Of a stretch of 64,000 nt of DNA, positions 1 through 64,000 are shown in pieces. Source of the DNA: Zetaproteobacteria bacterium. GTDB taxonomy: Bacteria > Pseudomonadota > Zetaproteobacteria > Mariprofundales > Mariprofundaceae. The notes below the pieces were generated by a model, which saw only the letters and a list, made by a program, of their open reading frames with translations, was not told the origin of the DNA and made no database searches. Every line of letters starts with the position of its first letter. Within the stretch, counting starts at the first letter, position 1. The stretch is taken from positions 493 through 64,492 of the forward strand of contig PEAA01000005.1 of the NCBI GenBank assembly GCA_002753275.1, read 5' to 3'. A program made the translations under genes and the position numbers.

Positions 1-2074
1 TCGCTATCTAAGAATATTGTTTATCTTAATCGCCGGAATGATTTCATTGCGTTATATTTTTTGGCGAACGACCCATTCATTGCCTATGCAGGGGGATTTG
101 CCGTCCATTATCGGTGGCTTTGTTCTTTATTTTGCTGAGGTTCAAGCTGTGATTTTGTTTTTGCTTGGTATGTTTCTGTATGTTTATCCGCGTCAGCGGG
201 ATCCAATACCTTTGCCGAAAGATGGATCTTTGGAAGCGCCGACCGTTGATGTTTTTGTGCCAACCTATAATGAGCCAACTGCACTATTGCGAACCACGCT
301 GCTGGCAGTGGGTAATATCCGTTATCCTGCTGATAAAATGAATGTTTACCTTCTAGATGATGGGGGGACAGTTCAGAAACGGACGCAGTCCAATCTCCAT
401 GCTGCTCAGATTGCCCTTCATCGTCATGAGGAGTTGCAAGCGTTGTGTGCTGAGCTCGGGGTTAATTATTTAACCCGTGAGCGCAATGAAGAGGCTAAGG
501 CAGGGAATGTAAATTCAGCGTTGCGACAGACGCATGGAGAATTGATTCTTATTTTGGATTGTGACCATGTTCCAACAGTTGATTTTTTAGAGAATACCGT
601 GGTTCCATTTACTAGAGATGAGAAAGTGTATTTGGTTCAGACGCCTCATTTTTTAGTCAATGATGATGCGATTGAGCGAAATGTTGGTCGTCCAGAGAAT
701 ATGCCAAGTGAAGCAGAAATGTTTTATACCTCGACAATGCGTGGTCTTGATAACTGGGATGCTGCTTTTTTCTGTGGTTCTGGTGGCGTTTTGCGTCGTT
801 CAGCCCTGGAGGAGATTGGTGGTATCAGTACGGATACGGTGACAGAGGATATCGATACATCAGTTGAGCTTGCAAGTCGTGGCTATAAGAGTATTTACTA
901 TCATTTGCCTATGCTTGCGGGTCTCCAACCTGAGACGATTGCCGGTTTTATGACGCAGCGTCTTCGTTGGGCACATGGGATGTTGCAAGTTTTGTTGTTA
1001 AAACGCCCGCTTATTAAGCGTGGATTGGGTTTTTGGCAGCGTTTTGCGTTCTTTAATATGACATTCTACTGGATGTTTTCATTGATGCGTCTGGCCTTTC
1101 TTTTGGCTCCCGTTGCGTATTTATGTTTTGGTATCGGGCTTTACGCAGCACCTCCATCAGAAATTCTTATTTATGCGATGCCCAACCTGATTGCATTTAT
1201 GCTCTATTTTAATGTGATGTTTGGGCGGCAGCGGTGGTTTTTAACATCGGAAGTGTACGAGGTGTTACAGGCACTGTTTAATCTTCGAACGGTTCTGGCG
1301 GTGTTCTTAAATCCACGGCAAGGAAGTTTTAATGTGACGCCAAAGGATGAGAATATCGATAAAGATTTTGTGACGCCTCTAGCTAAACCTATCTATCTTC
1401 TTTTTGGTCTAATGTGCTGGGCAATGTATGAAGGATTTGTCAAGTTCTTGGATTTTGATTCTCCATTTTGGTCAATGGATGTGGCAGCATTTTGTTGGTG
1501 CATTTTGAGTTTTATGCTTGTGATTGGGGCAATGAGTCCATTACATGAGCGTAAACAGCGTCGTTATGCGCCGCGTTTTAAGGTGGATGTTGATGCAGGA
1601 ATTAATGGTATCCGAGGCCAAAGTGTTTTAGCTAAAATTGTTGATATGAGTGCACATGGCTTGCGGGTGAAGATCCAAGGTTCTGATAGTGCGATGGTCG
1701 CAGATAAGTATGTGATGGAGCTGTTTTGTCAGCCATTGAATAAACAGATTAAAATACATGTTGATGTGATAGGTCGAGATGTTGATGTGATTCATGATCA
1801 AGTCGTTTTGCGTTGTCACCATTCGCCGCTTTCTGTACAGGAAGAGCGTGATTTTATTGGTCTAGCTTATGGTGATAGCGAGCGGTGGCGAAAAGTCTTA
1901 ATTAACCGTAATAAAAGTTTTGGATTTTGGTCGGGCTTGGTCTTTTTCTTTACCAAAAATCTACCAGGTGGTATTGCACATCTTGTGTTCGAATTGAAAG
2001 AAAGTTCAGTTTGGGTTGTGAAATCATTGAGTTCGTTGTTTTTAAAAAAGGGGAAAGCTAATGAAACAATTTAG
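1..2074 (+). CDS. bcsA: Cellulose synthase catalytic subunit BcsA, 5'-partial, GT2 domain plus C-terminal PilZ c-di-GMP receptor
   Basis: The reading frame is open to nt 2, so the gene starts upstream of the window. GT2/BcsA motifs are present: LILDCDHVP, TEDIDTS and QRLRWAHG (QxxRW). PilZ motifs are present: RKQRR (RxxxR) and DMSAHGLRV (DxSxxG). There are multiple TM helices. The stop overlaps bcsB by 14 nt. Confidence 0.93.
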   Translation, partial: RYLRILFILIAGMISLRYIFWRTTHSLPMQGDLPSIIGGFVLYFAEVQAVILFLLGMFLYVYPRQRDPIPLPKDGSLEAPTVDVFVPTYNEPTALLRTTLLAVGNIRYPADKMNVYLLDDGGTVQKRTQSNLHAAQIALHRHEELQALCAELGVNYLTRERNEEAKAGNVNSALRQTHGELILILDCDHVPTVDFLENTVVPFTRDEKVYLVQTPHFLVNDDAIERNVGRPENMPSEAEMFYTSTMRGLDNWDAAFFCGSGGVLRRSALEEIGGISTDTVTEDIDTSVELASRGYKSIYYHLPMLAGLQPETIAGFMTQRLRWAHGMLQVLLLKRPLIKRGLGFWQRFAFFNMTFYWMFSLMRLAFLLAPVAYLCFGIGLYAAPPSEILIYAMPNLIAFMLYFNVMFGRQRWFLTSEVYEVLQALFNLRTVLAVFLNPRQGSFNVTPKDENIDKDFVTPLAKPIYLLFGLMCWAMYEGFVKFLDFDSPFWSMDVAAFCWCILSFMLVIGAMSPLHERKQRRYAPRFKVDVDAGINGIRGQSVLAKIVDMSAHGLRVKIQGSDSAMVADKYVMELFCQPLNKQIKIHVDVIGRDVDVIHDQVVLRCHHSPLSVQEERDFIGLAYGDSERWRKVLINRNKSFGFWSGLVFFFTKNLPGGIAHLVFELKESSVWVVKSLSSLFLKKGKANETI

Positions 2075-5000
2075 TTGTTTATCAAAAACATTTTGGGCGT
2101 TGTGCTCGTTTACACTGTTATTGAATAGTGGCGTCGTTGAGGCTGTGGATTCGGTTTCAGCAGAGGCGAAGGTTGTGCAAGCGCAAGGAACAGGCAAGGC
2201 AGTTATTCCTGTTTCCAATTCGTTAATTAAAGAGCAGGCTGATTTAGAGAGAAAAGCTGAAGAGTTGACGAAGTTGATTGAAAAACAACAGGCTGAAGCA
2301 AACCTCTTGGTAAAAAAATCGTCAGCATTGAATGAAAAAATCACGAGTTTAACCCAACAGCAGCAAGAGTTGAAGATCCAAACTGATCTTCTGGTAAAAG
2401 AACAGGGCAGTTTGGCTCAGCAGGGCGAAGCCTTTTCGAAACAACAAGAAGAATCTGGTAATGTGGCAGTGCGTTTGGAAAAAGATCAAGCGGCATTAAA
2501 GGGAAAAGATGCTGCGTTGTTGCAGCAGCAATCAGACCTTCAGGTGAAAATTGATGCTTTGGTTAAATCTCAGGCTGATATTAAAGGGCAGTTGGAGCAG
2601 CTAAATAAAGAGTCTGTCAAATTGAGTGGTGGTCACGATTCTGTTGTGAAACAGCGTGATGATGCAAAGAAAAACTTAGATGCAATGACAGAACAGCTTG
2701 CGGCATTGAAGGTGCGTTCGGATGCTTTGATTAAGGAGCAAACAGCAGTTGATGCGAAAATTGCTGCCAACAAGAAAGAGCATCAAGCCCTTGTCGCTAA
2801 AAATGATGCGTTGATTGCACAGCAGGCGACTCTACAAAAGAGTGTCAAGTCATCATCAACAGGTGATGCTGTCGCACAAGCGCATGATTTCGCTGCAAAT
2901 AAAAATGCAGAAGCTCAAAAAGCATTGGCTGATGCAAAAGAAAAGCGCGCCTTAGCGACCTCTGCAGCAACTAAAGAAAATTTGGCGGCAGCCAGTGTTG
3001 CTGAAGGTGTTGCGAAACAGAAGGTTGAAGAGGCCCGTTTAGCAACAATCGCACGGCAAACAGCAGAAAAGAGTGGTGGTGCGCCAAGTGCAGGTTCTGC
3101 ACAAGATCAAGCGAAATTATCAGTACTGGCAAAATCAATTAGTGATACGAAAGAACAGATTGTTGCTGTTGATAAGGTGTTAGATGCATTGAATAAACAG
3201 CATGCCGAACTGACAAAGCAGCAAAATGATGTGAATCATAAATTTCAATCCTTGACGCAAGAGCATGTTCAAGCCAAAAAGCAGTATGAAGTCTCTGTGA
3301 AATCAATGGATGAAGGGCTTGCTCAACAAGAACTTTTGTCGAAGAAAGTTTCTGCATTGAATGAACAGTCTGCGTTGTTGGTGAAGCAACAAGCCACCTT
3401 GGATAAAGCAATGAAAGATTTTAACGGTCAACGCGCTGATCTTAAGAAAAGTGGTGATTTGTTGGTGAAGCAATCGGTTGATTTGCAAAAAAGCAAAGAG
3501 TCCACTGATAAACAGAATTTAGCGTATCAAAATGCATTGGCCGAACTTGTGAAAAAACAGGATGCGTTGAAAGCGAAAGTTGAATCTTCAAATATTGCAT
3601 TGAATGATGCAAAAAAAGAGTCTCAAGCATTGGTTCAAGCACAAGCGGATAATCAGAAAACGCTCGATTCACTTCTTAAAGATAAGGTTGCTGTTGATGC
3701 AGATATTCAGCGTGTCGCAATGGCAAAAGAGAAAGAGATTAAAGATCGCTTAATTGCGGAGCAGAAGGCTGAAGAGGCGAGGCTTTTGGCCATTGCGGAA
3801 AAAGAGGCTGAAGAAAAACGGTTGGCAGAAGAGAAACGCCTACGCGCAATTGAGCAACAAGCGATGCAGAGTCGAGAAATTGAGCGTGTGAAACTTGCTA
3901 AAATTAATGAAAGCAAAGCTCGTTTGGCAGCGATTCAAAAAGAGATCTCTTCATTAAGTAGTGATGTGTCGAAATTGCAAATGTTGAAAGAGAGTATGGT
4001 TTATCCTCTTTATAACTTTGTAGATAAGTCTGAAATGAAAGATATGAATATTCGGATGGCAAATGGTACAGCTCAAGCGGAAGCCGTTATTCCGGTGTCG
4101 AGCCGTATTAATATTGAGTCGATGGATATCCATGTGGAATTTACTAACTCAGTATCACTTTTTAAAGATCGTTCACAATTGCGTTTCCGCTTTAACGGTA
4201 AAGTCATTGGTCAGGTTCCTCTTGAATCTGCTTATCCAGAAGGGGGAATTGATTTAATGATCCCTGCAGATTTAATTGTAACGGGTGATAATACATTAAG
4301 TTTTGAAACCAATCTGCATACAGCGCAGGCCAATGCATCACTTTATAGTTCAGAGCTTTGGGTTGAAATTGATGCGGAAAACTCAACGGTTACATTGAAT
4401 AAGTTGAATCAAAGTATTGATACCAAATTGTCGAATCTGCCAACATTGATTTATGGTAGTCAAATTGATGGTTTTTACCCTGTCTCTATGTTGACATTGA
4501 ATAACTATCCATCAGAAACCTTAATGAATGCGGAGTCCTTGATTACACAATCATTGGCACTTTTTACCAATCATGCGCCATTGCATGTTCATTCAGGCGT
4601 CGCTAAAGCGGCTGAAGGTGTCGATCAAGGATTGGGACTGTTATCTTTAGGTTTGCCAGAACGGACCATGGATAGTGTTGTTTTGGGTACATTTGCTGAC
4701 TTTGAAAAGATTTTTGGCCAATCGTTCTTTGCGAAAGATGAAGGAAGTTTGTCTCAGTATATCGGTTTGCATCAAAATCCATTGGATTCAAGTAAGTATA
4801 TTTTGATTATTGCTGGTGATAGTGAAGAGTCGGTGTTTAAAACTGCAGGTTATTTCACGCAAATGAATGCTTCGATGGAAAATCGTAGCGTTGTTACTTT
4901 TACTAAGGGCAATGAACCTGCATTGATCAAAAAAGATAATGCCAATTCATTGGGTGTTCAGCCAAAAATGCGCTATACATTCTCACAGCTAGGTTTTAAA

Positions 5001-6197
5001 ACGACCGTGCTGCAAGATGTTAATGATGGCGTTGATTTGAATGTTAAAATGCCAGCGGATTTGTTCGCAGTTGTTGATGATGATATTGAATTGATCATGC
5101 ACTTTACCTACGCCTCCGGTCTTGGCTCCGGTTCGATGGTTTCACTTCTTCTCAACGGTGAATTTCAATATTCGATTCCACTGAGCGATCCTGATGGTGT
5201 GAATGTTTCAGATTGGCGTATCAACATTCCATTGCGTGCTTTTAAACGCGGTGAAAATGTGATTCGTTTCCAAGGTCATATTGTTCCAGGTGAATCGGCG
5301 AAAGAGCATCAGCATATGGTGGATGCAATTCAAGTGACACTGTTTGATGATTGTGTGATTCGTGTTCCAAATATGAGCCACTATGCCCGTTTGCCTGATC
5401 TGAAATTGTTTGAAGGTGCAGGTTTCCCGTATGTTGAAAATAAAAACGAGAGTAGTTCATCGATTTATTTGCCCAATAAAAACTTTGATGATCTCTCGTC
5501 GGCGTTAACGATTGCAGGGAAAATGGCTCAGGTTCAAGGTCGTACAATTGACTCTGTTTTGCTCACTCATACGCTGAATAAAAGTGAAATGAAGAGTGTT
5601 ATCTATGTTGCAGATCGTGCAACGGTTGCACAAGATATTTGGCAGGCGTCACCGATTAGCAATAAAGATAACTTATTATGGATGCCAATGTCTGATGCTT
5701 TTAGCTTTTCAGGTGTTCCTCACAATGGACTGACCTCTTTTGTGGCTTTTGATCAGATTATTGAATCATTCACACGCATGGCGCAAGCACCTGTGATTCA
5801 GAAAGTGAATGTGGATAAACGCGGTTTGATTACCCAGTTTGAGTCACCGTATCATAAAGAGGCGAGTGTGACGCTGGTTACATCTGAAACACCACAATCC
5901 TTGCGTGAAGCTGTTTATACATTGGTCAATCAAGATGTTTGGTGCCAATTGAGTAAAGATACCTTGTTGTGGTCAATTGCAGATGACTATTCAAAGGTAG
6001 AGAATGTTGATGTGGTCAGCTTGAAGATCTCTGATGAGTATCATACAGGTAAGCTTTCATTCTTGGGGCGTGTAGCATATTTCTCAATTACTTACCCATT
6101 CTATCTCTTGGCAGTGTTGATGCTTGGCACAGTATTGTTTGCATGGTTCACCCGTGTGTTGTTGCAACGCCATAGAATTTTCCACAGCGGTAATTGA
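2061..6197 (+). CDS. bcsB: BcsB-like periplasmic cellulose synthase subunit with a long N-terminal coiled-coil extension (1378 aa)
   Basis: It overlaps the bcsA stop by 14 nt, the canonical bcsB position. It has an N-terminal signal peptide (cleavage around VEA/VD). Residues ~640-1378 are BcsB-sized and end in a single C-terminal TM anchor (YLLAVLMLGTVLFAWF). Residues ~54-640 are heptad-rich Q/K/A/L/E sequence. The BcsB domain call rests on position, size and topology and was not confirmed by a profile search. Confidence 0.75.
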   Translation: MKQFSCLSKTFWALCSFTLLLNSGVVEAVDSVSAEAKVVQAQGTGKAVIPVSNSLIKEQADLERKAEELTKLIEKQQAEANLLVKKSSALNEKITSLTQQQQELKIQTDLLVKEQGSLAQQGEAFSKQQEESGNVAVRLEKDQAALKGKDAALLQQQSDLQVKIDALVKSQADIKGQLEQLNKESVKLSGGHDSVVKQRDDAKKNLDAMTEQLAALKVRSDALIKEQTAVDAKIAANKKEHQALVAKNDALIAQQATLQKSVKSSSTGDAVAQAHDFAANKNAEAQKALADAKEKRALATSAATKENLAAASVAEGVAKQKVEEARLATIARQTAEKSGGAPSAGSAQDQAKLSVLAKSISDTKEQIVAVDKVLDALNKQHAELTKQQNDVNHKFQSLTQEHVQAKKQYEVSVKSMDEGLAQQELLSKKVSALNEQSALLVKQQATLDKAMKDFNGQRADLKKSGDLLVKQSVDLQKSKESTDKQNLAYQNALAELVKKQDALKAKVESSNIALNDAKKESQALVQAQADNQKTLDSLLKDKVAVDADIQRVAMAKEKEIKDRLIAEQKAEEARLLAIAEKEAEEKRLAEEKRLRAIEQQAMQSREIERVKLAKINESKARLAAIQKEISSLSSDVSKLQMLKESMVYPLYNFVDKSEMKDMNIRMANGTAQAEAVIPVSSRINIESMDIHVEFTNSVSLFKDRSQLRFRFNGKVIGQVPLESAYPEGGIDLMIPADLIVTGDNTLSFETNLHTAQANASLYSSELWVEIDAENSTVTLNKLNQSIDTKLSNLPTLIYGSQIDGFYPVSMLTLNNYPSETLMNAESLITQSLALFTNHAPLHVHSGVAKAAEGVDQGLGLLSLGLPERTMDSVVLGTFADFEKIFGQSFFAKDEGSLSQYIGLHQNPLDSSKYILIIAGDSEESVFKTAGYFTQMNASMENRSVVTFTKGNEPALIKKDNANSLGVQPKMRYTFSQLGFKTTVLQDVNDGVDLNVKMPADLFAVVDDDIELIMHFTYASGLGSGSMVSLLLNGEFQYSIPLSDPDGVNVSDWRINIPLRAFKRGENVIRFQGHIVPGESAKEHQHMVDAIQVTLFDDCVIRVPNMSHYARLPDLKLFEGAGFPYVENKNESSSSIYLPNKNFDDLSSALTIAGKMAQVQGRTIDSVLLTHTLNKSEMKSVIYVADRATVAQDIWQASPISNKDNLLWMPMSDAFSFSGVPHNGLTSFVAFDQIIESFTRMAQAPVIQKVNVDKRGLITQFESPYHKEASVTLVTSETPQSLREAVYTLVNQDVWCQLSKDTLLWSIADDYSKVENVDVVSLKISDEYHTGKLSFLGRVAYFSITYPFYLLAVLMLGTVLFAWFTRVLLQRHRIFHSGN
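2220..3710 (+). repeat. Two arrays of in-register 28-residue (84-nt) coiled-coil repeats inside bcsB (aa 54-277 and aa 355-550)
   Basis: Cutting aa 54-277 into 28-aa blocks gives these heads: SLIKEQ, LLVKKS, LLVKEQ, RLEKDQ, ALVKSQ, SVVKQR, ALIKEQ, ALIAQQ. Cutting aa 355-550 gives VLAKSI, ELTKQQ, VSVKSM, LLVKQQ, LLVKQS, ELVKKQ, ALVQAQ. The repeats are degenerate at the nucleotide level and conserved in the motif phase. Confidence 0.8.
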
Positions 6198-6203
6198 TAT
6201 CGC

Positions 6204-7250
6204 ATGAGACAAGGCTGTTTTGTCATTCATTGGAAAATTTGTCTTGTTTTGTTGGTCGCATCACTACTGGCTGCTTGTAGTGATGCGGAACGACCTGATC
6301 TTTGGAGTAAATATAAGCAACGCTTTTTGCAGCAAGATGGATCCATTGTCGATATTTCAAATGGAAGCATCCGACATTCGGAAGGGCAGGGAACAGGATT
6401 GCTCCTTGCCGTCGCCAACAATGATAAAGAATCGTTCGATCTCATTTGGAAATGGACGCAATCTAATTTACAACTACAGAGTGATAACAAACTCTTTGCT
6501 TGGAAATGGCAACCTCAATCGCCACATGTTTCTGATCTGAATAACGCCACGGATGGTGATATTTTAATTGCATGGGCGCTGCTACGCGCGTCCGAAAAGT
6601 GGAATCTTCCTACTTATAAGCAACAAGCCTTGATGATTCTTAATGATATTGAACGCTTGTTGGTTTACTCCTATCAAGGGAACTTGTTGCTGCTTCCAGG
6701 TCAGTATGGTTTTAAACATGAAGATGGCATTGTTATCAATCTTTCCTATTGGATTTTTCCTGCATTGAGACATTTTTCTAAAATCCAACCCAATAAACCC
6801 ATTTGGAACGATTTGATTCAAAGCGGTCAACAATTGATGGAAGATGGACATTTTGGTCCATGGAATATGCCAGCTGATTGGTTGATGGTGGGAGAGCATT
6901 TGATGTTGAGGAAGAATGTCCCACAACATTTTGGTTTAGATGCAGTGAGAATCCCTCTTTATCTTATTTGGGGCGGCTATTCATCACATATCGCTGTCAA
7001 ACGGGTCTCTCATTTTTGGGATTCGTTTACTGGCGTTGGTGCTTTCCCTGATTGGTTATCTCTTGAAGATACAGTTGTGCATATGGCGGGTTCGGCGGAA
7101 GGTGTTATTGCAATTGCTCATTTTGCACATGCAATGACTCAAAATGAATCAACATACACAACTCTTGATATCAATTGGCAGGAAATTGAGTATTATCAGG
7201 CCTCATTGGCACTATTGAGCGCTTTAGCTTGGGAGGATGTTCATCCATGA
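6204..7250 (+). CDS. bcsZ: Endo-1,4-beta-glucanase, glycoside hydrolase family 8 (BcsZ), predicted lipoprotein
   Basis: ATDGDILIAWALLRASEKW matches the GH8 signature A-[ST]-D-[AG]-D-x2-[IM]-A-x-[SA]-... The catalytic-Glu context SEGQGTG is present. There is a lipobox LLAAC after a hydrophobic leader. It sits between bcsB and bcsC. Confidence 0.9.
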   Translation: MRQGCFVIHWKICLVLLVASLLAACSDAERPDLWSKYKQRFLQQDGSIVDISNGSIRHSEGQGTGLLLAVANNDKESFDLIWKWTQSNLQLQSDNKLFAWKWQPQSPHVSDLNNATDGDILIAWALLRASEKWNLPTYKQQALMILNDIERLLVYSYQGNLLLLPGQYGFKHEDGIVINLSYWIFPALRHFSKIQPNKPIWNDLIQSGQQLMEDGHFGPWNMPADWLMVGEHLMLRKNVPQHFGLDAVRIPLYLIWGGYSSHIAVKRVSHFWDSFTGVGAFPDWLSLEDTVVHMAGSAEGVIAIAHFAHAMTQNESTYTTLDINWQEIEYYQASLALLSALAWEDVHP

Positions 7251-10018
7251 ATATCAGTAAAATCAAAACGATACCACTTCTTATGGTCGCTATTTTTTCA
7301 TTTGTAATTCAGCCGTCGATGCTGATTGCAGCGACATTTACAATATCAGATCGAGAACCAATTGAGTTTGCGAACGCTGATCTTACCGTGACTCATAAGA
7401 AGCGTGATTCTGTGAATAAAGTTGTTCGTAAAAAACAGCGCGAAATGGATGTGATGCGGAAAAATGAACTTGAGTCTTCGATGAAAATTGAAGGTGCTGC
7501 TAAAGGTCCTGCCGTCGTTGAGTCATCAGGCCAGGTCGTCAATGATGAAACAACTGTTACCCAAGTGGAAGATAATAGCGTTGAACAGATTATGGTCGGT
7601 GGTGTGCATGTCAGTGTTACCCGCCGTAAACCTGCCCCAAGTTTAGAAGAGCGACTTTGGAAGATGTACTCTGAAGGTAAGCTGACAGAGATTGAGCAGA
7701 CTATTGCCGCACAGCAGTCAAAAGATGTTAAATGGTCTCCTCCTAAAGAGCTTATTGGTTTGCTGGTTTTGCTTCGAGCGGATAAAAAGCTGCTTGCAGC
7801 ACAAGAGAAGGGCGATTATCAACTCGCCTTGGATATGTATAGTAAAAACCCAGCATCTTTTGGATGTGATCGTATTGGTTGGGCTTTTTTCTTGGCCGAA
7901 GCGCAGGTTCGTGCAAAACAGCCACAACTTGCACTTGGAACTTACCAACGCTTGTTAAAAACTTGTAACGATGATGCAAAAATGGCTTCACTTGAGCATA
8001 GTCAAGGTATTATTACCTCTGATAAGTGGCAACCGATGGTTTTAGGTCAATTGGGTGGCTCTTATAAAGGTGATAACCGCGAGAGGCTTGATAAACTCTA
8101 TTATAAAGTTTTATTGCAGAAAATTCAGGAAGCTTCTGATTATAAGCGTTACAAAGAGGCGCATGAGTTGGGTCTTAAACTTCAGCCGATGGTTTATAAG
8201 TATGATGATACATTGGCGGCTGAAATTATTGGTTGGTCCTTCTTTCGTGGCAAATATTTTGAAAATGGCTTAGAGAATTTTGATTATGCATTCAAGAAAA
8301 CCCATAGTCCTGATGCATTGCGCGGTAAAGTATTCTGTTTGGGTGAAACTGGTCGTTACGATGAACTCGACGAAACAGTCGAAGAGAATAAAACCATGTT
8401 AACCAAAGAGGGTGTTGTTAAAGATGTGTTGCCGATGATGGTTGGGAATGCATTGACCAAGAAAAATCACATTCGTGCATTGGCACTTCTTGATGAATTA
8501 GAAGCGATTCGACCACTTACCATGTCTGAACTGTCGATGCGTGGCTGGGCCTATTACCACTATGAAAAATTTGATTTGGCGGCTAAGCAGTTTCAGGACC
8601 TTTATGAGTTAAAACCTGACCGTGAAGTGGCGAAGGGGTGGTATTATGCACTTACGCGTGGGGGAAATAATACTGAGATTAAGCGTTTGGTGAACGAACT
8701 GGGTGATCCTTTCCGTTCATTTGTTCATCAAGAAGAGTCCAGCCAAGGAATGGCTTCCAATGCGCTTGGTGGGGTTTCTACCGATGTGCTTGCCAGTGTT
8801 GAGGAGCCTTTTGTTCGTTATGCATTTTTAACGAAGTTGCATAATGGGCAAGGTGCACCAACGATGTTTTCACGCATGGTATTAAGAAAACACATGCTTG
8901 AAGGCAATACTTCGGAAGGAAACCATGAATTCAACATTAAGTATGAACGGGTAACTATTGATGCTGGTAATGGTTTCATTGCTATTGATCCATTTCTTAA
9001 TCCTGTCCCTGCTGGGGTTGCACCAGGATTTACTGTAGGTACGATGCAGACAGTTCCTGGTCAGTTAAATTATGCTATTCCTAATATTCAAACTAAATAT
9101 TATGGCACAGAATGGTCGATAGGTTATGGATACCATGGAGATGGAACCTTGTATGGTGAATTGGGGCAAGTATTGATTCCATCGGCAATTAATGATGAAT
9201 GGAAGTGGCGTGTGGGTTATGCACGGGCATTTGATAAAGATTCTTGGCAATTTGAATTTTATCGTCAGCCACTGCGAGATACATTGATCTCATATATGGG
9301 TACGACCGATCCTTATTTGGGTATTCAAAAGTGGGGGCAAGTCCAGAGAAAGGGCATAAGTGTTGCTTATACGCGTAGCATGTCTCACAAAATGACTTTT
9401 GGTGGTAATTTTGCTACTGAGATGCGTACGGGACATAATGTAAGTGCTAATCGTAATATGGCGGCTTATGCGAGTTTGACCCGTGATATTAGTCCGCGTG
9501 GTTTCTCCTATTTTGCGGTTGGCCCTTATGGTCGTTGGCAGCAGGCGAAGATGAATCAGAATCATTACACCGTCGGTCATGGTAACTACTATAGCCCACA
9601 ACGACTGTTGGATTGGGGATTAGCCTCTTCATTTATGACGGATACCGGTAAAACATGGTTAATGCAAGCGGATGTTTCTTTGGGTAAACAGAGTGTTTGG
9701 GAAGGTTCTTCTCCTCTTTTTCCAACGGGTCTTCCACCTGTAGCTGGTATTCCAACAATTTACCCATCTTCAGCGAATCATGAGTATCATTTCTCATTCC
9801 AGGTGGCCGGTGTTTATGCCTTGACGGAACGGTGGCGTATCAGCGCTGAATATAAAAACTCGCGCGTGAAGTCTACATCTAAGGATCCGGCTAAGGCAGC
9901 ATTGGTTCCGATGCAAGAACACGCTTTTATGTTTAGTGCGACTTATCACTTTGATGATCGTGGTGAGTTCTTAACCCGTGGTGATTTCCCAGCGTTTAGA
10001 CTTAATCCGCTCTATTAG
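7247..10018 (+). CDS. bcsC: Cellulose synthase operon protein C (BcsC), TPR-like periplasmic region plus C-terminal outer-membrane beta-barrel
   Basis: The ATG at 7247 forms an ATGA overlap with the bcsZ stop and follows GGGAGGA by ~10 nt. The tracked ORF starts at a TTG at 7229. It has a signal peptide (LLMVAIFSFVIQPSMLIAA), a helical-repeat middle region, and an aromatic/Gly-rich C-terminal half ending in ...FRLNPLY. At ~923 aa it is shorter than E. coli BcsC. Confidence 0.8.
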   Translation: MNISKIKTIPLLMVAIFSFVIQPSMLIAATFTISDREPIEFANADLTVTHKKRDSVNKVVRKKQREMDVMRKNELESSMKIEGAAKGPAVVESSGQVVNDETTVTQVEDNSVEQIMVGGVHVSVTRRKPAPSLEERLWKMYSEGKLTEIEQTIAAQQSKDVKWSPPKELIGLLVLLRADKKLLAAQEKGDYQLALDMYSKNPASFGCDRIGWAFFLAEAQVRAKQPQLALGTYQRLLKTCNDDAKMASLEHSQGIITSDKWQPMVLGQLGGSYKGDNRERLDKLYYKVLLQKIQEASDYKRYKEAHELGLKLQPMVYKYDDTLAAEIIGWSFFRGKYFENGLENFDYAFKKTHSPDALRGKVFCLGETGRYDELDETVEENKTMLTKEGVVKDVLPMMVGNALTKKNHIRALALLDELEAIRPLTMSELSMRGWAYYHYEKFDLAAKQFQDLYELKPDREVAKGWYYALTRGGNNTEIKRLVNELGDPFRSFVHQEESSQGMASNALGGVSTDVLASVEEPFVRYAFLTKLHNGQGAPTMFSRMVLRKHMLEGNTSEGNHEFNIKYERVTIDAGNGFIAIDPFLNPVPAGVAPGFTVGTMQTVPGQLNYAIPNIQTKYYGTEWSIGYGYHGDGTLYGELGQVLIPSAINDEWKWRVGYARAFDKDSWQFEFYRQPLRDTLISYMGTTDPYLGIQKWGQVQRKGISVAYTRSMSHKMTFGGNFATEMRTGHNVSANRNMAAYASLTRDISPRGFSYFAVGPYGRWQQAKMNQNHYTVGHGNYYSPQRLLDWGLASSFMTDTGKTWLMQADVSLGKQSVWEGSSPLFPTGLPPVAGIPTIYPSSANHEYHFSFQVAGVYALTERWRISAEYKNSRVKSTSKDPAKAALVPMQEHAFMFSATYHFDDRGEFLTRGDFPAFRLNPLY

Positions 10019-10029
10019 TTGGCCTGCCC

Positions 10030-10587
10030 ATGATTGATTCGAAATCTTTGCAAGCTATCGATTCTTTGACGCAATCATGGGCATCCAATCATACAGTTGC
10101 GCGTAGAGATGTGCTCAAAGGGATTGCCCTCTTAATAAGTGCTCCCATGTTGCCATCTTGGCTTTCATCCAATGTGGTTTATGCTGAGGAAGAGAATAGC
10201 CTCTCACTTGAAAAATTTTATGAATTTTCACAAAGTTTAACCCAGGTGCAATCCTTGGATCGCAATATGTGCGAAAAGATGTACCAAATTTTTAAGAAAG
10301 AGTCCTGGGGAATGAGCCATTTGCAGCGTGTTTACCGCAAGGTTGTTGAAATTGGAACGGTGCGTACAGATGAAGTCTTAAATAGCCTGGATGAGGGTGA
10401 ACACTGGTTTCTAGGCCATTTCCTAACCACATGGATCACAGGCATCTATTACCATGATTCTGGCAATCTGGTGGTGAGTTATGAGCATGCGTTGATGTAT
10501 GCCTCATTTACGGACTTGCGTCCTGTTCCTGGCTTTTCAGCACGCGATTTTGGGTTTTGGAAAGATGCTCCACAAGGGCACGCATAA
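10030..10587 (+). CDS. Small Tat-signal subunit of a membrane/periplasmic FAD sugar dehydrogenase (gluconate 2-dehydrogenase subunit 3 family)
   Basis: It has a twin-arginine motif ARRDVLKG followed by a hydrophobic stretch. Its size (~185 aa) and its position directly upstream of the GMC flavoprotein match the gamma/small subunits of FAD-GDH, FDH and GADH complexes. It starts 11 nt after the bcsC stop. Confidence 0.7.
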   Translation: MIDSKSLQAIDSLTQSWASNHTVARRDVLKGIALLISAPMLPSWLSSNVVYAEEENSLSLEKFYEFSQSLTQVQSLDRNMCEKMYQIFKKESWGMSHLQRVYRKVVEIGTVRTDEVLNSLDEGEHWFLGHFLTTWITGIYYHDSGNLVVSYEHALMYASFTDLRPVPGFSARDFGFWKDAPQGHA

Positions 10588-10596
10588 GGAGATCAA

Positions 10597-12180
10597 ATGG
10601 GTGATTTTTTTGATTGTGTCATTGTGGGTTCAGGTGTTGCAGGTTCTCTTTTAGCAAGAGAATTGGCAAAGGCAGGGAAGCGTGTCTGTATGTTGGAGGC
10701 AGGGGATCGATGGGAACGATCTGATGCGCTTGAGCGTTATCATGCCAGTTGGAATCGCACGATTACTGCTCCCTATAAGCAAGGAAATTGGCTATTAACT
10801 CCTGCCGATGATCAATATTTTGCCAAGCAAGGGCACGGTGAATATTTGCCTAGCATCTTAAAGGGTGCTGGAGGAACGACATGGCATTGGACTGGTATTA
10901 CCCCGCGTTTTCTACCTACTGATTTTAAATTGCAGCAACATTATGGTGTCGGTGATAATTGGCCAATTGACTATGAGGCGTTGGAGCCCTTTTATTGTCA
11001 AGCTGAAAAAGCCTTAGGCGTCTCTGGTGATAGTAATCATGATCATGGCTCACCTCGCTCAAAAAAATATCCTATGCCTGCAATTCCGATGACCTATGGT
11101 GATAAGTTACTGGCTGAAAAACTTAAAGCTAAAGGTATTCGTATCGAATCTTTACCTGCTGCGCGTAACAGTATTGATTATGATGGAAGGCCTGCATGTC
11201 GAGGTAACAATACTTGCACCCCTATTTGCCCTATTGGTGCATCGTATAGCGCAGATGTTGATGTGGACAAGGCAATTGCTGCCGGTGCAGTTTTAAAGTT
11301 AAAGTCGGTGGCTTATCGCCTCGACACCGACCCCAAGAGTAATAAAATTACCAAGCTTCATTATAAGAAACCGGATGGCTCTTCGCATACCATTGAAGGG
11401 GGAAGGTTTATTCTTGCCTGCAACAGCTTAGAAAACCCGCGTCTTTTATTGATGTCTAAAAATAATTTGAACCCCAATGGCATTGCAAATAGCTCTGATC
11501 TTGTCGGAAGACGATTAATGGATCATGCGATTTTTTCATTTAAATTTCGTATGTCCGAGCCATTGTATATAGGTCGGGGTCCACAGAGTGTCAGTACGAT
11601 TATGGAAGGTCGCGATGGAGACTTTCGCTCGCGGTATGCCGCTGCAAAGTTTTTTTTAGGCAATGATTTGAATGTGCATCAAGAGGCTGCCGAACTGATG
11701 AATAACGCAGCCAATTGGGTGGAGCCGTTAAAAAACTTGCGTGATATTGCCATTCATCAGGGGCAAATAGGTGCTGAAATTGAACAGCTTCCTGATAAAT
11801 CAAACCGTATCACTCTGGATATGAATCGACTGGATCCTCTGGGGCTTCCTCTTCCCTCTGTGAACTATAAACTGACAAGGTATAGCAAACAGGGATTGGA
11901 TCATTGGAAGCGGTATGTGAAGAAATTGATACGAACCCTTGATGCTTCAATTACAGGGGAGTGGGATTCACTTTCATCCCATCACCCTGCAGGAACGACT
12001 TGCATGGGGAGTCATCGAAAGTCATCCGTGGTCAATGCCAATTGTCAGAGTCATGATCATGAGAATTTATACATTGTTGGCAATAGTGTTTTTCCGACCA
12101 TGGGAACAGCCAACCCCACATTAACGATCGCAGCTTTAAGCCTTCGACTTGCAGATCATTTAATCACGGCCAGTAAATAA
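10597..12180 (+). CDS. GMC-family FAD-dependent sugar dehydrogenase catalytic subunit with Cys-rich 3Fe-4S motif
   Basis: The N-terminal FAD fold is DCVIVGSGVAGSLLARELAKAGKRVCMLEAG. The Cys-rich segment CRGNNTCTPICPIGASY resembles the Fe-S motif of FAD-glucose dehydrogenase alpha subunits. The C-terminus carries the GMC motifs HPAGTTCMG and NLYIVGNSVFPTMGTANPTLTIAA. Confidence 0.85.
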   Translation: MGDFFDCVIVGSGVAGSLLARELAKAGKRVCMLEAGDRWERSDALERYHASWNRTITAPYKQGNWLLTPADDQYFAKQGHGEYLPSILKGAGGTTWHWTGITPRFLPTDFKLQQHYGVGDNWPIDYEALEPFYCQAEKALGVSGDSNHDHGSPRSKKYPMPAIPMTYGDKLLAEKLKAKGIRIESLPAARNSIDYDGRPACRGNNTCTPICPIGASYSADVDVDKAIAAGAVLKLKSVAYRLDTDPKSNKITKLHYKKPDGSSHTIEGGRFILACNSLENPRLLLMSKNNLNPNGIANSSDLVGRRLMDHAIFSFKFRMSEPLYIGRGPQSVSTIMEGRDGDFRSRYAAAKFFLGNDLNVHQEAAELMNNAANWVEPLKNLRDIAIHQGQIGAEIEQLPDKSNRITLDMNRLDPLGLPLPSVNYKLTRYSKQGLDHWKRYVKKLIRTLDASITGEWDSLSSHHPAGTTCMGSHRKSSVVNANCQSHDHENLYIVGNSVFPTMGTANPTLTIAALSLRLADHLITASK

Positions 12181-12249
12181 AAGCATAGTCATTTTTGTTC
12201 GTGTGAAGGAGGAGGTTCATTGAATGATAATCAAGTCATGGGGGATTAT

Positions 12250-14643
12250 TCAGTTAGCTAGAACGGCGTTGTTTCGTCCTCCGTTTTTTGCTTGATACAT
12301 GGCGTGGTCTGCATTCTTTGACAGTTCTGTAAAAGTGGCTCCATGGTTGGGGTAGATGGAAATTCCAATGCTGGCTGAAATATTGATGGACTCTGATTTT
12401 ATGTAAAAAGGAGATTGTAATTCTAGTAAAATTTTCTTGGCGACATTGATAGCTACAGAGGCATGATCAATGTTGGGAATAATGACAACAAACTCATCTC
12501 CTCCAATACGCCCTACAGTATCATATTGTCGTAAACAGTGTTTCATGCGCCCAGCAGTTTCGATAAGCACCATATCTCCAACAGCGTGTCCAAATTGATC
12601 ATTAACAGGTTTGAAATGGTCGAGATCAATGAACAATAAAGCAAAAGTTAACCCGGTTCTTGTGCTTCGGGAGATCTCTTTTTCTACTGTTGATGTGAAA
12701 AGAATCCGATTGGGTAGTCCTGTGAGCGAGTCATGCATCGCCAAGTGACGAATATAGTTGTCGCTTTTCTTACGCTCTGAAATATCGCGGGTTGAACCTA
12801 CAACTTCGACCTTGTTGGTTTCAATATTGCGTTGAAAATGTAAAATGATCTCCACCCAAACAGTTTGTCCATTTTTACAGTTTTGCTCAATTTCGTAAGT
12901 AAAATGTTTTTCCGATGAGAATTCATGGTTTAGAAAGCCCTTTAAATTGCGTTCAATTTCTTGAAGTAAAGATTTATAGCTTTCTGTTGTCATGGTCATG
13001 ATTAATGGTTGCGTGATAATTTCTTCGGTTGTGAACCCCGACAAAGAGATGACTGATGGGCTAATATAGGTATATTGTTCTGATTCTAAATCAACAATCC
13101 ATACCACATCCTTCATGGTTTCAGTCAATGTTTGATGGAGATTTTGGCTGTTTCTTAGGTTGGTTTCAGCAATTTTTCGTCGAGTGATATCATAGACAGT
13201 TCCAATGATGACCGGTTCTTGCTGATAGGTGCTCTTATTGGCAGTAATTTCAACCCAGATAATGTTACCATTTTTGTGAATGAGTCGGATCTCTTCATTG
13301 ATTTTTGCAGTGCTGTTTTGATGTAGTTCATTCATTTTGTTCACAATCAATTGATGATCTGCGAGATGGACAAGGTTGAAGATATTCTTGTTGAGTAGTT
13401 CTGTTGAAGCATAACCTGTTAAACTTTGTCCTGCTACATTGATTGAGATGAGCGTAGTGTCTTTTAAAATGAAAATACTTGCGGATGTATTATTGGCAAG
13501 TTGTTTGAAGTTTTCTTCACTTTCTGCAAGTGAGGTTTTTGTTTTTTCAAGGGTTAGAAAGCTATGGCGTAACCGTTTGTTAATGGATAAAATATAAATG
13601 ACGATGGCGGTAAGAATACCAATGATTAACATAGTAATAATGAGCATTTTATAAAATTTACTACGGTTCTCTAAAGTTCTGGATATGTCATAAATGAAGC
13701 CATTTAAATTGGGTGTCTCTTTTAAAATACCAATCTCTTGATAAACCTTGGCAATATGATTCCAACGGTCAGGGTGCATGTAACCAATTTCAACCATTTT
13801 AGATTGAATGAGTTTATCTTGCGCTTTTGCTTCAAATTGTAGCCGTTCGATGGTTTGATGATGATTGTATTTATTGATGATTAAATTGATCATTTCATTG
13901 GGGTGTTCTTCAGCATAACGCCATCCGCGCAAACTGGCTTCTCGGAATGCAGCAACACGCTTGGGATGATACTTCAACTCATCTTCACTGGTGAAGAGGT
14001 TATCGCCATAAAAGTCAATGCCAACGGATCGAGGTGAAAATACTTGATAAGTGAACCCTTTTTGCTGCAGTGTATAGGGTTCATTTGTAGAGTAGGCTTC
14101 ATAAAAATCTGTTTTATTTTCAATTAAATCATCAGGATTTGCTGAATAGGGTAAGATGTTAATATCCTGCGTACTTATCCCTTCACGCAGCAGATAGGCT
14201 AGTAATTCTGCGGCATGGGGTTCGATCATGACGCGTTTGTTGACGATATCATGAATGCTTCCATCACCATTTTTATCTGCAGTCAGAAAAACATAGGGTG
14301 AGTGTTGATGAATTGCAGCAAGGACAACAACAGGTTTTCCAGCGATGCGATCCAACACCAGTGATGAAGAGCCAGTTGCATATTGAACCTTTCCACTGAC
14401 GACATCACGCACGATGTTTGAACTTGCTAAGGATTCTAAAATAGTAACATCGAGCCCCACTTCTTTGTAAAACCCCATCTCCTTCGCTGCATAGTATCCA
14501 GCGAATTGGTATGCATGGGTCCATTTGAGTTGTAATTTTATCGGTTCAAGATTTTCAGCATGGGTTAAAGTTGTCATGCATAAGATGGTGCATAACAGTC
14601 CCATGAGGTGATTCCATAAAGGATAAAATCTCATTTTGATCAT
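12250..14643 (-). CDS. Sensor diguanylate cyclase: periplasmic NMT1/SsuA-like solute-binding domain, TM, two PAS domains, GGDEF
   Basis: It has a signal/TM segment, then LKWTHAYQFAGYYAAKEMGFYKEVGLDV (an SBP-like sensor domain), a TM helix (MLIITMLIIGILTAIVIYIL), PAS-like segments and GGDEF (RIGGDEFVV). An RxxD I-site (RQYD) lies 5 residues upstream of GGDEF. Confidence 0.85.
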   Translation of the reverse strand: MIKMRFYPLWNHLMGLLCTILCMTTLTHAENLEPIKLQLKWTHAYQFAGYYAAKEMGFYKEVGLDVTILESLASSNIVRDVVSGKVQYATGSSSLVLDRIAGKPVVVLAAIHQHSPYVFLTADKNGDGSIHDIVNKRVMIEPHAAELLAYLLREGISTQDINILPYSANPDDLIENKTDFYEAYSTNEPYTLQQKGFTYQVFSPRSVGIDFYGDNLFTSEDELKYHPKRVAAFREASLRGWRYAEEHPNEMINLIINKYNHHQTIERLQFEAKAQDKLIQSKMVEIGYMHPDRWNHIAKVYQEIGILKETPNLNGFIYDISRTLENRSKFYKMLIITMLIIGILTAIVIYILSINKRLRHSFLTLEKTKTSLAESEENFKQLANNTSASIFILKDTTLISINVAGQSLTGYASTELLNKNIFNLVHLADHQLIVNKMNELHQNSTAKINEEIRLIHKNGNIIWVEITANKSTYQQEPVIIGTVYDITRRKIAETNLRNSQNLHQTLTETMKDVVWIVDLESEQYTYISPSVISLSGFTTEEIITQPLIMTMTTESYKSLLQEIERNLKGFLNHEFSSEKHFTYEIEQNCKNGQTVWVEIILHFQRNIETNKVEVVGSTRDISERKKSDNYIRHLAMHDSLTGLPNRILFTSTVEKEISRSTRTGLTFALLFIDLDHFKPVNDQFGHAVGDMVLIETAGRMKHCLRQYDTVGRIGGDEFVVIIPNIDHASVAINVAKKILLELQSPFYIKSESINISASIGISIYPNHGATFTELSKNADHAMYQAKNGGRNNAVLAN

Positions 14644-14906
14644 TTGACGGTTTCGTGTGTGATTATGATTTTAGCCATTAATAGATACAAAATTGACTCC
14701 AATACTCGATTTTACTAGATATTTTTGTAGTTCATTTGTGAATGAATAAGTAGGCTATTTATTACCAGTAAGAAGCTGAAATTTAAATATAAAGCTATGG
14801 TTGGGCAATGAATTATATATTACCATTAATATCACTGTGGACTGTCATGGTGCAAAGATTAGCCCTTCTAGAGGGAGAGAAATTTTATCAAAATGTATTG
14901 ATTAAG

Positions 14907-14995
14907 TGGTGCCGAGGGCCGGAGTCGAACCGGCACGGAGATCACTCTCCGAGGGATTTTAAGTCCCTTGTGTCTACCTGTTTCACCACCCCGGC
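14907..14995 (-). tRNA. tRNA-Leu (anticodon TAA), long variable arm, CCA encoded
   Basis: The reverse complement reads GCCGGGGTGGTGAAACAGGTAGACACAAGGGACTTAAAATCCC...GCCGGTTCGACTCCGGCCCTCGGCACCA. The acceptor stem pairs 7/7 with one G-U. The T-loop is TTCGACT and the anticodon loop is CTTAAAA. Confidence 0.9.
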
Positions 14996-15022
14996 GGATG
15001 GGATTGATTTTTTGATGAAGTT

Positions 15023-15097
15023 TGGAGGCAGGGGCGAGAATCGAACTCGCGAATAAAGGATTTGCAGTCCTCCGCCGTACCACTGAGCCACCCTGCC
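15023..15097 (-). tRNA. tRNA-Cys (anticodon GCA)
   Basis: The reverse complement reads GGCAGGGTGGCTCAGTGGTACGGCGGAGGACTGCAAATCCTTTATTCGCGAGTTCGATTCTCGCCCCTGCCTCCA. It folds as a cloverleaf with anticodon loop CTGCAAA. Confidence 0.9.
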
Positions 15098-15151
15098 ATG
15101 AACTTCTCATAAAATAAAAGAGGGGAATCAAATGATCCCCCTCCGAGTGCT

Positions 15152-15227
15152 TGGAGCGGGTAACCGGGCTCGAACCGGTGACCTCGACCTTGGCAAGGTC
15201 GCGCTCTACCAACTGAGCTATACCCGC
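15152..15227 (-). tRNA. tRNA-Gly (anticodon GCC)
   Basis: The reverse complement reads GCGGGTATAGCTCAGTTGGTAGAGCGCGACCTTGCCAAGGTCGAGGTCACCGGTTCGAGCCCGGTTACCCGCTCCA. The anticodon loop is TTGCCAA. Confidence 0.92.
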
Positions 15228-15237
15228 GACACGGCGA

Positions 15238-15265
15238 ATTATGGTGATCAATTTTATTGTGTCAA
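15238..15265 (-). promoter_or_regulatory. Sigma70-type promoter of the Gly-Cys-Leu tRNA operon
   Basis: The minus strand reads TTGACA - 16 nt - CATAAT - TCGCCGTGTC - tRNA 5' end. The -35 is consensus, the -10 matches 5/6, the discriminator is GC-rich, and an A/T-rich tract lies upstream of the -35. Confidence 0.6.
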
Positions 15266-15439
15266 CAGTTGTTTTTTATTGCATGCTTTGTGCATGGTTA
15301 GATGTGTGATGGTAGTGATTGTTTAACTTGATTGTTTCACTTTTTTTTATACATTGCTGAATGAAAAAAATGTTGGTATTGGTGTCATTTTTGAGACCCA
15401 ATCCGTATAATTTATGAAAAGGTTGGTGGCTTGATAGCG

Positions 15440-16078
15440 ATGTCGTCATATGAACGATCAAGGGATCGCATGGTACAAGAGCAGATCGTAGGACGAGGAA
15501 TTGATGATCTTCGTGTCATTCATGCTATGTCGAATGTGAAACGACATCTTTTTTTGGATGAAGCACTTATTGCGAAAGCTTATCACGATGCAGCGTTGCC
15601 AATTGGACAAGGTCAGACGATTTCTCAGCCTTTTATTGTAGCAAAAATGAGTCAGTTACTTTGTTTGTCGGGTTCGGAGCGCGTTTTGGAAATTGGTACA
15701 GGGTGTGGTTATCAGACCGCTATTTTATCGAAGTTGTGTCGCCGGGTGTACAGTATAGAGCGTATCGAGACACTCTATGAAAAAGCGCGTAAGAATATTC
15801 GTAAAATTCAATGTATCAATGTGATGATACGCCATGGTGATGGATTGAAGGGCTGGCCTGAATACGCCCCTTTTGATAGAATTATTGTGACCGCAGGGGG
15901 GGGGGCATCTCCCGCTTGGCTGAGTCAGTTGCGTGAAGGAGGGATGTTAATTTTTCCAGAAAGTAATTCACAAGGTCATCAACTTGTTCAACAAACCAAA
16001 TGCGCAGAAGGATATATCGAATATCGTTATGATTTATGTACCTTTGTACCGTTGCTTGAAGGTGTAACTTATTACTAA
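15440..16078 (+). CDS. pcm: Protein-L-isoaspartate O-methyltransferase
   Basis: The SAM-binding motif VLEIGTGCGYQTA and QTISQPFIVA are present. Synteny with nlpD-rpoS supports the call. The first ATG is at 15440, and the tracked ORF begins at a TTG at 15431. Confidence 0.9.
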   Translation: MSSYERSRDRMVQEQIVGRGIDDLRVIHAMSNVKRHLFLDEALIAKAYHDAALPIGQGQTISQPFIVAKMSQLLCLSGSERVLEIGTGCGYQTAILSKLCRRVYSIERIETLYEKARKNIRKIQCINVMIRHGDGLKGWPEYAPFDRIIVTAGGGASPAWLSQLREGGMLIFPESNSQGHQLVQQTKCAEGYIEYRYDLCTFVPLLEGVTYY

Positions 16079-16088
16079 ACTTGATGAA

Positions 16089-16700
16089 TTGGCGCAAATT
16101 CAATCATCTCATGGTGGTTGGTTAAGGCGTTTTTATGATTGGACCTTGGCATGGGCTAATAAGCCGCAGGCCCAAGTCGCCCTTTTCTTCATTGCCTTGA
16201 TCGAGGCAAGTATTTTTCCCATTCCTCCTGATATTCTTCTGTTGGCCATGGCATTATCGCAGCCTGAGTTGAGTTTACGGTTTGCATTTTTGGCAACGCT
16301 AGGTTCAACGATTGGTGCGGTTGTGGGTTACTTTATAGGTATGATGCTCTTCGTTGCTATCGCAGAGCCAATTCTAAATTTTTATCATATGATGTCACAG
16401 TTTGAGCATGTTCAAGCGCTTTTTACTGAATATGGTTTATGGATCGTGATCGCAGCAGGTTTTTCTCCGATCCCATTTAAAGTTGTTACCATCGCTGCGG
16501 GGGCGTTTGATCTCTCGTTTATTGGTTTTATTATGGCCGCATTGCTTTCTCGAGGTGCGCGCTTCTATTTAGAAGCTGTTGTTATGCGCTGGGGAGGTGA
16601 ACGGTTGCGTTTGTGGGTGGAAAAATATTTTGAATGGTTAACGATGGCGGTGATCGCATTGGTGGGATGTGGATTTTTTGTATTGTGGATGTTTAACTAG
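16089..16700 (+). CDS. YqaA/DedA-related inner-membrane protein
   Basis: The N-terminal motif ...ALFFIALIEASIFPIPPDILL is typical of the YqaA family. It has ~5 hydrophobic helices and a TTG start. Confidence 0.65.
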   Translation: MAQIQSSHGGWLRRFYDWTLAWANKPQAQVALFFIALIEASIFPIPPDILLLAMALSQPELSLRFAFLATLGSTIGAVVGYFIGMMLFVAIAEPILNFYHMMSQFEHVQALFTEYGLWIVIAAGFSPIPFKVVTIAAGAFDLSFIGFIMAALLSRGARFYLEAVVMRWGGERLRLWVEKYFEWLTMAVIALVGCGFFVLWMFN

Positions 16701-17693
16701 ATGAGATCAGCCGTGTGGATTGTCTTGATATTTTCCTTGACGCTTGGGGGCTGTATACGCTCTCAAATTACACTCTTTCCGCATGCACAACCGGTGATTC
16801 AGCAAAAACAGATGCATCCTCAGCCAACGAAAGCGGTCTTGCAAACAAAAGTGCCATCTTTCTATTTAGTTCAGCAAGGTGATACGCTTTATACAATTGG
16901 TCAGCGTTTTGGGGTTCCTTTCCAACAATTGGCAGAACAAAATCGTATTAAAGAGCCTTATCTTCTCAATGTTGGTCAGCGTATTGAGCTTGCTTCACCC
17001 ATTTATAAGGTTCGTCGAGGGGATACTCTTTATATGATCGGGCAGAAATTTAATGTCGATTATAAGGGGTTGGCAGCAAGGAACCATATTCCTTACCCTT
17101 TCCAAATTTATGTAGGTCAACAAATTTTTTTGTATGGATTCGCACCTGAAGCTAAAATGATCCCTATTCCTGTGGATCAAACGGTGATGTCGGACCCCGC
17201 CATTATAAAAGATAAAAAACAAAAGACGCGAGATATTGAGAAAAATATTCAGTCTGAATCGGCAACACCTGTCGCTGATGAATCAGGACCATTAAGGTTT
17301 CATTGGCCTGTTTTGGGTCGAATGACGCAACCCTTTGGGCAGATTGATGGAAAAATGAGCGATGGTATTGATATTGAGAGTGCTGAGGGTACGCCTGTAT
17401 ATGCAGCAGAGCGTGGAACGGTTGTCTATGTTGGTCAACAGGTCGTAGGTTATGGCAAGATGATTATTATTCGTCATGAAAATAAATTGTTTACAGTTTA
17501 TGCTCATAATCAAGACAATTTGGTCAAGGTTGGCGATTCTTTAAAACGGGGAGCATTGATTGCGAAAGTTGGTCGTACTGGCCGGGGCTCAACACCGCAT
17601 TTGCACTTTGAAGTACGCCATTCATCAACGCCAGTTGACCCTTTGGATTATTTACCTAAACCTCATTCAACCCGAAAGAAAGGGGCGGGATAA
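16701..17693 (+). CDS. nlpD: Murein hydrolase activator NlpD: lipoprotein with two LysM domains and a C-terminal M23 (LytM) domain
   Basis: The lipobox is LTLGGC. There are two LysM repeats (YLVQQGDTLYTIGQRFG and YKVRRGDTLYMIGQKFN). The M23 domain has HLHFEV, but the first HxxxD motif is degenerate (SDGIDIE), as in E. coli NlpD. It lies directly upstream of rpoS. Confidence 0.88.
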   Translation: MRSAVWIVLIFSLTLGGCIRSQITLFPHAQPVIQQKQMHPQPTKAVLQTKVPSFYLVQQGDTLYTIGQRFGVPFQQLAEQNRIKEPYLLNVGQRIELASPIYKVRRGDTLYMIGQKFNVDYKGLAARNHIPYPFQIYVGQQIFLYGFAPEAKMIPIPVDQTVMSDPAIIKDKKQKTRDIEKNIQSESATPVADESGPLRFHWPVLGRMTQPFGQIDGKMSDGIDIESAEGTPVYAAERGTVVYVGQQVVGYGKMIIIRHENKLFTVYAHNQDNLVKVGDSLKRGALIAKVGRTGRGSTPHLHFEVRHSSTPVDPLDYLPKPHSTRKKGAG

Positions 17694-17698
17694 TAATC

Positions 17699-18529
17699 AT
17701 GACTCATTCTGATTTGATGGCGATGTATCAAAAAGATGTGACTAAATATCCATTGCTTACCGCTGAAGAAGAGGTGGTTCTGGCCAATAGAATTGCAATG
17801 GGAGATCGGGAAGCCGAGCAGGTGATGATTCGAGCAAATTTACGCTTGGTGATTCATATTGCTCGAAAATATGGTCCCCGTGCACATTTGGATTTACACG
17901 ATTTAATAGAAGAGGGAAACCTTGGTTTAATTCACGCCGTGTCAAAGTTTGATCCTTTGCATGAATGTCGTTTTTCAACCTATGCGACTTGGTGGATTCG
18001 GCAAAATATTGAGCGTGCGATTATGAACCAATCGAGAACAGTGCGACTGCCTGTGCATGTGGGGAAAGCCTTGATGCGTTTGCAACGGGCTGATAAATTA
18101 TTACAAGCAAGATTAAATCGTCCACCTACTGATCATGAATTGGCTCGACATCTGGATGCAAGTGATGCGTATGTTATGCAATTGCATAGTATGGAGCTGG
18201 GGCAAGATACTGTAGATATTCAAGAGGGAGACTTCGACTTTGTTGGATTATTGGACGATGAAGAGGGGGAAAATGTTCCGGAAGAGGCTCTGCTTGTTTT
18301 AGAGCGAGAGGCGTTGTTAGAAAGGTGGTTAGCGCAGTTAAGCGAACGCGAATTGTATATCGTTCGATCGAGGTATGGGTTACATCAAGAAGATATGAGA
18401 ACATTAGAAATCATTGGTGGGAAGCTTGAAATTACCCGTGAACGGGTTCGGCAAATAGAGTTGCAGGCGATTAAAAAATTAAAACAGATTGTAGATTCGG
18501 AACATATTGAATCACAGGAGATTATATGA
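17699..18529 (+). CDS. rpoS: RNA polymerase sigma factor RpoS (sigma-38)
   Basis: It is a sigma70-family protein. Region 2 is YATWWIRQNIERAI and region 4.2 is ITRERVRQIELQAIKKLK. It is 276 aa, has no large region 1 and lies downstream of nlpD. Confidence 0.88.
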   Translation: MTHSDLMAMYQKDVTKYPLLTAEEEVVLANRIAMGDREAEQVMIRANLRLVIHIARKYGPRAHLDLHDLIEEGNLGLIHAVSKFDPLHECRFSTYATWWIRQNIERAIMNQSRTVRLPVHVGKALMRLQRADKLLQARLNRPPTDHELARHLDASDAYVMQLHSMELGQDTVDIQEGDFDFVGLLDDEEGENVPEEALLVLEREALLERWLAQLSERELYIVRSRYGLHQEDMRTLEIIGGKLEITRERVRQIELQAIKKLKQIVDSEHIESQEII

Positions 18530-19053
18530 CTATACAGGCAATACATTTGCGTGACTACATCCGTGATGTTCCAGACTTTCCAAAGCCTGGGATTGTTTTT
18601 AAAGATATCACCCCGCTGTTGGCAGATGGTAATGCATTTGCTGAATCGGTCTCACAACTTTCGTGCCACATGCCCAATGATGTTGATATTATTGTCGGCA
18701 TTGAGTCGAGAGGATTCTTGTTTGGTGCGGCATTGGCACAACAGCTCAATATGGGCTTTGTACCAGTGCGGAAGCCAGGAAAACTTCCAGCAGATGTTCA
18801 TCATATTGAGTATGAGCTGGAGTATGGATTTGATCGTTTAGAAATTCATAGGGATGCCTTAAAAGAGGGGACCCGTGTAGTGATTGTTGATGATTTGTTG
18901 GCAACAGGTGGGACTGCAGCAGCGACCATTAAGTTGGTTGAACAGTTGGGTGCAGATGTGGTTGCATGTTTGTTTGTGATTGAATTAAATTTCTTGAATG
19001 GTCGAAAAAAATTGCAAGATGTTGAGACCCATTCACTGCTGGCATATGATTGA
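18526..19053 (+). CDS. apt: Adenine phosphoribosyltransferase
   Basis: The PRPP-binding motif VVIVDDLLATGGTA is present. The protein is 175 aa. It has an ATGA start/stop overlap with rpoS. Confidence 0.93.
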   Translation: MTIQAIHLRDYIRDVPDFPKPGIVFKDITPLLADGNAFAESVSQLSCHMPNDVDIIVGIESRGFLFGAALAQQLNMGFVPVRKPGKLPADVHHIEYELEYGFDRLEIHRDALKEGTRVVIVDDLLATGGTAAATIKLVEQLGADVVACLFVIELNFLNGRKKLQDVETHSLLAYD

Positions 19054-19079
19054 GAGTAAGATGTTCAATAGGGGGATAA

Positions 19080-20753
19080 ATGGCTGATTATCAATATATC
19101 TACACCATGCAAGGTGTGGGTAAAATGGTTGCAAATAAAAAAGAGATTTTAAAAGGGATCTACTTATCGTTCTTCCCAGGCGCTAAAATTGGTGTGTTGG
19201 GCCTAAATGGTTCTGGAAAATCAACATTGCTAAAAATCATGGCAGGGCTGGATACCGATATTATTGGGGAAGCAAGAGCAGCTCCGGGGATTAAAATTGG
19301 CTACCTGTCGCAAGAGCCAGAACTTGATCCAGAAAAGAGCGTGCGTGGAAATGTTGAAGAGGCTGTAGCAGAAACCAAGTCACTTCTCGATGAATTTAAT
19401 GCGATCTCATTGCGTTTTGCTGAACCGATGTCGGATGATGAGATGAATGCTTTGATTGAAGAGCAAGGAAAGTTGCAAGATAAAATCGATGCTGCAGATG
19501 CTTGGGATTTGGATCGAAAACTTGAAGTCGCAGCAGATGCATTACGCCTGCCCGACTGGGAAGCCGATGTGACAAAGCTTTCTGGCGGTGAGCGTCGTCG
19601 TGTAGCTTTATGCCGCTTGCTTCTTTCAAATCCAGATATGTTGCTTCTTGATGAGCCTACCAACCATCTTGATGCAGAGTCAGTTGCATGGCTTGAGCGA
19701 TTCTTGCATGATTTTCCAGGAACTGTCGTGGCAGTTACCCATGATCGTTATTTCCTGGATAATGTTGCGGGTTGGATTTTGGAGCTTGATCGTGGTCGTG
19801 GAATTCCTTTTGAAGGGAACTATTCAGGTTGGTTGGAAGATAAAGAGCGCCGCCTTTCGACGGAAGAAAAACAGGAGAGTAATCGTCAAAAAGCGATTGC
19901 CAAAGAGTTGGAGTGGGTGCGTTCCAATGCCAAAGGGCGTCATGCTAAATCCAAAGCTCGCCTCAATGCGTTTGATGAACTCTCTAACAGCGATGTGCAA
20001 CAGCGCAATGCGACCAAGCAGATCTTTATTCCAGCCGGTGAACGCTTAGGGGATATCGTCGTCCAGGCCGATGGGGTGAAAAAAGTGTTTGGAGATCGGG
20101 TTATTGTTGAGGATCTATCTTTTAACTTGCCTCGAGGTGGTATTGTTGGGGTGATTGGTGCCAATGGGGCTGGTAAAACAACCATGTTTCGTATGTTAAC
20201 AGGGCAAGAAAAACCGGATGAAGGAACCTTGACTGTAGGTGAGACTGTGCAATTTGCTTATGTCGATCAATCGCGAGATACACTTGATGATAAGCAGAGT
20301 GTTTGGCATGAAATTTCTGATGGGTTGGATTCAATCTATTTGGGAAAAACAGAGGTGCAGTCACGAGCCTATTGTGCGCGTTTTAACTTTAAGGGGGCGG
20401 ATCAGCAGAAGGTGATTGGTTCCCTCTCTGGCGGAGAGCGCAATCGTGTTCATCTTGCCAAAATGCTTAAATCTGGTGGCAATGTGTTGCTTCTTGATGA
20501 ACCAACCAATGATCTGGATGTAGAAACGCTTCGTGCGCTTGAAGAGGCGCTGCTTGATTTTGCCGGTTGTGCTGTGGTGATCTCGCATGATCGATGGTTC
20601 TTGGATCGAATTGCAACCCATATCTTGGCCTTTGAAGGAGAAGGGCATGTTGAATGGTTTGAGGGAAACTTTGCAGAATATGAGCTAGATAAAAAGCGGC
20701 GGTTGGGAGATGTTCAACCCCATCGTATGAAGTACAAACGCTTGGCTCATTGA
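19080..20753 (+). CDS. ettA: Energy-dependent translational throttle ABC-F ATPase EttA
   Basis: The N-terminus [17 protein letters not shown]...[23 protein letters not shown] closely parallels E. coli EttA. It has two ABC cassettes ([11 protein letters not shown] and [11 protein letters not shown]). Confidence 0.93.
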
Positions 20754-20770
20754 TTGGCAGTTTGTTTACA

Positions 20771-20806
20771 AAAAGAGGGTGCACGGTTTGTGCACCCTCT
20801 TTTTTG
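20771..20806. terminator. Bidirectional intrinsic terminator between ettA and pycB
   Basis: The sequence AAAAAGAGGGTGCAC-GGTTT-GTGCACCCTCTTTTTTG forms an 11-bp GC-rich stem. It is flanked by an A-run and a T-run. Confidence 0.75.
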
Positions 20807-20836
20807 ACCGATTCTCAAAGATAATCTTTGAATGAT

Positions 20837-22693
20837 TTATTCGATTTCGATTAAACACTCATCAGGATTGACATTATCGCCCTCTTTGGCATAGATCGCT
20901 TTAACCGTTCCTGATACAGGGGCATGCACAGGATTTTCCATCTTCATAGCTTCAACCACAAGTATCGTATCACCAGCAGTGACATGCGTGCCCTCTTGCA
21001 CATGGATTGCAACGATTCGACCAGGCATCGGGGAAGTGACATCACTATCTTTTCGTGCTTTAGGTCGTTTTGAGCCTTTGGATGCACGATTGGCATCAAT
21101 ACTACGGCCATCAAGTGTTGGTACGATTTCGGTCAATGTTTCGACGGAGACTTCTTCCAAGATATTATCAACTTTTACATAAAATGGACGAAGTTCTCCA
21201 GATTGATGTCCAGTTCCTTCGATTTTAATGTGGTACTGCTCCCCATGAATGGTAATGTTAAATTCAGTGGGTGCGAGCATGGGCGTCTCTTGAGGACTAA
21301 CGGGTGCAGCTGGCTCTTCTAAGGGTTCGGGTTTAAAGTTGCCAGAGGCGCGCTCTTCAAAAAATTCAAGCGCAATCGTGGGGAACATTGCGTAGGAGAG
21401 TACATCTTCTAGCGAATCTGCACGGTCTCCAACTTCACGGGTTAAGGCATCCAATTCATTGGTTAATAAATCTGCTGGGCGGACGGTAATAGACTCCTCA
21501 TCACCCAAAGCGAGTTTGCGTACTTCATCATTGATTTCACCTAAAGGTTGTCCATATAACCCTTTGAGGTAGGACTTGGTCTCATTGGTAATGACTTTGT
21601 ACTTTTTGCCAGAGACGACATTGAGTACCGCTTGGGTTCCGACAATTTGACTGGTAGGGGTGACCAACGGCGGATAGCCAAAATCTTTACGAACCTTCGG
21701 AATTTCATCAAGAACTTCATCCATGCGGTCGGAGGCATTTTGTTCACGCAACTGAATTGCCAAGTTTGAGATCATTCCACCTGGAATTTGATTGATAAAC
21801 ACACGGGTATCAACACCGGTAACATCCGATTCAAAACGCTTATACTTTTTACGAATATTGCGAAAATATGCCGCAATCTCTTGTAAAAGGATGAGATCGA
21901 GCCCTGTATCAAACTCCGTTCCTGAAAAGGCCGCAACCATGCCTTCAGTGGGCGCGTGTGAGGTGCCACCAGCAAGGGGGGAAATTGCGGTATCAATAAT
22001 ATCACAGCCTGCGTGAACTGCTTCCCATTGCACCAGTTCAGCAAGCCCTGCAGTTGCATGAATATGCAAATGCAGAGGGATATTGACGGTCTCTTTTAAT
22101 CGGGTAACTAATTCTCGCGTTTCAGTAGGAGTTAACAGTCCCGCCATGTCTTTAATAGCAATAGTATCACAGCCTAAATCTTCAAAAGATTTGGCAAGGT
22201 CAATGAAGTACTCAAGGGTATGCACTGGGCTTGTCGTGTAAGAGATCGCACCCTCAGCATGTTTACCATTCTCTTTTACTTGTTGAATTGCCACCCGTAC
22301 ATTGCGAATGTCATTGAGTGCATCAAAAACACGAAAGACATCGACGCCATTGGCAGAAGCCATATCAACAAATTTTCGTACCACATCATCCGCATAATGA
22401 CGGTAGCCAAGTAAGTTTTGTCCGCGCAGTAACATCTGAATAGGGGTGTTGGGCAGAGCTTTTTTTAGTTCACGCAAGCGAACCCATGGCCCCTCTTTAA
22501 GATAGCGTAAACAGGTGTCAAATGTAGCACCGCCCCATGCTTCGATCGACCAGTAGCCAACGGCATCAAGTTTTTCACAAATCGGTAACATGTCATCAAG
22601 ACGCATCCGCGTCGCCAGTAAGGATTGATGGCCATCACGGAGGGCTAATTCAGTAATCGCAAGTTTTCTTGGTGTTTGTATCATGTTGTTCAT
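20837..22693 (-). CDS. pycB: Pyruvate carboxylase subunit B (carboxyltransferase plus biotinyl carrier domain; OadA-like)
   Basis: It has the LRDGHQS carboxyltransferase TIM-barrel N-terminus and the C-terminal biotinylation motif EAMKMEN. It lies 6 nt downstream of a biotin carboxylase gene. No oadB or oadG membrane subunits are nearby. Confidence 0.82.
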   Translation of the reverse strand: MNNMIQTPRKLAITELALRDGHQSLLATRMRLDDMLPICEKLDAVGYWSIEAWGGATFDTCLRYLKEGPWVRLRELKKALPNTPIQMLLRGQNLLGYRHYADDVVRKFVDMASANGVDVFRVFDALNDIRNVRVAIQQVKENGKHAEGAISYTTSPVHTLEYFIDLAKSFEDLGCDTIAIKDMAGLLTPTETRELVTRLKETVNIPLHLHIHATAGLAELVQWEAVHAGCDIIDTAISPLAGGTSHAPTEGMVAAFSGTEFDTGLDLILLQEIAAYFRNIRKKYKRFESDVTGVDTRVFINQIPGGMISNLAIQLREQNASDRMDEVLDEIPKVRKDFGYPPLVTPTSQIVGTQAVLNVVSGKKYKVITNETKSYLKGLYGQPLGEINDEVRKLALGDEESITVRPADLLTNELDALTREVGDRADSLEDVLSYAMFPTIALEFFEERASGNFKPEPLEEPAAPVSPQETPMLAPTEFNITIHGEQYHIKIEGTGHQSGELRPFYVKVDNILEEVSVETLTEIVPTLDGRSIDANRASKGSKRPKARKDSDVTSPMPGRIVAIHVQEGTHVTAGDTILVVEAMKMENPVHAPVSGTVKAIYAKEGDNVNPDECLIEIE

Positions 22694-22699
22694 CCTTAT

Positions 22700-24118
22700 T
22701 TATAAACCGGCATGCGCAGCGATAGCAACCGCCACAGCTGCGGCGATATCTTCACGCGCTTCACGCGTTTTGTAATCAAGTAGTTCAGGGTATTGCTCCA
22801 TAAATCCAGTATCAAATTGACCGCGCATAAACACATCGGAATCAGCAATTTGGCGATAAAATGGTAAGGTTGTTTTGACCCCGCGAATATCATATTCGCG
22901 CAGAGCACGCTGGGCACGCATAACGGTATGTTTCCAGTCAGGCCCCCAAATGGTTAATTTGGCGCACATTGAATCGTAGTGTGGTGGAATTTCATATCCT
23001 GCATAAACGCAACCATCCACACGAACGCCTGGGCCACCAGGTGAAACATAACGGGTGATTTTTCCAGGGTCAGGGAAGAAACCATTTTTTGGATTTTCTG
23101 CATTGACCCGAAATTCAATCGCATGCCCTTTGAAACTGATATCATCTTGCGTAAAGGGGAGGTGGGCACCGGCTGCGATGTTGATCTGTTGCGCAACAAT
23201 GTCGATACCAGTAATCGCTTCTGTAATGGTGTGCTCGACTTGAAGACGGGTATTCATTTCCATAAAGAAAAAGTCATGATTTTGATCGACGAGAAACTCG
23301 ACGGTTCCTGCGTTGACATAGCCAACCGCTTGGGCTGCTTGAACAGCGACAGCCCCCATGCGTGCGCGTTGCTCATCGTTGATGTAATTGGAAGGTGCAA
23401 TTTCAATCAACTTTTGATTGCGGCGTTGGATGGAGCAGTCGCGTTCAAAAAGGTGTACACAGTTTCCATGAGCATCGGCTAGAATTTGAAATTCGATGTG
23501 GCGTGGTCCAACAATACATTTTTCCATGAATAGCTCGCCATTGCCAAAGGCAGCTGTGGCTTCACGGGTGGTGAGTTCAAAGTTTTCGATGACTTCAGCA
23601 TCGGAGTCACAACGGCGAATGCCTCGGCCTCCACCACCGGCTGCTGCCTTAAGCATGACGGGGTAACCCATCGATTGAGCCACTTCAATAGCCTCTTGAG
23701 CATTTTTTAGTGAGGATTCAGTTCCTGGTATACAAGGGACACCTGCAGCTAACATCGCAGTTCGGGCGGCTGTTTTACTGCCCATATTGTGAATGGCATC
23801 GGGAGAAGGACCGATGTATGTTAAGCCTGCTTCGTTGACCTTGCGAGCAAATTCGGCATTTTCAGATAAAAAACCATAGCCTGGATGAATCGCATCACAG
23901 CCTGTTTTAATGGCAATATCAACAATCCGATGAATATTCAAATAGCTTTTAACAGGGTCCGGTCCAATGAGAACGGCTTGATCTGCTTTTTTTACATGAA
24001 GGGCGTGACTATCGGATTCAGAATAGATGGCAACAGTTTCAATACCCAATTCAATACATGAGCGAATAATACGAATAGCACATTCGCCTCTGTTGGCAAC
24101 TAGAACGCGTTTAAACAA
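22700..24118 (-). CDS. pycA: Pyruvate carboxylase subunit A (biotin carboxylase)
   Basis: The ATP-grasp biotin carboxylase motifs are present: VANRGECAIRIIR, GYPVMLKAAAGGGGRGIR and EMNTRLQVEH. It has a TTG start preceded by AGGAGG. Confidence 0.85.
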   Translation of the reverse strand: MFKRVLVANRGECAIRIIRSCIELGIETVAIYSESDSHALHVKKADQAVLIGPDPVKSYLNIHRIVDIAIKTGCDAIHPGYGFLSENAEFARKVNEAGLTYIGPSPDAIHNMGSKTAARTAMLAAGVPCIPGTESSLKNAQEAIEVAQSMGYPVMLKAAAGGGGRGIRRCDSDAEVIENFELTTREATAAFGNGELFMEKCIVGPRHIEFQILADAHGNCVHLFERDCSIQRRNQKLIEIAPSNYINDEQRARMGAVAVQAAQAVGYVNAGTVEFLVDQNHDFFFMEMNTRLQVEHTITEAITGIDIVAQQINIAAGAHLPFTQDDISFKGHAIEFRVNAENPKNGFFPDPGKITRYVSPGGPGVRVDGCVYAGYEIPPHYDSMCAKLTIWGPDWKHTVMRAQRALREYDIRGVKTTLPFYRQIADSDVFMRGQFDTGFMEQYPELLDYKTREAREDIAAAVAVAIAAHAGL

Positions 24119-24244
24119 AAGAGATCCTCCTGTGAAAGAGTGGGTATGCTAACGGATTTTGGCGAAGCCTACAAACGGATCGCATAATCTATTACATATT
24201 GTGAAAGCAAATGTTGAAATCACATGGTGCAAAAGTGACATGTA

Positions 24245-24276
24245 TAAAAAAGGCGAGCTACTAGCTCGCCTTTTTA
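24245..24276. terminator. Intrinsic terminator downstream of fba (bidirectional form)
   Basis: The sequence AAAAAAGGCGAGCT-ACT-AGCTCGCCTTTTT forms an 8-bp stem. It is flanked by A- and T-runs and lies 33 nt past the fba stop. Confidence 0.7.
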
Positions 24277-24308
24277 TTGATCATTTCATCTAATAATAGA
24301 AGAATGGA

Positions 24309-25349
24309 TTAGTTATAGAAACCAATCATCTCTTCAAGAGACTTGGAACGAATCTTCGATGCTTGACCTGCTGAACCGAAGGCTTCAAAGCGTGCTTTAC
24401 AGACATCACGCATTGCATCTTTGGCCGCCTTGTAGAATTTGCGTGGGTCAAAGTTGGAAGGGTTTTCAGCCAAGTGGCGACGAACAGCACCGGTAGAAGC
24501 CATACGCAAGTCAGTATCAATATTGACTTTACGCACGCCATGTTTGATGCCTTCAACGATCTCTTCAACAGGGACGCCATAAGTTTGTGGCATTTCTCCT
24601 CCAAACTCATTGATCACTTTCAACCAATCTTGTGGTACAGACGATGAACCATGCATGACCAGATGAACATTAGGAATACGGGCATGAATCTCTTTGACAC
24701 GATCGATTGCCAAGATATCACCTGTCGGTGGCTTGGTGAATTTATAAGCACCATGCGAAGTTCCAATTGCAATTGCAAGGGCATCTACACCTGTTTTGGC
24801 GACAAAGTCGGCAGCTTCTTCTGGATCAGTCAACATTTGATCATGAGAAAGTTTGCCTACAGCACCCACGCCATCTTCTTCACCCGCTTCACCCGTTTCG
24901 AGTGAACCAAGGCAGCCAAGTTCACCTTCGACAGAGACACCGCAAGCATGCGCAATATTACAAACTTCTTTGGTGATGTTGACATTGTACTCATAACTTG
25001 CAGGGGTTTTTGCATCGGCAAGCAGTGATCCATCCATCATTACAGAAGAGAATCCAGATTGAATGGAGCGGGTACAAACTGCAGGGCTAGAGCCGTGATC
25101 TTGATGCATCACCACAGGAATATGTGGGTATTGCTCAATTGCAGCTTCAATCATTTTGCGTAAAAAAGGTTCACCAGCATAGCTTCGTGCTCCTGCTGAT
25201 CCCTGCATGATTACCGGAGCATCAACTAGATGTGCTGCTTCCATGATTGCATGGACTTGTTCCATGTTATTAACATTAAAGGCCGGCATGCCGTAGTTGT
25301 TTTCAGCGGCATGGTCCAATAGTTGACGCATTGATATAAGGGCCATCAT
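24309..25349 (-). CDS. fba: Fructose-1,6-bisphosphate aldolase, class II (Calvin-cycle/CbbA-type)
   Basis: [27 protein letters not shown] and the metal-binding HQDHG, HGSS and GTSHG contexts are present. Confidence 0.93.
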
Positions 25350-25420
25350 ATTCTCCTAAAAAAAATTTCGCATACTCTATGATATATGCGATGTTATATT
25401 CAACCGTGCAGATAGAGATA

Positions 25421-26875
25421 TTAAATATCTCCACCTACACGAATGATCTTCATAGCATTCGTTCCACCTGACATCCCCATTGGGGTGCCAAATGTCATAA
25501 TGATAAAATCATCTTCACCCGCAATGCCATCATCAAGCATGCGTTGTTTTACATCAAGTGTCGCTTGAGGAGCATCTTGTGGGCCATAGTTAGCGGGCAT
25601 ACAAAGCGGAATCACATTACGAAATAGGGTAACACGACCTAAGGTACTCTGCTCATTTGTGACCGCATAGATGGGAACATCTCCCAAGTGGCGAGACATG
25701 TAGAGCGTTGTATTGCCGGTTTGTGTGAATGCAGCAATGGCCTTAATATCCATATAGTTGGCAACTTCCATGGCTTGTTGGGCGATGCATGCATCAATAC
25801 TGTGCGGCGGACTATCTGGATCACGCGTCTGTGTCGATGGGTGGATATGATGGCGCTCTGTCTCAAGACAGGTACGATGCATCGCTTCAACCGCTTTAAC
25901 TGGATATTTTCCAGCTGCAGATTCACCCGAGAGCATTACTGCATCAGCACCATCAAGCACGGCATTGGCACAGTCATTAACCTCTGCACGCGTCGGGATG
26001 GGGTTTTCGCACATCGATTCCATCATTTGTGTTGCAACAATCACAGGACAATTATATTTGGGTGCCATACGGAGCATGCGTTTTTGCACCGGAGGCACAG
26101 CAGCATCACCAATTTCAACACCCAAATCACCACGGGCAACCATGACAGCATCAGATGCTTTCATGATTGCACGCAAGTTTTCGTCCAATACTGCCTCTGC
26201 GCGTTCGACTTTGGCAACTAAGCCAGCATTTGAGCCTTCGGCTTGAACCAATGCACGGGCATATTCCATATCACGGCCATCACGCGGGAAAGAGATGGCA
26301 ATATAATCAACACCAATGGCACATGCCGTTTTGATATCTTCTTTATCTTTTTCGGTTAATGCTGCGGCAGAGAGACCGCCACCCGCACGATTGACACCTT
26401 TATTATTTGAGAGAATGCCCCCAACAATCACAGTGCAATGGATTTCATTGCCATGAATGTGATCGACATCCATAACCAATAAACCATCGTTTAGCAACAG
26501 TCGAGCACCAGGTTCAACATCATGCAAAAGCTCTTTATAGGTTAAACCTACACGCTCATCATCACCATCTTCAAGGGGAAGTGCGGCATCTAAAATAAAC
26601 TTCTGCCCTGGTTCAAGAAATGTTTTACCTTTTTTGAACTTACCACAACGAATCTTAGGCCCTTGCATGTCGGCAAGAATGCCGACAGTAACATTGTGTG
26701 CTTTTGCAGCGGCACGCACATTTTCTGCGCGTTGTTGATGCTCTTCAGGTGTACCGTGTGAAAAGTTTAAGCGTACGACATTGACGCCTGCACCAATCAT
26801 TTTGTAAAGCATTTCAGGCGATTCAGATGCGGGACCGATGGTTGCAACAATTTTAGTTCTGCGTAATTGACTCAC
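25421..26875 (-). CDS. pyk: Pyruvate kinase
   Basis: [18 protein letters not shown] and [10 protein letters not shown] are present. It has a GTGA start/stop overlap with pgk. Confidence 0.93.
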
Positions 26876-28053
26876 TTGGCTGCACGCTCCTCAAGCATCG
26901 CTACGGCAGGAAGTTTTTTTCCTTCTAAAAATTCTAGAAATGCACCACCACCTGTAGAGATGTAGGATACCTTGTCAGCAATGTCATATTTATCAACAGC
27001 GGCCAAAGTGTCGCCACCGCCGGCGATTGAAAAGGCAGAAGACTCAGCAATGGCCATTGCAATGGCTTTGGTTCCTTCTCCAAACTGATCAAATTCAAAT
27101 ACGCCAACAGGACCATTCCATACGATGGTTCCTGCATTTTTTAAGATTTCAGCCAGTGCTGCCGCTGAGTCAGGACCAATGTCAAAAATCATGTCATCAT
27201 CGGTAACGGTGGAAGCATCTTTCAGTGTTGCTTCTGCTGTGGGTGAAAACTCTTTTCCGCAGATAACATCGGTAGGTACAGGAATATCACCACCACGAGC
27301 TTGTGCTGCCGCAGTCAGTGATTTGCAAGTGTCAATGAGGTCTGCTTCATAAAGTGATTTGCCTACATTGTAGCCAGCCGCAGCAATAAAGGTGTTGGCA
27401 ATACCACCACCAACAACCAATTGATCAACCTTTGTTGAGAGTGATTCAAGAACTGTTAATTTGGTAGAAACTTTAGAGCCTCCCACAATCGCCACCATTG
27501 GACGCGCGGGATTATCAAGTGCTTTGCCAAGTGCTTCTAATTCATTGGCAAGCAATGGGCCTGCACATGCGATAGGGGCGTGCACGCCAGCGCCATGGGT
27601 AGAGGCTTGTGCACGGTGCGCGGTGCCAAAAGCATCCATCACATAGACATCACAAAGTGCCGCATATTTTTTCGATAATGGCTCTTCATTTTTTCCTTCA
27701 CCGGCATTGAAACGAACATTTTCAAGCAAGACAACTTCGCCATCTGCAATTTCAAGATCGGCATCAAGGTAGTCACGAATTAAACGGACAGGTTTACCCA
27801 ACAGAGCAGCAAGGTGGTTGGCAACGGGTTGCAGAGAGTCTGCTTCGCTAAACTGACCCTCAGTAGGGCGCCCTAGATGGGACATAAGCATCACTTTTGC
27901 CCCTGCATTCATGGCATGTTCGATTGTCGGCATGCTGGCACGGATACGGGCATCAGAGGTCACGACACCATCTTTTACAGGTACATTAAGATCTTCGCGG
28001 ATTAACACGCGTTTTCCGGCCAAATCCAAGTCGGTCATTTTAATTACAGACAT
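26872..28053 (-). CDS. pgk: Phosphoglycerate kinase
   Basis: [18 protein letters not shown] and [14 protein letters not shown] are present. Confidence 0.95.
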
Positions 28054-28174
28054 TGCTTACTCCTTCCTATGGGTGTTGATATAAAAACACAGATGAATCT
28101 GTGTGAGCGGTATCGCTTTTCGATGCCAGATGAGGAGATAACTCTCTAATATAACAAGATTTCATGTGGCATGG

Positions 28175-28205
28175 AAAAATGAAGGAGCCCTCGTTGAGGA
28201 CTCCT
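28175..28205 (-). terminator. Intrinsic terminator-like hairpin just downstream of gap
   Basis: The minus strand reads AGGAGTCCTC-AAC-GAGGGCTCCT followed by TCATTTTT. The stem is 10 bp with one G-U. Confidence 0.45.
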
Positions 28206-28218
28206 GTTTTTACTTGTT

Positions 28219-31234
<3,016 letters not shown>

Positions 31235-31285
31235 AAGGTCTTATCTCCTGTGTTGTATTACTTATTTAAAATGTGTTAAATCGGC

Positions 31286-32239
31286 TTAAAGATGAACTGT
31301 GGTGATAACACGGCGAATGTTACCCACAGAACTTGATAGTACGACGGTGTCCGTTGTCATGAAGCGCCCTTCGGCATCACGCCCAACCTTAACATGATCA
31401 ACATAAGCACCTGAAGTTAGCCCTGTGGCAACAAACATACAATCATCCGATGTGACCAATTCATCACGGGTGATAATACGCTTGGTGTCAATACCTTCCT
31501 TTTTACAAAGTTCGATTTCAAAATCTTTTTGTGGCGCCATTCTTCCGAACATCTCGGCACCCATGGCACGGGCAGCACATGCTGTAACAATGCCTTCTGG
31601 TGTTCCACCAATACCAAACAGGGCGTCAGAACCTTTGTTGAGTACAGCCTGAATTGCGCCATTAACATCACCATCTGTTGCGAGACGAACTTTTGCGCCG
31701 CATGCGTAGATCTCCTGTAAAAGTTGCTTGTGCCGCGGCTTTTCAAGTACAAAAACACGCACTTCGCGAATATCTTTGCCCAATGCCTTTGCCAGTTGAT
31801 GTAAACGGTCTGCAACAGGGGCTTCGGGGTCAATTTTTCCACGGGCGGCTTTTGGATATACCTGTTTGTCCATGTAGAAACATGAACCAGGTTGGTACAT
31901 GCTTCCTGCAGGGGCTGCAGCAAGCGTGACAATTGAACCCGGAAGATCTTTGGCAAAAAGATTGGTGCCCTCGATCGGGTCAACAGCGATATCGACGCCA
32001 ATTCCTTCGCCTGTTCCAACGGCTTCACTATCATATAGCGCAGGAGCTTCATCTTTGGCGCCTTCACCGATAACGACAACGCCTTTCATCTTAACTTGAT
32101 TGATGCGTGCTCGCATTGCATCTACCGCCAGTCCATCGCCTTCATCTTTTTGACCTGAGCCAACAAACGGTGCGCAGGCGCGCGCAGCAGCTTCGCAAAC
32201 CTCAACCAGATCGATTTTTAAATCAGCAACACAAGACAT
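31286..32239 (-). CDS. glpX: Fructose-1,6-bisphosphatase class II (GlpX; possibly FBPase/SBPase)
   Basis: The GlpX-family sequence includes VVVIGEGAKDEAP and DPIEGT. I chose the ATG at 32239 because GGAGGG lies 5 nt upstream. The tracked ORF extends 23 codons further upstream. Confidence 0.88.
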   Translation of the reverse strand: MSCVADLKIDLVEVCEAAARACAPFVGSGQKDEGDGLAVDAMRARINQVKMKGVVVIGEGAKDEAPALYDSEAVGTGEGIGVDIAVDPIEGTNLFAKDLPGSIVTLAAAPAGSMYQPGSCFYMDKQVYPKAARGKIDPEAPVADRLHQLAKALGKDIREVRVFVLEKPRHKQLLQEIYACGAKVRLATDGDVNGAIQAVLNKGSDALFGIGGTPEGIVTACAARAMGAEMFGRMAPQKDFEIELCKKEGIDTKRIITRDELVTSDDCMFVATGLTSGAYVDHVKVGRDAEGRFMTTDTVVLSSSVGNIRRVITTVHL

Positions 32240-32375
32240 GAATCCCTCCAATGATTTGATACACAAATGGTTATTTACAAGGGTGATATGTAAAATAGGA
32301 AGCCGCAACCTAACACCATTTTTTAAAAATGCGACTTAATAAAATTTGTATTAAGAAAATTTAACGGAATATATA

Positions 32376-33176
32376 TTATTGTAGTAGCGCAAGCAAATCT
32401 TTATGTAAGGCGTGTGAATTGGCTGCAATAATGGGGCTGTTGAGTCTTAGCGTTGCAAAAGGATGATTGCCATTAAAATCTGAAATGATACATCCTGCAC
32501 GCTCTGCCAATAGTATGCCGGCAGCATAATCCCAAAGATTTTCATTGCCATGGATGATAAAATCCCCTCGTCCTTTGGCTAACCATGCCCATTCAAGTGC
32601 GCAGCTCCCTAGGTTGCGTTGACTGCGGTAGGGCATGTGCGAGCAAAGGGTGTCGCGTGCTTTTGTGTTGAGTCGTTTGAAGTCAATGTATCCGATAGCA
32701 TTTTGTAGTGCAGAGTTTTTATTGTTAAGTGGGTCTTGGGGTGATCTTTTTTTAGGTTGTGATATTGAAGTCGTGAATATCTCGTCGCTGTAGGGTTGAT
32801 ATATGCAAGCATGTGTTGGTTGTCCGTTTGATATGAGCGCAATCGATGTTGAGAATAGTGGTATGTTTGAGGCGAAGTTGCTGGTCCCATCAAGAGGGTC
32901 AACGCACCAGTAATGATCATTTTTCATGATGTTAACTTGCTCTTTTTGTTGCATCTCTTCACCGAGAAAAGCGATGTGGGGATAGGCTTTTTGCAATCGC
33001 TTTTGTAAATAGTGTTGGCATTGTAAATCCGTCTCGGTAACGATGCTGCCATCTTTTTTAAGGGTGTTGCTTTTGATCTTGTGAAAAGCAGGGAGGATGA
33101 TTTTTTTTCCGGCTTCGATGGCGAGGCTGTTGATGAAGGTCGTTATTTTTTGTTGCGATTGCGATGGTTCTGTCAA
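32376..33176 (-). CDS. Inositol monophosphatase family phosphatase (SuhB/CysQ-like)
   Basis: The IMPase motifs WCVDPLDGTSNF and WDYAAG are present. It is divergent from pfp. Confidence 0.8.
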   Translation of the reverse strand: MTEPSQSQQKITTFINSLAIEAGKKIILPAFHKIKSNTLKKDGSIVTETDLQCQHYLQKRLQKAYPHIAFLGEEMQQKEQVNIMKNDHYWCVDPLDGTSNFASNIPLFSTSIALISNGQPTHACIYQPYSDEIFTTSISQPKKRSPQDPLNNKNSALQNAIGYIDFKRLNTKARDTLCSHMPYRSQRNLGSCALEWAWLAKGRGDFIIHGNENLWDYAAGILLAERAGCIISDFNGNHPFATLRLNSPIIAANSHALHKDLLALLQ

Positions 33177-33223
33177 GGGTTGCTCCTGTGGTGAGCGTTT
33201 ATTTTATAAAAAGTGAGGTGTCT

Positions 33224-34411
33224 ATGCTTAAAGGTAAAATGTTGATTGGTCAATCGGGTGGTCCGACGGCAGTCATTAATGCGTCGTTGGTCGGCGCTAT
33301 TCTCGAAGCGCGTCGTCATGGTTCGATCACAGCTGTTTTGGGTGCCCGTCATGGGATCGCTGGCATTATGAAAGAGGATTTCGTTGATTTGACAACCCCC
33401 AGTGTGGAGTTTCTTGAGAATGTTGCGGCTACCCCTGCGGCTGCGCTTGGTTCTGTGCGTTTGAAGCCGGGGCGTGAGGAGTGCCAAAAGGTTTTTGAAG
33501 TGTTTCAAAAGCATGATGTGCGTTTTTTCTTTTATATTGGCGGGAATGATTCTGCAGAAACCGCATATATTATCTCAGAAATGGCCAAAGAGGCTGCGTA
33601 CGATTTTTGTACGGTTCATATTCCTAAAACCATTGATAATGATTTACGCGTGACCGATCACTGTCCTGGCTTTGCTTCTGCCGCGAAGTTTGTCGCGTTG
33701 GCCTTTATGGGAGATGACCGTGATAATCGCGCGCTTTCGGGTGTGAAAATTAATGTTGTCATGGGGCGTCATGCGGGTTTTCTAACAGCTGCCTCAGCGC
33801 TTGCGCGGCAATCTGAGGGTGATGGTCCGCATTTGATCTATCTGCCTGAACGGGTGTTTGATACGGAGAAGTTTAAGCAGGATGTGCGCGCGGTGATGGA
33901 TCGGTTGGGGCGTTGTGTTGTTGCAGTTTCTGAGGGCGTGGCAGATGCCAATGGCCAACCCATTGCCAGCAGTGGCGAGCGGGATAGCCATGGAAATGTG
34001 CAGTTGTCGGGAACGGGTGCCTTGGGTGATTATTTGTCCGCATTGGTGAAAGAGGCCTTTGCAGGTGATTCTGTGCGGGTGCGCGCAGATACTTTTGGGT
34101 ATTTACAGCGTAGTTTTCCAACGATTGTTTCCAGCGTGGATGCGAAAGAGGCACGAGAAGTGGGGGCTTTTGGTGTGCAGCATGCTGTGCATATGGGTGA
34201 AAGTGGCTCTGTAGCGATCAAACGGGAGTCGAGCCAGCCCTATGCGAGTCGTTATTTTATGACGCCGCTTGCAAGCGTAGCGCGTGAAGCAACAGAGATG
34301 CGCGCAGAATTTATTGCGGAGTCATCCAATGATGTAACCCAAGCATGGATCGAATATGTCGCACCTTTGGTGGGAGATTTGCCGACAATGGCAGGATTTG
34401 ACGGTCTGTGA
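33224..34411 (+). CDS. pfp: Pyrophosphate-dependent 6-phosphofructokinase
   Basis: It is a PFK-A family protein. GGNDS has Asp where ATP-PFKs have the second Gly of GGDGS. PKTIDND has Lys where ATP-PFKs have Gly. Both are the known PPi-specificity determinants. I chose the start MLKGKMLIGQSGGPT at 33224. Confidence 0.85.
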   Translation: MLKGKMLIGQSGGPTAVINASLVGAILEARRHGSITAVLGARHGIAGIMKEDFVDLTTPSVEFLENVAATPAAALGSVRLKPGREECQKVFEVFQKHDVRFFFYIGGNDSAETAYIISEMAKEAAYDFCTVHIPKTIDNDLRVTDHCPGFASAAKFVALAFMGDDRDNRALSGVKINVVMGRHAGFLTAASALARQSEGDGPHLIYLPERVFDTEKFKQDVRAVMDRLGRCVVAVSEGVADANGQPIASSGERDSHGNVQLSGTGALGDYLSALVKEAFAGDSVRVRADTFGYLQRSFPTIVSSVDAKEAREVGAFGVQHAVHMGESGSVAIKRESSQPYASRYFMTPLASVAREATEMRAEFIAESSNDVTQAWIEYVAPLVGDLPTMAGFDGL

Positions 34412-34557
34412 TTGATCAAGAAGTGTGAACGGTGGAGGGAAACTGTACGCTTCTCATTGAAGGCGCTTGTCGCTATCCTTCGGAGCGATGGTTTTCCTCT
34501 AATCCTGAGAGTTGTCAGGAACCACAATAGATAAAATATGCTTTTTTCGGAGTGAGA

Positions 34558-37500
34558 ATGCCGCGTCGCGATGATATTCAATCCATTATGATTTTAGGGG
34601 CAGGTCCCATTGTCATTGGTCAAGCTTGTGAGTTTGATTATTCAGGAGTTCAGGCATGTAAAGCCTTGAAAGAAGAGGGATATCGTGTGGTATTGGTTAA
34701 TTCTAACCCCGCGACCATTATGACGGACCCTGGGTTTGCTGATGCAACCTATATTGAGCCCATCACCTGGGAAGTCGTGGCAAAAATTATTGAAAAAGAA
34801 CGCCCTGATGCCATTTTGCCAACCATGGGTGGGCAGACGGCGTTAAATACTGCACTCTCACTACATAAGCAGGGTGTGTTAGAAAAGTTTGGGGTTAAGT
34901 TGATTGGTGCACAGCCTGAGGCGATTGATAAAGCTGAAGATCGTCTGTTGTTTAAAAAGTGCATGGATAATCTTGGCTTGGAAATGGCACGCGGTGGGTT
35001 TGCCCACTCGATGGATGAGGCCCGTCTGCTTGGCGAGCAGATCGGTTATCCTCTTATCATTCGTCCTTCGTTTACATTGGGTGGATCGGGTGGCGGCATT
35101 GCCTACAATCCCGAAGAGTTTGAACAGATCGTTGCCTCGGGGCTTGATGCCAGCCCAACACGGGAAGTGTTGGTTGAAGAGTCGATTATTGGTTGGAAAG
35201 AGTTTGAGATGGAGGTGATGCGTGACCATCAAGATAATTGTGTAATTATTTGCTCGATTGAAAATCTTGATCCTATGGGCGTGCATACTGGGGATTCCAT
35301 TACGGTTGCTCCAGCACAGACCTTGACTGATAAAGAGTATCAGCGTATGCGCGATGCTTCGATTGCGTGCTTGCGTGAAATTGGTGTCGAGACGGGTGGG
35401 TCCAATGTTCAATTTGCGGTCAATCCACGCGATGGTCGTTTGATTGTGATTGAGATGAATCCACGCGTGTCGCGTTCATCGGCGTTGGCCTCCAAGGCAA
35501 CAGGGTTCCCGATTGCCAAGATTGCGGCGAAATTGGCAGTGGGTTATACGCTCGATGAAATTCGTAATGATATTACCGGTGAAACATTTGCAGCCTTTGA
35601 ACCCACCATTGATTATGTTGTGACCAAATTGCCGCGTTTTGCCTTTGAAAAATTTAAAGGTGCGGACACCCGTTTAACAACCCAAATGAAATCGGTGGGT
35701 GAAGTGATGGCCATTGGTCGTACTTTTACCGAATCGTTGGGCAAAGCGATGCGTGGTTTGGAAGTCGATTCGTGTGGCTTTGATAAGAAGTTGCCCTCAC
35801 ATGATACCGAACAGTTTTTGCAGGAAAAATTGGCTGTTCCTGGCGCTGATCGTTTGTGGTGGGTTGGAGAAGCACTTCGTGCCGGATGGAGTGAATCGCG
35901 CGTTTTTGAACTGACAGCCATTGATCCATGGTTTGTGCGTGAAATTGCGATGATGATTGCCATGGAAGAGTCTCTTCGTGGTCAAGAGGTTGCGTCATTA
36001 AGTGCACAGCAGTGGCTTGATGCCAAGCGTGAAGGGATTTCTGATGAGCGGTTGGCGATGTTACTTGATTGCAATGAGTTGCAAGTGCGTGATGCTCGAC
36101 AATCACTGAATGTTCGTCCTGTTTTTAAGCGGGTTGATACCTGCGCTGCAGAATTTGAAGCCAATACACCTTACCTCTATTCGACTTATGAGGAGGAGTG
36201 TGAGGCTCGCCCTGAATCTCGTAAAAAGATCATGGTGCTGGGGGGGGGGCCAAACCGAATTGGGCAAGGCATTGAGTTTGATTATTGCTGTGTGCATGCT
36301 GCTTTTGCGCTTTCTGAAGATGGCTTTGAAACCATTATGGTTAACTGTAATCCTGAAACGGTTTCAACCGATTACGATACATCGGATCGTCTCTATTTTG
36401 AACCTTTAACCTTTGAAGATGTCATGGCCATTGTCGATGTTGAGAAACCTAATGGTGTGATTGTGCAATTTGGTGGACAGACGCCACTTAAATTGGCGGA
36501 GCGTTTGGAGCGTGCTGGTGTGCCTATCATTGGCACTTCCCCTGATATGATTGACTTGGCAGAAGATCGGGAACGCTTTCAAAAACTGTTGCAAAAACTT
36601 GGCTTACGCCAACCTGAAAATGGTACTGCGCGTTCGTTGGAAGAGGCGTTGTCGGTGGCTGAAACCATTGGATACCCAGTTGTTGTTCGCCCCTCGTATG
36701 TCCTGGGTGGGCGTGCGATGCAGATTGTATATGATGAGCAGGCATTGCGTCGTTATATGGATGAAGCGGTGAGCGTGAGCCATGCGCATCCAGTACTTCT
36801 TGATCGTTTTCTAAACCAAGCGATTGAGCTTGATGTGGATGCACTTTGTGATGGTACCCGTGTTGTTGTTGGCGGTATCATGGAACATATTGAAGAGGCG
36901 GGTGTTCATTCGGGCGATTCTGCCTGTTGTTTGCCTCCCCATTCAATCTCTGAAGCGGTGATTTCGGAGGTGCGCAAGCAGACGGCCGCCCTTGGGTTGG
37001 CGCTCAATGTGAGCGGACTGTTGAATATTCAGTTTGCCTTGCAGGGTGAGGAAATTTATGTGCTTGAAGTGAATCCGCGCGCATCGCGTACCGTTCCTTT
37101 TGTATCCAAAGCGACGGGCGTGCCTCTTGCAAAAGTAGCTGCGCGTATTATGTCAGGTAAATCTCTGGATGATTTAGGTATCGATACAGTGCCTCAACCT
37201 ACGACTTACCGTGCCGTTAAAGAGGCCGTCTTTCCATTTGTGAAATTTCGAGGTGTTGATCCACTGCTTTCTCCAGAGATGAAATCGACCGGAGAAGTGA
37301 TGGGGATAGCCTCGACATTTCCTGCCGCTTTTTATAAAGCACAGTTGGGAGGTGGAACCGTATTACCCAAATCGGGCAGGGTATTTTTATCGGTTCGAGA
37401 CGCGGATAAGCCTCGAGTCGTTGAGTTGGCACGGGTTTTGATTGATGATGGTTTTGAAATCTTGACAACAACGGGGACACACGCACTCCTTGAGCAAGCA

Positions 37501-37779
37501 GGATTGCAAAGTACAAAAGTTGCTAAGGTGGTGGATGGTATTCGCCCACATATTGTTGACCGATTAATGAATAATGAGGTCTCTTTAATTATCAATACCA
37601 CTGAGGGTGTGCGTGCAATTGCCGACTCCAAATCAATTCGTCAAACGGCTCTGGATCGAAATATTGCCTATTTCACAACGGTTGCAGGTGGTTTGGCTGC
37701 TGCACAAGCGATTGCTCAAGGTGGCGATGTAACGGAAGTGAAAAGTATCCAAGCACATTTAAGCGAACTGCTAAAATAA
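34558..37779 (+). CDS. carB: Carbamoyl-phosphate synthase large subunit
   Basis: [30 protein letters not shown] begins the protein, which has duplicated ATP-grasp halves. It is ~1073 aa. Confidence 0.96.
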
Positions 37780-37833
37780 TATTTTTTATAAAAAAATGAT
37801 CGTGCCGTCAATTGGTACGAAAAAGGATAAAAC

Positions 37834-38307
37834 ATGGAACGGGTTCCAATGACCAAGCAGGGCGCAGATGCAATGCGCACTGAGCTTGCCTACATTAAAG
37901 GCGAAAAGCGTATGGGTATCATCAAAGCGATTGAAGAGGCGCGCGCACATGGTGACCTCTCAGAAAATGCTGAATACCATGCTGCTAAAGAGGAACAGGG
38001 GTTGAATGAGAGTCGTATTAGCCAATTGGAAGACAAATTGGCTCGGGCACAAATCATTGATCCTTCTTCTATCGTTTCAGATCGTATTGTTTTTGGAGCC
38101 ATGGTAGAACTTCTTGATTGTGATACGGATAAAGTTGTGATTTATCAAATTGTGGGGGAAGATGAATCAAATATTGAACAAGGTCGTATTTCAGTGACTT
38201 CACCTATCGCCCGTGCTTTGATCGGCAAAGAAGAGGGGGATGATGTGGTGGTGCATGCACCATCAGGTGAACGAGCGTATGAAATTCGTAGCGTGAGCTA
38301 TCAATAA
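37834..38307 (+). CDS. greA: Transcription elongation factor GreA
   Basis: It has the PMTKQG...L N-terminus and [15 protein letters not shown], the acidic tip of the coiled coil. The protein is 157 aa. Confidence 0.93.
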
Positions 38308-38825
38308 TGAAAGCAAAATGCTTGCAGGCGATGGCGTTGCAACTTTGTGTAGCACTTAGTTTTGCATTGCTGATTGTTCCAGGCTATGTCGTGGCTCCTG
38401 TACTTTTCGCCAAAGCACCAAGTTCAGAAGTTGCGGGTATGCTCGCTGGTGAAATTTTTCATACGGCTAATATGGGCGTACTATTTTTAGGTATTGCCAT
38501 TGCAACTTTTTGGTGGCGCCAGCAACGCAATGGGCGTGCGCGTGCATTGAAGTCTTGGGCGGTTTTACTATCGCTGCTGCTGTTGGTGGCAGTCAATGTC
38601 TATGGGATTGCACCGATCATTGCAGAGCTTAAAGCGCAAGCTATTCATGGTATTACGATGCTTTCGATGGATGACCCATTGCGAAAAGAATTTGGTATGT
38701 GGCATGGCATTAGTGCGTTAACCCATCTTATCGCTTCAATCTTTGCCACGCTTCTTTTGGTGATGACGATATGCGGCCATGGCAATTGTGACAAGGTTGT
38801 TGTCAACGCATCTAAGGCGGTTTAG
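38307..38825 (+). CDS. Four-TM membrane protein, DUF4149/TMEM205-like (assignment from memory)
   Basis: It has four hydrophobic helices. It has a TAATG start/stop overlap with greA. Confidence 0.5.
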   Translation: MKAKCLQAMALQLCVALSFALLIVPGYVVAPVLFAKAPSSEVAGMLAGEIFHTANMGVLFLGIAIATFWWRQQRNGRARALKSWAVLLSLLLLVAVNVYGIAPIIAELKAQAIHGITMLSMDDPLRKEFGMWHGISALTHLIASIFATLLLVMTICGHGNCDKVVVNASKAV

Positions 38826-38841
38826 CCCTTTGCCGACTGAG

Positions 38842-39918
38842 ATGATTGATTGGTTTAAAGCGCGTGTTGAAGATCGTCAATTGATGATTTTATTGATGGC
38901 AATCTTGGTTGTAGTGCTCTTTTTTACTCTTTTTGGTGAGCTTCTGATTCCGATTTTGGTGGCTGGAGCCCTTGCATATGTTCTTGATGGCATGGTGACA
39001 ATATTGATGCGCATTGCAATGCCGCGCTGGTTGGCTGTTGCAATGATTTGCTTGGTGGCATTGATGACGATTTTATTGGCGCTTTTTGCAATGTTGCCAT
39101 CGTTGACCGATCAGGTGGGGCGATTAATCGCAAAAGTTCCTCTTTATGTGCAAGATGCCCGTATTGCCTTACAGCATTTTCAATCCAGTGAGTATGCCAA
39201 TTGGTTTGATGCAGCGCAGTTGCAGCAGTTAATCGCTGCTGTTGCCACAAAAATCCAAAGTTTTGGTGCCGCTATATTATCGTATTCGCTGAACTCTATC
39301 CCAAGCGTTATGACTTTCTTGGTTTATGTGGTTTTGGTTCCGGTGTTGGTCTTTTTTCAATTAAAAGATAAGCCTTTGATGATTGCATGGGTAGAGCATT
39401 TTTTACCTGAAGACCGCGTGTTATTGAATCGTGTGTGGTCTGAGTTTCATGCGCAAGTTGGTAATTATATTCGCGGCCGTTTTTGGGAATCACTGATGGT
39501 GGGCGTGGTGACGGGTGTCGTTTTCTTCGCAATGCATCATGATTATGCCCTGCTCTTGGCCACTTTGACTGGGTTATCTGTTTGGATTCCATTTGTGGGC
39601 GCTGCTGTGGTTACCGTTCCGGTAGTGCTGCTCTCATTTTTTCAATGGGGGTGGAGTGAAACAACGATGTATGCGTTACTGGCTTATGGGATTATTCAAT
39701 TAATTGATGCCAATGTTGTGATTCCATGGCTCTTTTCTGAAGTGGTGAATTTACATCCAGTGGCGATTATTGCTGCGATTTTGATCTTTGGTGGATTTTG
39801 GGGTGTTCTGGGTGTTTTTGTGGCGATTCCTTTGGCTGCACTGGTGCAAAGTATTTTTCTCGTGATTGTTGAACGGTGTGCTGTGTCTGGGGAGGCGGCT
39901 TCGCCGAATAAGGATTGA
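38842..39918 (+). CDS. AI-2E family transporter (PerM/YhhT-like permease)
   Basis: It has ~8 TM helices, and the conserved C-terminal region is LIFGGFWGVLGVFVAIPLAA. The start is uncertain: either the ATG at 38842 or the tracked ATG at 38779, which would overlap the previous gene by 47 nt. Confidence 0.72.
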   Translation: MIDWFKARVEDRQLMILLMAILVVVLFFTLFGELLIPILVAGALAYVLDGMVTILMRIAMPRWLAVAMICLVALMTILLALFAMLPSLTDQVGRLIAKVPLYVQDARIALQHFQSSEYANWFDAAQLQQLIAAVATKIQSFGAAILSYSLNSIPSVMTFLVYVVLVPVLVFFQLKDKPLMIAWVEHFLPEDRVLLNRVWSEFHAQVGNYIRGRFWESLMVGVVTGVVFFAMHHDYALLLATLTGLSVWIPFVGAAVVTVPVVLLSFFQWGWSETTMYALLAYGIIQLIDANVVIPWLFSEVVNLHPVAIIAAILIFGGFWGVLGVFVAIPLAALVQSIFLVIVERCAVSGEAASPNKD

Positions 39919-40421
39919 TTAAATTATTAGCCCGAATTCGACAAAAACATGAAGATAAAAAGTTTGAGGTCGAGTTTTCACAACTTTTAGCTTTTAAAAA
40001 GAGGTTGCAAGAGGCTTTGCATGGCGAGCTTGAACTCTTGCGCCAAGGCTATGAAAATGAGCGTCAGGGATTAACGCCTGGGACAACGGCTTCAAAAGAG
40101 GCTCTTTATCAATATAAAAAAGAGTGCGCATTGGTTGAGCGAAAAATTTATCAGTTTTACGCTGATGAGCGCAAGGAGCGTGAAGCGTTTCTTAAAAATT
40201 ATATGCAACAACACTGCATTGGATTAAGAAAAGCGCCTGAACTGGTTATGAAACATGCGCAAGAGCAGTTCTTAAAAGATGCGATGCAAGATCGAAAAAA
40301 TCTTGATTGTAACCATCTTGAGGTGTGTCGACGCATTGCCGCTTACAAAGATCTTTCACCTTGGCACTGCATGCAATGTGTCCACTATCAAGATGGCTTG
40401 GATACAATGGTGCATCATTGA
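39915..40421 (+). CDS. Hypothetical coiled-coil protein with C-terminal Cys/His cluster (CNHLEVC...HCMQCVH)
   Basis: It is a 168-codon ORF with a protein-like charged composition. Only a TTG start is available, and it overlaps the perM-like stop. I recognised no family. Confidence 0.4.
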   Translation: MIKLLARIRQKHEDKKFEVEFSQLLAFKKRLQEALHGELELLRQGYENERQGLTPGTTASKEALYQYKKECALVERKIYQFYADERKEREAFLKNYMQQHCIGLRKAPELVMKHAQEQFLKDAMQDRKNLDCNHLEVCRRIAAYKDLSPWHCMQCVHYQDGLDTMVHH

Positions 40422-40430
40422 TGGAGCAGG

Positions 40431-41375
40431 TTAAGTTTGACGATGTCGGCGTAGTTTATATTCATACTCTTTAGGGTCTTTAATTTGTGTCATAGCGCCC
40501 TCCCTTGGATTAAGCGCATCATAAAGTCGCGATACCCAAAATCTTAGCGCGCTTAAGCGTAGCATCGCAGGGAGAATCTTCTGTTCATCGGCTGTGAGCG
40601 CACGAATGCTTTGATATCCATCGAGAAAATTTTTCATGCGTGATGAATCATCTTCTTGCAATTGGATGGCCAGTGCATTAACTGCGATGGCAAGGTCCAT
40701 GATCCATGGTGAGGTGTGAGCGTAATAAAAATCAATAATTCCTGAAAGTTGCTCGCCTTCAAACAGAATATTGTCACAAAAGTAGTCCCCATGAATAACC
40801 CCAGTGGGTAGACTTAAACAATTTTGTTGTTGCTGCCAGTTGATCTCATCGTTTAATAGTTGGCTCGTATTGAGTCCATAATTGATGTCGACCTGTTTCT
40901 GAATGGAGGCGATGGTTTGCGTAAGCCAACCGAGGTCGGTTGGGTTTTTTCGCTGCTCTGGAAAAGATGAGCCTGCAAGATGAAGTTTTGCTAAACCCGC
41001 AGCTGCAGAATAGAGCTGCTTTTCGTTGAGATGATCTAAAACTTGACCTGGCATGCAAGAGACAATCGCGCCCTGTTTTCCATTGATTTCAAACAAAAAA
41101 GGCGATGATTTTTCATGTGAAGAGCGTTGTGCTACATCAGGACAGGTAACCCCTTGGGCAGAGAGGTGGGCCATTAAGCGCATGAAATAGGGGAGCTCTT
41201 CGCCATTCATCCGTTCGAAAATGGTTAAAACATAACGGCCTTGTTCGGTGTCGATAAAAAAGTTGCTGTTTTCAATCCCTGCCGCGATTCCTTTAAAGGC
41301 AAGGAGTTTTCCAATTTGGTAATCGTTAAGGATTGAATCGATTTGCTGATGGGTAAGCTCTGTATAGACGGACAT
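40431..41375 (-). CDS. thrB: Homoserine kinase, type II (protein-kinase/APH fold, ThrB2)
   Basis: The N-terminus MSVYTELTHQQIDSILNDYQIGKLLAFKGIAAGIENSNFF parallels Pseudomonas-type ThrB. The APH catalytic motif VIHGDYFCDN is present. Confidence 0.85.
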   Translation of the reverse strand: MSVYTELTHQQIDSILNDYQIGKLLAFKGIAAGIENSNFFIDTEQGRYVLTIFERMNGEELPYFMRLMAHLSAQGVTCPDVAQRSSHEKSSPFLFEINGKQGAIVSCMPGQVLDHLNEKQLYSAAAGLAKLHLAGSSFPEQRKNPTDLGWLTQTIASIQKQVDINYGLNTSQLLNDEINWQQQQNCLSLPTGVIHGDYFCDNILFEGEQLSGIIDFYYAHTSPWIMDLAIAVNALAIQLQEDDSSRMKNFLDGYQSIRALTADEQKILPAMLRLSALRFWVSRLYDALNPREGAMTQIKDPKEYEYKLRRHRQT

Positions 41376-41518
41376 GGGGCAAAGTATGCGTAAGGGTTAA
41401 GAAAAAGCCAGTTCAGCGATTGTTTGAGTGGTTGGTTTTGATAATTGGAAAGATTTACGCCGGTTGTTGTTCGTATGTCATGATAAGGTTAGCGTACGGA
41501 GCATGCAGGTGATTTATT

Positions 41519-42823
41519 ATGGATAGTATCGTTATACACGGCGGAATTCCGCTTCATGGCTCTGTGGAAGCCAGTGGTGCTAAGAATGCAGCGTTACCGC
41601 TGTTGGCTTTGGCAATTTTGGCTGATGAGCCGGTGATTTATCACCGTATTCCACATCTTCAAGATATTTCAACAATGATGACATTGCTTGCCTATCAAGG
41701 TGCAGATGTCACTTTTGATGATCAGAATCGACTACATATCGATTGTCGTAATGCTGATAAACCTGAAGCACCTTATGAATTGGTGAAGACAATGCGAGCT
41801 TCGGCTCTTGTTTTAGGTCCTTTGCTTGCCAAGTTTCGCCGGGCAAAAGTGAGTTTACCTGGTGGATGTGCGATTGGTGCGCGCCCTATTGATCTTCATT
41901 TAAGAGGGCTTGAGGCGATGGGTGCAACCATTTCTGTTGAACATGGCTATGTTACAGCTGAGGTGCCGGATGGACTTAAGGGCGCTCACATTGTTTTTGA
42001 ACAAGTAACGGTGACCGGAACTGAAAATTTAATGATGGCAGCCGTTCTTGCAGAGGGTGAAACTATTTTGGATCGTGCGGCAAGAGAGCCGGAAGTCGTC
42101 AATTTGGCTGATGCCTTGCGTGCATTGGGAGCAGATATTTCAGGGGATGGTACTGATCGTATTGTTGTTCGTGGTGTTAAATCGATTCATGGTGGCGATG
42201 TGTTTACCATCGCCGACCGTATTGAGACGGCAACCTACTTAACAGCGGGATTGATTACGGGGGGAGATGTGACGGTGACCCGTAGCAATCCCGCAGATTT
42301 GCAAGCATTCTTGCGTAAAGTCGAGCAGGCAGGTGCGCTGGTAGAGATTGGTGATGATTGGATTCGTTGTGCGGTGCAAGGGCAATTGCAAGGTGTCAAT
42401 ATGAATACCATGCCTCACCCTGGTTTTCCTACAGATTTACAAGCACAGTTTATGGCGTTGATGTGTTTGGCCGGTGACAGCTCGATTATTCGAGAAACCA
42501 TCTTTGAAAACCGTTTTATGCATGTGCAAGAATTGATTCGTATGGGGGCAAATATTCAACTTGATGGCCATACTGCGATTGTTAAAGGGGTCTCCAAGTT
42601 GTCGGGTGCGCCGGTGATGGCAACTGATCTGCGGGCTTCTGCAGGGTTGGTGCTTGCCGCTTTGGCTGCCGAGGGTGAAACAGTAATTTCACGCGTTTAC
42701 CATATTGATCGAGGCTATGAGCGTATTGAAGAGAAGCTGCGCATATTGGGCGCTCATATTGAGCGCCGAAGTGAGTCCGAAAACTTTGTCCGGGGAGTGA
42801 GATTTGTCGACGAACAGCAATGA
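41519..42823 (+). CDS. murA: UDP-N-acetylglucosamine 1-carboxyvinyltransferase
   Basis: SGAKNAALPLL and the active-site Cys context LPGGCAIGARPIDLH are present. Confidence 0.95.
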   Translation: MDSIVIHGGIPLHGSVEASGAKNAALPLLALAILADEPVIYHRIPHLQDISTMMTLLAYQGADVTFDDQNRLHIDCRNADKPEAPYELVKTMRASALVLGPLLAKFRRAKVSLPGGCAIGARPIDLHLRGLEAMGATISVEHGYVTAEVPDGLKGAHIVFEQVTVTGTENLMMAAVLAEGETILDRAAREPEVVNLADALRALGADISGDGTDRIVVRGVKSIHGGDVFTIADRIETATYLTAGLITGGDVTVTRSNPADLQAFLRKVEQAGALVEIGDDWIRCAVQGQLQGVNMNTMPHPGFPTDLQAQFMALMCLAGDSSIIRETIFENRFMHVQELIRMGANIQLDGHTAIVKGVSKLSGAPVMATDLRASAGLVLAALAAEGETVISRVYHIDRGYERIEEKLRILGAHIERRSESENFVRGVRFVDEQQ

Positions 42824-43478
42824 TGTATTAACCATCGCGTTATCAAAAGGGCGGATTCTTGAAGAGACGCTACCACTGTTGGAACATGCCGATATTTTAC
42901 CTGTAGAAGATGTTTTTACGACACGAAAGTTAATGGTTGATGGCCCTGAAGGGATTCGTTTTTTGATTATTCGCGCAGCAGATGTTTGTACTTATGTCGA
43001 GCGTGGTGCTGCAGATATGGGGATTGTTGGGCGTGACCTTTTGCTGGAATGGCGTCCGCAAGTATTTGAACCGCTGGACTTGAAGATTGGTGCATGCCGT
43101 TTATGTGTTGCCGGCCCTGAAGCGAGTGTGGCGCAGGGGAAACCCGAGGCTGGTTCGCGTGTCAGAATCGCAACCAAGTATGACTATTTGGCGAAACAAT
43201 ATTATATGAAACAGAGCGTCCAGGCCGATATTATTCATCTTTATGGATCGATGGAGTTGGCGCCTCTTGTGGGAATGGCCGATCGGATTTTTGATGTTGT
43301 TTCAACGGGAGGGACACTGCGCGCCAATGGGTTGGTTGAGGAGGAGAGTCTCTACGAAATCACCAGCCGTTTGATTGTAAACCCTGTCAGTTTTGCAATG
43401 AAAAAAGGGTTGATTCAACCCATGATAGAACATTTACGAGAAGCGGTTGCCTTGCGGGTAGCGGCGGAGGAGAAGTGA
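42804..43478 (+). CDS. hisG: ATP phosphoribosyltransferase, short form (HisG-S)
   Basis: [13 protein letters not shown] is present. At 224 aa it lacks the C-terminal regulatory domain. The TTG start follows GGGGAG and overlaps murA by 20 nt. Confidence 0.9.
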
Positions 43479-44776
43479 TGGCTATAAAACGACTGTCCTC
43501 GTTGGATGTGGACTTTGATGCACAACTGGATGCCTTATTGTTGCGTGAAACAGACACTGGTGCAGATGTGCAAGATTTGGTTGCCAAGATTTTGGCTGAT
43601 GTGAAAACGCAAGGTGATACCGCCCTTTGTGCATATACCGCGAAGTTTGATGCTTGGGCGTGTACGCCTGCGACGATGGTGATTACCCGTGAGCGGATGG
43701 AAGAGGCATGGCATGGAGTATCTGATATGGATCGGCAATCCTTGCAACTGGCAACTGATCGTATTCGTGCCTATCACGAGCGACAACGCCAGAGTGATTG
43801 GGAGTATACTGATGAGGTGGGGTTAACGCTTGGTCAGAGGATTACCCCCCTTGATCGCGTGGGTCTATATGTTCCTGGAGGCAAAGCAGCATACCCTTCA
43901 TCGGTATTGATGAATGCTGTGCCGGCACATGTTGCGGGTGTTACTGAAATTGTCATGGTGGTGCCAACGCCTGAGGGTGAGATGAATGATATGGTGCTTG
44001 CTGCAGCCTACATTTCAGGCGTGCAAAAAGGGTTTGCTGTGGGGGGGGCACAAGCGGTTGCTGCGTTAGCCTATGGGACAGAAACGATCCCTGCTGTTGA
44101 TAAAATTGTTGGGCCTGGTAATAAATTTGTGGCGGCCGCAAAACGGCAGGTTTTTGGCACTTGTGGTATCGATATGATTGCAGGACCCAGTGAAATTGTG
44201 GTGGTTGCCAATGATGGTCATCCTGAGTGGATTGCGGCTGATTTTCTTTCGCAAGCAGAGCATGATGAAGCGGCGCAGAGTATTTTGGTCTCAACCAGTA
44301 CTGATCTTTTGAATGCGGTTGAAGCGGCGATTGAGAAACATCTTTCTGTCCTGCCGCGTGCAGCGATTGCGCGCGCATCGGTTGAAAATCATGGTGCTTT
44401 GATTCATGTTCAAAATCTTTCCGAAGCTGCAGATACCGTGAATAAAATTGCGCCAGAACATCTGGAATTGGCAATGGATGACCCTGATGTTTTGCTTCCG
44501 TATATCAAACATGCAGGGGCGATCTTTTTAGGTCATTTTGTACCAGAAGCACTGGGTGATTATATCGCAGGCCCCAACCATGTATTGCCCACCAATCGTA
44601 CGGCGCGTTTCTCTTCACCGCTTGGCGTTTATGATTTTACCAAGCGTAGCAGTGTGATTCGTTCGAGTCGTGATGGTGTGGCAGCAATCGGTGCTGAGGC
44701 TGCTCACTTGGCGCATCGAGAAGGTTTGCAAGCGCATGCCTTGACCTTAGAACTGCGTTTGCAGGATATGCAGTGA
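43478..44776 (+). CDS. hisD: Histidinol dehydrogenase
   Basis: It has hisD-family sequence, including the GPSE and QAEHD contexts. The ATG at 43478 overlaps the hisG TGA, and GGAGGAG lies upstream. Confidence 0.95.
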
Positions 44777-45813
44777 TTCGTGAAGATATCTGTGATTTAG
44801 CTGCATATCATGTGGCGGATGCTACGGGGATGATTAAGCTGGATGCAATGGAAAACCCTTACGCACTGCCATCTTCGCTTGATGGAGCGTGGTGTGAGGC
44901 GATGAAATCGGTTGCGATTAACCGTTATCCTGATGCTGAGATGTATGGGTTGCGTGCAAAAATTGCCAAACAAGAGGGAATTGATGCTGATCAAGTACTG
45001 ATTGGTAATGGCTCGGATGAAATTATTCAAATGTTAATTATGGCGGCTTCGCCAGGTGCTTGCGTGTCTCCATCGCCAAGTTTTGTCATGTATGAGATGG
45101 TTTCGAAGTGGCTTCATCGTCCTTTTGTTGCAGTTCCATTGCAGGATGATTTTACCTTGAATGGCGATGCTTTTCTTCAAGCGTGTCGTGAGAATCAAGC
45201 AAGTCTTGCCTTCTTACCATGCCCCAACAATCCGACGGGAAACTTATGGGATGAAGCGGAGATTCAAACCATTGCGGATGGTTTCTCGGGACTTTTGATT
45301 ATTGATGAGGCCTATCTTCCCTTTGCGGGACGGACCCATACGCAGATGATCTCTAGCAATGTTATGGTAATGAGAACCTTCTCTAAATTGGGTTGGGCGG
45401 GATTGCGTTTGGGCTATCTTATGGGTGATGTTTCTGTGATTGCAGAACTTAACAAGGTTCGTTTACCCTATAATATTAATAGCTTGACGCAAGCTGCTGC
45501 CAATCTTCTTTTGGACCATGCAGACCTTTTTTCTGCACAAACCGATGAGATTTGCCGTGAGCGTGGTCGCGTAATGGCGCTGCTTGAAAAAAATACCAAG
45601 TTGCAACTGTTCCCATCTGATGCCAATTTTATTTTGATGCGCCTGTTGCAACATGATGCAATCACCGTCTTCCAAGCATTAAAAGAGCGAAAAATTTTGA
45701 TCAAGTGCTTTGCACAAACAACGGGGGCGCTGGCTAACTGTTTGCGTGTAACTATTGGAACTTATGAAGAAAATGAAGTATTTATGAAGGCATTGGGTGA
45801 GGTGATGCAATGA
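44773..45813 (+). CDS. hisC: Histidinol-phosphate aminotransferase
   Basis: It is a class II aminotransferase. The PLP-Lys context is [15 protein letters not shown]. It has a GTGA overlap with hisD. Confidence 0.9.
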
Positions 45814-46400
45814 GTCGTATGGCAACCATTAAACGCGCAACAAAAGAGACAGCTATTGAGTTATCGTTAAATTTGGATGGTGATGGGAAATCAGATATTC
45901 AAACCAGTATTCCATTTTTGGATCATATGTTGGATCAAATTGTCCGCCACGGCTTGATTGATTTGACCATTCGTGCCAACGGTGATCGTGATATCGACGA
46001 TCATCATACCGTTGAAGATATAGGCATTTGTTTCGGTGAAGCCCTTTATCAAGCTGTTGGCAATAAAGTTGGAATTGTTCGTTATGGTCATGCCTATGTT
46101 CCGTTGGATGAAGCGTTGTCGCGCGTTGTGCTTGATTTGTCGGGGCGCCCAGGGCTCGAGTATCATGTTTCCTTTCCAAAGGAGAAGGTGGGTAATTTTG
46201 ATATTGATCTCTTTAAAGAGTTTTTTCAAGCCGTCAGCAACCATGGTCGTATGACCCTTCATATTGATACATTGCGTGGTGACAATAACCACCACATTAT
46301 TGAAACGATTTTTAAAGCATTGGGTCGGGCATTGCGTCTTGCCATCAGTCAAGATCCACGCAGCGAAGGTGTTATTCCTTCAACCAAAGGCTCACTTTAA
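45810..46400 (+). CDS. hisB: Imidazoleglycerol-phosphate dehydratase (monofunctional)
   Basis: [27 protein letters not shown] and GDNNHHIIE are present. It has an ATGA overlap with hisC. Confidence 0.95.
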
Positions 46401-46425
46401 TGTTGAAGTGGCTAGGGAGACGACC

Positions 46426-47058
46426 ATGGTAACAGTCGGATTGATCGATTATGGTATGGGGAATATGCACTCTGTGACCAAAGCGCTTGAGAAAGCGGGC
46501 AGTCAAGTTGTCCATGTCCATACACCTGAAGCTTTAATGCAAATGGATCGTATCGTTTTACCTGGGGTAGGTGCTTTTCGCGATTGCATGGCAGTTTTGC
46601 AGGAAAAAGGGTTGGATGAGGCAATTTTGGAGCGTATTCAAGCTGGAATGCCTTTTTTGGGAATCTGCTTGGGCATGCAAGTGTTGATGCAGAGCTCAAT
46701 GGAGTTTGGTTTCTATCAAGGATTAAAAGTAATTCCTGGGGCTGTGAAGCCTTTTCCTGAAACCCATCCTGAACGCGGGTTTAAGATTCCTCACATGGGT
46801 TGGAATGATGTGCTTCTGGGCGCAAATCATGATCATCCGGTGTTGTCGACACTACAGGGGCAGCAGGTCTATTATGTACATTCCTATGTGTGCGTTCCTG
46901 ATCAGTCCGAGCATATTTTGGCAGCATGTAGTTATGGTGATCACCCTTTTGCTTGCGCTATCGGTCATGACAATGTGCTGGGGGTACAGTTTCACCCTGA
47001 AAAGAGTCAGCAGGCAGGTTTAAATATGTTGAAGGCATTTATTGATTGGCGAATTTAG
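46426..47058 (+). CDS. hisH: Imidazole glycerol phosphate synthase, glutamine amidotransferase subunit
   Basis: MVTVGLIDYGMGNMHS, the nucleophile context GICLGMQ and the C-terminal VQFHPEKS are present. AGGGAGA lies 6 nt upstream of the ATG at 46426. The tracked ORF start at 46264 would overlap hisB. Confidence 0.93.
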   Translation: MVTVGLIDYGMGNMHSVTKALEKAGSQVVHVHTPEALMQMDRIVLPGVGAFRDCMAVLQEKGLDEAILERIQAGMPFLGICLGMQVLMQSSMEFGFYQGLKVIPGAVKPFPETHPERGFKIPHMGWNDVLLGANHDHPVLSTLQGQQVYYVHSYVCVPDQSEHILAACSYGDHPFACAIGHDNVLGVQFHPEKSQQAGLNMLKAFIDWRI

Positions 47059-47100
47059 CGTGCTTCGCGTGTGGGTCAGCAGTATGTTCCCATCTGATTT

Positions 47101-47109
47101 TGCTATAAT
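47101..47109 (+). promoter_or_regulatory. Extended -10 promoter element (TGCTATAAT) upstream of phoH2
   Basis: It is an exact TGnTATAAT, 24 nt upstream of the phoH2 ATG. AAGGAG lies between them. Confidence 0.45.
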
Positions 47110-47132
47110 TATAGACTACCAAGGAGTTTATT

Positions 47133-48500
47133 ATGGGAATAGAAGAGCATCGTAAAATTTATGTGCTTGATACCAATGTGTTGATTCATGATCCCAATGC
47201 ATTGCAGCGTTTTGATGAGCATGATGTGGTGTTGCCCATCATTGTTCTTGAAGAGATGGATAAAGTCAAACGCGGGCAGGATGAATTGGCGCGAAATGTG
47301 CGTGATGCTTCCCGACAACTGGATCAATTAAGTGCCGATACCGAGGATCTAGCCCAAGGATGTCCGCTTCCTGGTGGTGGGCGGCTCTTTTTTCAAGTCA
47401 ATGAAGCCGATTTAAAAACATTACCCACGGGGATGATGCAGGCGAGTGCGGACAATCAGATCATTGCTGTTACCAAAGCGTTACAAAATGAGAATCCTGA
47501 TCGTCATGTGATTTTAGTCTCCAAAGATATCAATTTGCGTATCAAAGCGAGAGCGCTTGATTTGGTTTCCGAAGATTACCGTTCCGATCGGGTGGTTGAT
47601 GACCTCGATGTCTTGTCAGTTGGTTATCAGGCTCTGAGTGAGTCAGAGTGGACAGCCATGGGTGATGGTATGCAGGTGACAGAAGGGGGGCTTGGTCATA
47701 GCTATTCAGTGCGCTGGCCTGAAACAAAAGAGATTCCAGCATTAAATAGTTTTGTCATTCTTCCTGGTGGGAAAGAGCAGGCACTTCGTTGCATGAAGGT
47801 TGAAGAGGGGCGCCGTGTTTTTCTCCATGAGCCTTATTCTTACCGTAGCGAAAGGCATGCCGTTTGGAGTGTTGTCGCGCGAAATTTAGAGCAAAATATG
47901 GCGATGAATTTGTTGATGGATCCAAATTTGGATTTGGTTTCGATTATGGGATTGGCGGGTTCAGGTAAAACATTGCTTGCTTTGGCATGTGGGCTACAAC
48001 AAACCCTCGAAGCGGGGATTTATGAGCGCATTTTAGTGACCCGTGCAACAGTTCCTATGGGCGGTCAAGATATTGGTTTTTTACCAGGGACAGAAAAAGA
48101 GAAGCTTGAACCTTGGATGGGGGCCATTACCGACAACTTGTCCCTTCTTTTGGGCGATGATGCTAGAGATTTATCATCAGCATTGGGTCAGCACCGCATC
48201 GAGATTGCGGCGTTGTCTTATTCGCGTGGGCGAACATTTACCAACACTTGGTTGATTGTTGATGAGGCGCAAAATTTAACACCACATCAGATGAAAACGC
48301 TGATTACGCGGATGGGAGAGGGTTCCAAAATGATCATTTTGGGTAATAATGGTCAGATTGATACCCCATACTTAACAGCGCATACCAATGGAATGACGCT
48401 GGCCATAGAACGCTTTACCAATTGGCCTTTTTCAGGGCATGTGGTGCTTGAAAACAGCGAGCGCTCTCGCCTTGCTGCCTATGCAACGCAGGTTTTGTAA
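47133..48500 (+). CDS. PhoH2: N-terminal PIN nuclease domain fused to PhoH-like ATPase
   Basis: The PIN motif is YVLDTNVLIHDP. The Walker A motif is GLAGSGKTLLAL and the Walker B motif is LIVDEAQNL. Confidence 0.85.
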   Translation: MGIEEHRKIYVLDTNVLIHDPNALQRFDEHDVVLPIIVLEEMDKVKRGQDELARNVRDASRQLDQLSADTEDLAQGCPLPGGGRLFFQVNEADLKTLPTGMMQASADNQIIAVTKALQNENPDRHVILVSKDINLRIKARALDLVSEDYRSDRVVDDLDVLSVGYQALSESEWTAMGDGMQVTEGGLGHSYSVRWPETKEIPALNSFVILPGGKEQALRCMKVEEGRRVFLHEPYSYRSERHAVWSVVARNLEQNMAMNLLMDPNLDLVSIMGLAGSGKTLLALACGLQQTLEAGIYERILVTRATVPMGGQDIGFLPGTEKEKLEPWMGAITDNLSLLLGDDARDLSSALGQHRIEIAALSYSRGRTFTNTWLIVDEAQNLTPHQMKTLITRMGEGSKMIILGNNGQIDTPYLTAHTNGMTLAIERFTNWPFSGHVVLENSERSRLAAYATQVL

Positions 48501-48540
48501 TCGAGGTTATTTAGATAAATAGTCATAATATGGAGTATTA

Positions 48541-49299
48541 ATGGGACAAATTTTTCATGAAACGCGATTTTGGCACTATTGCCCAAATCCACTTTATGTG
48601 GGCTTGGGTGTAGGGCTTTTTTTACCTTGGGCGTTAATTTTACAACTTAATTACCATCTGCAAACGGCAGCATTGATGATTTTTGTAATCGCGATGGCGT
48701 TGATTGTATTGGGAGGATTGGGTTGGGCTGCGCAAACCATGGCAAAAAATAATGCCAATGCTCATGGTCATACGATGCCTATGTCACTTTTTGTTCTATT
48801 TGATCTGTTTGTTGTCCTAGGGCTATGGCTAGGTTTTGATATTGCCCATGTCGCTGTTTCACCTTGGCCTCCTGTGGAGAGCCCATTGGACCTTTTGCAA
48901 GTACCTGTGCAATGGATCGTTTTAATGTTGTTGTCGAGTAGTGCGATGTTTGCATCGCAAAAGTTTTTTATTGCCCAGCAGCATATGCGTGTTTTTTTAG
49001 CACTGTGTGTTGGACTGATCGCTTTAGGGACTATTTTTTACGCAATGATGACGCTTTTGAATGATTTGAACTCTGTTGGCTTTACGATGGTGAGTCATTC
49101 ATTTTCTGCAGCTGTATTTGCATTTGTTGGACTCTATCTTGTGCATCTTGTTATTGCGATGTTGATGTTGCTGACTCCTTTACAAGTGATTTTAAAAGGG
49201 CAAATACGAGGTGTTACTTTGGGGGCAATCGCAATCTATATTCATTTTGTTATGCTGCTTGGTATAGCTCTGGTCGTGATGATGTTTGGGTGGGCTTAG
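48541..49299 (+). CDS. Heme-copper oxidase subunit III-like membrane protein (divergent)
   Basis: It has ~7 TM helices. The C-terminal half aligns by eye to Cox3: PWPPVE vs VWPPEG, FVGLYLVHLVIAML vs ATGFHGAHVIIGTI, and LKGQ conserved. Confidence 0.62.
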   Translation: MGQIFHETRFWHYCPNPLYVGLGVGLFLPWALILQLNYHLQTAALMIFVIAMALIVLGGLGWAAQTMAKNNANAHGHTMPMSLFVLFDLFVVLGLWLGFDIAHVAVSPWPPVESPLDLLQVPVQWIVLMLLSSSAMFASQKFFIAQQHMRVFLALCVGLIALGTIFYAMMTLLNDLNSVGFTMVSHSFSAAVFAFVGLYLVHLVIAMLMLLTPLQVILKGQIRGVTLGAIAIYIHFVMLLGIALVVMMFGWA

Positions 49300-49406
49300 T
49301 TTCGACCTCATCTAGAGTCGATGAGGTGTTGGAAAGAATAGAAATGAGTAGGTTGAATTGAAGAGATATTTTTTTGATCGCTATTGCACAGTTGGGAGAG
49401 AAATGA

Positions 49407-51017
49407 ATGGGTAGTTTTATGGGGCATGAGCCTGGCGGGTATGAACATTGGCCAAAGCTTTTTTCAGAGTGGCTTTTTTCAATGGATCATAAAGTGATTG
49501 CTGTCGGATACCTTTTGGGTTCGATTATAGCGTTGTTGCTATCAATTTTTACTGCATTGAAAATTGATACGGGTTGGGAGATTGCAGGGATGTCGATTGC
49601 CGATGTGGTCTTTCATATCGCTTTGAGTATGCAGGGTAGTGTGTTGTTGTTTGGTTTCATGATACCAGCACTGTTTGGTTTTTTTGCCAGTTGGGTGTTG
49701 CCTATTATGGTTGGTGCAAAATCGATTGCATTTCCGCGCTTGCATGCATGTGGGTTATGGATGTTTTTCTCAGGGTTGATTTTGGCTATAGCCAATCTAT
49801 TTATTCCCGATCCATTTTATGGTTTTGGTGCATCATCAATTGCTTATGCGTTTTCAGAACATAGTAATAATGTGATGCTCTATTTCTGTATGGTTGCTGT
49901 GTGGAGTTTGTCGGCAGTTTTTTTAGTCATCAATCTGATTGCGACAACGGTTTCAATGCGTGCAACAGGAGTTCAGTGGATGCAATTGAACATGTTTGTT
50001 TGGAGTATTGTACTCGCTGGCTTTTTGTTATTGCTATTCATGGCCATGAACTTCGCTTCGATGTTGATGTTGGCATTGAACCCTTTTGTTGGGAAAGCAT
50101 TTTATTTTATTCAGAATACAGGTGAGGTGTTTATTGATCAAACACTCATTTGGGCCTATAGCCATCTTTTGCCAATGTTGTTGCTGCTGCCAGTGTTGGG
50201 ATTATGCCTTGATATTTTTGCGACATTCACTAAACAAATGCCATTGGGTTATCCCGTTTTGGTTGGAGTGATGTCATTATTCATCCCTGCATCCATTCTC
50301 TCGGTGGTGTTTCATGGTTATGTTGTGACATCGATTTCGCAAAGCCTTCTTGTCATGGCAACAGGATTGCAAATTTTTCCGGCAGTCGTTGTGCTATTTT
50401 CATTGATTTGGATGGTGATGCGTGGATGGAATCGAACGGCATGGAGCGGAGCGATGTTCGCAGCACTGAGTGTGTGGATGTTGTTGTGTTTCGCATTGGT
50501 CTTGCAATCTGTTGAATATATGACAGCCCTGCCTTTAGGCGCACATGTGCTACTGTTGATCATTTTGGCTGTGATTCAGTCAATTTTTGCAGCGCTGTTT
50601 TATTTCTTGCCAAAATTGAGTGGTCGTGTTGGTAATCGTTGGATGATGCATGCATCATCGCTACTTTTTTTCGTTGCAGCCTTGATGATGAGTGTGCCTA
50701 CTATTTTGCTTCATCAAGGTGTTGAAAATACCACGGCCAATCCATTTGCAATAATTGCTATGTATCTATTGATTGCCGCAGTTATTTTATCGGTTCTCAC
50801 TGTATTGCATACATTATTGGCAGGTGAAAAGGTGACAGAGGATAACTTATGGGGGTCGCAATCATTGGAATGGTCTCAGACAGCCGTAATTCCAGGGCAA
50901 GGAAACTTCCCTAACCCTCTTATTGTTCCAAGTGATTGGACGCCATATGGCTATGAGCAGAATGGCGTGATCCAATTTGATTTAGAGGCGCGTGTTGCCT
51001 CATATAAAAATAAATAG
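49407..51017 (+). CDS. Heme-copper oxidase subunit I-like protein with incomplete metal-ligand set
   Basis: Collinear matches to A-type subunit I are FSMDHKVIAVGYLL, LPIMVGAKSIAFPRL, MFVWSIV, IWAYSHLLPMLLLLP, FLPKLSG and SLEWS. H70, H253, H303 and H380 are retained. Positions equivalent to bovine H291, H378, E242 and Y244 read G, L, L and M. Confidence 0.78.
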   Translation: MGSFMGHEPGGYEHWPKLFSEWLFSMDHKVIAVGYLLGSIIALLLSIFTALKIDTGWEIAGMSIADVVFHIALSMQGSVLLFGFMIPALFGFFASWVLPIMVGAKSIAFPRLHACGLWMFFSGLILAIANLFIPDPFYGFGASSIAYAFSEHSNNVMLYFCMVAVWSLSAVFLVINLIATTVSMRATGVQWMQLNMFVWSIVLAGFLLLLFMAMNFASMLMLALNPFVGKAFYFIQNTGEVFIDQTLIWAYSHLLPMLLLLPVLGLCLDIFATFTKQMPLGYPVLVGVMSLFIPASILSVVFHGYVVTSISQSLLVMATGLQIFPAVVVLFSLIWMVMRGWNRTAWSGAMFAALSVWMLLCFALVLQSVEYMTALPLGAHVLLLIILAVIQSIFAALFYFLPKLSGRVGNRWMMHASSLLFFVAALMMSVPTILLHQGVENTTANPFAIIAMYLLIAAVILSVLTVLHTLLAGEKVTEDNLWGSQSLEWSQTAVIPGQGNFPNPLIVPSDWTPYGYEQNGVIQFDLEARVASYKNK

Positions 51018-51036
51018 AAAAAGCGAGAGTTTATAG

Positions 51037-51522
51037 ATGCATCTATTTTTACTGTTTGTGGGGCTTGTTCTATGTTCAACACAACCTCTGGAGGCTGCGG
51101 AGTTAGAAATATCATTGGCGACCGTGCGCATGCCCCCTCCCCAAAGTGATACGGCTGCCGCTTATATGCAGATTAAAAATATATCCAATAAGCCGGTGGT
51201 GATCTCTTCGATTGTCTCAAATGTTGCGAAGGTCACGGAGCTGCATTCGATGCGTATGGAAGGGGACCGAATGATCATGAGTGAAGTGAAAAAAACACGC
51301 ATTGAAGTGGGCGCAACGCTCGATTTATCGCCCAGTGCGATGCATTTAATGTTGATGGATTTATATGAGGATTTGCGGGCTGGAGATCAGGTGATGATTA
51401 CTTTTTACTTGCAGTCGGGCAAAGAGGAGATGGTTCATGCGTTGGTTCAAGATATGCGTAATAAGTCCATCGACCATGATGCCATGGATATGACACCAAT
51501 GAAGATGCATCACGCCCATTGA
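51037..51522 (+). CDS. Periplasmic copper chaperone PCu(A)C (DUF461 family)
   Basis: It has a signal peptide. The Cu(I) motif pattern H-x-M...M...H-x-M is present (ELHSMRMEGDRMIM...SAMHLMLM). The His/Met-rich C-terminal tail is DHDAMDMTPMKMHHAH. Confidence 0.8.
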   Translation: MHLFLLFVGLVLCSTQPLEAAELEISLATVRMPPPQSDTAAAYMQIKNISNKPVVISSIVSNVAKVTELHSMRMEGDRMIMSEVKKTRIEVGATLDLSPSAMHLMLMDLYEDLRAGDQVMITFYLQSGKEEMVHALVQDMRNKSIDHDAMDMTPMKMHHAH

Positions 51523-51565
51523 TCGATGCAATGCTTCTCGTTTGCTTACCTTATCAATGCGCGCA

Positions 51566-52303
51566 TTAGAATGGAAAATGGTGTTGTTTGATCTCAAATT
51601 CACCAGTGAATACTCGTGACACAGCCCCCTCAAGCAACATCATCTTCGGAGTCCCTGAAACAACCACCTGACCACCTGGCATCTCAATGGTTTGAGGTTC
51701 ATTGTGTTGATCACGGTGCCAAATGGCTGCCGTTACAGCACATGCACCGGAGCCGCAGGCAAGGGTTGGCCCTACGCCGCGTTCAATAATTTCTATCCAA
51801 GCATGGTTGCCCACTTGCCCCGTGATGATCTCAATGTTGTGCGTCGAGGATGCTTCAGTGATCGATTCCATGGCATCAAAAAAAACGCGATGTCGGTTGC
51901 CAATGTTGAGATCGATATGGTGCACATTTTCTTCCGTAATCACCGCATTCCCCATCGCCACCCGAATGCCAATATCAGTGCGCTCCGCTTGAATGGTTCG
52001 ATCATGAATGGCAAGGGTGCATTGGGGTTGATTCAATTGGCGAAGCAGGTAATCGCCCACACAGCGCAAACCATTGCCACAATTCATTGCCTGAGAGCCA
52101 TCTTGATTGTAAATCGTCAAAAAAGCATCAACTGCTGCAGTCTTTGTGAGTACCAACAGTTGATCACAGCCAATGCCCAAACGGCGATCTGTAAGGGTGC
52201 GAATGGTCGGAGTGTCAAGATGGGGAATCGGGTGGTTTAAGCCATCGATAATAATGAAATCATTTCCCTGCGCCTGCATTTTCACAAATGGAAAGAGTGG
52301 CAC
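51566..52303 (-). CDS. dapF: Diaminopimelate epimerase
   Basis: KMQAQGNDFIIID and both catalytic Cys contexts (MNCGNGLRC and LACGSGACA) are present. Confidence 0.93.
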   Translation of the reverse strand: MPLFPFVKMQAQGNDFIIIDGLNHPIPHLDTPTIRTLTDRRLGIGCDQLLVLTKTAAVDAFLTIYNQDGSQAMNCGNGLRCVGDYLLRQLNQPQCTLAIHDRTIQAERTDIGIRVAMGNAVITEENVHHIDLNIGNRHRVFFDAMESITEASSTHNIEIITGQVGNHAWIEIIERGVGPTLACGSGACAVTAAIWHRDQHNEPQTIEMPGGQVVVSGTPKMMLLEGAVSRVFTGEFEIKQHHFPF

Positions 52304-52308
52304 GGGTA

Positions 52309-52701
52309 TTAACCTTGTCGATGCTCAACAATAACAGATGTGTAGACACCACCGCGCACATTAAAGATCGCTTCGACCTTCAAATAGCGTGGATCAAGCA
52401 GCTGGATAAGATCGTTGGCAATCATGTTGGTGACTTGCTCATGAAAATGGCCCTCATCGCGAAATGACCAGTAGTAAAGTTTGAGCGATTTCAATTCGAC
52501 GCAGCGTTGATCGGGAATATAATCAAGTTTGATTTCTGCAAAATCAGGCTGCCCTGTTTTGGGGCAGAGGCAGGTGAACTCAGCAGAGTCGATACGAATA
52601 TTGTAGTCGCGTTCTGGATTGGGATTGGGAAAGATTTCCATACGCTTTTGTGGATAGTTTTGTTGTGCGCCCAATACCATAGGGTTGGAAAGTTCGTTCA
52701 T
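52309..52701 (-). CDS. queF: NADPH-dependent 7-cyano-7-deazaguanine reductase (unimodular QueF)
   Basis: The catalytic Cys context is [15 protein letters not shown]. The QueF motif is [16 protein letters not shown]. The protein is 130 aa. Confidence 0.9.
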
Positions 52702-52703
52702 GA

Positions 52704-53837
52704 TTATGCCTCGAAGTGTTGAATGATATGGATATATATTTGCGTTAATGTGATCAGTTCATCAATGGCCACTTGCTCATTGATTTGATGAATGGTTCGA
52801 TTGGTGAGCCCAAGTTCTACAACGGCAATTCCCGCTTTGGCCAGGAATCGACCATCCGAGGTTCCGCCACCTGTATCGCGGAGCGTCTTGATCCCTGTTA
52901 CCGCAGCAATCGCGTGGGCGACATGTTCAATGAATGGTCCAGATGGGGTAGAAAAGGCCTCGGCGACATGATTGATATTGAGTGTCGCATTGGTATCACC
53001 ACAACACGCATGCAGTAAGGTTGAGATCTGTTCAAAGCTGATCGATGGATTGTAGCGTATATCAACCCATGCTTCACATTGCCCAGGAATGATGTTGGTC
53101 GCTCCTGTTCCCCCTTTGACATTGGTGATTTGGCAACTGGTTGGGGGGAATCCATCTGCAGGCTCTCCCCAATGGATGTTGGCAATACGATCAAGTGCCG
53201 GCATGGCATGGTGAATGGCATTGTCGGCATCGGCTGGGTAGGCGGAGTGCCCTTGTTTCCCATGAAAAAGGATATGCGCTTGCACGACGCCGCGACGGCC
53301 ACGACGGATGGTATCCCCCACCTCTTTTGCACATGAGGGTTCGCCGACAATGACTGCATTGGGGAGCCATTGTTTTTTTTCTAAATATTCAACAATGCGG
53401 ATAGTGCCATCAATCGATTCACCCTCTTCATCAGAAGTGATCAGCAGTTGCATGGCGGGGAGTGGCTCGCCCCGTTGAATTAAGTGCATCAACGCCTGCA
53501 TCCAAGCGGCAATGGCACCTTTCATATCTTGTGCACCACGCCCATGTAGGATGTTGTTGTCATCGGTATGGGCAGAAAAGGGATCAAATGACCAACGCGT
53601 TAAAGGGCCTGTGGGAACCACATCGGTATGCCCTGCAAAGGCAAGGGTACCTGGTTTTTCACCTGGTCGAAAAAAGATGGAGTTGGTGACACCGCCGATG
53701 TCGATGTGTGTGCGGATGAAGCCAAAAGGAGCCAATGTCTTTTCCATCCAATCTTGGCAACCTGCATCATCCGGGGTGAGCGAGGCTCTACGAAGCAATT
53801 CAATGGCTAAATCAGTAACATGATGCATGGTTAGCAA
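52704..53837 (-). CDS. dapE: Succinyl-diaminopimelate desuccinylase (M20 family)
   Basis: [14 protein letters not shown] and GGTSDGRF are present. The protein is 377 aa. Confidence 0.9.
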
Positions 53838-53919
53838 CTTTTTATGCGAGCGTATGAAGTCGGTGATGTGAATAGATATTTAATTGGCATAACGAATCGT
53901 AGCATGGTTGAAGCTTTTA

Positions 53920-54912
53920 TCATCTGGAATCAAGTTGACAACGATGCAGTGAATGAATCAGCACGGTTTGGTTGATGCGCAATTGCTCGGGGCGATGCAC
54001 TAAATCATCTGCAAGCAGGGCGATGCCGTAATGGTGATGATCACCCGCACGCTCGTCTTCGACCATGCTTGTGTGGCTGGTAAGAATTGCCACCGTCACC
54101 GGTGATTCTTGTGTGATACTGTCTACAACAAACGCTTCACTCGGGTCTGCGTACCATGTGAGATGATATAGATGTTTTTTGTTCGTCACTCGCCACTGCA
54201 TTCGGCTGATAATCTCTTGCCCTGTATAACACCCTTTTGTGAACGAAACACCATGGTATTCAATAAGGTTTGCATAGAGCGCTGCGGTTTGTTGATCCCA
54301 GTCCGTGGGAAAATTGGGTGTGCCAAAGCGGGTGCATAGTTGCATAAAGGTTGCATGATCAATGGATGGTAATGCTGATAGGTTGATCGTCTCAAGGTCA
54401 CTCAGGTTGCCTATGAGCCAAAGACCATTGTTGGCCGCTTCATTGATCTTGAAGGCATAAATATTGTTGTGATGTTTGAGTGTGGTCGTTTGATAGGGGT
54501 GCAGCAGTGGTTGATGGAGTGCAATCCTTTGATCAGATTGAGAACCTTGTATGGCGTATATAGCCATGCTACGCACCCATCCGATCCGCAGCGTATAGCC
54601 AAGAGAAAATTGCCGCAGGCGCTCAACTACGGCAATAGCTTGGCAGGTTGGTGTCACGATGATGGTTTCACTCCCCGCATCGATGAGCCAAAGGGGGGCG
54701 ATTACTTTTCCTTGAGGGGTTAAAATCAGGCTGTAAATACCTTGGTCTGGGGTTAATTTACTCAGATCTTGAGTGAGTTGCCCTTGCAGGTATTGGCGAT
54801 GATTCTCGCCCGATATTTTGACGATAGAGAGATCTTCACGCAGGCAATGAAGCGCACCGTTGTTTAAGGTTTCGAGCCATGAAGTCTCAAGAGGGACGCT
54901 GTGGATTGGCAT
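53920..54912 (-). CDS. ygfZ: YgfZ-type folate-binding Fe-S cluster repair protein
   Basis: The YgfZ signature KGCYTGQE is present as TKGCYTGQEIISR. I chose the start at the ATG at 54912, because the tracked ORF extension would overlap the MIF gene. Confidence 0.8.
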   Translation of the reverse strand: MPIHSVPLETSWLETLNNGALHCLREDLSIVKISGENHRQYLQGQLTQDLSKLTPDQGIYSLILTPQGKVIAPLWLIDAGSETIIVTPTCQAIAVVERLRQFSLGYTLRIGWVRSMAIYAIQGSQSDQRIALHQPLLHPYQTTTLKHHNNIYAFKINEAANNGLWLIGNLSDLETINLSALPSIDHATFMQLCTRFGTPNFPTDWDQQTAALYANLIEYHGVSFTKGCYTGQEIISRMQWRVTNKKHLYHLTWYADPSEAFVVDSITQESPVTVAILTSHTSMVEDERAGDHHHYGIALLADDLVHRPEQLRINQTVLIHSLHRCQLDSR

Positions 54913-54934
54913 ATTAGGGCGTGATTTTTTTTCT

Positions 54935-55273
54935 TTAAAAGGTGCTGTTATTCCAGCCAAACATGTTGGAAGCTGGCGCTGAAAATTCAATGTAGATACG
55001 GGCTGGATCGATACCCATTTCATCTTCCAACAGTTCACAAAGGGTATGTGAAAGTTCATCGGTTGTTGTTGGTTTTAAACCAAGGCTTTTAAGTTCAACA
55101 AACGCGAGAGGATCGGTAGAGGCTGCAAAACACATCTCTTGCTTGCTATGCAGATGAACCATGACATAGCGCTCATCTTTTCCAAGCGCCATCGCGATTT
55201 CATGGGAGACTATTTTGGTGAGCGCATGGGGTTGCGCAATTTCAATGTTGGTAGATATAACGATTACGGGCAT
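54935..55273 (-). CDS. MIF / D-dopachrome tautomerase family protein (113 aa)
   Basis: It starts MPVIVISTNIE, giving the catalytic Pro-1 after Met removal. It ends ...IYIEFSAPASNMFGWNNSTF, which shares the GWNNSTF C-terminal heptad with vertebrate MIF. GGAG lies upstream of the ATG at 55273. Confidence 0.85.
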   Translation of the reverse strand: MPVIVISTNIEIAQPHALTKIVSHEIAMALGKDERYVMVHLHSKQEMCFAASTDPLAFVELKSLGLKPTTTDELSHTLCELLEDEMGIDPARIYIEFSAPASNMFGWNNSTF

Positions 55274-55304
55274 GTATGGCTCCAAATGATCTGAGGGTTC
55301 GCTT

Positions 55305-55424
55305 TTAGCCGATATACTCATCATCTTTGTGTTTGTTAATTTTGTAACGCTTGGTTGCAAAATAACCCGCCCACCAGCTAAAAAGGGCAAAGGGTAGTAA
55401 AATTAACAGTAGCTTCCAATCCAT
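55305..55424 (-). CDS. Candidate small membrane protein (39 aa) translationally coupled to rnfE
   Basis: It is not in the ORF track because it is under 60 aa. The minus-strand ATG at 55424-55422 shares one nt with the rnfE TAA (TAATG). The product is MDWKLLLILLPFALFSWWAGYFATKRYKINKHKDDEYIG, one TM helix plus a charged tail. Confidence 0.4.
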   Translation of the reverse strand: MDWKLLLILLPFALFSWWAGYFATKRYKINKHKDDEYIG

Positions 55425-56104
55425 TACAGGGTGACCTCACGAGGGTGTTGCCGTTGCTCTTTTTTTGCAGCCTCTAAACCTTGATTGATTTTATTGACGA
55501 TGGCAAGAATGAATCCGAGTGCAATGAATGCGCCAGGCGGTAAAATGAACATTAACATATTGGGGTAGTCCGCCCCGAAAACTACTGTTCCAAAAATCAT
55601 CCCTTGACCCAACAGTTCACGAACGGTGCCAAGAATAACCAGTGCGAGAGTGAAGCCACTTCCCATGGCCAAGGCATCGAGCAGTGAATCGGCCGCGCTA
55701 TTTTTGCTGGCAAAGGCCTCTGCACGACCAAGAATTGTACAGTTGACCACAATCAATGGAATGAATAGACCCAGCACTTGATGCATTCCATGCATCCATG
55801 CATTCATGGCCAGGTCAACAATGGTGACAAATGCGGCAATAATGGTGATGTATACGGGAATGCGAACTTGCTTGGGCACAATATGGCGAATGGATGAGAC
55901 CACGCCATTGGATGCGATCAACACCAAAAGGGTGGCAAGCCCCATCCATAAGCCATTTTCGGCAGAGGTTGTGACGCCCAGAAGAGGGCACATGCCCAAA
56001 AGTTGTGCAAAGATCGCATTGTTAAACCATAGCCCATCCAGGATGATGCGTTGTTGCGCTGAAGGTTCTTTTGCGATGGGCGCGGATAGCGTTGCTTCAT
56101 TCAT
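55424..56104 (-). CDS. rnfE: Rnf electron-transport complex subunit E
   Basis: It has the RnfE/NqrD-like sequence NNAIFAQLLGMCPLLGVTTS. It overlaps rnfG by 8 nt. Confidence 0.93.
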   Translation of the reverse strand: MNEATLSAPIAKEPSAQQRIILDGLWFNNAIFAQLLGMCPLLGVTTSAENGLWMGLATLLVLIASNGVVSSIRHIVPKQVRIPVYITIIAAFVTIVDLAMNAWMHGMHQVLGLFIPLIVVNCTILGRAEAFASKNSAADSLLDALAMGSGFTLALVILGTVRELLGQGMIFGTVVFGADYPNMLMFILPPGAFIALGFILAIVNKINQGLEAAKKEQRQHPREVTL

Positions 56105-56744
56105 GGTTCTCCTCCTTATTCAATGTTGAGGCGGCTTTAAAAATTTGTTGGCGTGATTGAGAAAACCATAACAGTTCTTGGTGGAGAGTCTTGATCACTG
56201 CGCGCGGAGTGATGGTGGCTCCTGTAAACTGATCAAAGTCACCGCCATCTTTTTTTACACCCCAAACAATGGTGTTGAGTGTTTGCCCATTAAAATGATC
56301 AATCCAAGGTTGGTTTTTGGTAATGCCATCACCAAGGCCAGGCGTCTCTTTATGATCGGTAATGCGCATAGCATGCATGCGACCCTCGCTGTTGACGCCC
56401 ATGAGAATATAGATGGAGCCTGCATAACCATCGTTGGCAATAGTCTCCCAAGCAAAGCCAACAATGTTTCCATTGGCATCACGGGCACTATAGAGCAGAT
56501 GGTGTTCGTCTTTGAGTGTTGGGGTTGCAATGGTGAGCGTCTCATCGAGAGGCTGATTGGTATAGGGAGGGAGCACTTCTGTCAGTGCCGAATGTAGTGC
56601 TGTGCGTTTGGCTTGGGCAATGGGTTCGTGGGTAAAGATATCGGTTAATGCCAGCAGAAAGGTGGTGAGGAGCCCCACAATAAAAAGTGCCATGACCATT
56701 TGCCACTGTTCGCGATCAATATTCATCCATGGGCGTTGACTCAT
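56097..56744 (-). CDS. rnfG: Rnf complex subunit G (FMN-binding)
   Basis: It has an N-terminal TM helix and the FMN attachment context ATITPRAV in FTGATITPRAVIK. Confidence 0.88.
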   Translation of the reverse strand: MSQRPWMNIDREQWQMVMALFIVGLLTTFLLALTDIFTHEPIAQAKRTALHSALTEVLPPYTNQPLDETLTIATPTLKDEHHLLYSARDANGNIVGFAWETIANDGYAGSIYILMGVNSEGRMHAMRITDHKETPGLGDGITKNQPWIDHFNGQTLNTIVWGVKKDGGDFDQFTGATITPRAVIKTLHQELLWFSQSRQQIFKAASTLNKEENHE

Positions 56745-57793
56745 GATGCAGCTCTTCCATAAACACGCGGGCGTGTGTAGTGATCAATCAGGGGGACTGC
56801 GCAGTTCATAAGCATGACGGCAAACATCGCCCCTTCGGGGTAACCACCAAAGTTACGGATACTCCACGTGATCAGGCCGCAACCGATACCAAAGATGAGC
56901 TGACCCTTGTGGGTGACAGGGGAGGAGACGGGATCCGTTGCCATGAAAAAAGCACAGAGCATTAAACCTCCCGCCATTAAGTGAAAAAGCGGGGGGGCAA
57001 ATTGATTGGGAGCAATGAGGGAGGATATGAGCGATAATAGGGCGACTGTGATCAAAAATGAGCAGGGGATTTGCCAACGAATCACCCCTTTGCCGAGTAG
57101 AAAAAGACCGCCAAGTAGCAGGGCGAGCGCGCTGCTTTCGCCAATACTTCCGCCTTCATTGCCAATGAAGGCATCGAGCCAATGATAAGGGTAATGGGCA
57201 AGTGCATCGGGCACGGAGATGCCTTGGCTTAGTGCCGTTTTAACATGGCCTAAAGGTGTCGCCATGGTGATGGCATCAAGGGAGGTGTTGAGTGATTGCA
57301 CTCCGAAAAAGAAGAGTTGGCTTGCGATAGAAAAATCATAGAGATTCAAGAGGTGATCAACGCTCATCGGTGTGATCCATGAAGTCATCTGAAGGGGGAA
57401 TGAGATGAGTAGAATAACCCGTGCAGAGAGTGCGGGGTTAAAGGGGTTGTAGCCCAATCCACCGTAGATCTGTTTGCTCAGGATAATGGCAAACATCGCT
57501 GCTAAAATGGTCATCCACCATGGGGTGAGTGCAGGGAGTGTTAAGGCAATCAATAAGCCCGTCAGTGCTGCAGACCCATCAAACATAGGCGCAATTGGTC
57601 GTTTCATTAAGCGCAGACATCCCCATTCACTTACCAGTGCCGCTCCCATGCAACTTACAATGATTAAAAAGGATAACCAACCAAAGAGATAGACGCTAAA
57701 GAGGGTTGCGGGAATGAGCGAAAGGATGACGCTAAACATCACCTTGCGAATGCTGTTTCCTCCATGAATATGGGGAGAGCTGAGTAAAATCAT
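56741..57793 (-). CDS. rnfD: Rnf complex subunit D
   Basis: It is a polytopic membrane protein. It begins SSPHIH and carries the FMN-site context ATDPVSSP. It has ATGA overlaps on both sides. Confidence 0.93.
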   Translation of the reverse strand: MILLSSPHIHGGNSIRKVMFSVILSLIPATLFSVYLFGWLSFLIIVSCMGAALVSEWGCLRLMKRPIAPMFDGSAALTGLLIALTLPALTPWWMTILAAMFAIILSKQIYGGLGYNPFNPALSARVILLISFPLQMTSWITPMSVDHLLNLYDFSIASQLFFFGVQSLNTSLDAITMATPLGHVKTALSQGISVPDALAHYPYHWLDAFIGNEGGSIGESSALALLLGGLFLLGKGVIRWQIPCSFLITVALLSLISSLIAPNQFAPPLFHLMAGGLMLCAFFMATDPVSSPVTHKGQLIFGIGCGLITWSIRNFGGYPEGAMFAVMLMNCAVPLIDHYTRPRVYGRAAS

Positions 57794-59301
57794 GACTGAC
57801 CTTCAGTGGGTTGCGTCGGTGGTGTGACGGGGGCGGTTGCTGCGCGCGCCTGTTTGCGTTTGGCGGCGGCGGCCTCTTTCGCCTCTTTTTCGCGCTGTAT
57901 GCGCGCTTCTTTGGCACTTGAGCGCTGGCGAGATTCATCGGCAAACGCTTTCTCTCGTTTGATGGTTGCAAGCTGCCCTTTGCCGTAACGGAAGTAGTGC
58001 ACTAAGGGGATGTGTGATGGACAGACATAACTACAACAGCCACACTCAATACAGTCAAAGAGATGGTAGTCGGCAACTTTTTCGAATTGATCTTGACGGC
58101 ATAGATCGGCCAGAAGATTGGGGGTTAAACTGGCCGGACAGACTTGGCTACAGTCACCACAACGAATGCAAGGGGACTCCTCTTTGTGTGCGGCCATCAT
58201 CGTTTGTGGAAGGAAGGCTAAAACGGCATTGGTGGCTTTAACCACTGGTGCATGCGCATGCCCTAAACGCTCGCCCATCATGGGGCCACCATGGATCAGA
58301 TGGCAACCATCCATGTTTTCTAAGCCATGCCAAGCTAGAAGTTGGTCGATTGGCGTGCCAAGGCGGACACGCATATTCCCAGGATTGGGCATGGCATCGC
58401 CACTTACGGTCACGACCCGCTCAATCAGTGGTTTCCCCCATAAGATCGCATCGTGAATGGCTTTGGTGGTGCCAACATTTTGGCAGATCAGACCGATGTG
58501 TAACGGAAGCTTTCCTGCAGGAACCTGTTTTTTGGTGAGAAATTCAATCAGCTGTTTTTCACTTCCTTGTGGATAGCTACTGGGCAGGGATTTGACTTCA
58601 ATGTGGTGCAATTCTTGCGCCGTAATGATGCGTTGAAAGCATGCGATGGCATCGGGCTTATTGTCTTCAATGGCAATGATTGCGGTGTTCGCCTTGACCA
58701 TGTGCAGGATCATTTGTAAACCAAGCACAATTTCTTCACTGTGTTCAACCATTAAACGGTGATCATTGGTGAGATAGGGTTCGCATTCTGCACCATTCAG
58801 AATCACCGATTCAATGGGGTGGTTTTTATCTTGCAATAGCTTGATGAAAGTGGGGAAAACAGCGCCGCCAAGCCCCGCGATACCCGATAAGCGAACCCGT
58901 TCACGCAGTATGGAAGGTTCAAGTTGTTTCCAATCCTGGAGGGTGGCGAGGGTCGTGTCCCATTGGTCGTTACCATCAGCTTCAATAAATATTGACTCCA
59001 TCGATAGACCCGAGGGGTGGGTGATCGCATGTTCTCCGATTTTGGTGATGATCCCTGAGGTCGGTGCATGAATGGCAGCTGAGAGATATCCTTGTGATTT
59101 GGCGATTTTCTGCCCTTTGAGGACTCGATCACCAACACGCACAAGCGGTGTGCATATTTCACCAATATGTTGTTTTAAGGGTAAAATATAGTGGCTAGAG
59201 AGAGGTGCTTCAGCAATCGCTGCAGTTGCCGTGAGCTTATGTTTTTCGGGATAGATGCCGGTCACCTTGGGCTGAAAAAGAGAGCGGAGTGATTTAAGCA
59301 T
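57790..59301 (-). CDS. rnfC: Rnf complex subunit C (NADH-binding, 2x[4Fe-4S]) with K/A/E-rich C-terminal tail
   Basis: The two ferredoxin motifs are CIRCGDCSQVCP and CIECGCCSYVCP. I chose the ATG at 59301, which overlaps rnfB by 8 nt. The tracked ORF starts at a TTG at 59328. Confidence 0.92.
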   Translation of the reverse strand: MLKSLRSLFQPKVTGIYPEKHKLTATAAIAEAPLSSHYILPLKQHIGEICTPLVRVGDRVLKGQKIAKSQGYLSAAIHAPTSGIITKIGEHAITHPSGLSMESIFIEADGNDQWDTTLATLQDWKQLEPSILRERVRLSGIAGLGGAVFPTFIKLLQDKNHPIESVILNGAECEPYLTNDHRLMVEHSEEIVLGLQMILHMVKANTAIIAIEDNKPDAIACFQRIITAQELHHIEVKSLPSSYPQGSEKQLIEFLTKKQVPAGKLPLHIGLICQNVGTTKAIHDAILWGKPLIERVVTVSGDAMPNPGNMRVRLGTPIDQLLAWHGLENMDGCHLIHGGPMMGERLGHAHAPVVKATNAVLAFLPQTMMAAHKEESPCIRCGDCSQVCPASLTPNLLADLCRQDQFEKVADYHLFDCIECGCCSYVCPSHIPLVHYFRYGKGQLATIKREKAFADESRQRSSAKEARIQREKEAKEAAAAKRKQARAATAPVTPPTQPTEGQS

Positions 59302-59875
59302 GATGTTGTTCCTTGCGTTCGTGCCCAAGTTCTGCGCGGTTGCTGCCAGGAAGTGGCCATGCCCAATGTTCGAGTAATTCAGGTTTGATTAACATATCAA
59401 TACAATCGACAGGACAAGGCTCAAGGCATAGCGTGCAACCCGTGCAATCCTTGGCGATAATGGTGTGATATTGTTTGGGTGCGCCAACAATGGCATCAAC
59501 AGGACACGATTTAATACAGAGTGTGCAGCCAATGCACTCATCTTCACGAATGAATGCGACCATCGGTGCGGTTGGACCCTCTTCGATCTCTTTGGGTTCA
59601 ACCCCCATTAAATCGGCAATGGCAAGCATGGTGCGTTCTCCGCCTGGGATGCAGTGATTGACCTCAGCGCGCTCCTCAGCCACTGCCGTGGCGTAGGGTT
59701 TACAACCAGGGAATCCACATTGTCCGCATTGTGTTTGCGGCAAGAGGGCGTCAATTTTTTCAACGATAGGATCGCCTTCAACCTTGAAAAAACGGGTGGC
59801 AATGGCCAAAAGTATGCCCGAAATGAGTGCAAATAGACTAAAAGAGAGCATTGCTGTAAAGAGGTTTTGCATCAT
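59294..59875 (-). CDS. rnfB: Rnf complex subunit B (polyferredoxin)
   Basis: It has an N-terminal TM helix, CGQCGFPGCKPYA, and two 4Fe-4S motifs (CIGCTLCIKSCP and CTGCTLCLEPCP). Confidence 0.92.
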   Translation of the reverse strand: MMQNLFTAMLSFSLFALISGILLAIATRFFKVEGDPIVEKIDALLPQTQCGQCGFPGCKPYATAVAEERAEVNHCIPGGERTMLAIADLMGVEPKEIEEGPTAPMVAFIREDECIGCTLCIKSCPVDAIVGAPKQYHTIIAKDCTGCTLCLEPCPVDCIDMLIKPELLEHWAWPLPGSNRAELGHERKEQHHA

Positions 59876-59878
59876 GCG

Positions 59879-60460
59879 TTAAAACTTCACCAAGCCAGAA
59901 AAACCCATGAATGCGAGGGACATCATGCCTGCGGTAATCAAGGTCAAGGGGGAGCCTTTGAATGCTTTGGGTGTGGGTGCGCCATCAAGCCGTTCGCGCA
60001 GCCCAGCAAAAAGAATCAACACAAGTCCAAATCCGATTGCAGCACCAAGCCCATAAAATGCCGAGGTGAAAAGGCCATGGTCATGCTGGATATTTAATAA
60101 AGCAACGCCAAGAACCGCACAGTTGGTGGTGATTAAAGGCAAGAAAATCCCCAATCCTTGGTAAAGAACAGGGCTGGTTTTATGAATCATCATCTCAATA
60201 AATTGCACAAGCACTGCAATGATAAGAATGAAAAAGATCGTTTGTAGATAGAGAATATCAAGCGGAATTAAAATATATTGCTGCACAAGCCATGAGGCTG
60301 TTGAGGCAAGGGTCATGACAAACATCACCGCAAAAGACATGCCGATCGCCGTTTCAACCTTGCCCGAGACCCCAAGAAAGGGACATATTCCAAGGAATTT
60401 GGCGAGCACATAGTTGTTGACTAAAATGGTGGATAATAAAATAACGGCAAATTCGTACAT
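59879..60460 (-). CDS. rnfA: Rnf complex subunit A
   Basis: [32 protein letters not shown] matches the RnfA/NqrE N-terminal consensus. Confidence 0.95.
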
Positions 60461-60469
60461 GTTAGCCGA

Positions 60470-60498
60470 ACTATAGTGATCGATGTGAGGTTGGTCAT
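60470..60498 (-). promoter_or_regulatory. Candidate rnf promoter very close to the rnfA start
   Basis: The minus strand reads ATGACC - 17 nt - TATAGT - TCGGCTAAC - ATG. No Shine-Dalgarno is visible in the 9 nt before the ATG. Confidence 0.3.
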
Positions 60499-60548
60499 CC
60501 TAATATATGTAAGGATTTCAGAATAAGAGCCATTTTAACCCGGACGCT

Positions 60549-60580
60549 TCATGAAGCCTTTGGCTTCGTGATATTTTTTT
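60549..60580 (+). terminator. Orphan intrinsic-terminator-like hairpin on the plus strand
   Basis: The sequence TCATGAAGCC-TTT-GGCTTCGTGA forms a 10-bp stem with one G-U. It is followed by TATTTTTTT. No plus-strand gene lies upstream of it. Confidence 0.4.
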
Positions 60581-60726
60581 AATGCGTTTAACGACGCTAT
60601 ATCTTATTGTTTTGGGGGAAGGAGTGCTTATCCATGAATAACTGTGTGCTCCCTCGTGCGACAGGAAATATATGTTCGAACAAGCCGTTAAGAATAATTG
60701 ATGGTGTGTTGCATTAAATCAAAATT

Positions 60727-60930
60727 TAGCGCCTGGCATGCGCGTGGTGATCTGCGATGCCGAATGGGTAATTCGTTGCGCTGACAGAGCGTCAGATGGC
60801 GGCTATCAGTTAGAGTGCGATGGTATCTCTGAAATCGTACGCGGCCAGCAGGCGATCCTGGGTTCTGCAGACACCGAGATCATTGCCGATGATGGCGCAG
60901 CCACGCTACTCAATGATCTGATTCAGGCCT
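60727..60930 (+). pseudogene. GC-rich remnant encoding ~65 aa resembling the N-terminal small beta-domain of SNF2/DEAD-type helicases
   Basis: It translates as LAPGMRVVICDAEWVIRCADRASDGGYQLECDGISEIVRGQQAILGSADTEIIADDGAATLLNDLIQ, after which the protein-like character is lost. By hand count, 113/200 nt are G+C in 60731-60930, against 78/200 in 60531-60730. The family resemblance is from memory only. Confidence 0.35.
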
Positions 60931-60995
60931 CGAATAACACGACACGCAAGGCAGGCAGAGAAAAGTCAGCTGTGCTCTTTGCACGGGGTATATTC

Positions 60996-61024
60996 TTGAC
61001 AGCGCCCCCCCCTGTGATTAAATC
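60996..61024 (+). promoter_or_regulatory. Candidate promoter of the ABC transporter operon with a C8 tract in the spacer
   Basis: The -35 is TTGACA (60996-61001). The 17-nt spacer GCGCCCCCCCCTGTGAT contains C8 (61005-61012). The -10 is the weak TAAATC. It lies ~45 nt upstream of the ATG at 61067. Confidence 0.3.
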
Positions 61025-61066
61025 AGGACTTCGATTAAAATAAAAATAGAAAAGATGAGGGAATGA

Positions 61067-61819
<753 letters not shown>

Positions 61820-61822
61820 CCT

Positions 61823-62479
61823 TTGCTCCCTTTTATCGAGATCTTGGCAACGCTCGCTGAGGGCGTTGCTTATACAGTATGGGTAACAGTTGTTTGTAGT
61901 GTCACGGGGGTTGGCGTGGGGCTAACTGTTGTTGCACTGCGTAAGTTGGAAATCAGTTCGCTCACGATATTTCTTGATGTTTTCACCTATGTTTTTCGGG
62001 CGGTTCCATTGTTGGTCATGCTCTTCATTGTCTATTTTGGTTTTCCAAGTTTAGGTGTGAAACTTTCTCCTTTGTTGGCGATGGTTTTAAGCCTTGGGGT
62101 GATTGCAGGAGCCTATCTGGGTGAAGTTTATCGTGGCGCATTACAAGCTGTGGATGATCATGAGATTTTGGCTGCGCAGTCGATGGGATTCAATCGTTGG
62201 CAAATTTTGCTCTTGATTGAGTTCCCACAAATGTTGCGTTTTTCATTTCCGGGAATGGTGAATGAATTTACAACTGTATTGAAATACTCGCCTTTTGCCT
62301 ACACTGTGGGGATGCCAGAAATTACCAAGCAGGCGATGGCCTTGACGGGGGTAACCAATCAAGGCATTGAGATCTATTTGGCGGCAGGTCTGCTCTATTT
62401 TGCAATTTATCGGATCCTGCTTTTAGCGCTGCAAGCCGTTGAAAATTATTGGCGCATCCCGGGAATGAAACCGTTATGA
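61823..62479 (+). CDS. Amino-acid ABC transporter permease (His/Glu/Gln/Arg/opine family)
   Basis: It has 5-6 TM helices and the EAA-loop region EILAAQSMGFNRWQILLLIEFPQMLR. It has a TTG start. Confidence 0.88.
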   Translation: MLPFIEILATLAEGVAYTVWVTVVCSVTGVGVGLTVVALRKLEISSLTIFLDVFTYVFRAVPLLVMLFIVYFGFPSLGVKLSPLLAMVLSLGVIAGAYLGEVYRGALQAVDDHEILAAQSMGFNRWQILLLIEFPQMLRFSFPGMVNEFTTVLKYSPFAYTVGMPEITKQAMALTGVTNQGIEIYLAAGLLYFAIYRILLLALQAVENYWRIPGMKPL

Positions 62480-62494
62480 AAGGGTGCGAAACAG

Positions 62495-63223
62495 ATGATT
62501 AAAATTCGATCGTTGGTTAAAGATTTTGATGGGCATTGTGTATTGAATGGTGTCAATTTGGATGTTGCGGCTGGAGATATCAAGGTGGTGATGGGAGCAT
62601 CAGGTTGTGGCAAATCAACACTGCTTCGATGCTTGAATCGTTTGCTCGATGTAACCTCTGGTTCGATCCACTTTATGGGCAATGATATTACCCATAAAGA
62701 TACGGATGTGCGCCAATTAAGGCAGCAAATAGGGTTTGTTTTCCAACAATTTGCTCTTTATCGCCACCTAAGTGTGCTCGATAATGTGACACTGGCGTTG
62801 CGTAAATTGCGCGGGCTATCTCGTGCAGATGCGAATGAGAAAGCATCGTTTGAATTGGAAAAATTAGCGATGATTGATCACCGACATAAATACCCTGCGC
62901 AAATCTCAGGTGGGCAGAAGCAGCGTGTCGCCATTGCACGCGCGTTAGCGATGGACCCTTCGATGATCGTTTTTGATGAACCTACATCCGCATTGGATCC
63001 TATTATGTCACGCGAAGTGGCAGCATTGATTCGCACGCTTAATGAAGAGCGTGTGACCATTCTGTGCGTGACCCATGATGTGGCGCTTGGTAAGGTGCTT
63101 TCAGATAATGTGGTCTTTTTGGATCGAGGCGAGGTCAAAGCGGAGGCCTCTTTTGATTACCTCTGTCATGATCACCCGGATGCAGAAGTGCGAGCGTTTT
63201 TTGGCAGGGGTGAGTCCAGATGA
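62495..63223 (+). CDS. Amino-acid ABC transporter ATP-binding protein
   Basis: The Walker A motif is GASGCGKST, the signature is ISGGQKQRVAIARAL, and the Walker B motif is MIVFDEPTSALD. Confidence 0.93.
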   Translation: MIKIRSLVKDFDGHCVLNGVNLDVAAGDIKVVMGASGCGKSTLLRCLNRLLDVTSGSIHFMGNDITHKDTDVRQLRQQIGFVFQQFALYRHLSVLDNVTLALRKLRGLSRADANEKASFELEKLAMIDHRHKYPAQISGGQKQRVAIARALAMDPSMIVFDEPTSALDPIMSREVAALIRTLNEERVTILCVTHDVALGKVLSDNVVFLDRGEVKAEASFDYLCHDHPDAEVRAFFGRGESR

Positions 63224-63915
63224 TGCAGGGTTGGCACACCTTTTTCATGGATCTTGTTGAGCAGATGCCGCTTATTCTGCATGGAGTAGGCAATACGATT
63301 CTATTGGGTGTTACCATTAGTGTCACTGGACTTATTTTTGGTATCGTTGTTTTTTATCTTGCTTTGAGTCACAATGTTATTGTTCGATCATGCGTCAAGG
63401 GCTATATCTCATTTTTTACTGGTATGCCGCTGATTGTATTGCTGTTTTTGATGTATTATGGTTTGCCATCGTGGGGAGTTCGTCTTTCTCCGTTTGTGGT
63501 CTCTGTGATTGGATTTACCATGAATATTGCGGCCTACAATGCGGCTTATTTAATGAGTGGGTATAACAGCTTAGATGCCGCGGAGATCGATGCAGCAAAA
63601 TCGCAAGGATTCACTCCTTTGCAACTCTTTAAATGGATTACCTTGCCGCAAGTTTTACTGCTTTCAGTTCCAGCGCTGTCAAACCAGGTGATTCGCAATA
63701 TTAAAGATACCTCCGTCGCTTTTTTGATTCAGTACACAGAGTTTTTTGCCCGTATTCAAGAGCTTGCCGCAAGTAATTTTCAATTTTTTAAAGCCTACTT
63801 TTTTGCTGGGGTTGTCTATCTTCTGTTGGTTTCGTTGGTGGTGCTGATGGCGCGATGGTTGGAGCGTCATATTGTTATTCCAGGATTACATCGTACATTG
63901 GATCGTCAGTCGTGA
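63220..63915 (+). CDS. Amino-acid ABC transporter permease (second membrane subunit)
   Basis: It has an ATGA overlap with the ATPase gene. The EAA-loop region is EIDAAKSQGFTPLQLFKWITLPQVL. Confidence 0.88.
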   Translation: MMQGWHTFFMDLVEQMPLILHGVGNTILLGVTISVTGLIFGIVVFYLALSHNVIVRSCVKGYISFFTGMPLIVLLFLMYYGLPSWGVRLSPFVVSVIGFTMNIAAYNAAYLMSGYNSLDAAEIDAAKSQGFTPLQLFKWITLPQVLLLSVPALSNQVIRNIKDTSVAFLIQYTEFFARIQELAASNFQFFKAYFFAGVVYLLLVSLVVLMARWLERHIVIPGLHRTLDRQS

Positions 63916-64000
63916 TGTCGTGTGCGGAGGCTTATTGTGGTAAATAGCGATCATATTGGTGTACAAGCGCTTGAAAGGTGATGTTGTGGCGTAGCAAGTC

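Follow-up and report, generated by a model that had tools for sequence, protein, structure and literature searches.

The gene that follows bcsA in the window (the whole 64,000-nucleotide stretch analysed) encodes a BcsB in which a long helical insert follows the signal peptide, and the question raised by this locus is whether the insert genuinely belongs to BcsB and what such a module might do. With regard to the gene itself, bcsB is a genuine member of a bcsA-bcsB-bcsZ-bcsC operon of a metagenome-assembled genome (MAG) from an uncultured member of the Zetaproteobacteria, a class of iron oxidisers, and the genes concerned are:

2 to 2074, plus strand: bcsA, catalytic cellulose synthase with PilZ domain, 5' end cut by the window edge
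2061 to 6197, plus strand: bcsB, ORF of 1378 aa, sharing 14 nt with the 3' end of bcsA
6204 to 7250, plus strand: bcsZ, GH8 endoglucanase (PF01270, E=1.1e-51; NF008305)
7229 to 10018, plus strand: bcsC, outer-membrane/TPR subunit (BCSC_C, PF05420, E=8.5e-35)
12250 to 14643, minus strand: diguanylate cyclase in divergent orientation, NMT1-PAS-PAS-GGDEF (GGDEF, E=1.4e-51)

In profile searches the bcsA product scored 741 bits against TIGR03030 (CelA; cutoff 699) and also matched PilZ (PF07238); the NCBI record gives it as a 756-aa product starting near the contig end. A Shine-Dalgarno-like motif, GGGGAA, lies 5' of the bcsB ATG, and bcsB is also annotated as 1378 aa in GCA_015231855.1 (contig JADGAS010000005.1). 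Depending on the choice of start codon BcsC measures 923-929 aa (923 aa in the NCBI call), which is ~230 aa below the 1157-position E. coli BcsC model. The divergent GGDEF protein is likely to be a local source of c-di-GMP for the PilZ domain of BcsA. The length of the bcsB ORF, its overlap with bcsA and its single C-terminal transmembrane anchor, all reported in an earlier note on this DNA, were confirmed. Within the BcsB protein the following segments were delineated:

2061 to 2144, plus strand: Sec-type signal peptide, aa 1-28, MKQFSCLSKTFWALCSFTLLLNSGVVEA followed by VD, read from the sequence
2145 to 2219, plus strand: short non-helical N-terminal segment, aa 29-53, pLDDT <50 in the AF2 model
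2220 to 2891, plus strand: repeat array 1, aa 54-277, 8 copies of a 28-residue (four-heptad) unit
2892 to 3122, plus strand: Ala-rich helical segment, aa 278-354, 77 residues or 11 heptads, with a Gly/Pro break (SGGAPSAGS, aa 338-346)
3123 to 3710, plus strand: repeat array 2, aa 355-550, 7 copies of the array-1 unit
3711 to 3989, plus strand: E/R/K/A-rich helix, aa 551-643, connecting the rod to the BcsB domain, composition read from the translation
3990 to 6080, plus strand: BcsB periplasmic domain, aa ~644-1340, two jelly-roll carbohydrate-binding and two flavodoxin-like domains
6087 to 6161, plus strand: C-terminal transmembrane anchor, aa ~1343-1367, Kyte-Doolittle 19-mer peak of 2.07 at aa 1349-1367

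The C-terminal half had been proposed to be BcsB, and aa ~645-1378 are indeed a true BcsB: the Pfam BcsB family (PF03170) spans aa 662-1272 (E=1.4e-60), a profile search matched the domain to the PDB BcsB chains 7l2z_B, 6yg8_A and 4hg6_B, and Foldseek aligned its AF2 model with 7l2z_E (E. coli BcsB; E=1.1e-39, TM 0.62). The domain pairs with relatives of 751-753 aa from their residue ~33 onwards. Hydropathy analysis revealed no transmembrane-grade hydrophobic segment in this protein besides the anchor, which is helical in the predicted structure, while hydropathy and sequence reading detected no second hydrophobic export signal ahead of the BcsB domain, so that the rod is exported to the periplasm together with that domain. 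The signal peptide opens like those of short relatives (MYNFSK...). In the aa 29-53 segment, QGTGKAVIPVS is similar to NGTAQAEAVIPVS, a conserved first-strand segment in the BcsB domain (aa 669-681), and the DNA stretch GTTATTCCnGTnTC is common to both; BLASTP gave E=0.002 for this single comparison, picked post hoc.

Some 615 residues separate the signal peptide from the first carbohydrate-binding domain (CBD-1). The insert had been described as a ~590-residue coil of repeats, a description which holds in that it is a heptad-based helix but not in its extent, as repeat units make up only 15x28 = 420 of the ~615 residues; neither the Ala-rich segment, in which the heptad signal is weak, nor the E/R/K-rich helix matched the 28-residue repeat profile. 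The block heads quoted in the earlier note were exact, and the eight plus seven copies were verified. The head motif is xL(V/I)KxQ, with Leu in column 2 (13/15), Val/Ile in column 3 (12/15), Lys in column 4 (13/15) and Gln in column 6 (10/15). In BLOSUM autocorrelation of aa 54-550 every top lag was a multiple of 7 (z of 10.8 at lag 56, 7.9 at 42, 7.8 at 28 and 7.3 at 14), whereas the BcsB domain gave no heptad-type signal (maximum z=2.7), and the Fourier power of hydrophobic residues reached 27.8 (period 3.5) and 15.0 (period 7), where random sequence would give ~1. Mean pairwise identity among the fifteen 28-mers was 0.227, compared to 0.173 +/- 0.020 for heptad-phased random starts and 0.097 for fully random starts. 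Repeat detection recovered the units of each array with an HMM from the other: the array-1-only HMM matched array 2 in register at aa 384, 439, 467, 496 and 523, and the array-2 HMM matched array 1 in register at aa 55, 82, 110, 166, 196, 222 and 252, with ~0.1 hits each in shuffled controls. The units are in register within each array, as claimed, but not between arrays, which share a heptad frame and are offset by 301 residues (43 heptads, or 10x28+21) and hence mutually out of 28-residue phase. The heptad 'd' positions are rich in Leu, one 'a' per repeat is the conserved Gln and one 'e' is Val/Ile; the outward 'f' positions are Lys-rich, and charge shows no 28-residue periodicity in the repeats. 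Gln constitutes 10.8% of the insert and F+Y+W 1.0%. Family profile and PDB sequence searches matched the rod to no protein family or PDB sequence.

A single-sequence AF2 model predicts the insert to be ~95% helical (helices at aa 53-187, 193-263, 268-337, 346-475 and 479-659; mean pLDDT 72), with a break at aa 338-345 (pLDDT <50), while the E/R/K/A-rich connector forms a continuous helix in both available models (aa 479-659, and aa 545-640 at low pLDDT). At 0.1485 nm per residue, aa 53-659 would have a contour of ~90 nm when fully extended and the repeat region ~74 nm, either being several-fold the width of a typical periplasm. The arithmetic of the earlier note was therefore right, and such a rod has to be folded back, tilted or oriented along the envelope. 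Three breaks are defined by sequence, namely SGGHD (189-193), SSSTGD (264-269) and SGGAPSAGS (338-346), and are mirror-symmetric around aa ~266 (75.5 versus 75.5-76 residues); the associated P=1.5e-4 is post hoc and its statistic includes the break placed by AF2 at aa 476-478, which holds neither Gly nor Pro. Antiparallel helical bundles, among them BAR domains and tektin-like proteins, gave the best fold matches of the rod, all of them weak. Since homo-oligomeric coiled coils tend to come out folded onto themselves in AF2 monomer models, the fold-back evidence is partly circular; the pTM of this model is 0.31, and a core-residue mirror-correlation test yielded no unique hairpin centre.

When 1.84 billion representative proteins were searched exhaustively, 942 matches were obtained, and no other BcsB with such a coil occurs among the best 150, nor among the BcsBs listed by a second very large database search. 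The long proteins among the matches listed are BcsA-BcsB fusions or carry proline-rich tails, and the 28-residue coil is seen there in a single MAG. The Zetaproteobacterial relatives fall in the same clade (36-48% identity) and, like the window, have the gene order bcsABZC; 3' of bcsC, locus L002 carries, in common with the window, an FAD-SLDH/GMC dehydrogenase pair and L004 only a 185-aa unscanned ORF. The BcsBs of Ghiorsea and other MAGs measure 751-753 aa and lack any extension, and since these closest relatives work without it, the rod would be dispensable for basic BcsB function. Metagenome relatives of 840-878 aa, in contrast, have ~110-130 aa of A/V/K/E/P low-complexity sequence at the same site, while in Mariprofundus sp. 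EBB-1 and an AMOR MAG BcsB ends at the contig end within 12-residue A/K/E repeats ('AEAKKLAE'), unlike the 28-residue unit of the window. That unit is absent from the Zetaproteobacterial BcsB relatives compared, and their inserts show no significant similarity to the proximal helix of the window (E=0.47). Judging from these sequences, it appears to be a recurring trait of related Zetaproteobacterial BcsBs to have an insert, helical or of low complexity and differing in length, between signal peptide and CBD-1.

The reading that we favour, to which we would give about an even chance, is that the two-array insert is a helical, periplasmic and passive structural element that folds back and/or runs along the envelope and self-associates. 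In solved BcsB complexes the N-terminus of CBD-1 is the membrane-distal tip, adjoining the BcsC TPR docking groove (PMC11379886), and the rod hangs off this point, presumably as a structural part rather than an enzyme. The ~90-nm contour and the three Gly/Ser/Pro-rich breaks make an antiparallel fold-back bundle and/or a course along the envelope most likely. Self-association may proceed via the Leu/Gln seam, and the associated rods could cluster or space neighbouring BcsA-BcsB units or, alternatively, fix the position of these units with respect to BcsC or the wall.

That a mis-assembly or sequencing error joined an unrelated coiled-coil gene to bcsB is scarcely credible, even though the source is metagenome-assembled, the contig derives from one sample only, the exact 1378-aa protein was not found on look-up and two related assemblies break within the bcsB insert region. 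The reading frame is open over both insert junctions, the signal peptide lies at its canonical place, overlapping the bcsA stop, and opens like those of relatives, and no long DNA repeat could drive a mis-join: Tandem Repeats Finder found no repeats in the DNA, and the longest exact repeat is 15 nt. Synonymous codon usage of coil and BcsB domain is nearly identical (distance 0.078), nearer than that of background genes, with TTG providing 53% of Leu codons in both and 31% in other genes; by this measure the insert is native to bcsB. Three observations speak against a chimera: the shared codon usage, the divergence of the repeats at DNA level and the absence of another export signal. The repeats are also old, as heptad frame and head motif were kept over ~500 residues despite diverged DNA. 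It is unlikely, then, that an 84-nt unit grew neutrally, by slippage or unequal recombination, into a tolerated and functionless linker. Such growth would suit the unrelated low-complexity inserts of 0, ~110-130 or at least 85 residues at the same site in relatives, and the presence of the long coil in one MAG only among the matches listed; yet strongly diverged copies that hold L/V/K/Q at fixed columns in 10-13 of 15 cases point to a folded helix long kept under purifying selection, and an exported 1.8-kb insert is costly. The insert is known from one genome and one assembly.

TolA domain II is a long A/K/E-rich helical periplasmic spacer, and aa 278-337 and 551-643 resemble it in composition. 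A comparable tether might run from the BcsB tip to peptidoglycan, outer membrane or BcsC and, like TolA domain II or the hairpin of a membrane-fusion protein, span the gap between inner-membrane synthase and outer-membrane pore or hold it constant; we regard this as doubtful. The position of the rod beside the BcsC-binding groove, a Lys-rich outward stripe able to touch anionic envelope polymers and the short BcsC would fit. Nevertheless, family profile searches revealed no recognisable binding domain at the free end (aa 29-53) and no match to TolA, HlyD or other membrane-fusion-protein families, the contour far exceeds the periplasm, and BcsB plus BcsC already span the E. coli periplasm (PMC11379886). 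Coil-less relatives moreover have a BcsC that is just as short (L002, 860 aa; L004, 962 aa), so the coil does not compensate for BcsC length. Decidedly improbable is a guide or ruler that determines chain length or the organisation of fibres by binding or measuring the glucan as it emerges: the rod lies at the BcsB tip, in the path of the exiting cellulose (PMC11379886), it is Gln-rich, and coiled-coil rulers such as WbdD are known in polysaccharide synthesis (PMC8892547), but the conserved Gln occupies a core 'a' position rather than the surface, and the aromatics typical of cellulose-binding faces are absent. A WbdD-type ruler holds a terminating enzyme at a set distance, and family profile searches detected no such domain on the rod. 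Zetaproteobacteria include stalk formers, which agrees only loosely with an earlier hint at a fibre-extruding organism. The candidate stalk genes of the class, however, form an sfz/xag-like cluster and not bcsABZC (PMC8250860), while bcsABZC has been linked to 'dreads' in Ferriphaselus (PMC4643136).

The self-associating periplasmic rod that we favour can be set beside several known systems. WbdD of the E. coli O9a O-antigen likewise places a long coiled coil on a polysaccharide-assembly protein, but it is cytoplasmic and ends in a chain-terminating kinase and methyltransferase, whereas the BcsB rod is periplasmic and without a terminal domain. In plant CesA, a cellulose synthase subunit bears an N-terminal coiled-coil stalk that accompanies the oligomerisation of synthase units (PMC8892547); that stalk is short, cytosolic, located on the catalytic subunit, binds a microtubule linker and has no sequence relationship to the rod. 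Lpp, a long helical periplasmic element (PMC8892547), and CrvA, whose 'periskeletal' polymer is a periplasmic filament (PMC8938487), are, together with TolA domain II, periplasmic helical spacers or filaments as the rod would be, none being joined to a subunit of a polysaccharide synthase. Canonical BcsB (E. coli 6YG8/7L2Z; Rhodobacter sphaeroides 4HG6) has the Pfam family and four-domain fold of window aa ~645-1378, and both are tail-anchored and encoded directly after bcsA, followed by bcsZ and bcsC. At ~700-830 aa, with a signal peptide that nearly abuts CBD-1, it lacks such a module, as the earlier note had stated, as do the BcsBs among the matches listed; the window BcsB has ~615 helical residues at this point, and its ~600-residue rod from fifteen 28-residue repeats is unique among the database BcsBs listed.

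The gene under study occupies the position expected of bcsB, in the order bcsA, bcsB, bcsZ, bcsC, with a ribosome-binding motif (GGGGAA) ahead of its ATG, and is annotated at the same length, 1378 aa, in GCA_015231855.1 (contig JADGAS010000005.1). The bcsA product scores 741 bits with TIGR03030 (cutoff 699), contains a PilZ domain and is thus a bona fide catalytic cellulose synthase, while bcsZ and bcsC encode a GH8 endoglucanase and a BCSC_C outer-membrane protein, respectively. The features discussed are as follows (window positions unless otherwise indicated).

2061-6197, forward strand: bcsB ORF, 1378 aa, its start codon 14 nt ahead of the bcsA stop
2184-2219 versus 4065-4103: segment preceding the coil versus first-strand segment of the BcsB domain
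10030-10587 and 10597-12180 (L002, a contig of an Alcanivoracaceae MAG: 9394-9906 and 9903-11498): small FAD-SLDH-family subunit (PF12318) and GMC oxidoreductase
12250-14643, reverse strand: diguanylate cyclase (NMT1-like periplasmic binding, PAS, PAS and GGDEF domains), divergent from and adjoining the bcs operon

The bcsC gene lies at 7229-10018 of the window and at 6812-9394 of L002. BcsC proteins of this clade are short (860-962 aa against the 1157 positions of the E. coli model), which implies a TPR region that would be shorter by roughly 200-300 residues, with or without a coil in the accompanying BcsB. Directly 3' of bcsC, in both the window and L002, are the genes for the FAD-SLDH-family small subunit and the GMC flavoprotein oxidoreductase; a 185-aa ORF (6286-6843) occupies the equivalent position in L004, from Mariprofundus sp. 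EBB-1. This sugar dehydrogenase, conserved within the bcs operon, might act on the glucan or on cello-oligosaccharides and oxidise them, carboxylated compounds being one possible outcome. The NMT1-PAS-PAS-GGDEF protein is a plausible dedicated source of c-di-GMP for the PilZ domain of BcsA. Its gene adjoins a reverse-strand cluster of tRNA-Leu(TAA), tRNA-Cys(GCA) and tRNA-Gly(GCC) genes (14907-15227), which appears ordinary.

The earlier note had described a 1378-aa ORF overlapping bcsA by 14 nt, with a single transmembrane anchor and a BcsB domain in its C-terminal half, and each of these points was borne out by the ORF, its hydrophobicity and the searches reported here. PF03170 matched aa 662-1272 with 205.7 bits (cutoff 21; E=1.4e-60), covering profile positions 15-605 of 606; NCBIfam BcsB equivalog models also matched (best 161.6 bits), under their strict species-level cutoffs, and a profile of the BcsB region and its relatives matched BcsB chains of known structure from E. 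coli and Rhodobacter. Structure prediction, which the earlier note had proposed for the BcsA-BcsB pair, was run on BcsB as AF2 monomers. The model of aa 540-1378 (pLDDT 74, pTM 0.64) retrieved E. coli BcsB in a Foldseek search (7l2z_E, E=1.1e-39, TM 0.62), as well as 4hg6_B (E=5e-27), and matches the four-domain periplasmic fold of BcsB, comprising two jelly-roll carbohydrate-binding and two flavodoxin-like domains. The sole transmembrane-grade hydrophobic segment, aa ~1343-1367, provides the tail anchor, while the N-terminal export signal, assigned from the sequence, aligns with that of relatives, a combination characteristic of BcsB. This is not a lipoprotein signal, as 'WALC' does not constitute a lipobox and hydrophobic residues of the core extend beyond the Cys. 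On the combined family, profile, fold and anchor evidence, the C-terminal ~735 residues constitute a normal tail-anchored BcsB.

What sets the protein apart lies between the signal peptide and this domain. In the closest relatives, which are 751-753 aa long and share 44-48% identity, the conserved domain begins within about 10 residues of the signal peptide, and the motif RSQLRFRFN, at residue 89-90 in those proteins, is found here at residue 704, an offset of 615 residues. Ala accounts for 16% of the insert, Lys for 13%, Gln and Leu for 11% each and Glu for 9%, while aromatics make up 1% and Pro 0.3%. BLOSUM autocorrelation of aa 54-550 peaked solely at multiples of seven (z of 10.8 at lag 56, 7.9 at lag 42, 7.8 at lag 28 and 7.3 at lag 14), and nothing comparable was seen in the BcsB domain. 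Fourier power of hydrophobic residues in the insert reached 27.8 for a period of 3.5 residues and 15.0 for one of 7. This heptad periodicity keeps a continuous frame over the helical segment, as in a coiled coil: a single register gives the best fit for the greater part of both aa 57-260 and aa 337-540, with short stretches (for example aa 113-140 and 393-406) fitting a register shifted by 3-4 residues.

A longer unit is superimposed on the heptad. When the two arrays (aa 54-277 and 355-550) are cut into 28-residue blocks, eight and seven respectively, Leu occupies column 2 in 13 of the 15 and Lys column 4 in the same number, Val or Ile occupies column 3 in 12, and Gln column 6 in 10. Within the unit, Leu is enriched at the four 'd' positions, the conserved Gln takes one 'a' and Val/Ile one 'e'; Lys is enriched at the 'f' positions, giving an outward lysine stripe. 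Mean pairwise identity of the 28-mers was 0.227, against 0.173 ± 0.020 for heptad-phased random cuts, and the 28-residue super-period is therefore real but modest beyond the heptad. Cross-validation was decisive: an HMM built from array 1 only picked up the units of array 2 in register, and the reverse held likewise, with shuffled controls giving ~0.1 hits. The repeat profile found no copies in aa 278-354 or 551-643, and none of the other ORFs of the 64-kb window carries the 28-residue repeat. A myosin-rod-type repeat was rejected, there being no 28- or 28/3-residue charge periodicity (Fourier power 0.4 for positive and 0.2 for negative charge at period 28; 0.4 and 2.0 at period 9.33); the period resides in the head motif and not in charge zones. 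The description of in-register 28-residue blocks in the earlier note thus holds for the 8 + 7 units at its own cuts, which HMM cross-validation between the arrays supports, but not from one array to the other, since the arrays lie 301 residues (43 heptads) apart and have in common the heptad frame and not the 28-residue phase. Its structural interpretation, a heptad-periodic helical module ahead of the BcsB domain, is supported by the prediction described below.

The AF2 single-sequence monomer model of aa 29-660 is ~95% helix by DSSP (mean pLDDT 72, pTM 0.31), with helices at aa 53-187, 193-263, 268-337, 346-475 and 479-659. As had been anticipated from the length of the coil, its ~607 helical residues, about 90 nm, exceed the width of the periplasm, so that the rod cannot stand upright there. 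Three flexible breaks are defined by the sequence (SGGHD 189-193, SSSTGD 264-269 and SGGAPSAGS 338-346), and the breaks are mirror-symmetric about aa ~266 (random placement P~1.5e-4, a post hoc value that counts a possibly AlphaFold-placed break at aa 476-478). Matched discontinuities of this kind are such as would be expected of an antiparallel hairpin; the Gly/Pro loop of aa 338-346, roughly halfway along the helical region as a whole, could alternatively form its tip, and the mirror correlation of hydrophobic positions peaks every 28 residues without a unique hairpin centre. The coil matched no Pfam family at E<0.05 and no PDB sequence at E<=0.01, while NCBIfam returned just weak generic coiled-coil matches far under their cutoffs (SMC, a Mycoplasma helix-rich protein), and no PDB fold was significant (BAR-domain and tektin-like matches, E>=0.01). 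Nor did it give a sequence-profile match to the periplasmic helical domains of TolA, membrane-fusion proteins (HlyD, AcrA) or Wzz-type proteins.

Indirect evidence favours a real gene over a chimera. The reading frame is open across both insert junctions, and the signal peptide (MKQFS... here, MYNFS... in relatives) sits at its canonical site, where it overlaps the end of bcsA as it does in relatives; lacking an export signal itself, the BcsB domain relies on this upstream one. Synonymous codon usage is nearly identical in the coil and the BcsB domain (distance 0.078), and TTG makes up 53% of Leu codons in both, against 31% in the other genes. Tandem Repeats Finder detected no arrays in the DNA, where the longest exact repeat is 15 nt, so that the repeats are too diverged at this level to have misled an assembler. 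The rod-bearing bcsB is known from one MAG and one sample, and an assembly artefact is, in our judgement, highly improbable.

A HMMER search of aa 200-1378 against 1.84 billion representative proteins gave 942 matches, of which the best 150 were inspected. Almost all of these 150 were 700-830 aa long, the exceptions being Pfam-confirmed BcsA-BcsB fusions of 1522-1631 aa, partial fusions and proteins with Pro/Ala-rich disordered N-termini. A protein with both coil and domain would have headed the ranking, and none of the best 150 of 942 combined the two, in agreement with the proposal that canonical BcsB lacks such a module. Because inspection covered these 150, a more remote BcsB, bearing a coil of another kind, could have escaped. 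A word-index search with the full protein gave no close full-length homologue, its 8000 candidates being dominated by coiled-coil words and none scored, and neither the main Bcs review nor full-text literature searches contained a coiled-coil or N-terminally extended BcsB.

In genome and metagenome scans the nearest BcsBs were from Zetaproteobacteria (Ghiorsea, Mariprofundus) and from one contig binned as Alcanivoracaceae, with the metagenome scan yielding a single locus, that of the protein P0005. The Alcanivoracaceae-binned contig, L002 (JAESTH010000010.1), has the bcsABZC-plus-dehydrogenase order of the window and a BcsB 46% identical to the window's, equal to that of L001, a Ghiorsea MAG; it is either mis-binned or carries a horizontally transferred operon. 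The insertion site is empty in the 751-753 aa relatives. In four metagenome proteins (P0005-P0008) it holds ~110-130 residues of A/V/K/E/P low-complexity sequence, and in EBB-1 (L004) and an AMOR MAG (L003) it holds 12-residue 'AEAKKLAE..NA' helical repeats. In the latter two, bcsB leaves the contig end inside the repeats (1-260 of NZ_RCFQ01000050 and 1-280 of L003, respectively), which indicates an N-terminal extension there too, possibly a large one, that short-read assembly cannot resolve. Similarity between these Mariprofundus A/K/E repeats and the proximal E/R/K-rich helix of the window's protein was not significant (E=0.47). As the relatives' inserts differ from one another, the junction of the signal peptide and CBD-1, the first carbohydrate-binding domain, is an insertion hot-spot in this zetaproteobacterial clade, in which the window's insert is by far the longest and the most regular.

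The ~25 residues ahead of the coil ('..QGTGKAVIPVS') are similar to '..NGTAQAEAVIPVS' (aa 669-681), the first-strand segment conserved in the BcsB domain (BLASTP E=0.002 in a single comparison chosen post hoc), and the two segments have the DNA GTTATTCCnGTnTC in common. The insert thus appears to be flanked by a duplication, which hints at an origin by internal duplication or by an insertion event within the start of CBD-1; the segment may be a footprint of that origin, or a spare strand that could re-dock onto CBD-1.

From the sequence, the rod is exported together with BcsB and hangs from the N-terminus of CBD-1, which in E. coli is the membrane-distal tip of BcsB (PMC11379886). We consider it an even proposition that the rod is a non-catalytic structural arm that self-associates and clusters or spaces neighbouring synthase units, or positions them relative to BcsC or the wall. 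A TolA-like, envelope-spanning tether is unlikely: the rod carries no terminal binding domain, and relatives lacking the coil have an equally short BcsC. The insert could also be a tolerated, neutral repeat expansion, yet heptad frame and motif are preserved despite diverged DNA, and we regard this as rather improbable.

The guide or ruler for the glucan suggested in the earlier note appears doubtful indeed, given that there is no terminal enzyme, that aromatics are almost absent and that the conserved Gln sits in the core. A bolder version of the structural arm, to which we attach a similarly slight likelihood, has the rod assembling with itself into a filament or lattice in the periplasm. 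Such a 'periskeleton', joined to the synthase, would align many BcsA-BcsB units at a fixed distance from one another along the envelope and so yield ordered fibres. Were this true, a bacterial terminal-complex organiser would be built into BcsB, and glucan chains would emerge aligned and coalesce.

Zetaproteobacteria include stalk-forming iron oxidisers, and the class extrudes structured extracellular filaments. The CarB protein of the window has 100% identity to a protein from a Zetaproteobacteria MAG; the next nearest, from Mariprofundaceae or Ghiorsea, share 84% with it, and the source is on sequence a separate lineage within the class. The candidate stalk genes published to date form an sfz/xag-like cluster with its own BcsB-like protein, Sfz1 (PMC8250860), while bcsABZC has been proposed to function in the 'dreads' of Ferriphaselus (PMC4643136). 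The weight of the present finding is limited by its coming from a single MAG: a well-known protein is seen here in a variant architecture, so far in one uncultured genome. Nevertheless, a single gene with a deletable module would offer a simple handle for asking whether the order of fibres is governed by scaffolding in the periplasm.

How bacteria position their cellulose synthase units, both among themselves and with respect to the outer-membrane pore, is still an open question. E. coli solves it with a BcsB hexamer and BcsC, and Komagataeibacter with accessory proteins; a BcsB bearing its own rod of ~90 nm contour, at the tip that in E. coli serves as the docking site of BcsC, would represent a third, previously undescribed solution.

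Follow-up and report, generated by a model that had tools for sequence, protein, structure and literature searches.

A remnant of an A2-type aa3 oxidase operon in a Zetaproteobacterial genome

The gene cluster and its products

The DNA analysed here (the window) is a 64-kb stretch of contig PEAA01000005.1 from the Zetaproteobacteria bacterium MAG GCA_002753275.1, an iron oxidiser. On its + strand, three consecutive open reading frames (ORFs) encode a divergent cytochrome oxidase subunit III homologue (Cox3-like; 252 amino acids and about seven predicted helices; positions 48541..49299), a protein derived from A2-type subunit I (Cox1-like; 536 amino acids and 12 transmembrane helices; 49407..51017) and a PCu(A)C periplasmic copper chaperone (PCuAC; 161 amino acids; 51037..51522). 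Upstream, on the same strand, lies a PIN-PhoH2 gene (47133..48500) that matches Pfam PIN_4 and PhoH; it stands outside the oxidase relic, serves as the anchor for synteny and ends 40 nt before the Cox3-like ORF. The positions of the three ORFs and the distance to PIN-PhoH2 agree with those given in a previous sequence-only reading of this DNA.

A scan of the 40-nt spacer (48501..48540, +) for sigma-70-like promoters found none, and a GGAG is present 8 nt upstream of the Cox3-like ATG; co-transcription of PIN-PhoH2 with the Cox3-like gene is plausible. The Cox3-like and Cox1-like ORFs are separated by a 107-nt gap (49300..49406, +), located where every intact relative carries cox2. The gap includes a GGGAGAG ribosome-binding site ahead of the Cox1-like ATG and an 8-bp hairpin (49305-49327), which folds no better than shuffled sequence; similarity to COX2 is absent from it even at E<=10, so that the adjacent cox2 which would have spoken against the earlier reading is not found there. 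Moreover, neither cox2 nor ctaA, ctaB or sco1 occurs anywhere in the 64-kb window, which bears out the absence of subunit II and haem A genes noted earlier. PCuAC follows the Cox1-like ORF after 19 nt, and the scan predicts no separate promoter for it.

The Cox1-like protein is genuinely homologous to A-type subunit I and collinear with that family, as had been proposed from the sequence. It matches PF00115 over profile positions 2-399 (E=9e-31; 107.6 bits, cut-off 34.8), and its best sequence matches amongst solved structures are A-type Cox1 proteins (E=3.5e-35), while its score with the CtaD/CoxA equivalog TIGR02891 (157 bits) stays well under the cut-off of 670.75 bits. The AF2 model consists of 12 long helices (pTM 0.78), and Foldseek superposes it on A-type Cox1 (chain A of 2gsm, 1ar1 and 1occ) with TM scores of 0.75-0.78.

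For the Cox3-like protein, there is no direct Pfam match, but it is 35-37% identical to Zetaproteobacterial Cox3 proteins that do bear PF00510 (E=2e-46) and it also matches subunit III in PDB (E=9e-4). The top Foldseek matches of its AF2 model (pLDDT 64) are all subunit III (e.g., 7ate_C, TM ~0.6). Sequence and fold similarity thus concur with the assignment as a divergent subunit III homologue made in the sequence-only reading. Conservation along the protein is uneven: 41 of 89 family-invariant positions persist overall, with 20 of 31 in the N-terminus, TM1 and TM2 versus 12 of 43 in TM3-7 (p=0.002).

The third protein is an ordinary member of the PCu(A)C chaperones (PF04314; E=4.7e-26, 91.2 bits, cut-off 29.4), complete with an N-terminal hydrophobic leader, an intact Cu(I) motif HX10MX21HXM (residues 70-105; 51244-51351) and the His/Met-rich C-terminal tail that had already been noticed; only its upstream neighbours are degenerate. 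It shares 33-37% identity with the PCuAC proteins encoded at the same operon position in four related loci (L008, L014, L016 and L022). These are themselves only 32-59% identical to each other; hence, the window PCuAC has not evolved at an accelerated rate. It would be a still functional chaperone inherited from the operon, presumably serving other cuproenzymes, e.g., cbb3.

The intact operon in relatives

We compared the window with 24 related loci, all from Zetaproteobacteria or Mariprofundaceae, and the Cox1-like protein with 21 intact orthologues. The common gene order is cox3-cox2-cox1-ctaB-(sco1/PCuAC)-sel1-...-ctaA. In every intact relative, cox2 (subunit II, the CuA cupredoxin; 262-287 amino acids) is located between cox3 and cox1, and ctaB and ctaA flank cox1 in all of them. 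The intact cox operon is preceded by PIN-PhoH2 in four loci (L001, L002, L004 and L005), whose PhoH2 proteins are 69-71% identical to that of the window. Where the window has its 40-nt spacer, the relatives have an oppositely oriented AAA_33 kinase-like gene and a cox upstream region of ~380 nt; in L002, for instance, PhoH2 (82-1446) is followed by AAA_33 (1471-2961, - strand) and by cox3 from position 3339. The close spacing to PhoH2 in the window is thus due to deletion of AAA_33 and the native cox upstream region, and does not reflect an ancestral operon.

The cluster is a positional orthologue: it is what is left, at the original site, of the accessory A2-type aa3 operon of Zetaproteobacteria. 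This follows from the shared synteny, PhoH2-cox3-(cox2)-cox1-(ctaB)-PCuAC, which identifies it as an orthologue rather than a paralogue. The Cox1-like protein also has the lineage-specific N-terminal FMGHEPGG and C-terminal IPGQGNFP motifs in common with the intact orthologues. The reference system is the A2-type aa3 oxidase of Zetaproteobacteria, which occurs, e.g., in Mariprofundus micogutta ET2 (L021) and Mariprofundus sp. KV (L015). The window agrees with this system in the site beside PIN-PhoH2, the order of the surviving genes, the 12-helix fold of subunit I and the fold of subunit III, the A2-typical "YSH" motif in helix VI and the N- and C-terminal tails. It differs in the absence of cox2, ctaB, sco1 and ctaA, and in its subunit I, where half of the six His ligands have been lost along with the cross-linked Tyr, the Mg site, an Arg pair and the entrance to the D-channel. 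Aa3 itself is an accessory oxidase for higher O2 levels that is often absent in Zetaproteobacteria (PMC5513912, PMC6443915).

The two subunits have diverged far beyond their neighbour. For PhoH2, the window and L002 are 70.7% identical, close to the 75.2% between L002 and L004, whereas Cox1 of the window is 39% identical, compared with 86% between intact orthologues, and Cox3 37%, compared with 83%. Overall, the intact members share 70-98% identity and the window subunits 37-39%. Deletions in this lineage took out cox2, ctaB (haem O synthase), sco1 and the sel1-like gene, as well as a block further downstream with ctaA and a second HCO; ahead of the cluster, AAA_33 and the original cox upstream region went too. 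The cox3-like, cox1-like and PCuAC genes remained as open ORFs.

The sequence-only reading had suggested a survey for co-occurrence of the gene triad in other genomes. No second example was found in protein sets of 5.8 billion and 1.84 billion sequences, nor amongst GTDB species genomes and JGI metagenomes; the Cox1-like/Cox3-like relic is a singleton, known from one genome so far.

Lost ligands and conserved regions of the Cox1-like protein

Ligand positions were checked with HMMER against R. sphaeroides 1m56 (its numbering is indicated by Rs) and in MAFFT alignments with two sets of A-type Cox1 proteins (6 and 35 sequences) and with the 21 intact Zetaproteobacterial orthologues. All 21 orthologues have the six His ligands, the cross-linked Tyr, D132, N121 and N139. 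In the Cox1-like protein, only three of these His remain, and the other four residues are all replaced. Both axial ligands of the low-spin haem are replaced, Rs H102 in helix II by Q76 (49632-49634) and Rs H421 by L382 (50550-50552), where all 21 Zetaproteobacterial orthologues and all 34 other A-type Cox1 proteins have His. In the CuB site, two His persist (Rs H284 as H253 and Rs H334 as H303) and the remaining one, Rs H333, has become F302 (50310-50312), so that a three-His site can no longer be formed. The high-spin haem site still has its proximal His (Rs H419 as H380). The cross-linked Tyr, Rs Y288, is now M257 (50175-50177).

In helix VI, Rs E286 corresponds to L255, and Y251-S252, the A2 motif that replaces E286 in that subtype, is kept. 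At the D-channel entrance, D132, N121 and N139 have changed to S106, S95 and H113, respectively. Furthermore, W172 is replaced by S144, a further lost position now reads V329, and both the HD loop of the Mg site and the GMPRRY loop with the haem-propionate Arg pair are deleted. The surviving H253, H303 and H380 make up a possible residual metal site, and M257 lies one helical turn from H253.

The ligand loss claimed in the sequence-only reading is therefore confirmed and proves larger than stated: the alignments yield three of six His and no Tyr. That reading had correctly placed the helix VI changes (H253 retained, Glu and Tyr lost), those in helix X (first His retained, low-spin ligand now Leu) and the 50-residue spacing from H253 to H303, which matches R. 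sphaeroides. It was right that one His of the helix VII pair is gone, but the pair it gave as HG is F302-H303, in which only the second His survives; likewise, the damage to the low-spin haem site is real, but affects both ligands (including the one at Q76) and not just one. With both axial ligands gone, binding of the low-spin haem is no longer possible, and the protein has no means, in addition, of building a three-His CuB site or the His-Tyr cofactor, or of proton uptake by the D-channel. Judged by these losses in its sequence, it neither reduces O2 or NO nor pumps protons, in keeping with the earlier view that it cannot be a canonical oxidase.

Conservation elsewhere in the protein is strongly asymmetric. 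Positions invariant in the orthologues are retained at 65% in the cytoplasmic half and at 27% in the periplasmic, cofactor-bearing half (Fisher p=2.5e-10), a difference that persists when the tails are left out (p=9e-6). The cytoplasmic C-terminal tail (residues 480-536; 50844..51014, +), with the Zetaproteobacteria-specific motif SQTAVIPGQGNFP..PLIVP..WTPYGY, has lost none of the 17 positions at which the 21 orthologues are invariant, against a background retention of 44% (p ~7e-7). The helix X region, on the other hand, keeps 4 of 27, and the redox residues (three of seven) are retained at no more than the background rate. Conservation of the cytoplasmic loops could in part reflect constraints on membrane insertion or topology instead of a partner.

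Selection was assessed by simulation, under a simple substitution model without indels and from a single sequence. Neutral runs accumulated 9.5-14.6 in-frame stops and were stop-free in none of 300 cases; a conservative two-phase model gave 11.6 stops and no stop-free case in 200. In a second type of simulation, only nonsense mutations were purged. The observed protein exceeds the maximum reached by the latter in the correlation of smoothed hydropathy (0.88 versus 0.82), mean BLOSUM62 score at mismatches (-0.24 versus -0.34), mean hydropathy (1.01 versus 0.73), cytoplasmic-minus-periplasmic retention (0.38 versus 0.18) and regional heterogeneity (chi-square 55 versus 33). These simulations suggest continued selection on the ORFs, on their hydropathy and on the cytoplasmic half, as opposed to the neutral decay of a pseudogene. 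Amongst the three options offered in the sequence-only reading, a decaying paralogue comes closest, although the cluster is an orthologue and the decay does not look neutral.

Possible roles and comparison with known systems

The explanation we consider probable is that the cluster is an eroded aa3 remnant, in which a cofactor-less subunit I/III pair has been retained in the membrane for a non-redox role, beside a functional PCuAC. The Cox1-like protein would still be produced and cross the membrane with its 12 helices, probably in a pair with the Cox3-like protein that diverged alongside it; haem would be absent, and one residual metal would be the most that it holds. The half facing the cytoplasm and the two terminal tails would now be the main targets of selection, whereas the periplasmic half, which faced the cofactors and subunit II, would have been freed and become more hydrophobic. 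The pair would thus be a pseudo-enzyme, and the pattern of conservation, by itself, points to a role at the cytoplasmic face that is probably structural or that of a scaffold.

Plain pseudogenisation, by which the two ORFs are functionless leftovers that stayed open by chance or by indirect selection (against Rho-dependent polarity on PCuAC or against toxic misfolded membrane products), appears unlikely, though not negligibly so. It would account for the wholesale loss of partner and cofactor genes, the extreme divergence next to a normal PhoH2 and the singleton status of the cluster, and it suits an oxidase that is accessory and frequently missing in this class; the polarity variant is also compatible with a PCuAC gene close downstream that has no predicted promoter of its own. 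Against it stand the stop counts in the neutral simulations. Purging of nonsense mutations alone cannot produce the observed hydropathy, conservative replacements, heterogeneity and cytoplasmic/periplasmic asymmetry, and polarity leaves the fully conserved C-terminal tail unexplained. Moreover, cox2, ctaB and AAA_33 were cleanly deleted, showing that deletion was possible, yet the Cox1-like and Cox3-like ORFs were spared.

Could the pair handle copper? Two His and a Met are a common ligand arrangement for Cu(I), and H253, M257 and H303 at the former CuB site, with Met now substituting the cross-link Tyr near H253, would fit such ligation; Cu(I) delivered by PCuAC, which has its Cu(I) motif and His/Met tail intact and is probably co-transcribed, might be bound there in a relay, sink or sensor. 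We regard this as improbable. The adjacency of PCuAC is ancestral synteny, inherited from the intact operon (with the same position in the four loci named above), and therefore provides no independent evidence for copper handling. The redox residues survive no better than background, the periplasmic half that a chaperone must approach is the least conserved part of the protein, and its periplasmic loops are devoid of Met/His clusters in the sequence. We give no better a chance to a combined scheme, a repurposed haem-less subunit I/III module that docks a partner through its cytoplasmic face and tails and takes Cu(I) from co-transcribed PCuAC at His253/Met257/His303 as a copper relay or sensor.

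A single-haem enzyme of new chemistry, with a high-spin haem on H380, a two-His site for Cu or Fe and no low-spin haem, is a very slight prospect. H380 is indeed kept along with H253 and H303, but the Arg pair for the haem propionates is deleted with its loop, the W172 equivalent is lost, and both the helix X region and the cofactor-bearing side are amongst the poorly conserved parts; there is no entry for electrons (neither subunit II nor low-spin haem) and no proton channel, and haem O and haem A synthase genes are absent from the window. That the protein is a working oxidase, with subunit II and assembly genes elsewhere in a genome of which we view 64 kb, can practically be dismissed, given that the low-spin ligands, CuB His, Tyr and D-channel residues invariant in 21 orthologues and 34 A-type Cox1 proteins are missing and that the equivalog score is so low.

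Subunit I of haem-copper oxidases (HCOs) is amongst the most strictly conserved membrane proteins, and the classification of new family members treats its six His ligands as invariant. The NOR-type families (cNOR, qNOR, eNOR, sNOR, bNOR, nNOR and gNOR) all keep both haems, with at most one low-spin ligand changed to Met or Lys (the swap being limited to that one ligand in nNOR and eNOR), and have an FeB/CuB site of three or four residues; gNOR is the first family in which even one active-site His is replaced, by Asp (PMC11214002). The Cox1-like protein resembles them in superfamily and in having neither the cross-linked Tyr nor canonical proton channels, but has neither low-spin ligand, carries Phe in place of one CuB His, branches from A2-type oxidases and is a singleton without a partner subunit, whereas they are conserved families with partner subunits. 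The earlier statement that no described HCO family shows this pattern of loss accords with that survey (PMC11214002). In a limited literature search, we came across no published subunit I homologue lacking both low-spin ligands yet under protein-level selection.

An analogy for the possible mode of action of the Cox1-like protein is offered by CydA' (qOR4b) of archaeal CydAA', a cofactor-poor paralogue amongst cytochrome bd oxidase subunits (bioRxiv 10.1101/2021.01.16.426971); it, too, is a homologue of a catalytic oxidase subunit that is without haem ligands or the substrate site but still retained as a membrane partner. However, it belongs to an unrelated superfamily and forms a conserved clade beside an intact catalytic subunit, while the window protein has no visible catalytic partner.

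If the selection signal holds, the eroded aa3 remnant would be a natural "pseudo-oxidase", in which constraint independent of catalysis maps to the cytoplasmic half, the tails and TM1-2 of subunit III; its value is that of one MAG-derived sequence. The Cox1-like protein is annotated as a "cbb3-type cytochrome c oxidase subunit I" (MBF0281541.1), and marker-gene surveys of Zetaproteobacteria would wrongly score it as a terminal oxidase and, hence, as evidence for an O2 niche.

The Cox1-like cluster and its ligands

Three tightly spaced forward-strand ORFs, exactly at the positions given by the sequence-only reading, encode a Cox3-like protein of 252 aa (48541-49299), a Cox1-like protein of 536 aa (49407-51017) and a PCu(A)C copper chaperone (PCuAC) of 161 aa (51037-51522). 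They are preceded by a PIN-PhoH2 gene (47133-48500) and converge with dapF on the opposite strand. The Cox1-like protein matches Pfam COX1 (PF00115; E=9e-31) over nearly the entire profile and scores far under all NCBIfam equivalog cut-offs (e.g., for CtaD, 157 bits versus 670). Its top matches amongst solved structures are A-type subunits I, of R. sphaeroides (E=3.5e-35) and P. denitrificans (E=4.1e-32), and its AlphaFold2 model (pLDDT 70, pTM 0.78; 12 long helices) superposes on these chains with TM 0.75-0.78. The chaperone matches its family with E=4.7e-26; its Cu(I) motif, HX10MX21HXM, is complete, and it ends in a His/Met tail. The Cox3-like protein has no Pfam match; it shares 35-37% identity (E=2e-46) with PF00510-bearing proteins of 249 aa, and its predicted model matches subunit III chains only.

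The three proteins are on public record (MBF0281540-42, from a Zetaproteobacteria MAG) as, in order, “hypothetical protein HQM07_03100”, “cbb3-type cytochrome c oxidase subunit I” and “copper chaperone PCu(A)C”. Judged by its sequence, the GenBank name of MBF0281541.1 is wrong twice: the protein is A-type-derived and it is without catalytic ligands. In scans of the cluster, promoter-like sites were scarcer than in shuffled sequence and no intergenic terminator was convincing, and a hairpin 3′ of the Cox3-like gene folds no better than shuffled sequence. The only Rfam matches across the window are three tandem tRNA genes (14910-15227, reverse strand).

The ligands were checked in three agreeing alignments: with HMMER against R. 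sphaeroides 1m56, with MAFFT amongst 6 and amongst 35 A-type Cox1 sequences, and with MAFFT amongst 21 close orthologues; the codon coordinates of the key residues were verified. In R. sphaeroides numbering, the CuB ligands H284 (H253 in the Cox1-like protein) and H334 (H303), the high-spin haem ligand H419 (H380) and the Y-S before H284 (Y251-S252), the A2 motif replacing E286, are kept. Both low-spin haem ligands, H102 (Q76) and H421 (L382), are lost, as are the CuB ligand H333 (F302), the cross-linked Y288 (M257), D132 at the D-channel entrance (S106), the D-channel residues N121 (S95) and N139 (H113), and the conserved W172 (S144). The Mg-site His-Asp loop is deleted, and so is the GMPRRY loop, the Arg pair of which holds the haem propionates. 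The incomplete ligand set proposed in the sequence-only reading is thus confirmed and extended. Its losses were largely right, but the one in helix II (Q76) had escaped it, and the helix VII pair, where one His is indeed gone, was read one residue out of register (F-H, not H-G).

By its sequence, the Cox1-like protein is unable to bind low-spin haem or to build the canonical CuB/Tyr site, and is without a D-channel entrance. Subunit II and haem A genes are absent beside it. Lacking all of these, it is neither an O2/NO reductase nor a proton pump.

Descent from the Zetaproteobacterial aa3 island

The nearest relative, P0002 (36% identity), has all ligands and is encoded in a full operon, COX3-COX2-COX1-UbiA(ctaB)-SCO1. 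When one genome from each GTDB species was scanned for two motifs common to the Cox1-like protein and its intact relatives (M[SG][GS]FMGHE and IPGQGNFP), 21 loci were obtained, all from Zetaproteobacteria/Mariprofundaceae; M. micogutta ET2 and Mariprofundus sp. KV are among them. Gene mapping of the related loci revealed one conserved island, which begins with cox3-cox2-cox1-ctaB, continues with sco1, PCuAC or both (PCuAC frequently carrying a fused Sel1 domain), and includes distally sel1, a gyrI-like gene on the reverse strand, a cupredoxin-like gene, a second HCO (heme-copper oxidase) of 458 aa and ctaA. In four loci (L001, L002, L004, L005), a forward PIN-PhoH2 gene and a reverse AAA_33 gene precede the island, and the PhoH2 of the window is 69-71% identical to theirs. 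The island synteny together with PhoH2 identifies the window cluster as the positional orthologue of the aa3 operon. The aa3-type enzyme is an accessory oxidase in Zetaproteobacteria, which some lineages have alongside or instead of cbb3 (PMC5513912, PMC6443915).

The present arrangement is best explained by clean deletions: of AAA_33 and the upstream region, leaving 40 nt before the Cox3-like gene; of cox2, leaving 107 nt between the Cox3-like and Cox1-like genes; and of ctaB and sco1, leaving 19 nt before PCuAC. All island genes beyond PCuAC are missing. A relaxed tblastn search (E<=10) for remnants of cox2, ctaB, sco1 and AAA_33 in the spacers returned noise only, and nothing similar to the lost genes occurs elsewhere in the 64-kb window.

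PCuAC-Sel1 fusions of 298-331 aa, with the Sel1 repeats at the C-terminus, occur in several Mariprofundaceae (L008:12787-13683, L016:11519-12415, L022:3906-4901), and PCuAC stands alone, without the Sel1-repeat domain, in L014 and in the window. The second HCO (PF00115) has a 174-aa cupredoxin-like gene before it and ctaA after it (L002:10151-13216, also L003-L023). In the intact A2-type Cox1 (L001-L022, e.g., L002:4994-6682, and P0002), the K-channel Lys site K362 (R. sphaeroides numbering) is Phe (Leu by the by-eye register) and the T359 site is also Phe; Lys and Thr occupy these sites in 34 of 34 other aligned A-type Cox1. An A-type oxidase without the K-channel Lys is unusual in its own right.

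Identity among the 21 intact Cox1 is 70-98% (median 78%), and that of the Cox1-like protein to each of them is 35-39%. Placing it in one of their subclades by group-specific residues proved uninformative, as it behaves as an outgroup. With PhoH2 as calibration (70.7% for the window versus L002, 75.2% for L002 versus L004), the same two comparisons give 39 and 86% for Cox1, and 37 and 83% for Cox3. PCuAC shows no such acceleration: its identity to other operon PCuACs is 33-37%, and these share only 32-59% with one another.

The best PhoH2 match amongst 5.8 billion proteins is only 73% identical, so that no close relative of the organism has been sampled. The contigs with the best matches (L025-L027; 72-73%) were rejected as a source of a closer relative, having a cbb3 cluster after PhoH2-AAA_33 and not the aa3 island. 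There (L025:4541-6655, L026:4535-6649, L027:4365-6461), the cbb3 cluster (CcoN of 468 aa, FixO) is preceded by genes for a cytochrome c, a small COX1-like protein (a conserved ORF of 168 aa, matching PF00115) and a thioredoxin-like protein. Searches for a second ligand-deficient member, word-indexed in 5.8 billion proteins, exhaustive with HMMER in 1.84 billion cluster representatives, and by peptide pattern in GTDB species genomes and JGI metagenomes, gave nothing above 39% identity, and an exact-sequence contig look-up with the window protein gave no return. The Cox1-like protein is a singleton, from one MAG.

Selection, decay and possible roles

In neutral simulations, with point substitutions only, starting from an intact orthologue at the base composition of the window gene, 9.5 in-frame stops had accumulated when identity reached 60% and 14.6 at 40%, and none of 300 runs stayed stop-free. 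A conservative two-phase model, in which decay is allowed to begin only at the intact orthologue most remote from L002 (71% identity), gave 11.6 stops and no stop-free run in 200. With only nonsense mutations purged in the simulations, the observed values still exceed the two-phase maxima for smoothed hydropathy correlation (0.88 against 0.82), hydropathy correlation at mismatched sites (0.40 against 0.37), mean BLOSUM62 at mismatches (-0.24 against -0.34) and mean hydropathy (1.01 against 0.73).

Overall, 44% of the 273 positions invariant in the intact orthologues are retained, and strongly unevenly: 77% in residues 1-40, 61% in residues 80-120 and 15% around helix X, with 17 of 17 in the C-terminal tail (p about 7e-7). 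When residues were assigned to the two membrane halves from the model helices and the known topology, the cytoplasmic half retained 65% and the periplasmic half 27% (Fisher p=2.5e-10; p=9e-6 without the tails). The observed difference is 0.38, and two-phase simulations never gave more than 0.18. The half of subunit I that once bound the haems, CuB and Mg and contacted subunit II has been released and has gained hydrophobicity; constraint persists in the cytoplasmic half and in both tails. In the Cox3-like protein, this asymmetry is not significant (p=0.67), and 20 of 31 invariant positions are retained in the N-terminus, TM1 and TM2 versus 12 of 43 in TM3-7 (p=0.002).

We therefore regard the Cox1-like protein as a lineage-specific offshoot of a known accessory oxidase, catalytically dead by its residues and apparently still under selection; the interpretation in the sequence-only reading is supported in part. 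Selection on a subunit I without its ligands is unusual, and the current annotation misleads. On balance, the protein is likely still expressed in the membrane, probably together with the co-diverged Cox3-like protein, and kept for a non-redox role involving the cytoplasmic face. Plain decay under indirect selection only is unlikely: simulations with purging of nonsense mutations, which mimic selection against polarity on PCuAC, fall short of the observed values. The residual His253/Met257/His303 pocket and the neighbouring PCuAC could suggest copper binding, but this gene order is inherited, conservation is lowest on the periplasmic side and the surviving ligands (3/7) are at background, making such a role improbable. 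A single-haem enzyme, conceivable with H380 in place, is more doubtful still, as the loop that held the propionates has been deleted and no region is as degraded as that of helix X. Given the lost ligands, a working oxidase with partners elsewhere in the genome is hardly credible.

A limited literature search for described ligand-less HCO homologues found nothing relevant. The A2-type aa3 oxidases share descent with the Cox1-like protein, but it fails nearly all of their defining catalytic features and should not be filed as a member. NOR-type families differ from it in retaining both haems and three or more ligands at the active site (PMC11214002). For its possible mode of action, the closest analogue is CydA', a cofactor-poor subunit of archaeal bd oxidases; CydA', however, is a conserved clade adjoining an intact catalytic subunit (bioRxiv 10.1101/2021.01.16.426971).

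Elsewhere in the window, a forward-strand cellulose synthase operon (17-10018) encodes a PilZ-domain glycosyltransferase resembling BcsA (17-2074), a very long BcsB of 1378 aa (2061-6197), a 348-aa ORF, and BcsC (7229-10018), with a reverse-strand gene for an NMT1-PAS-GGDEF protein nearby (12250-14643). A reverse-strand run of six ORFs (55424-60460) resembles an rnf cluster and includes RnfC (57790-59328), with Complex1_51K, RnfC_N and 4Fe-4S domains.
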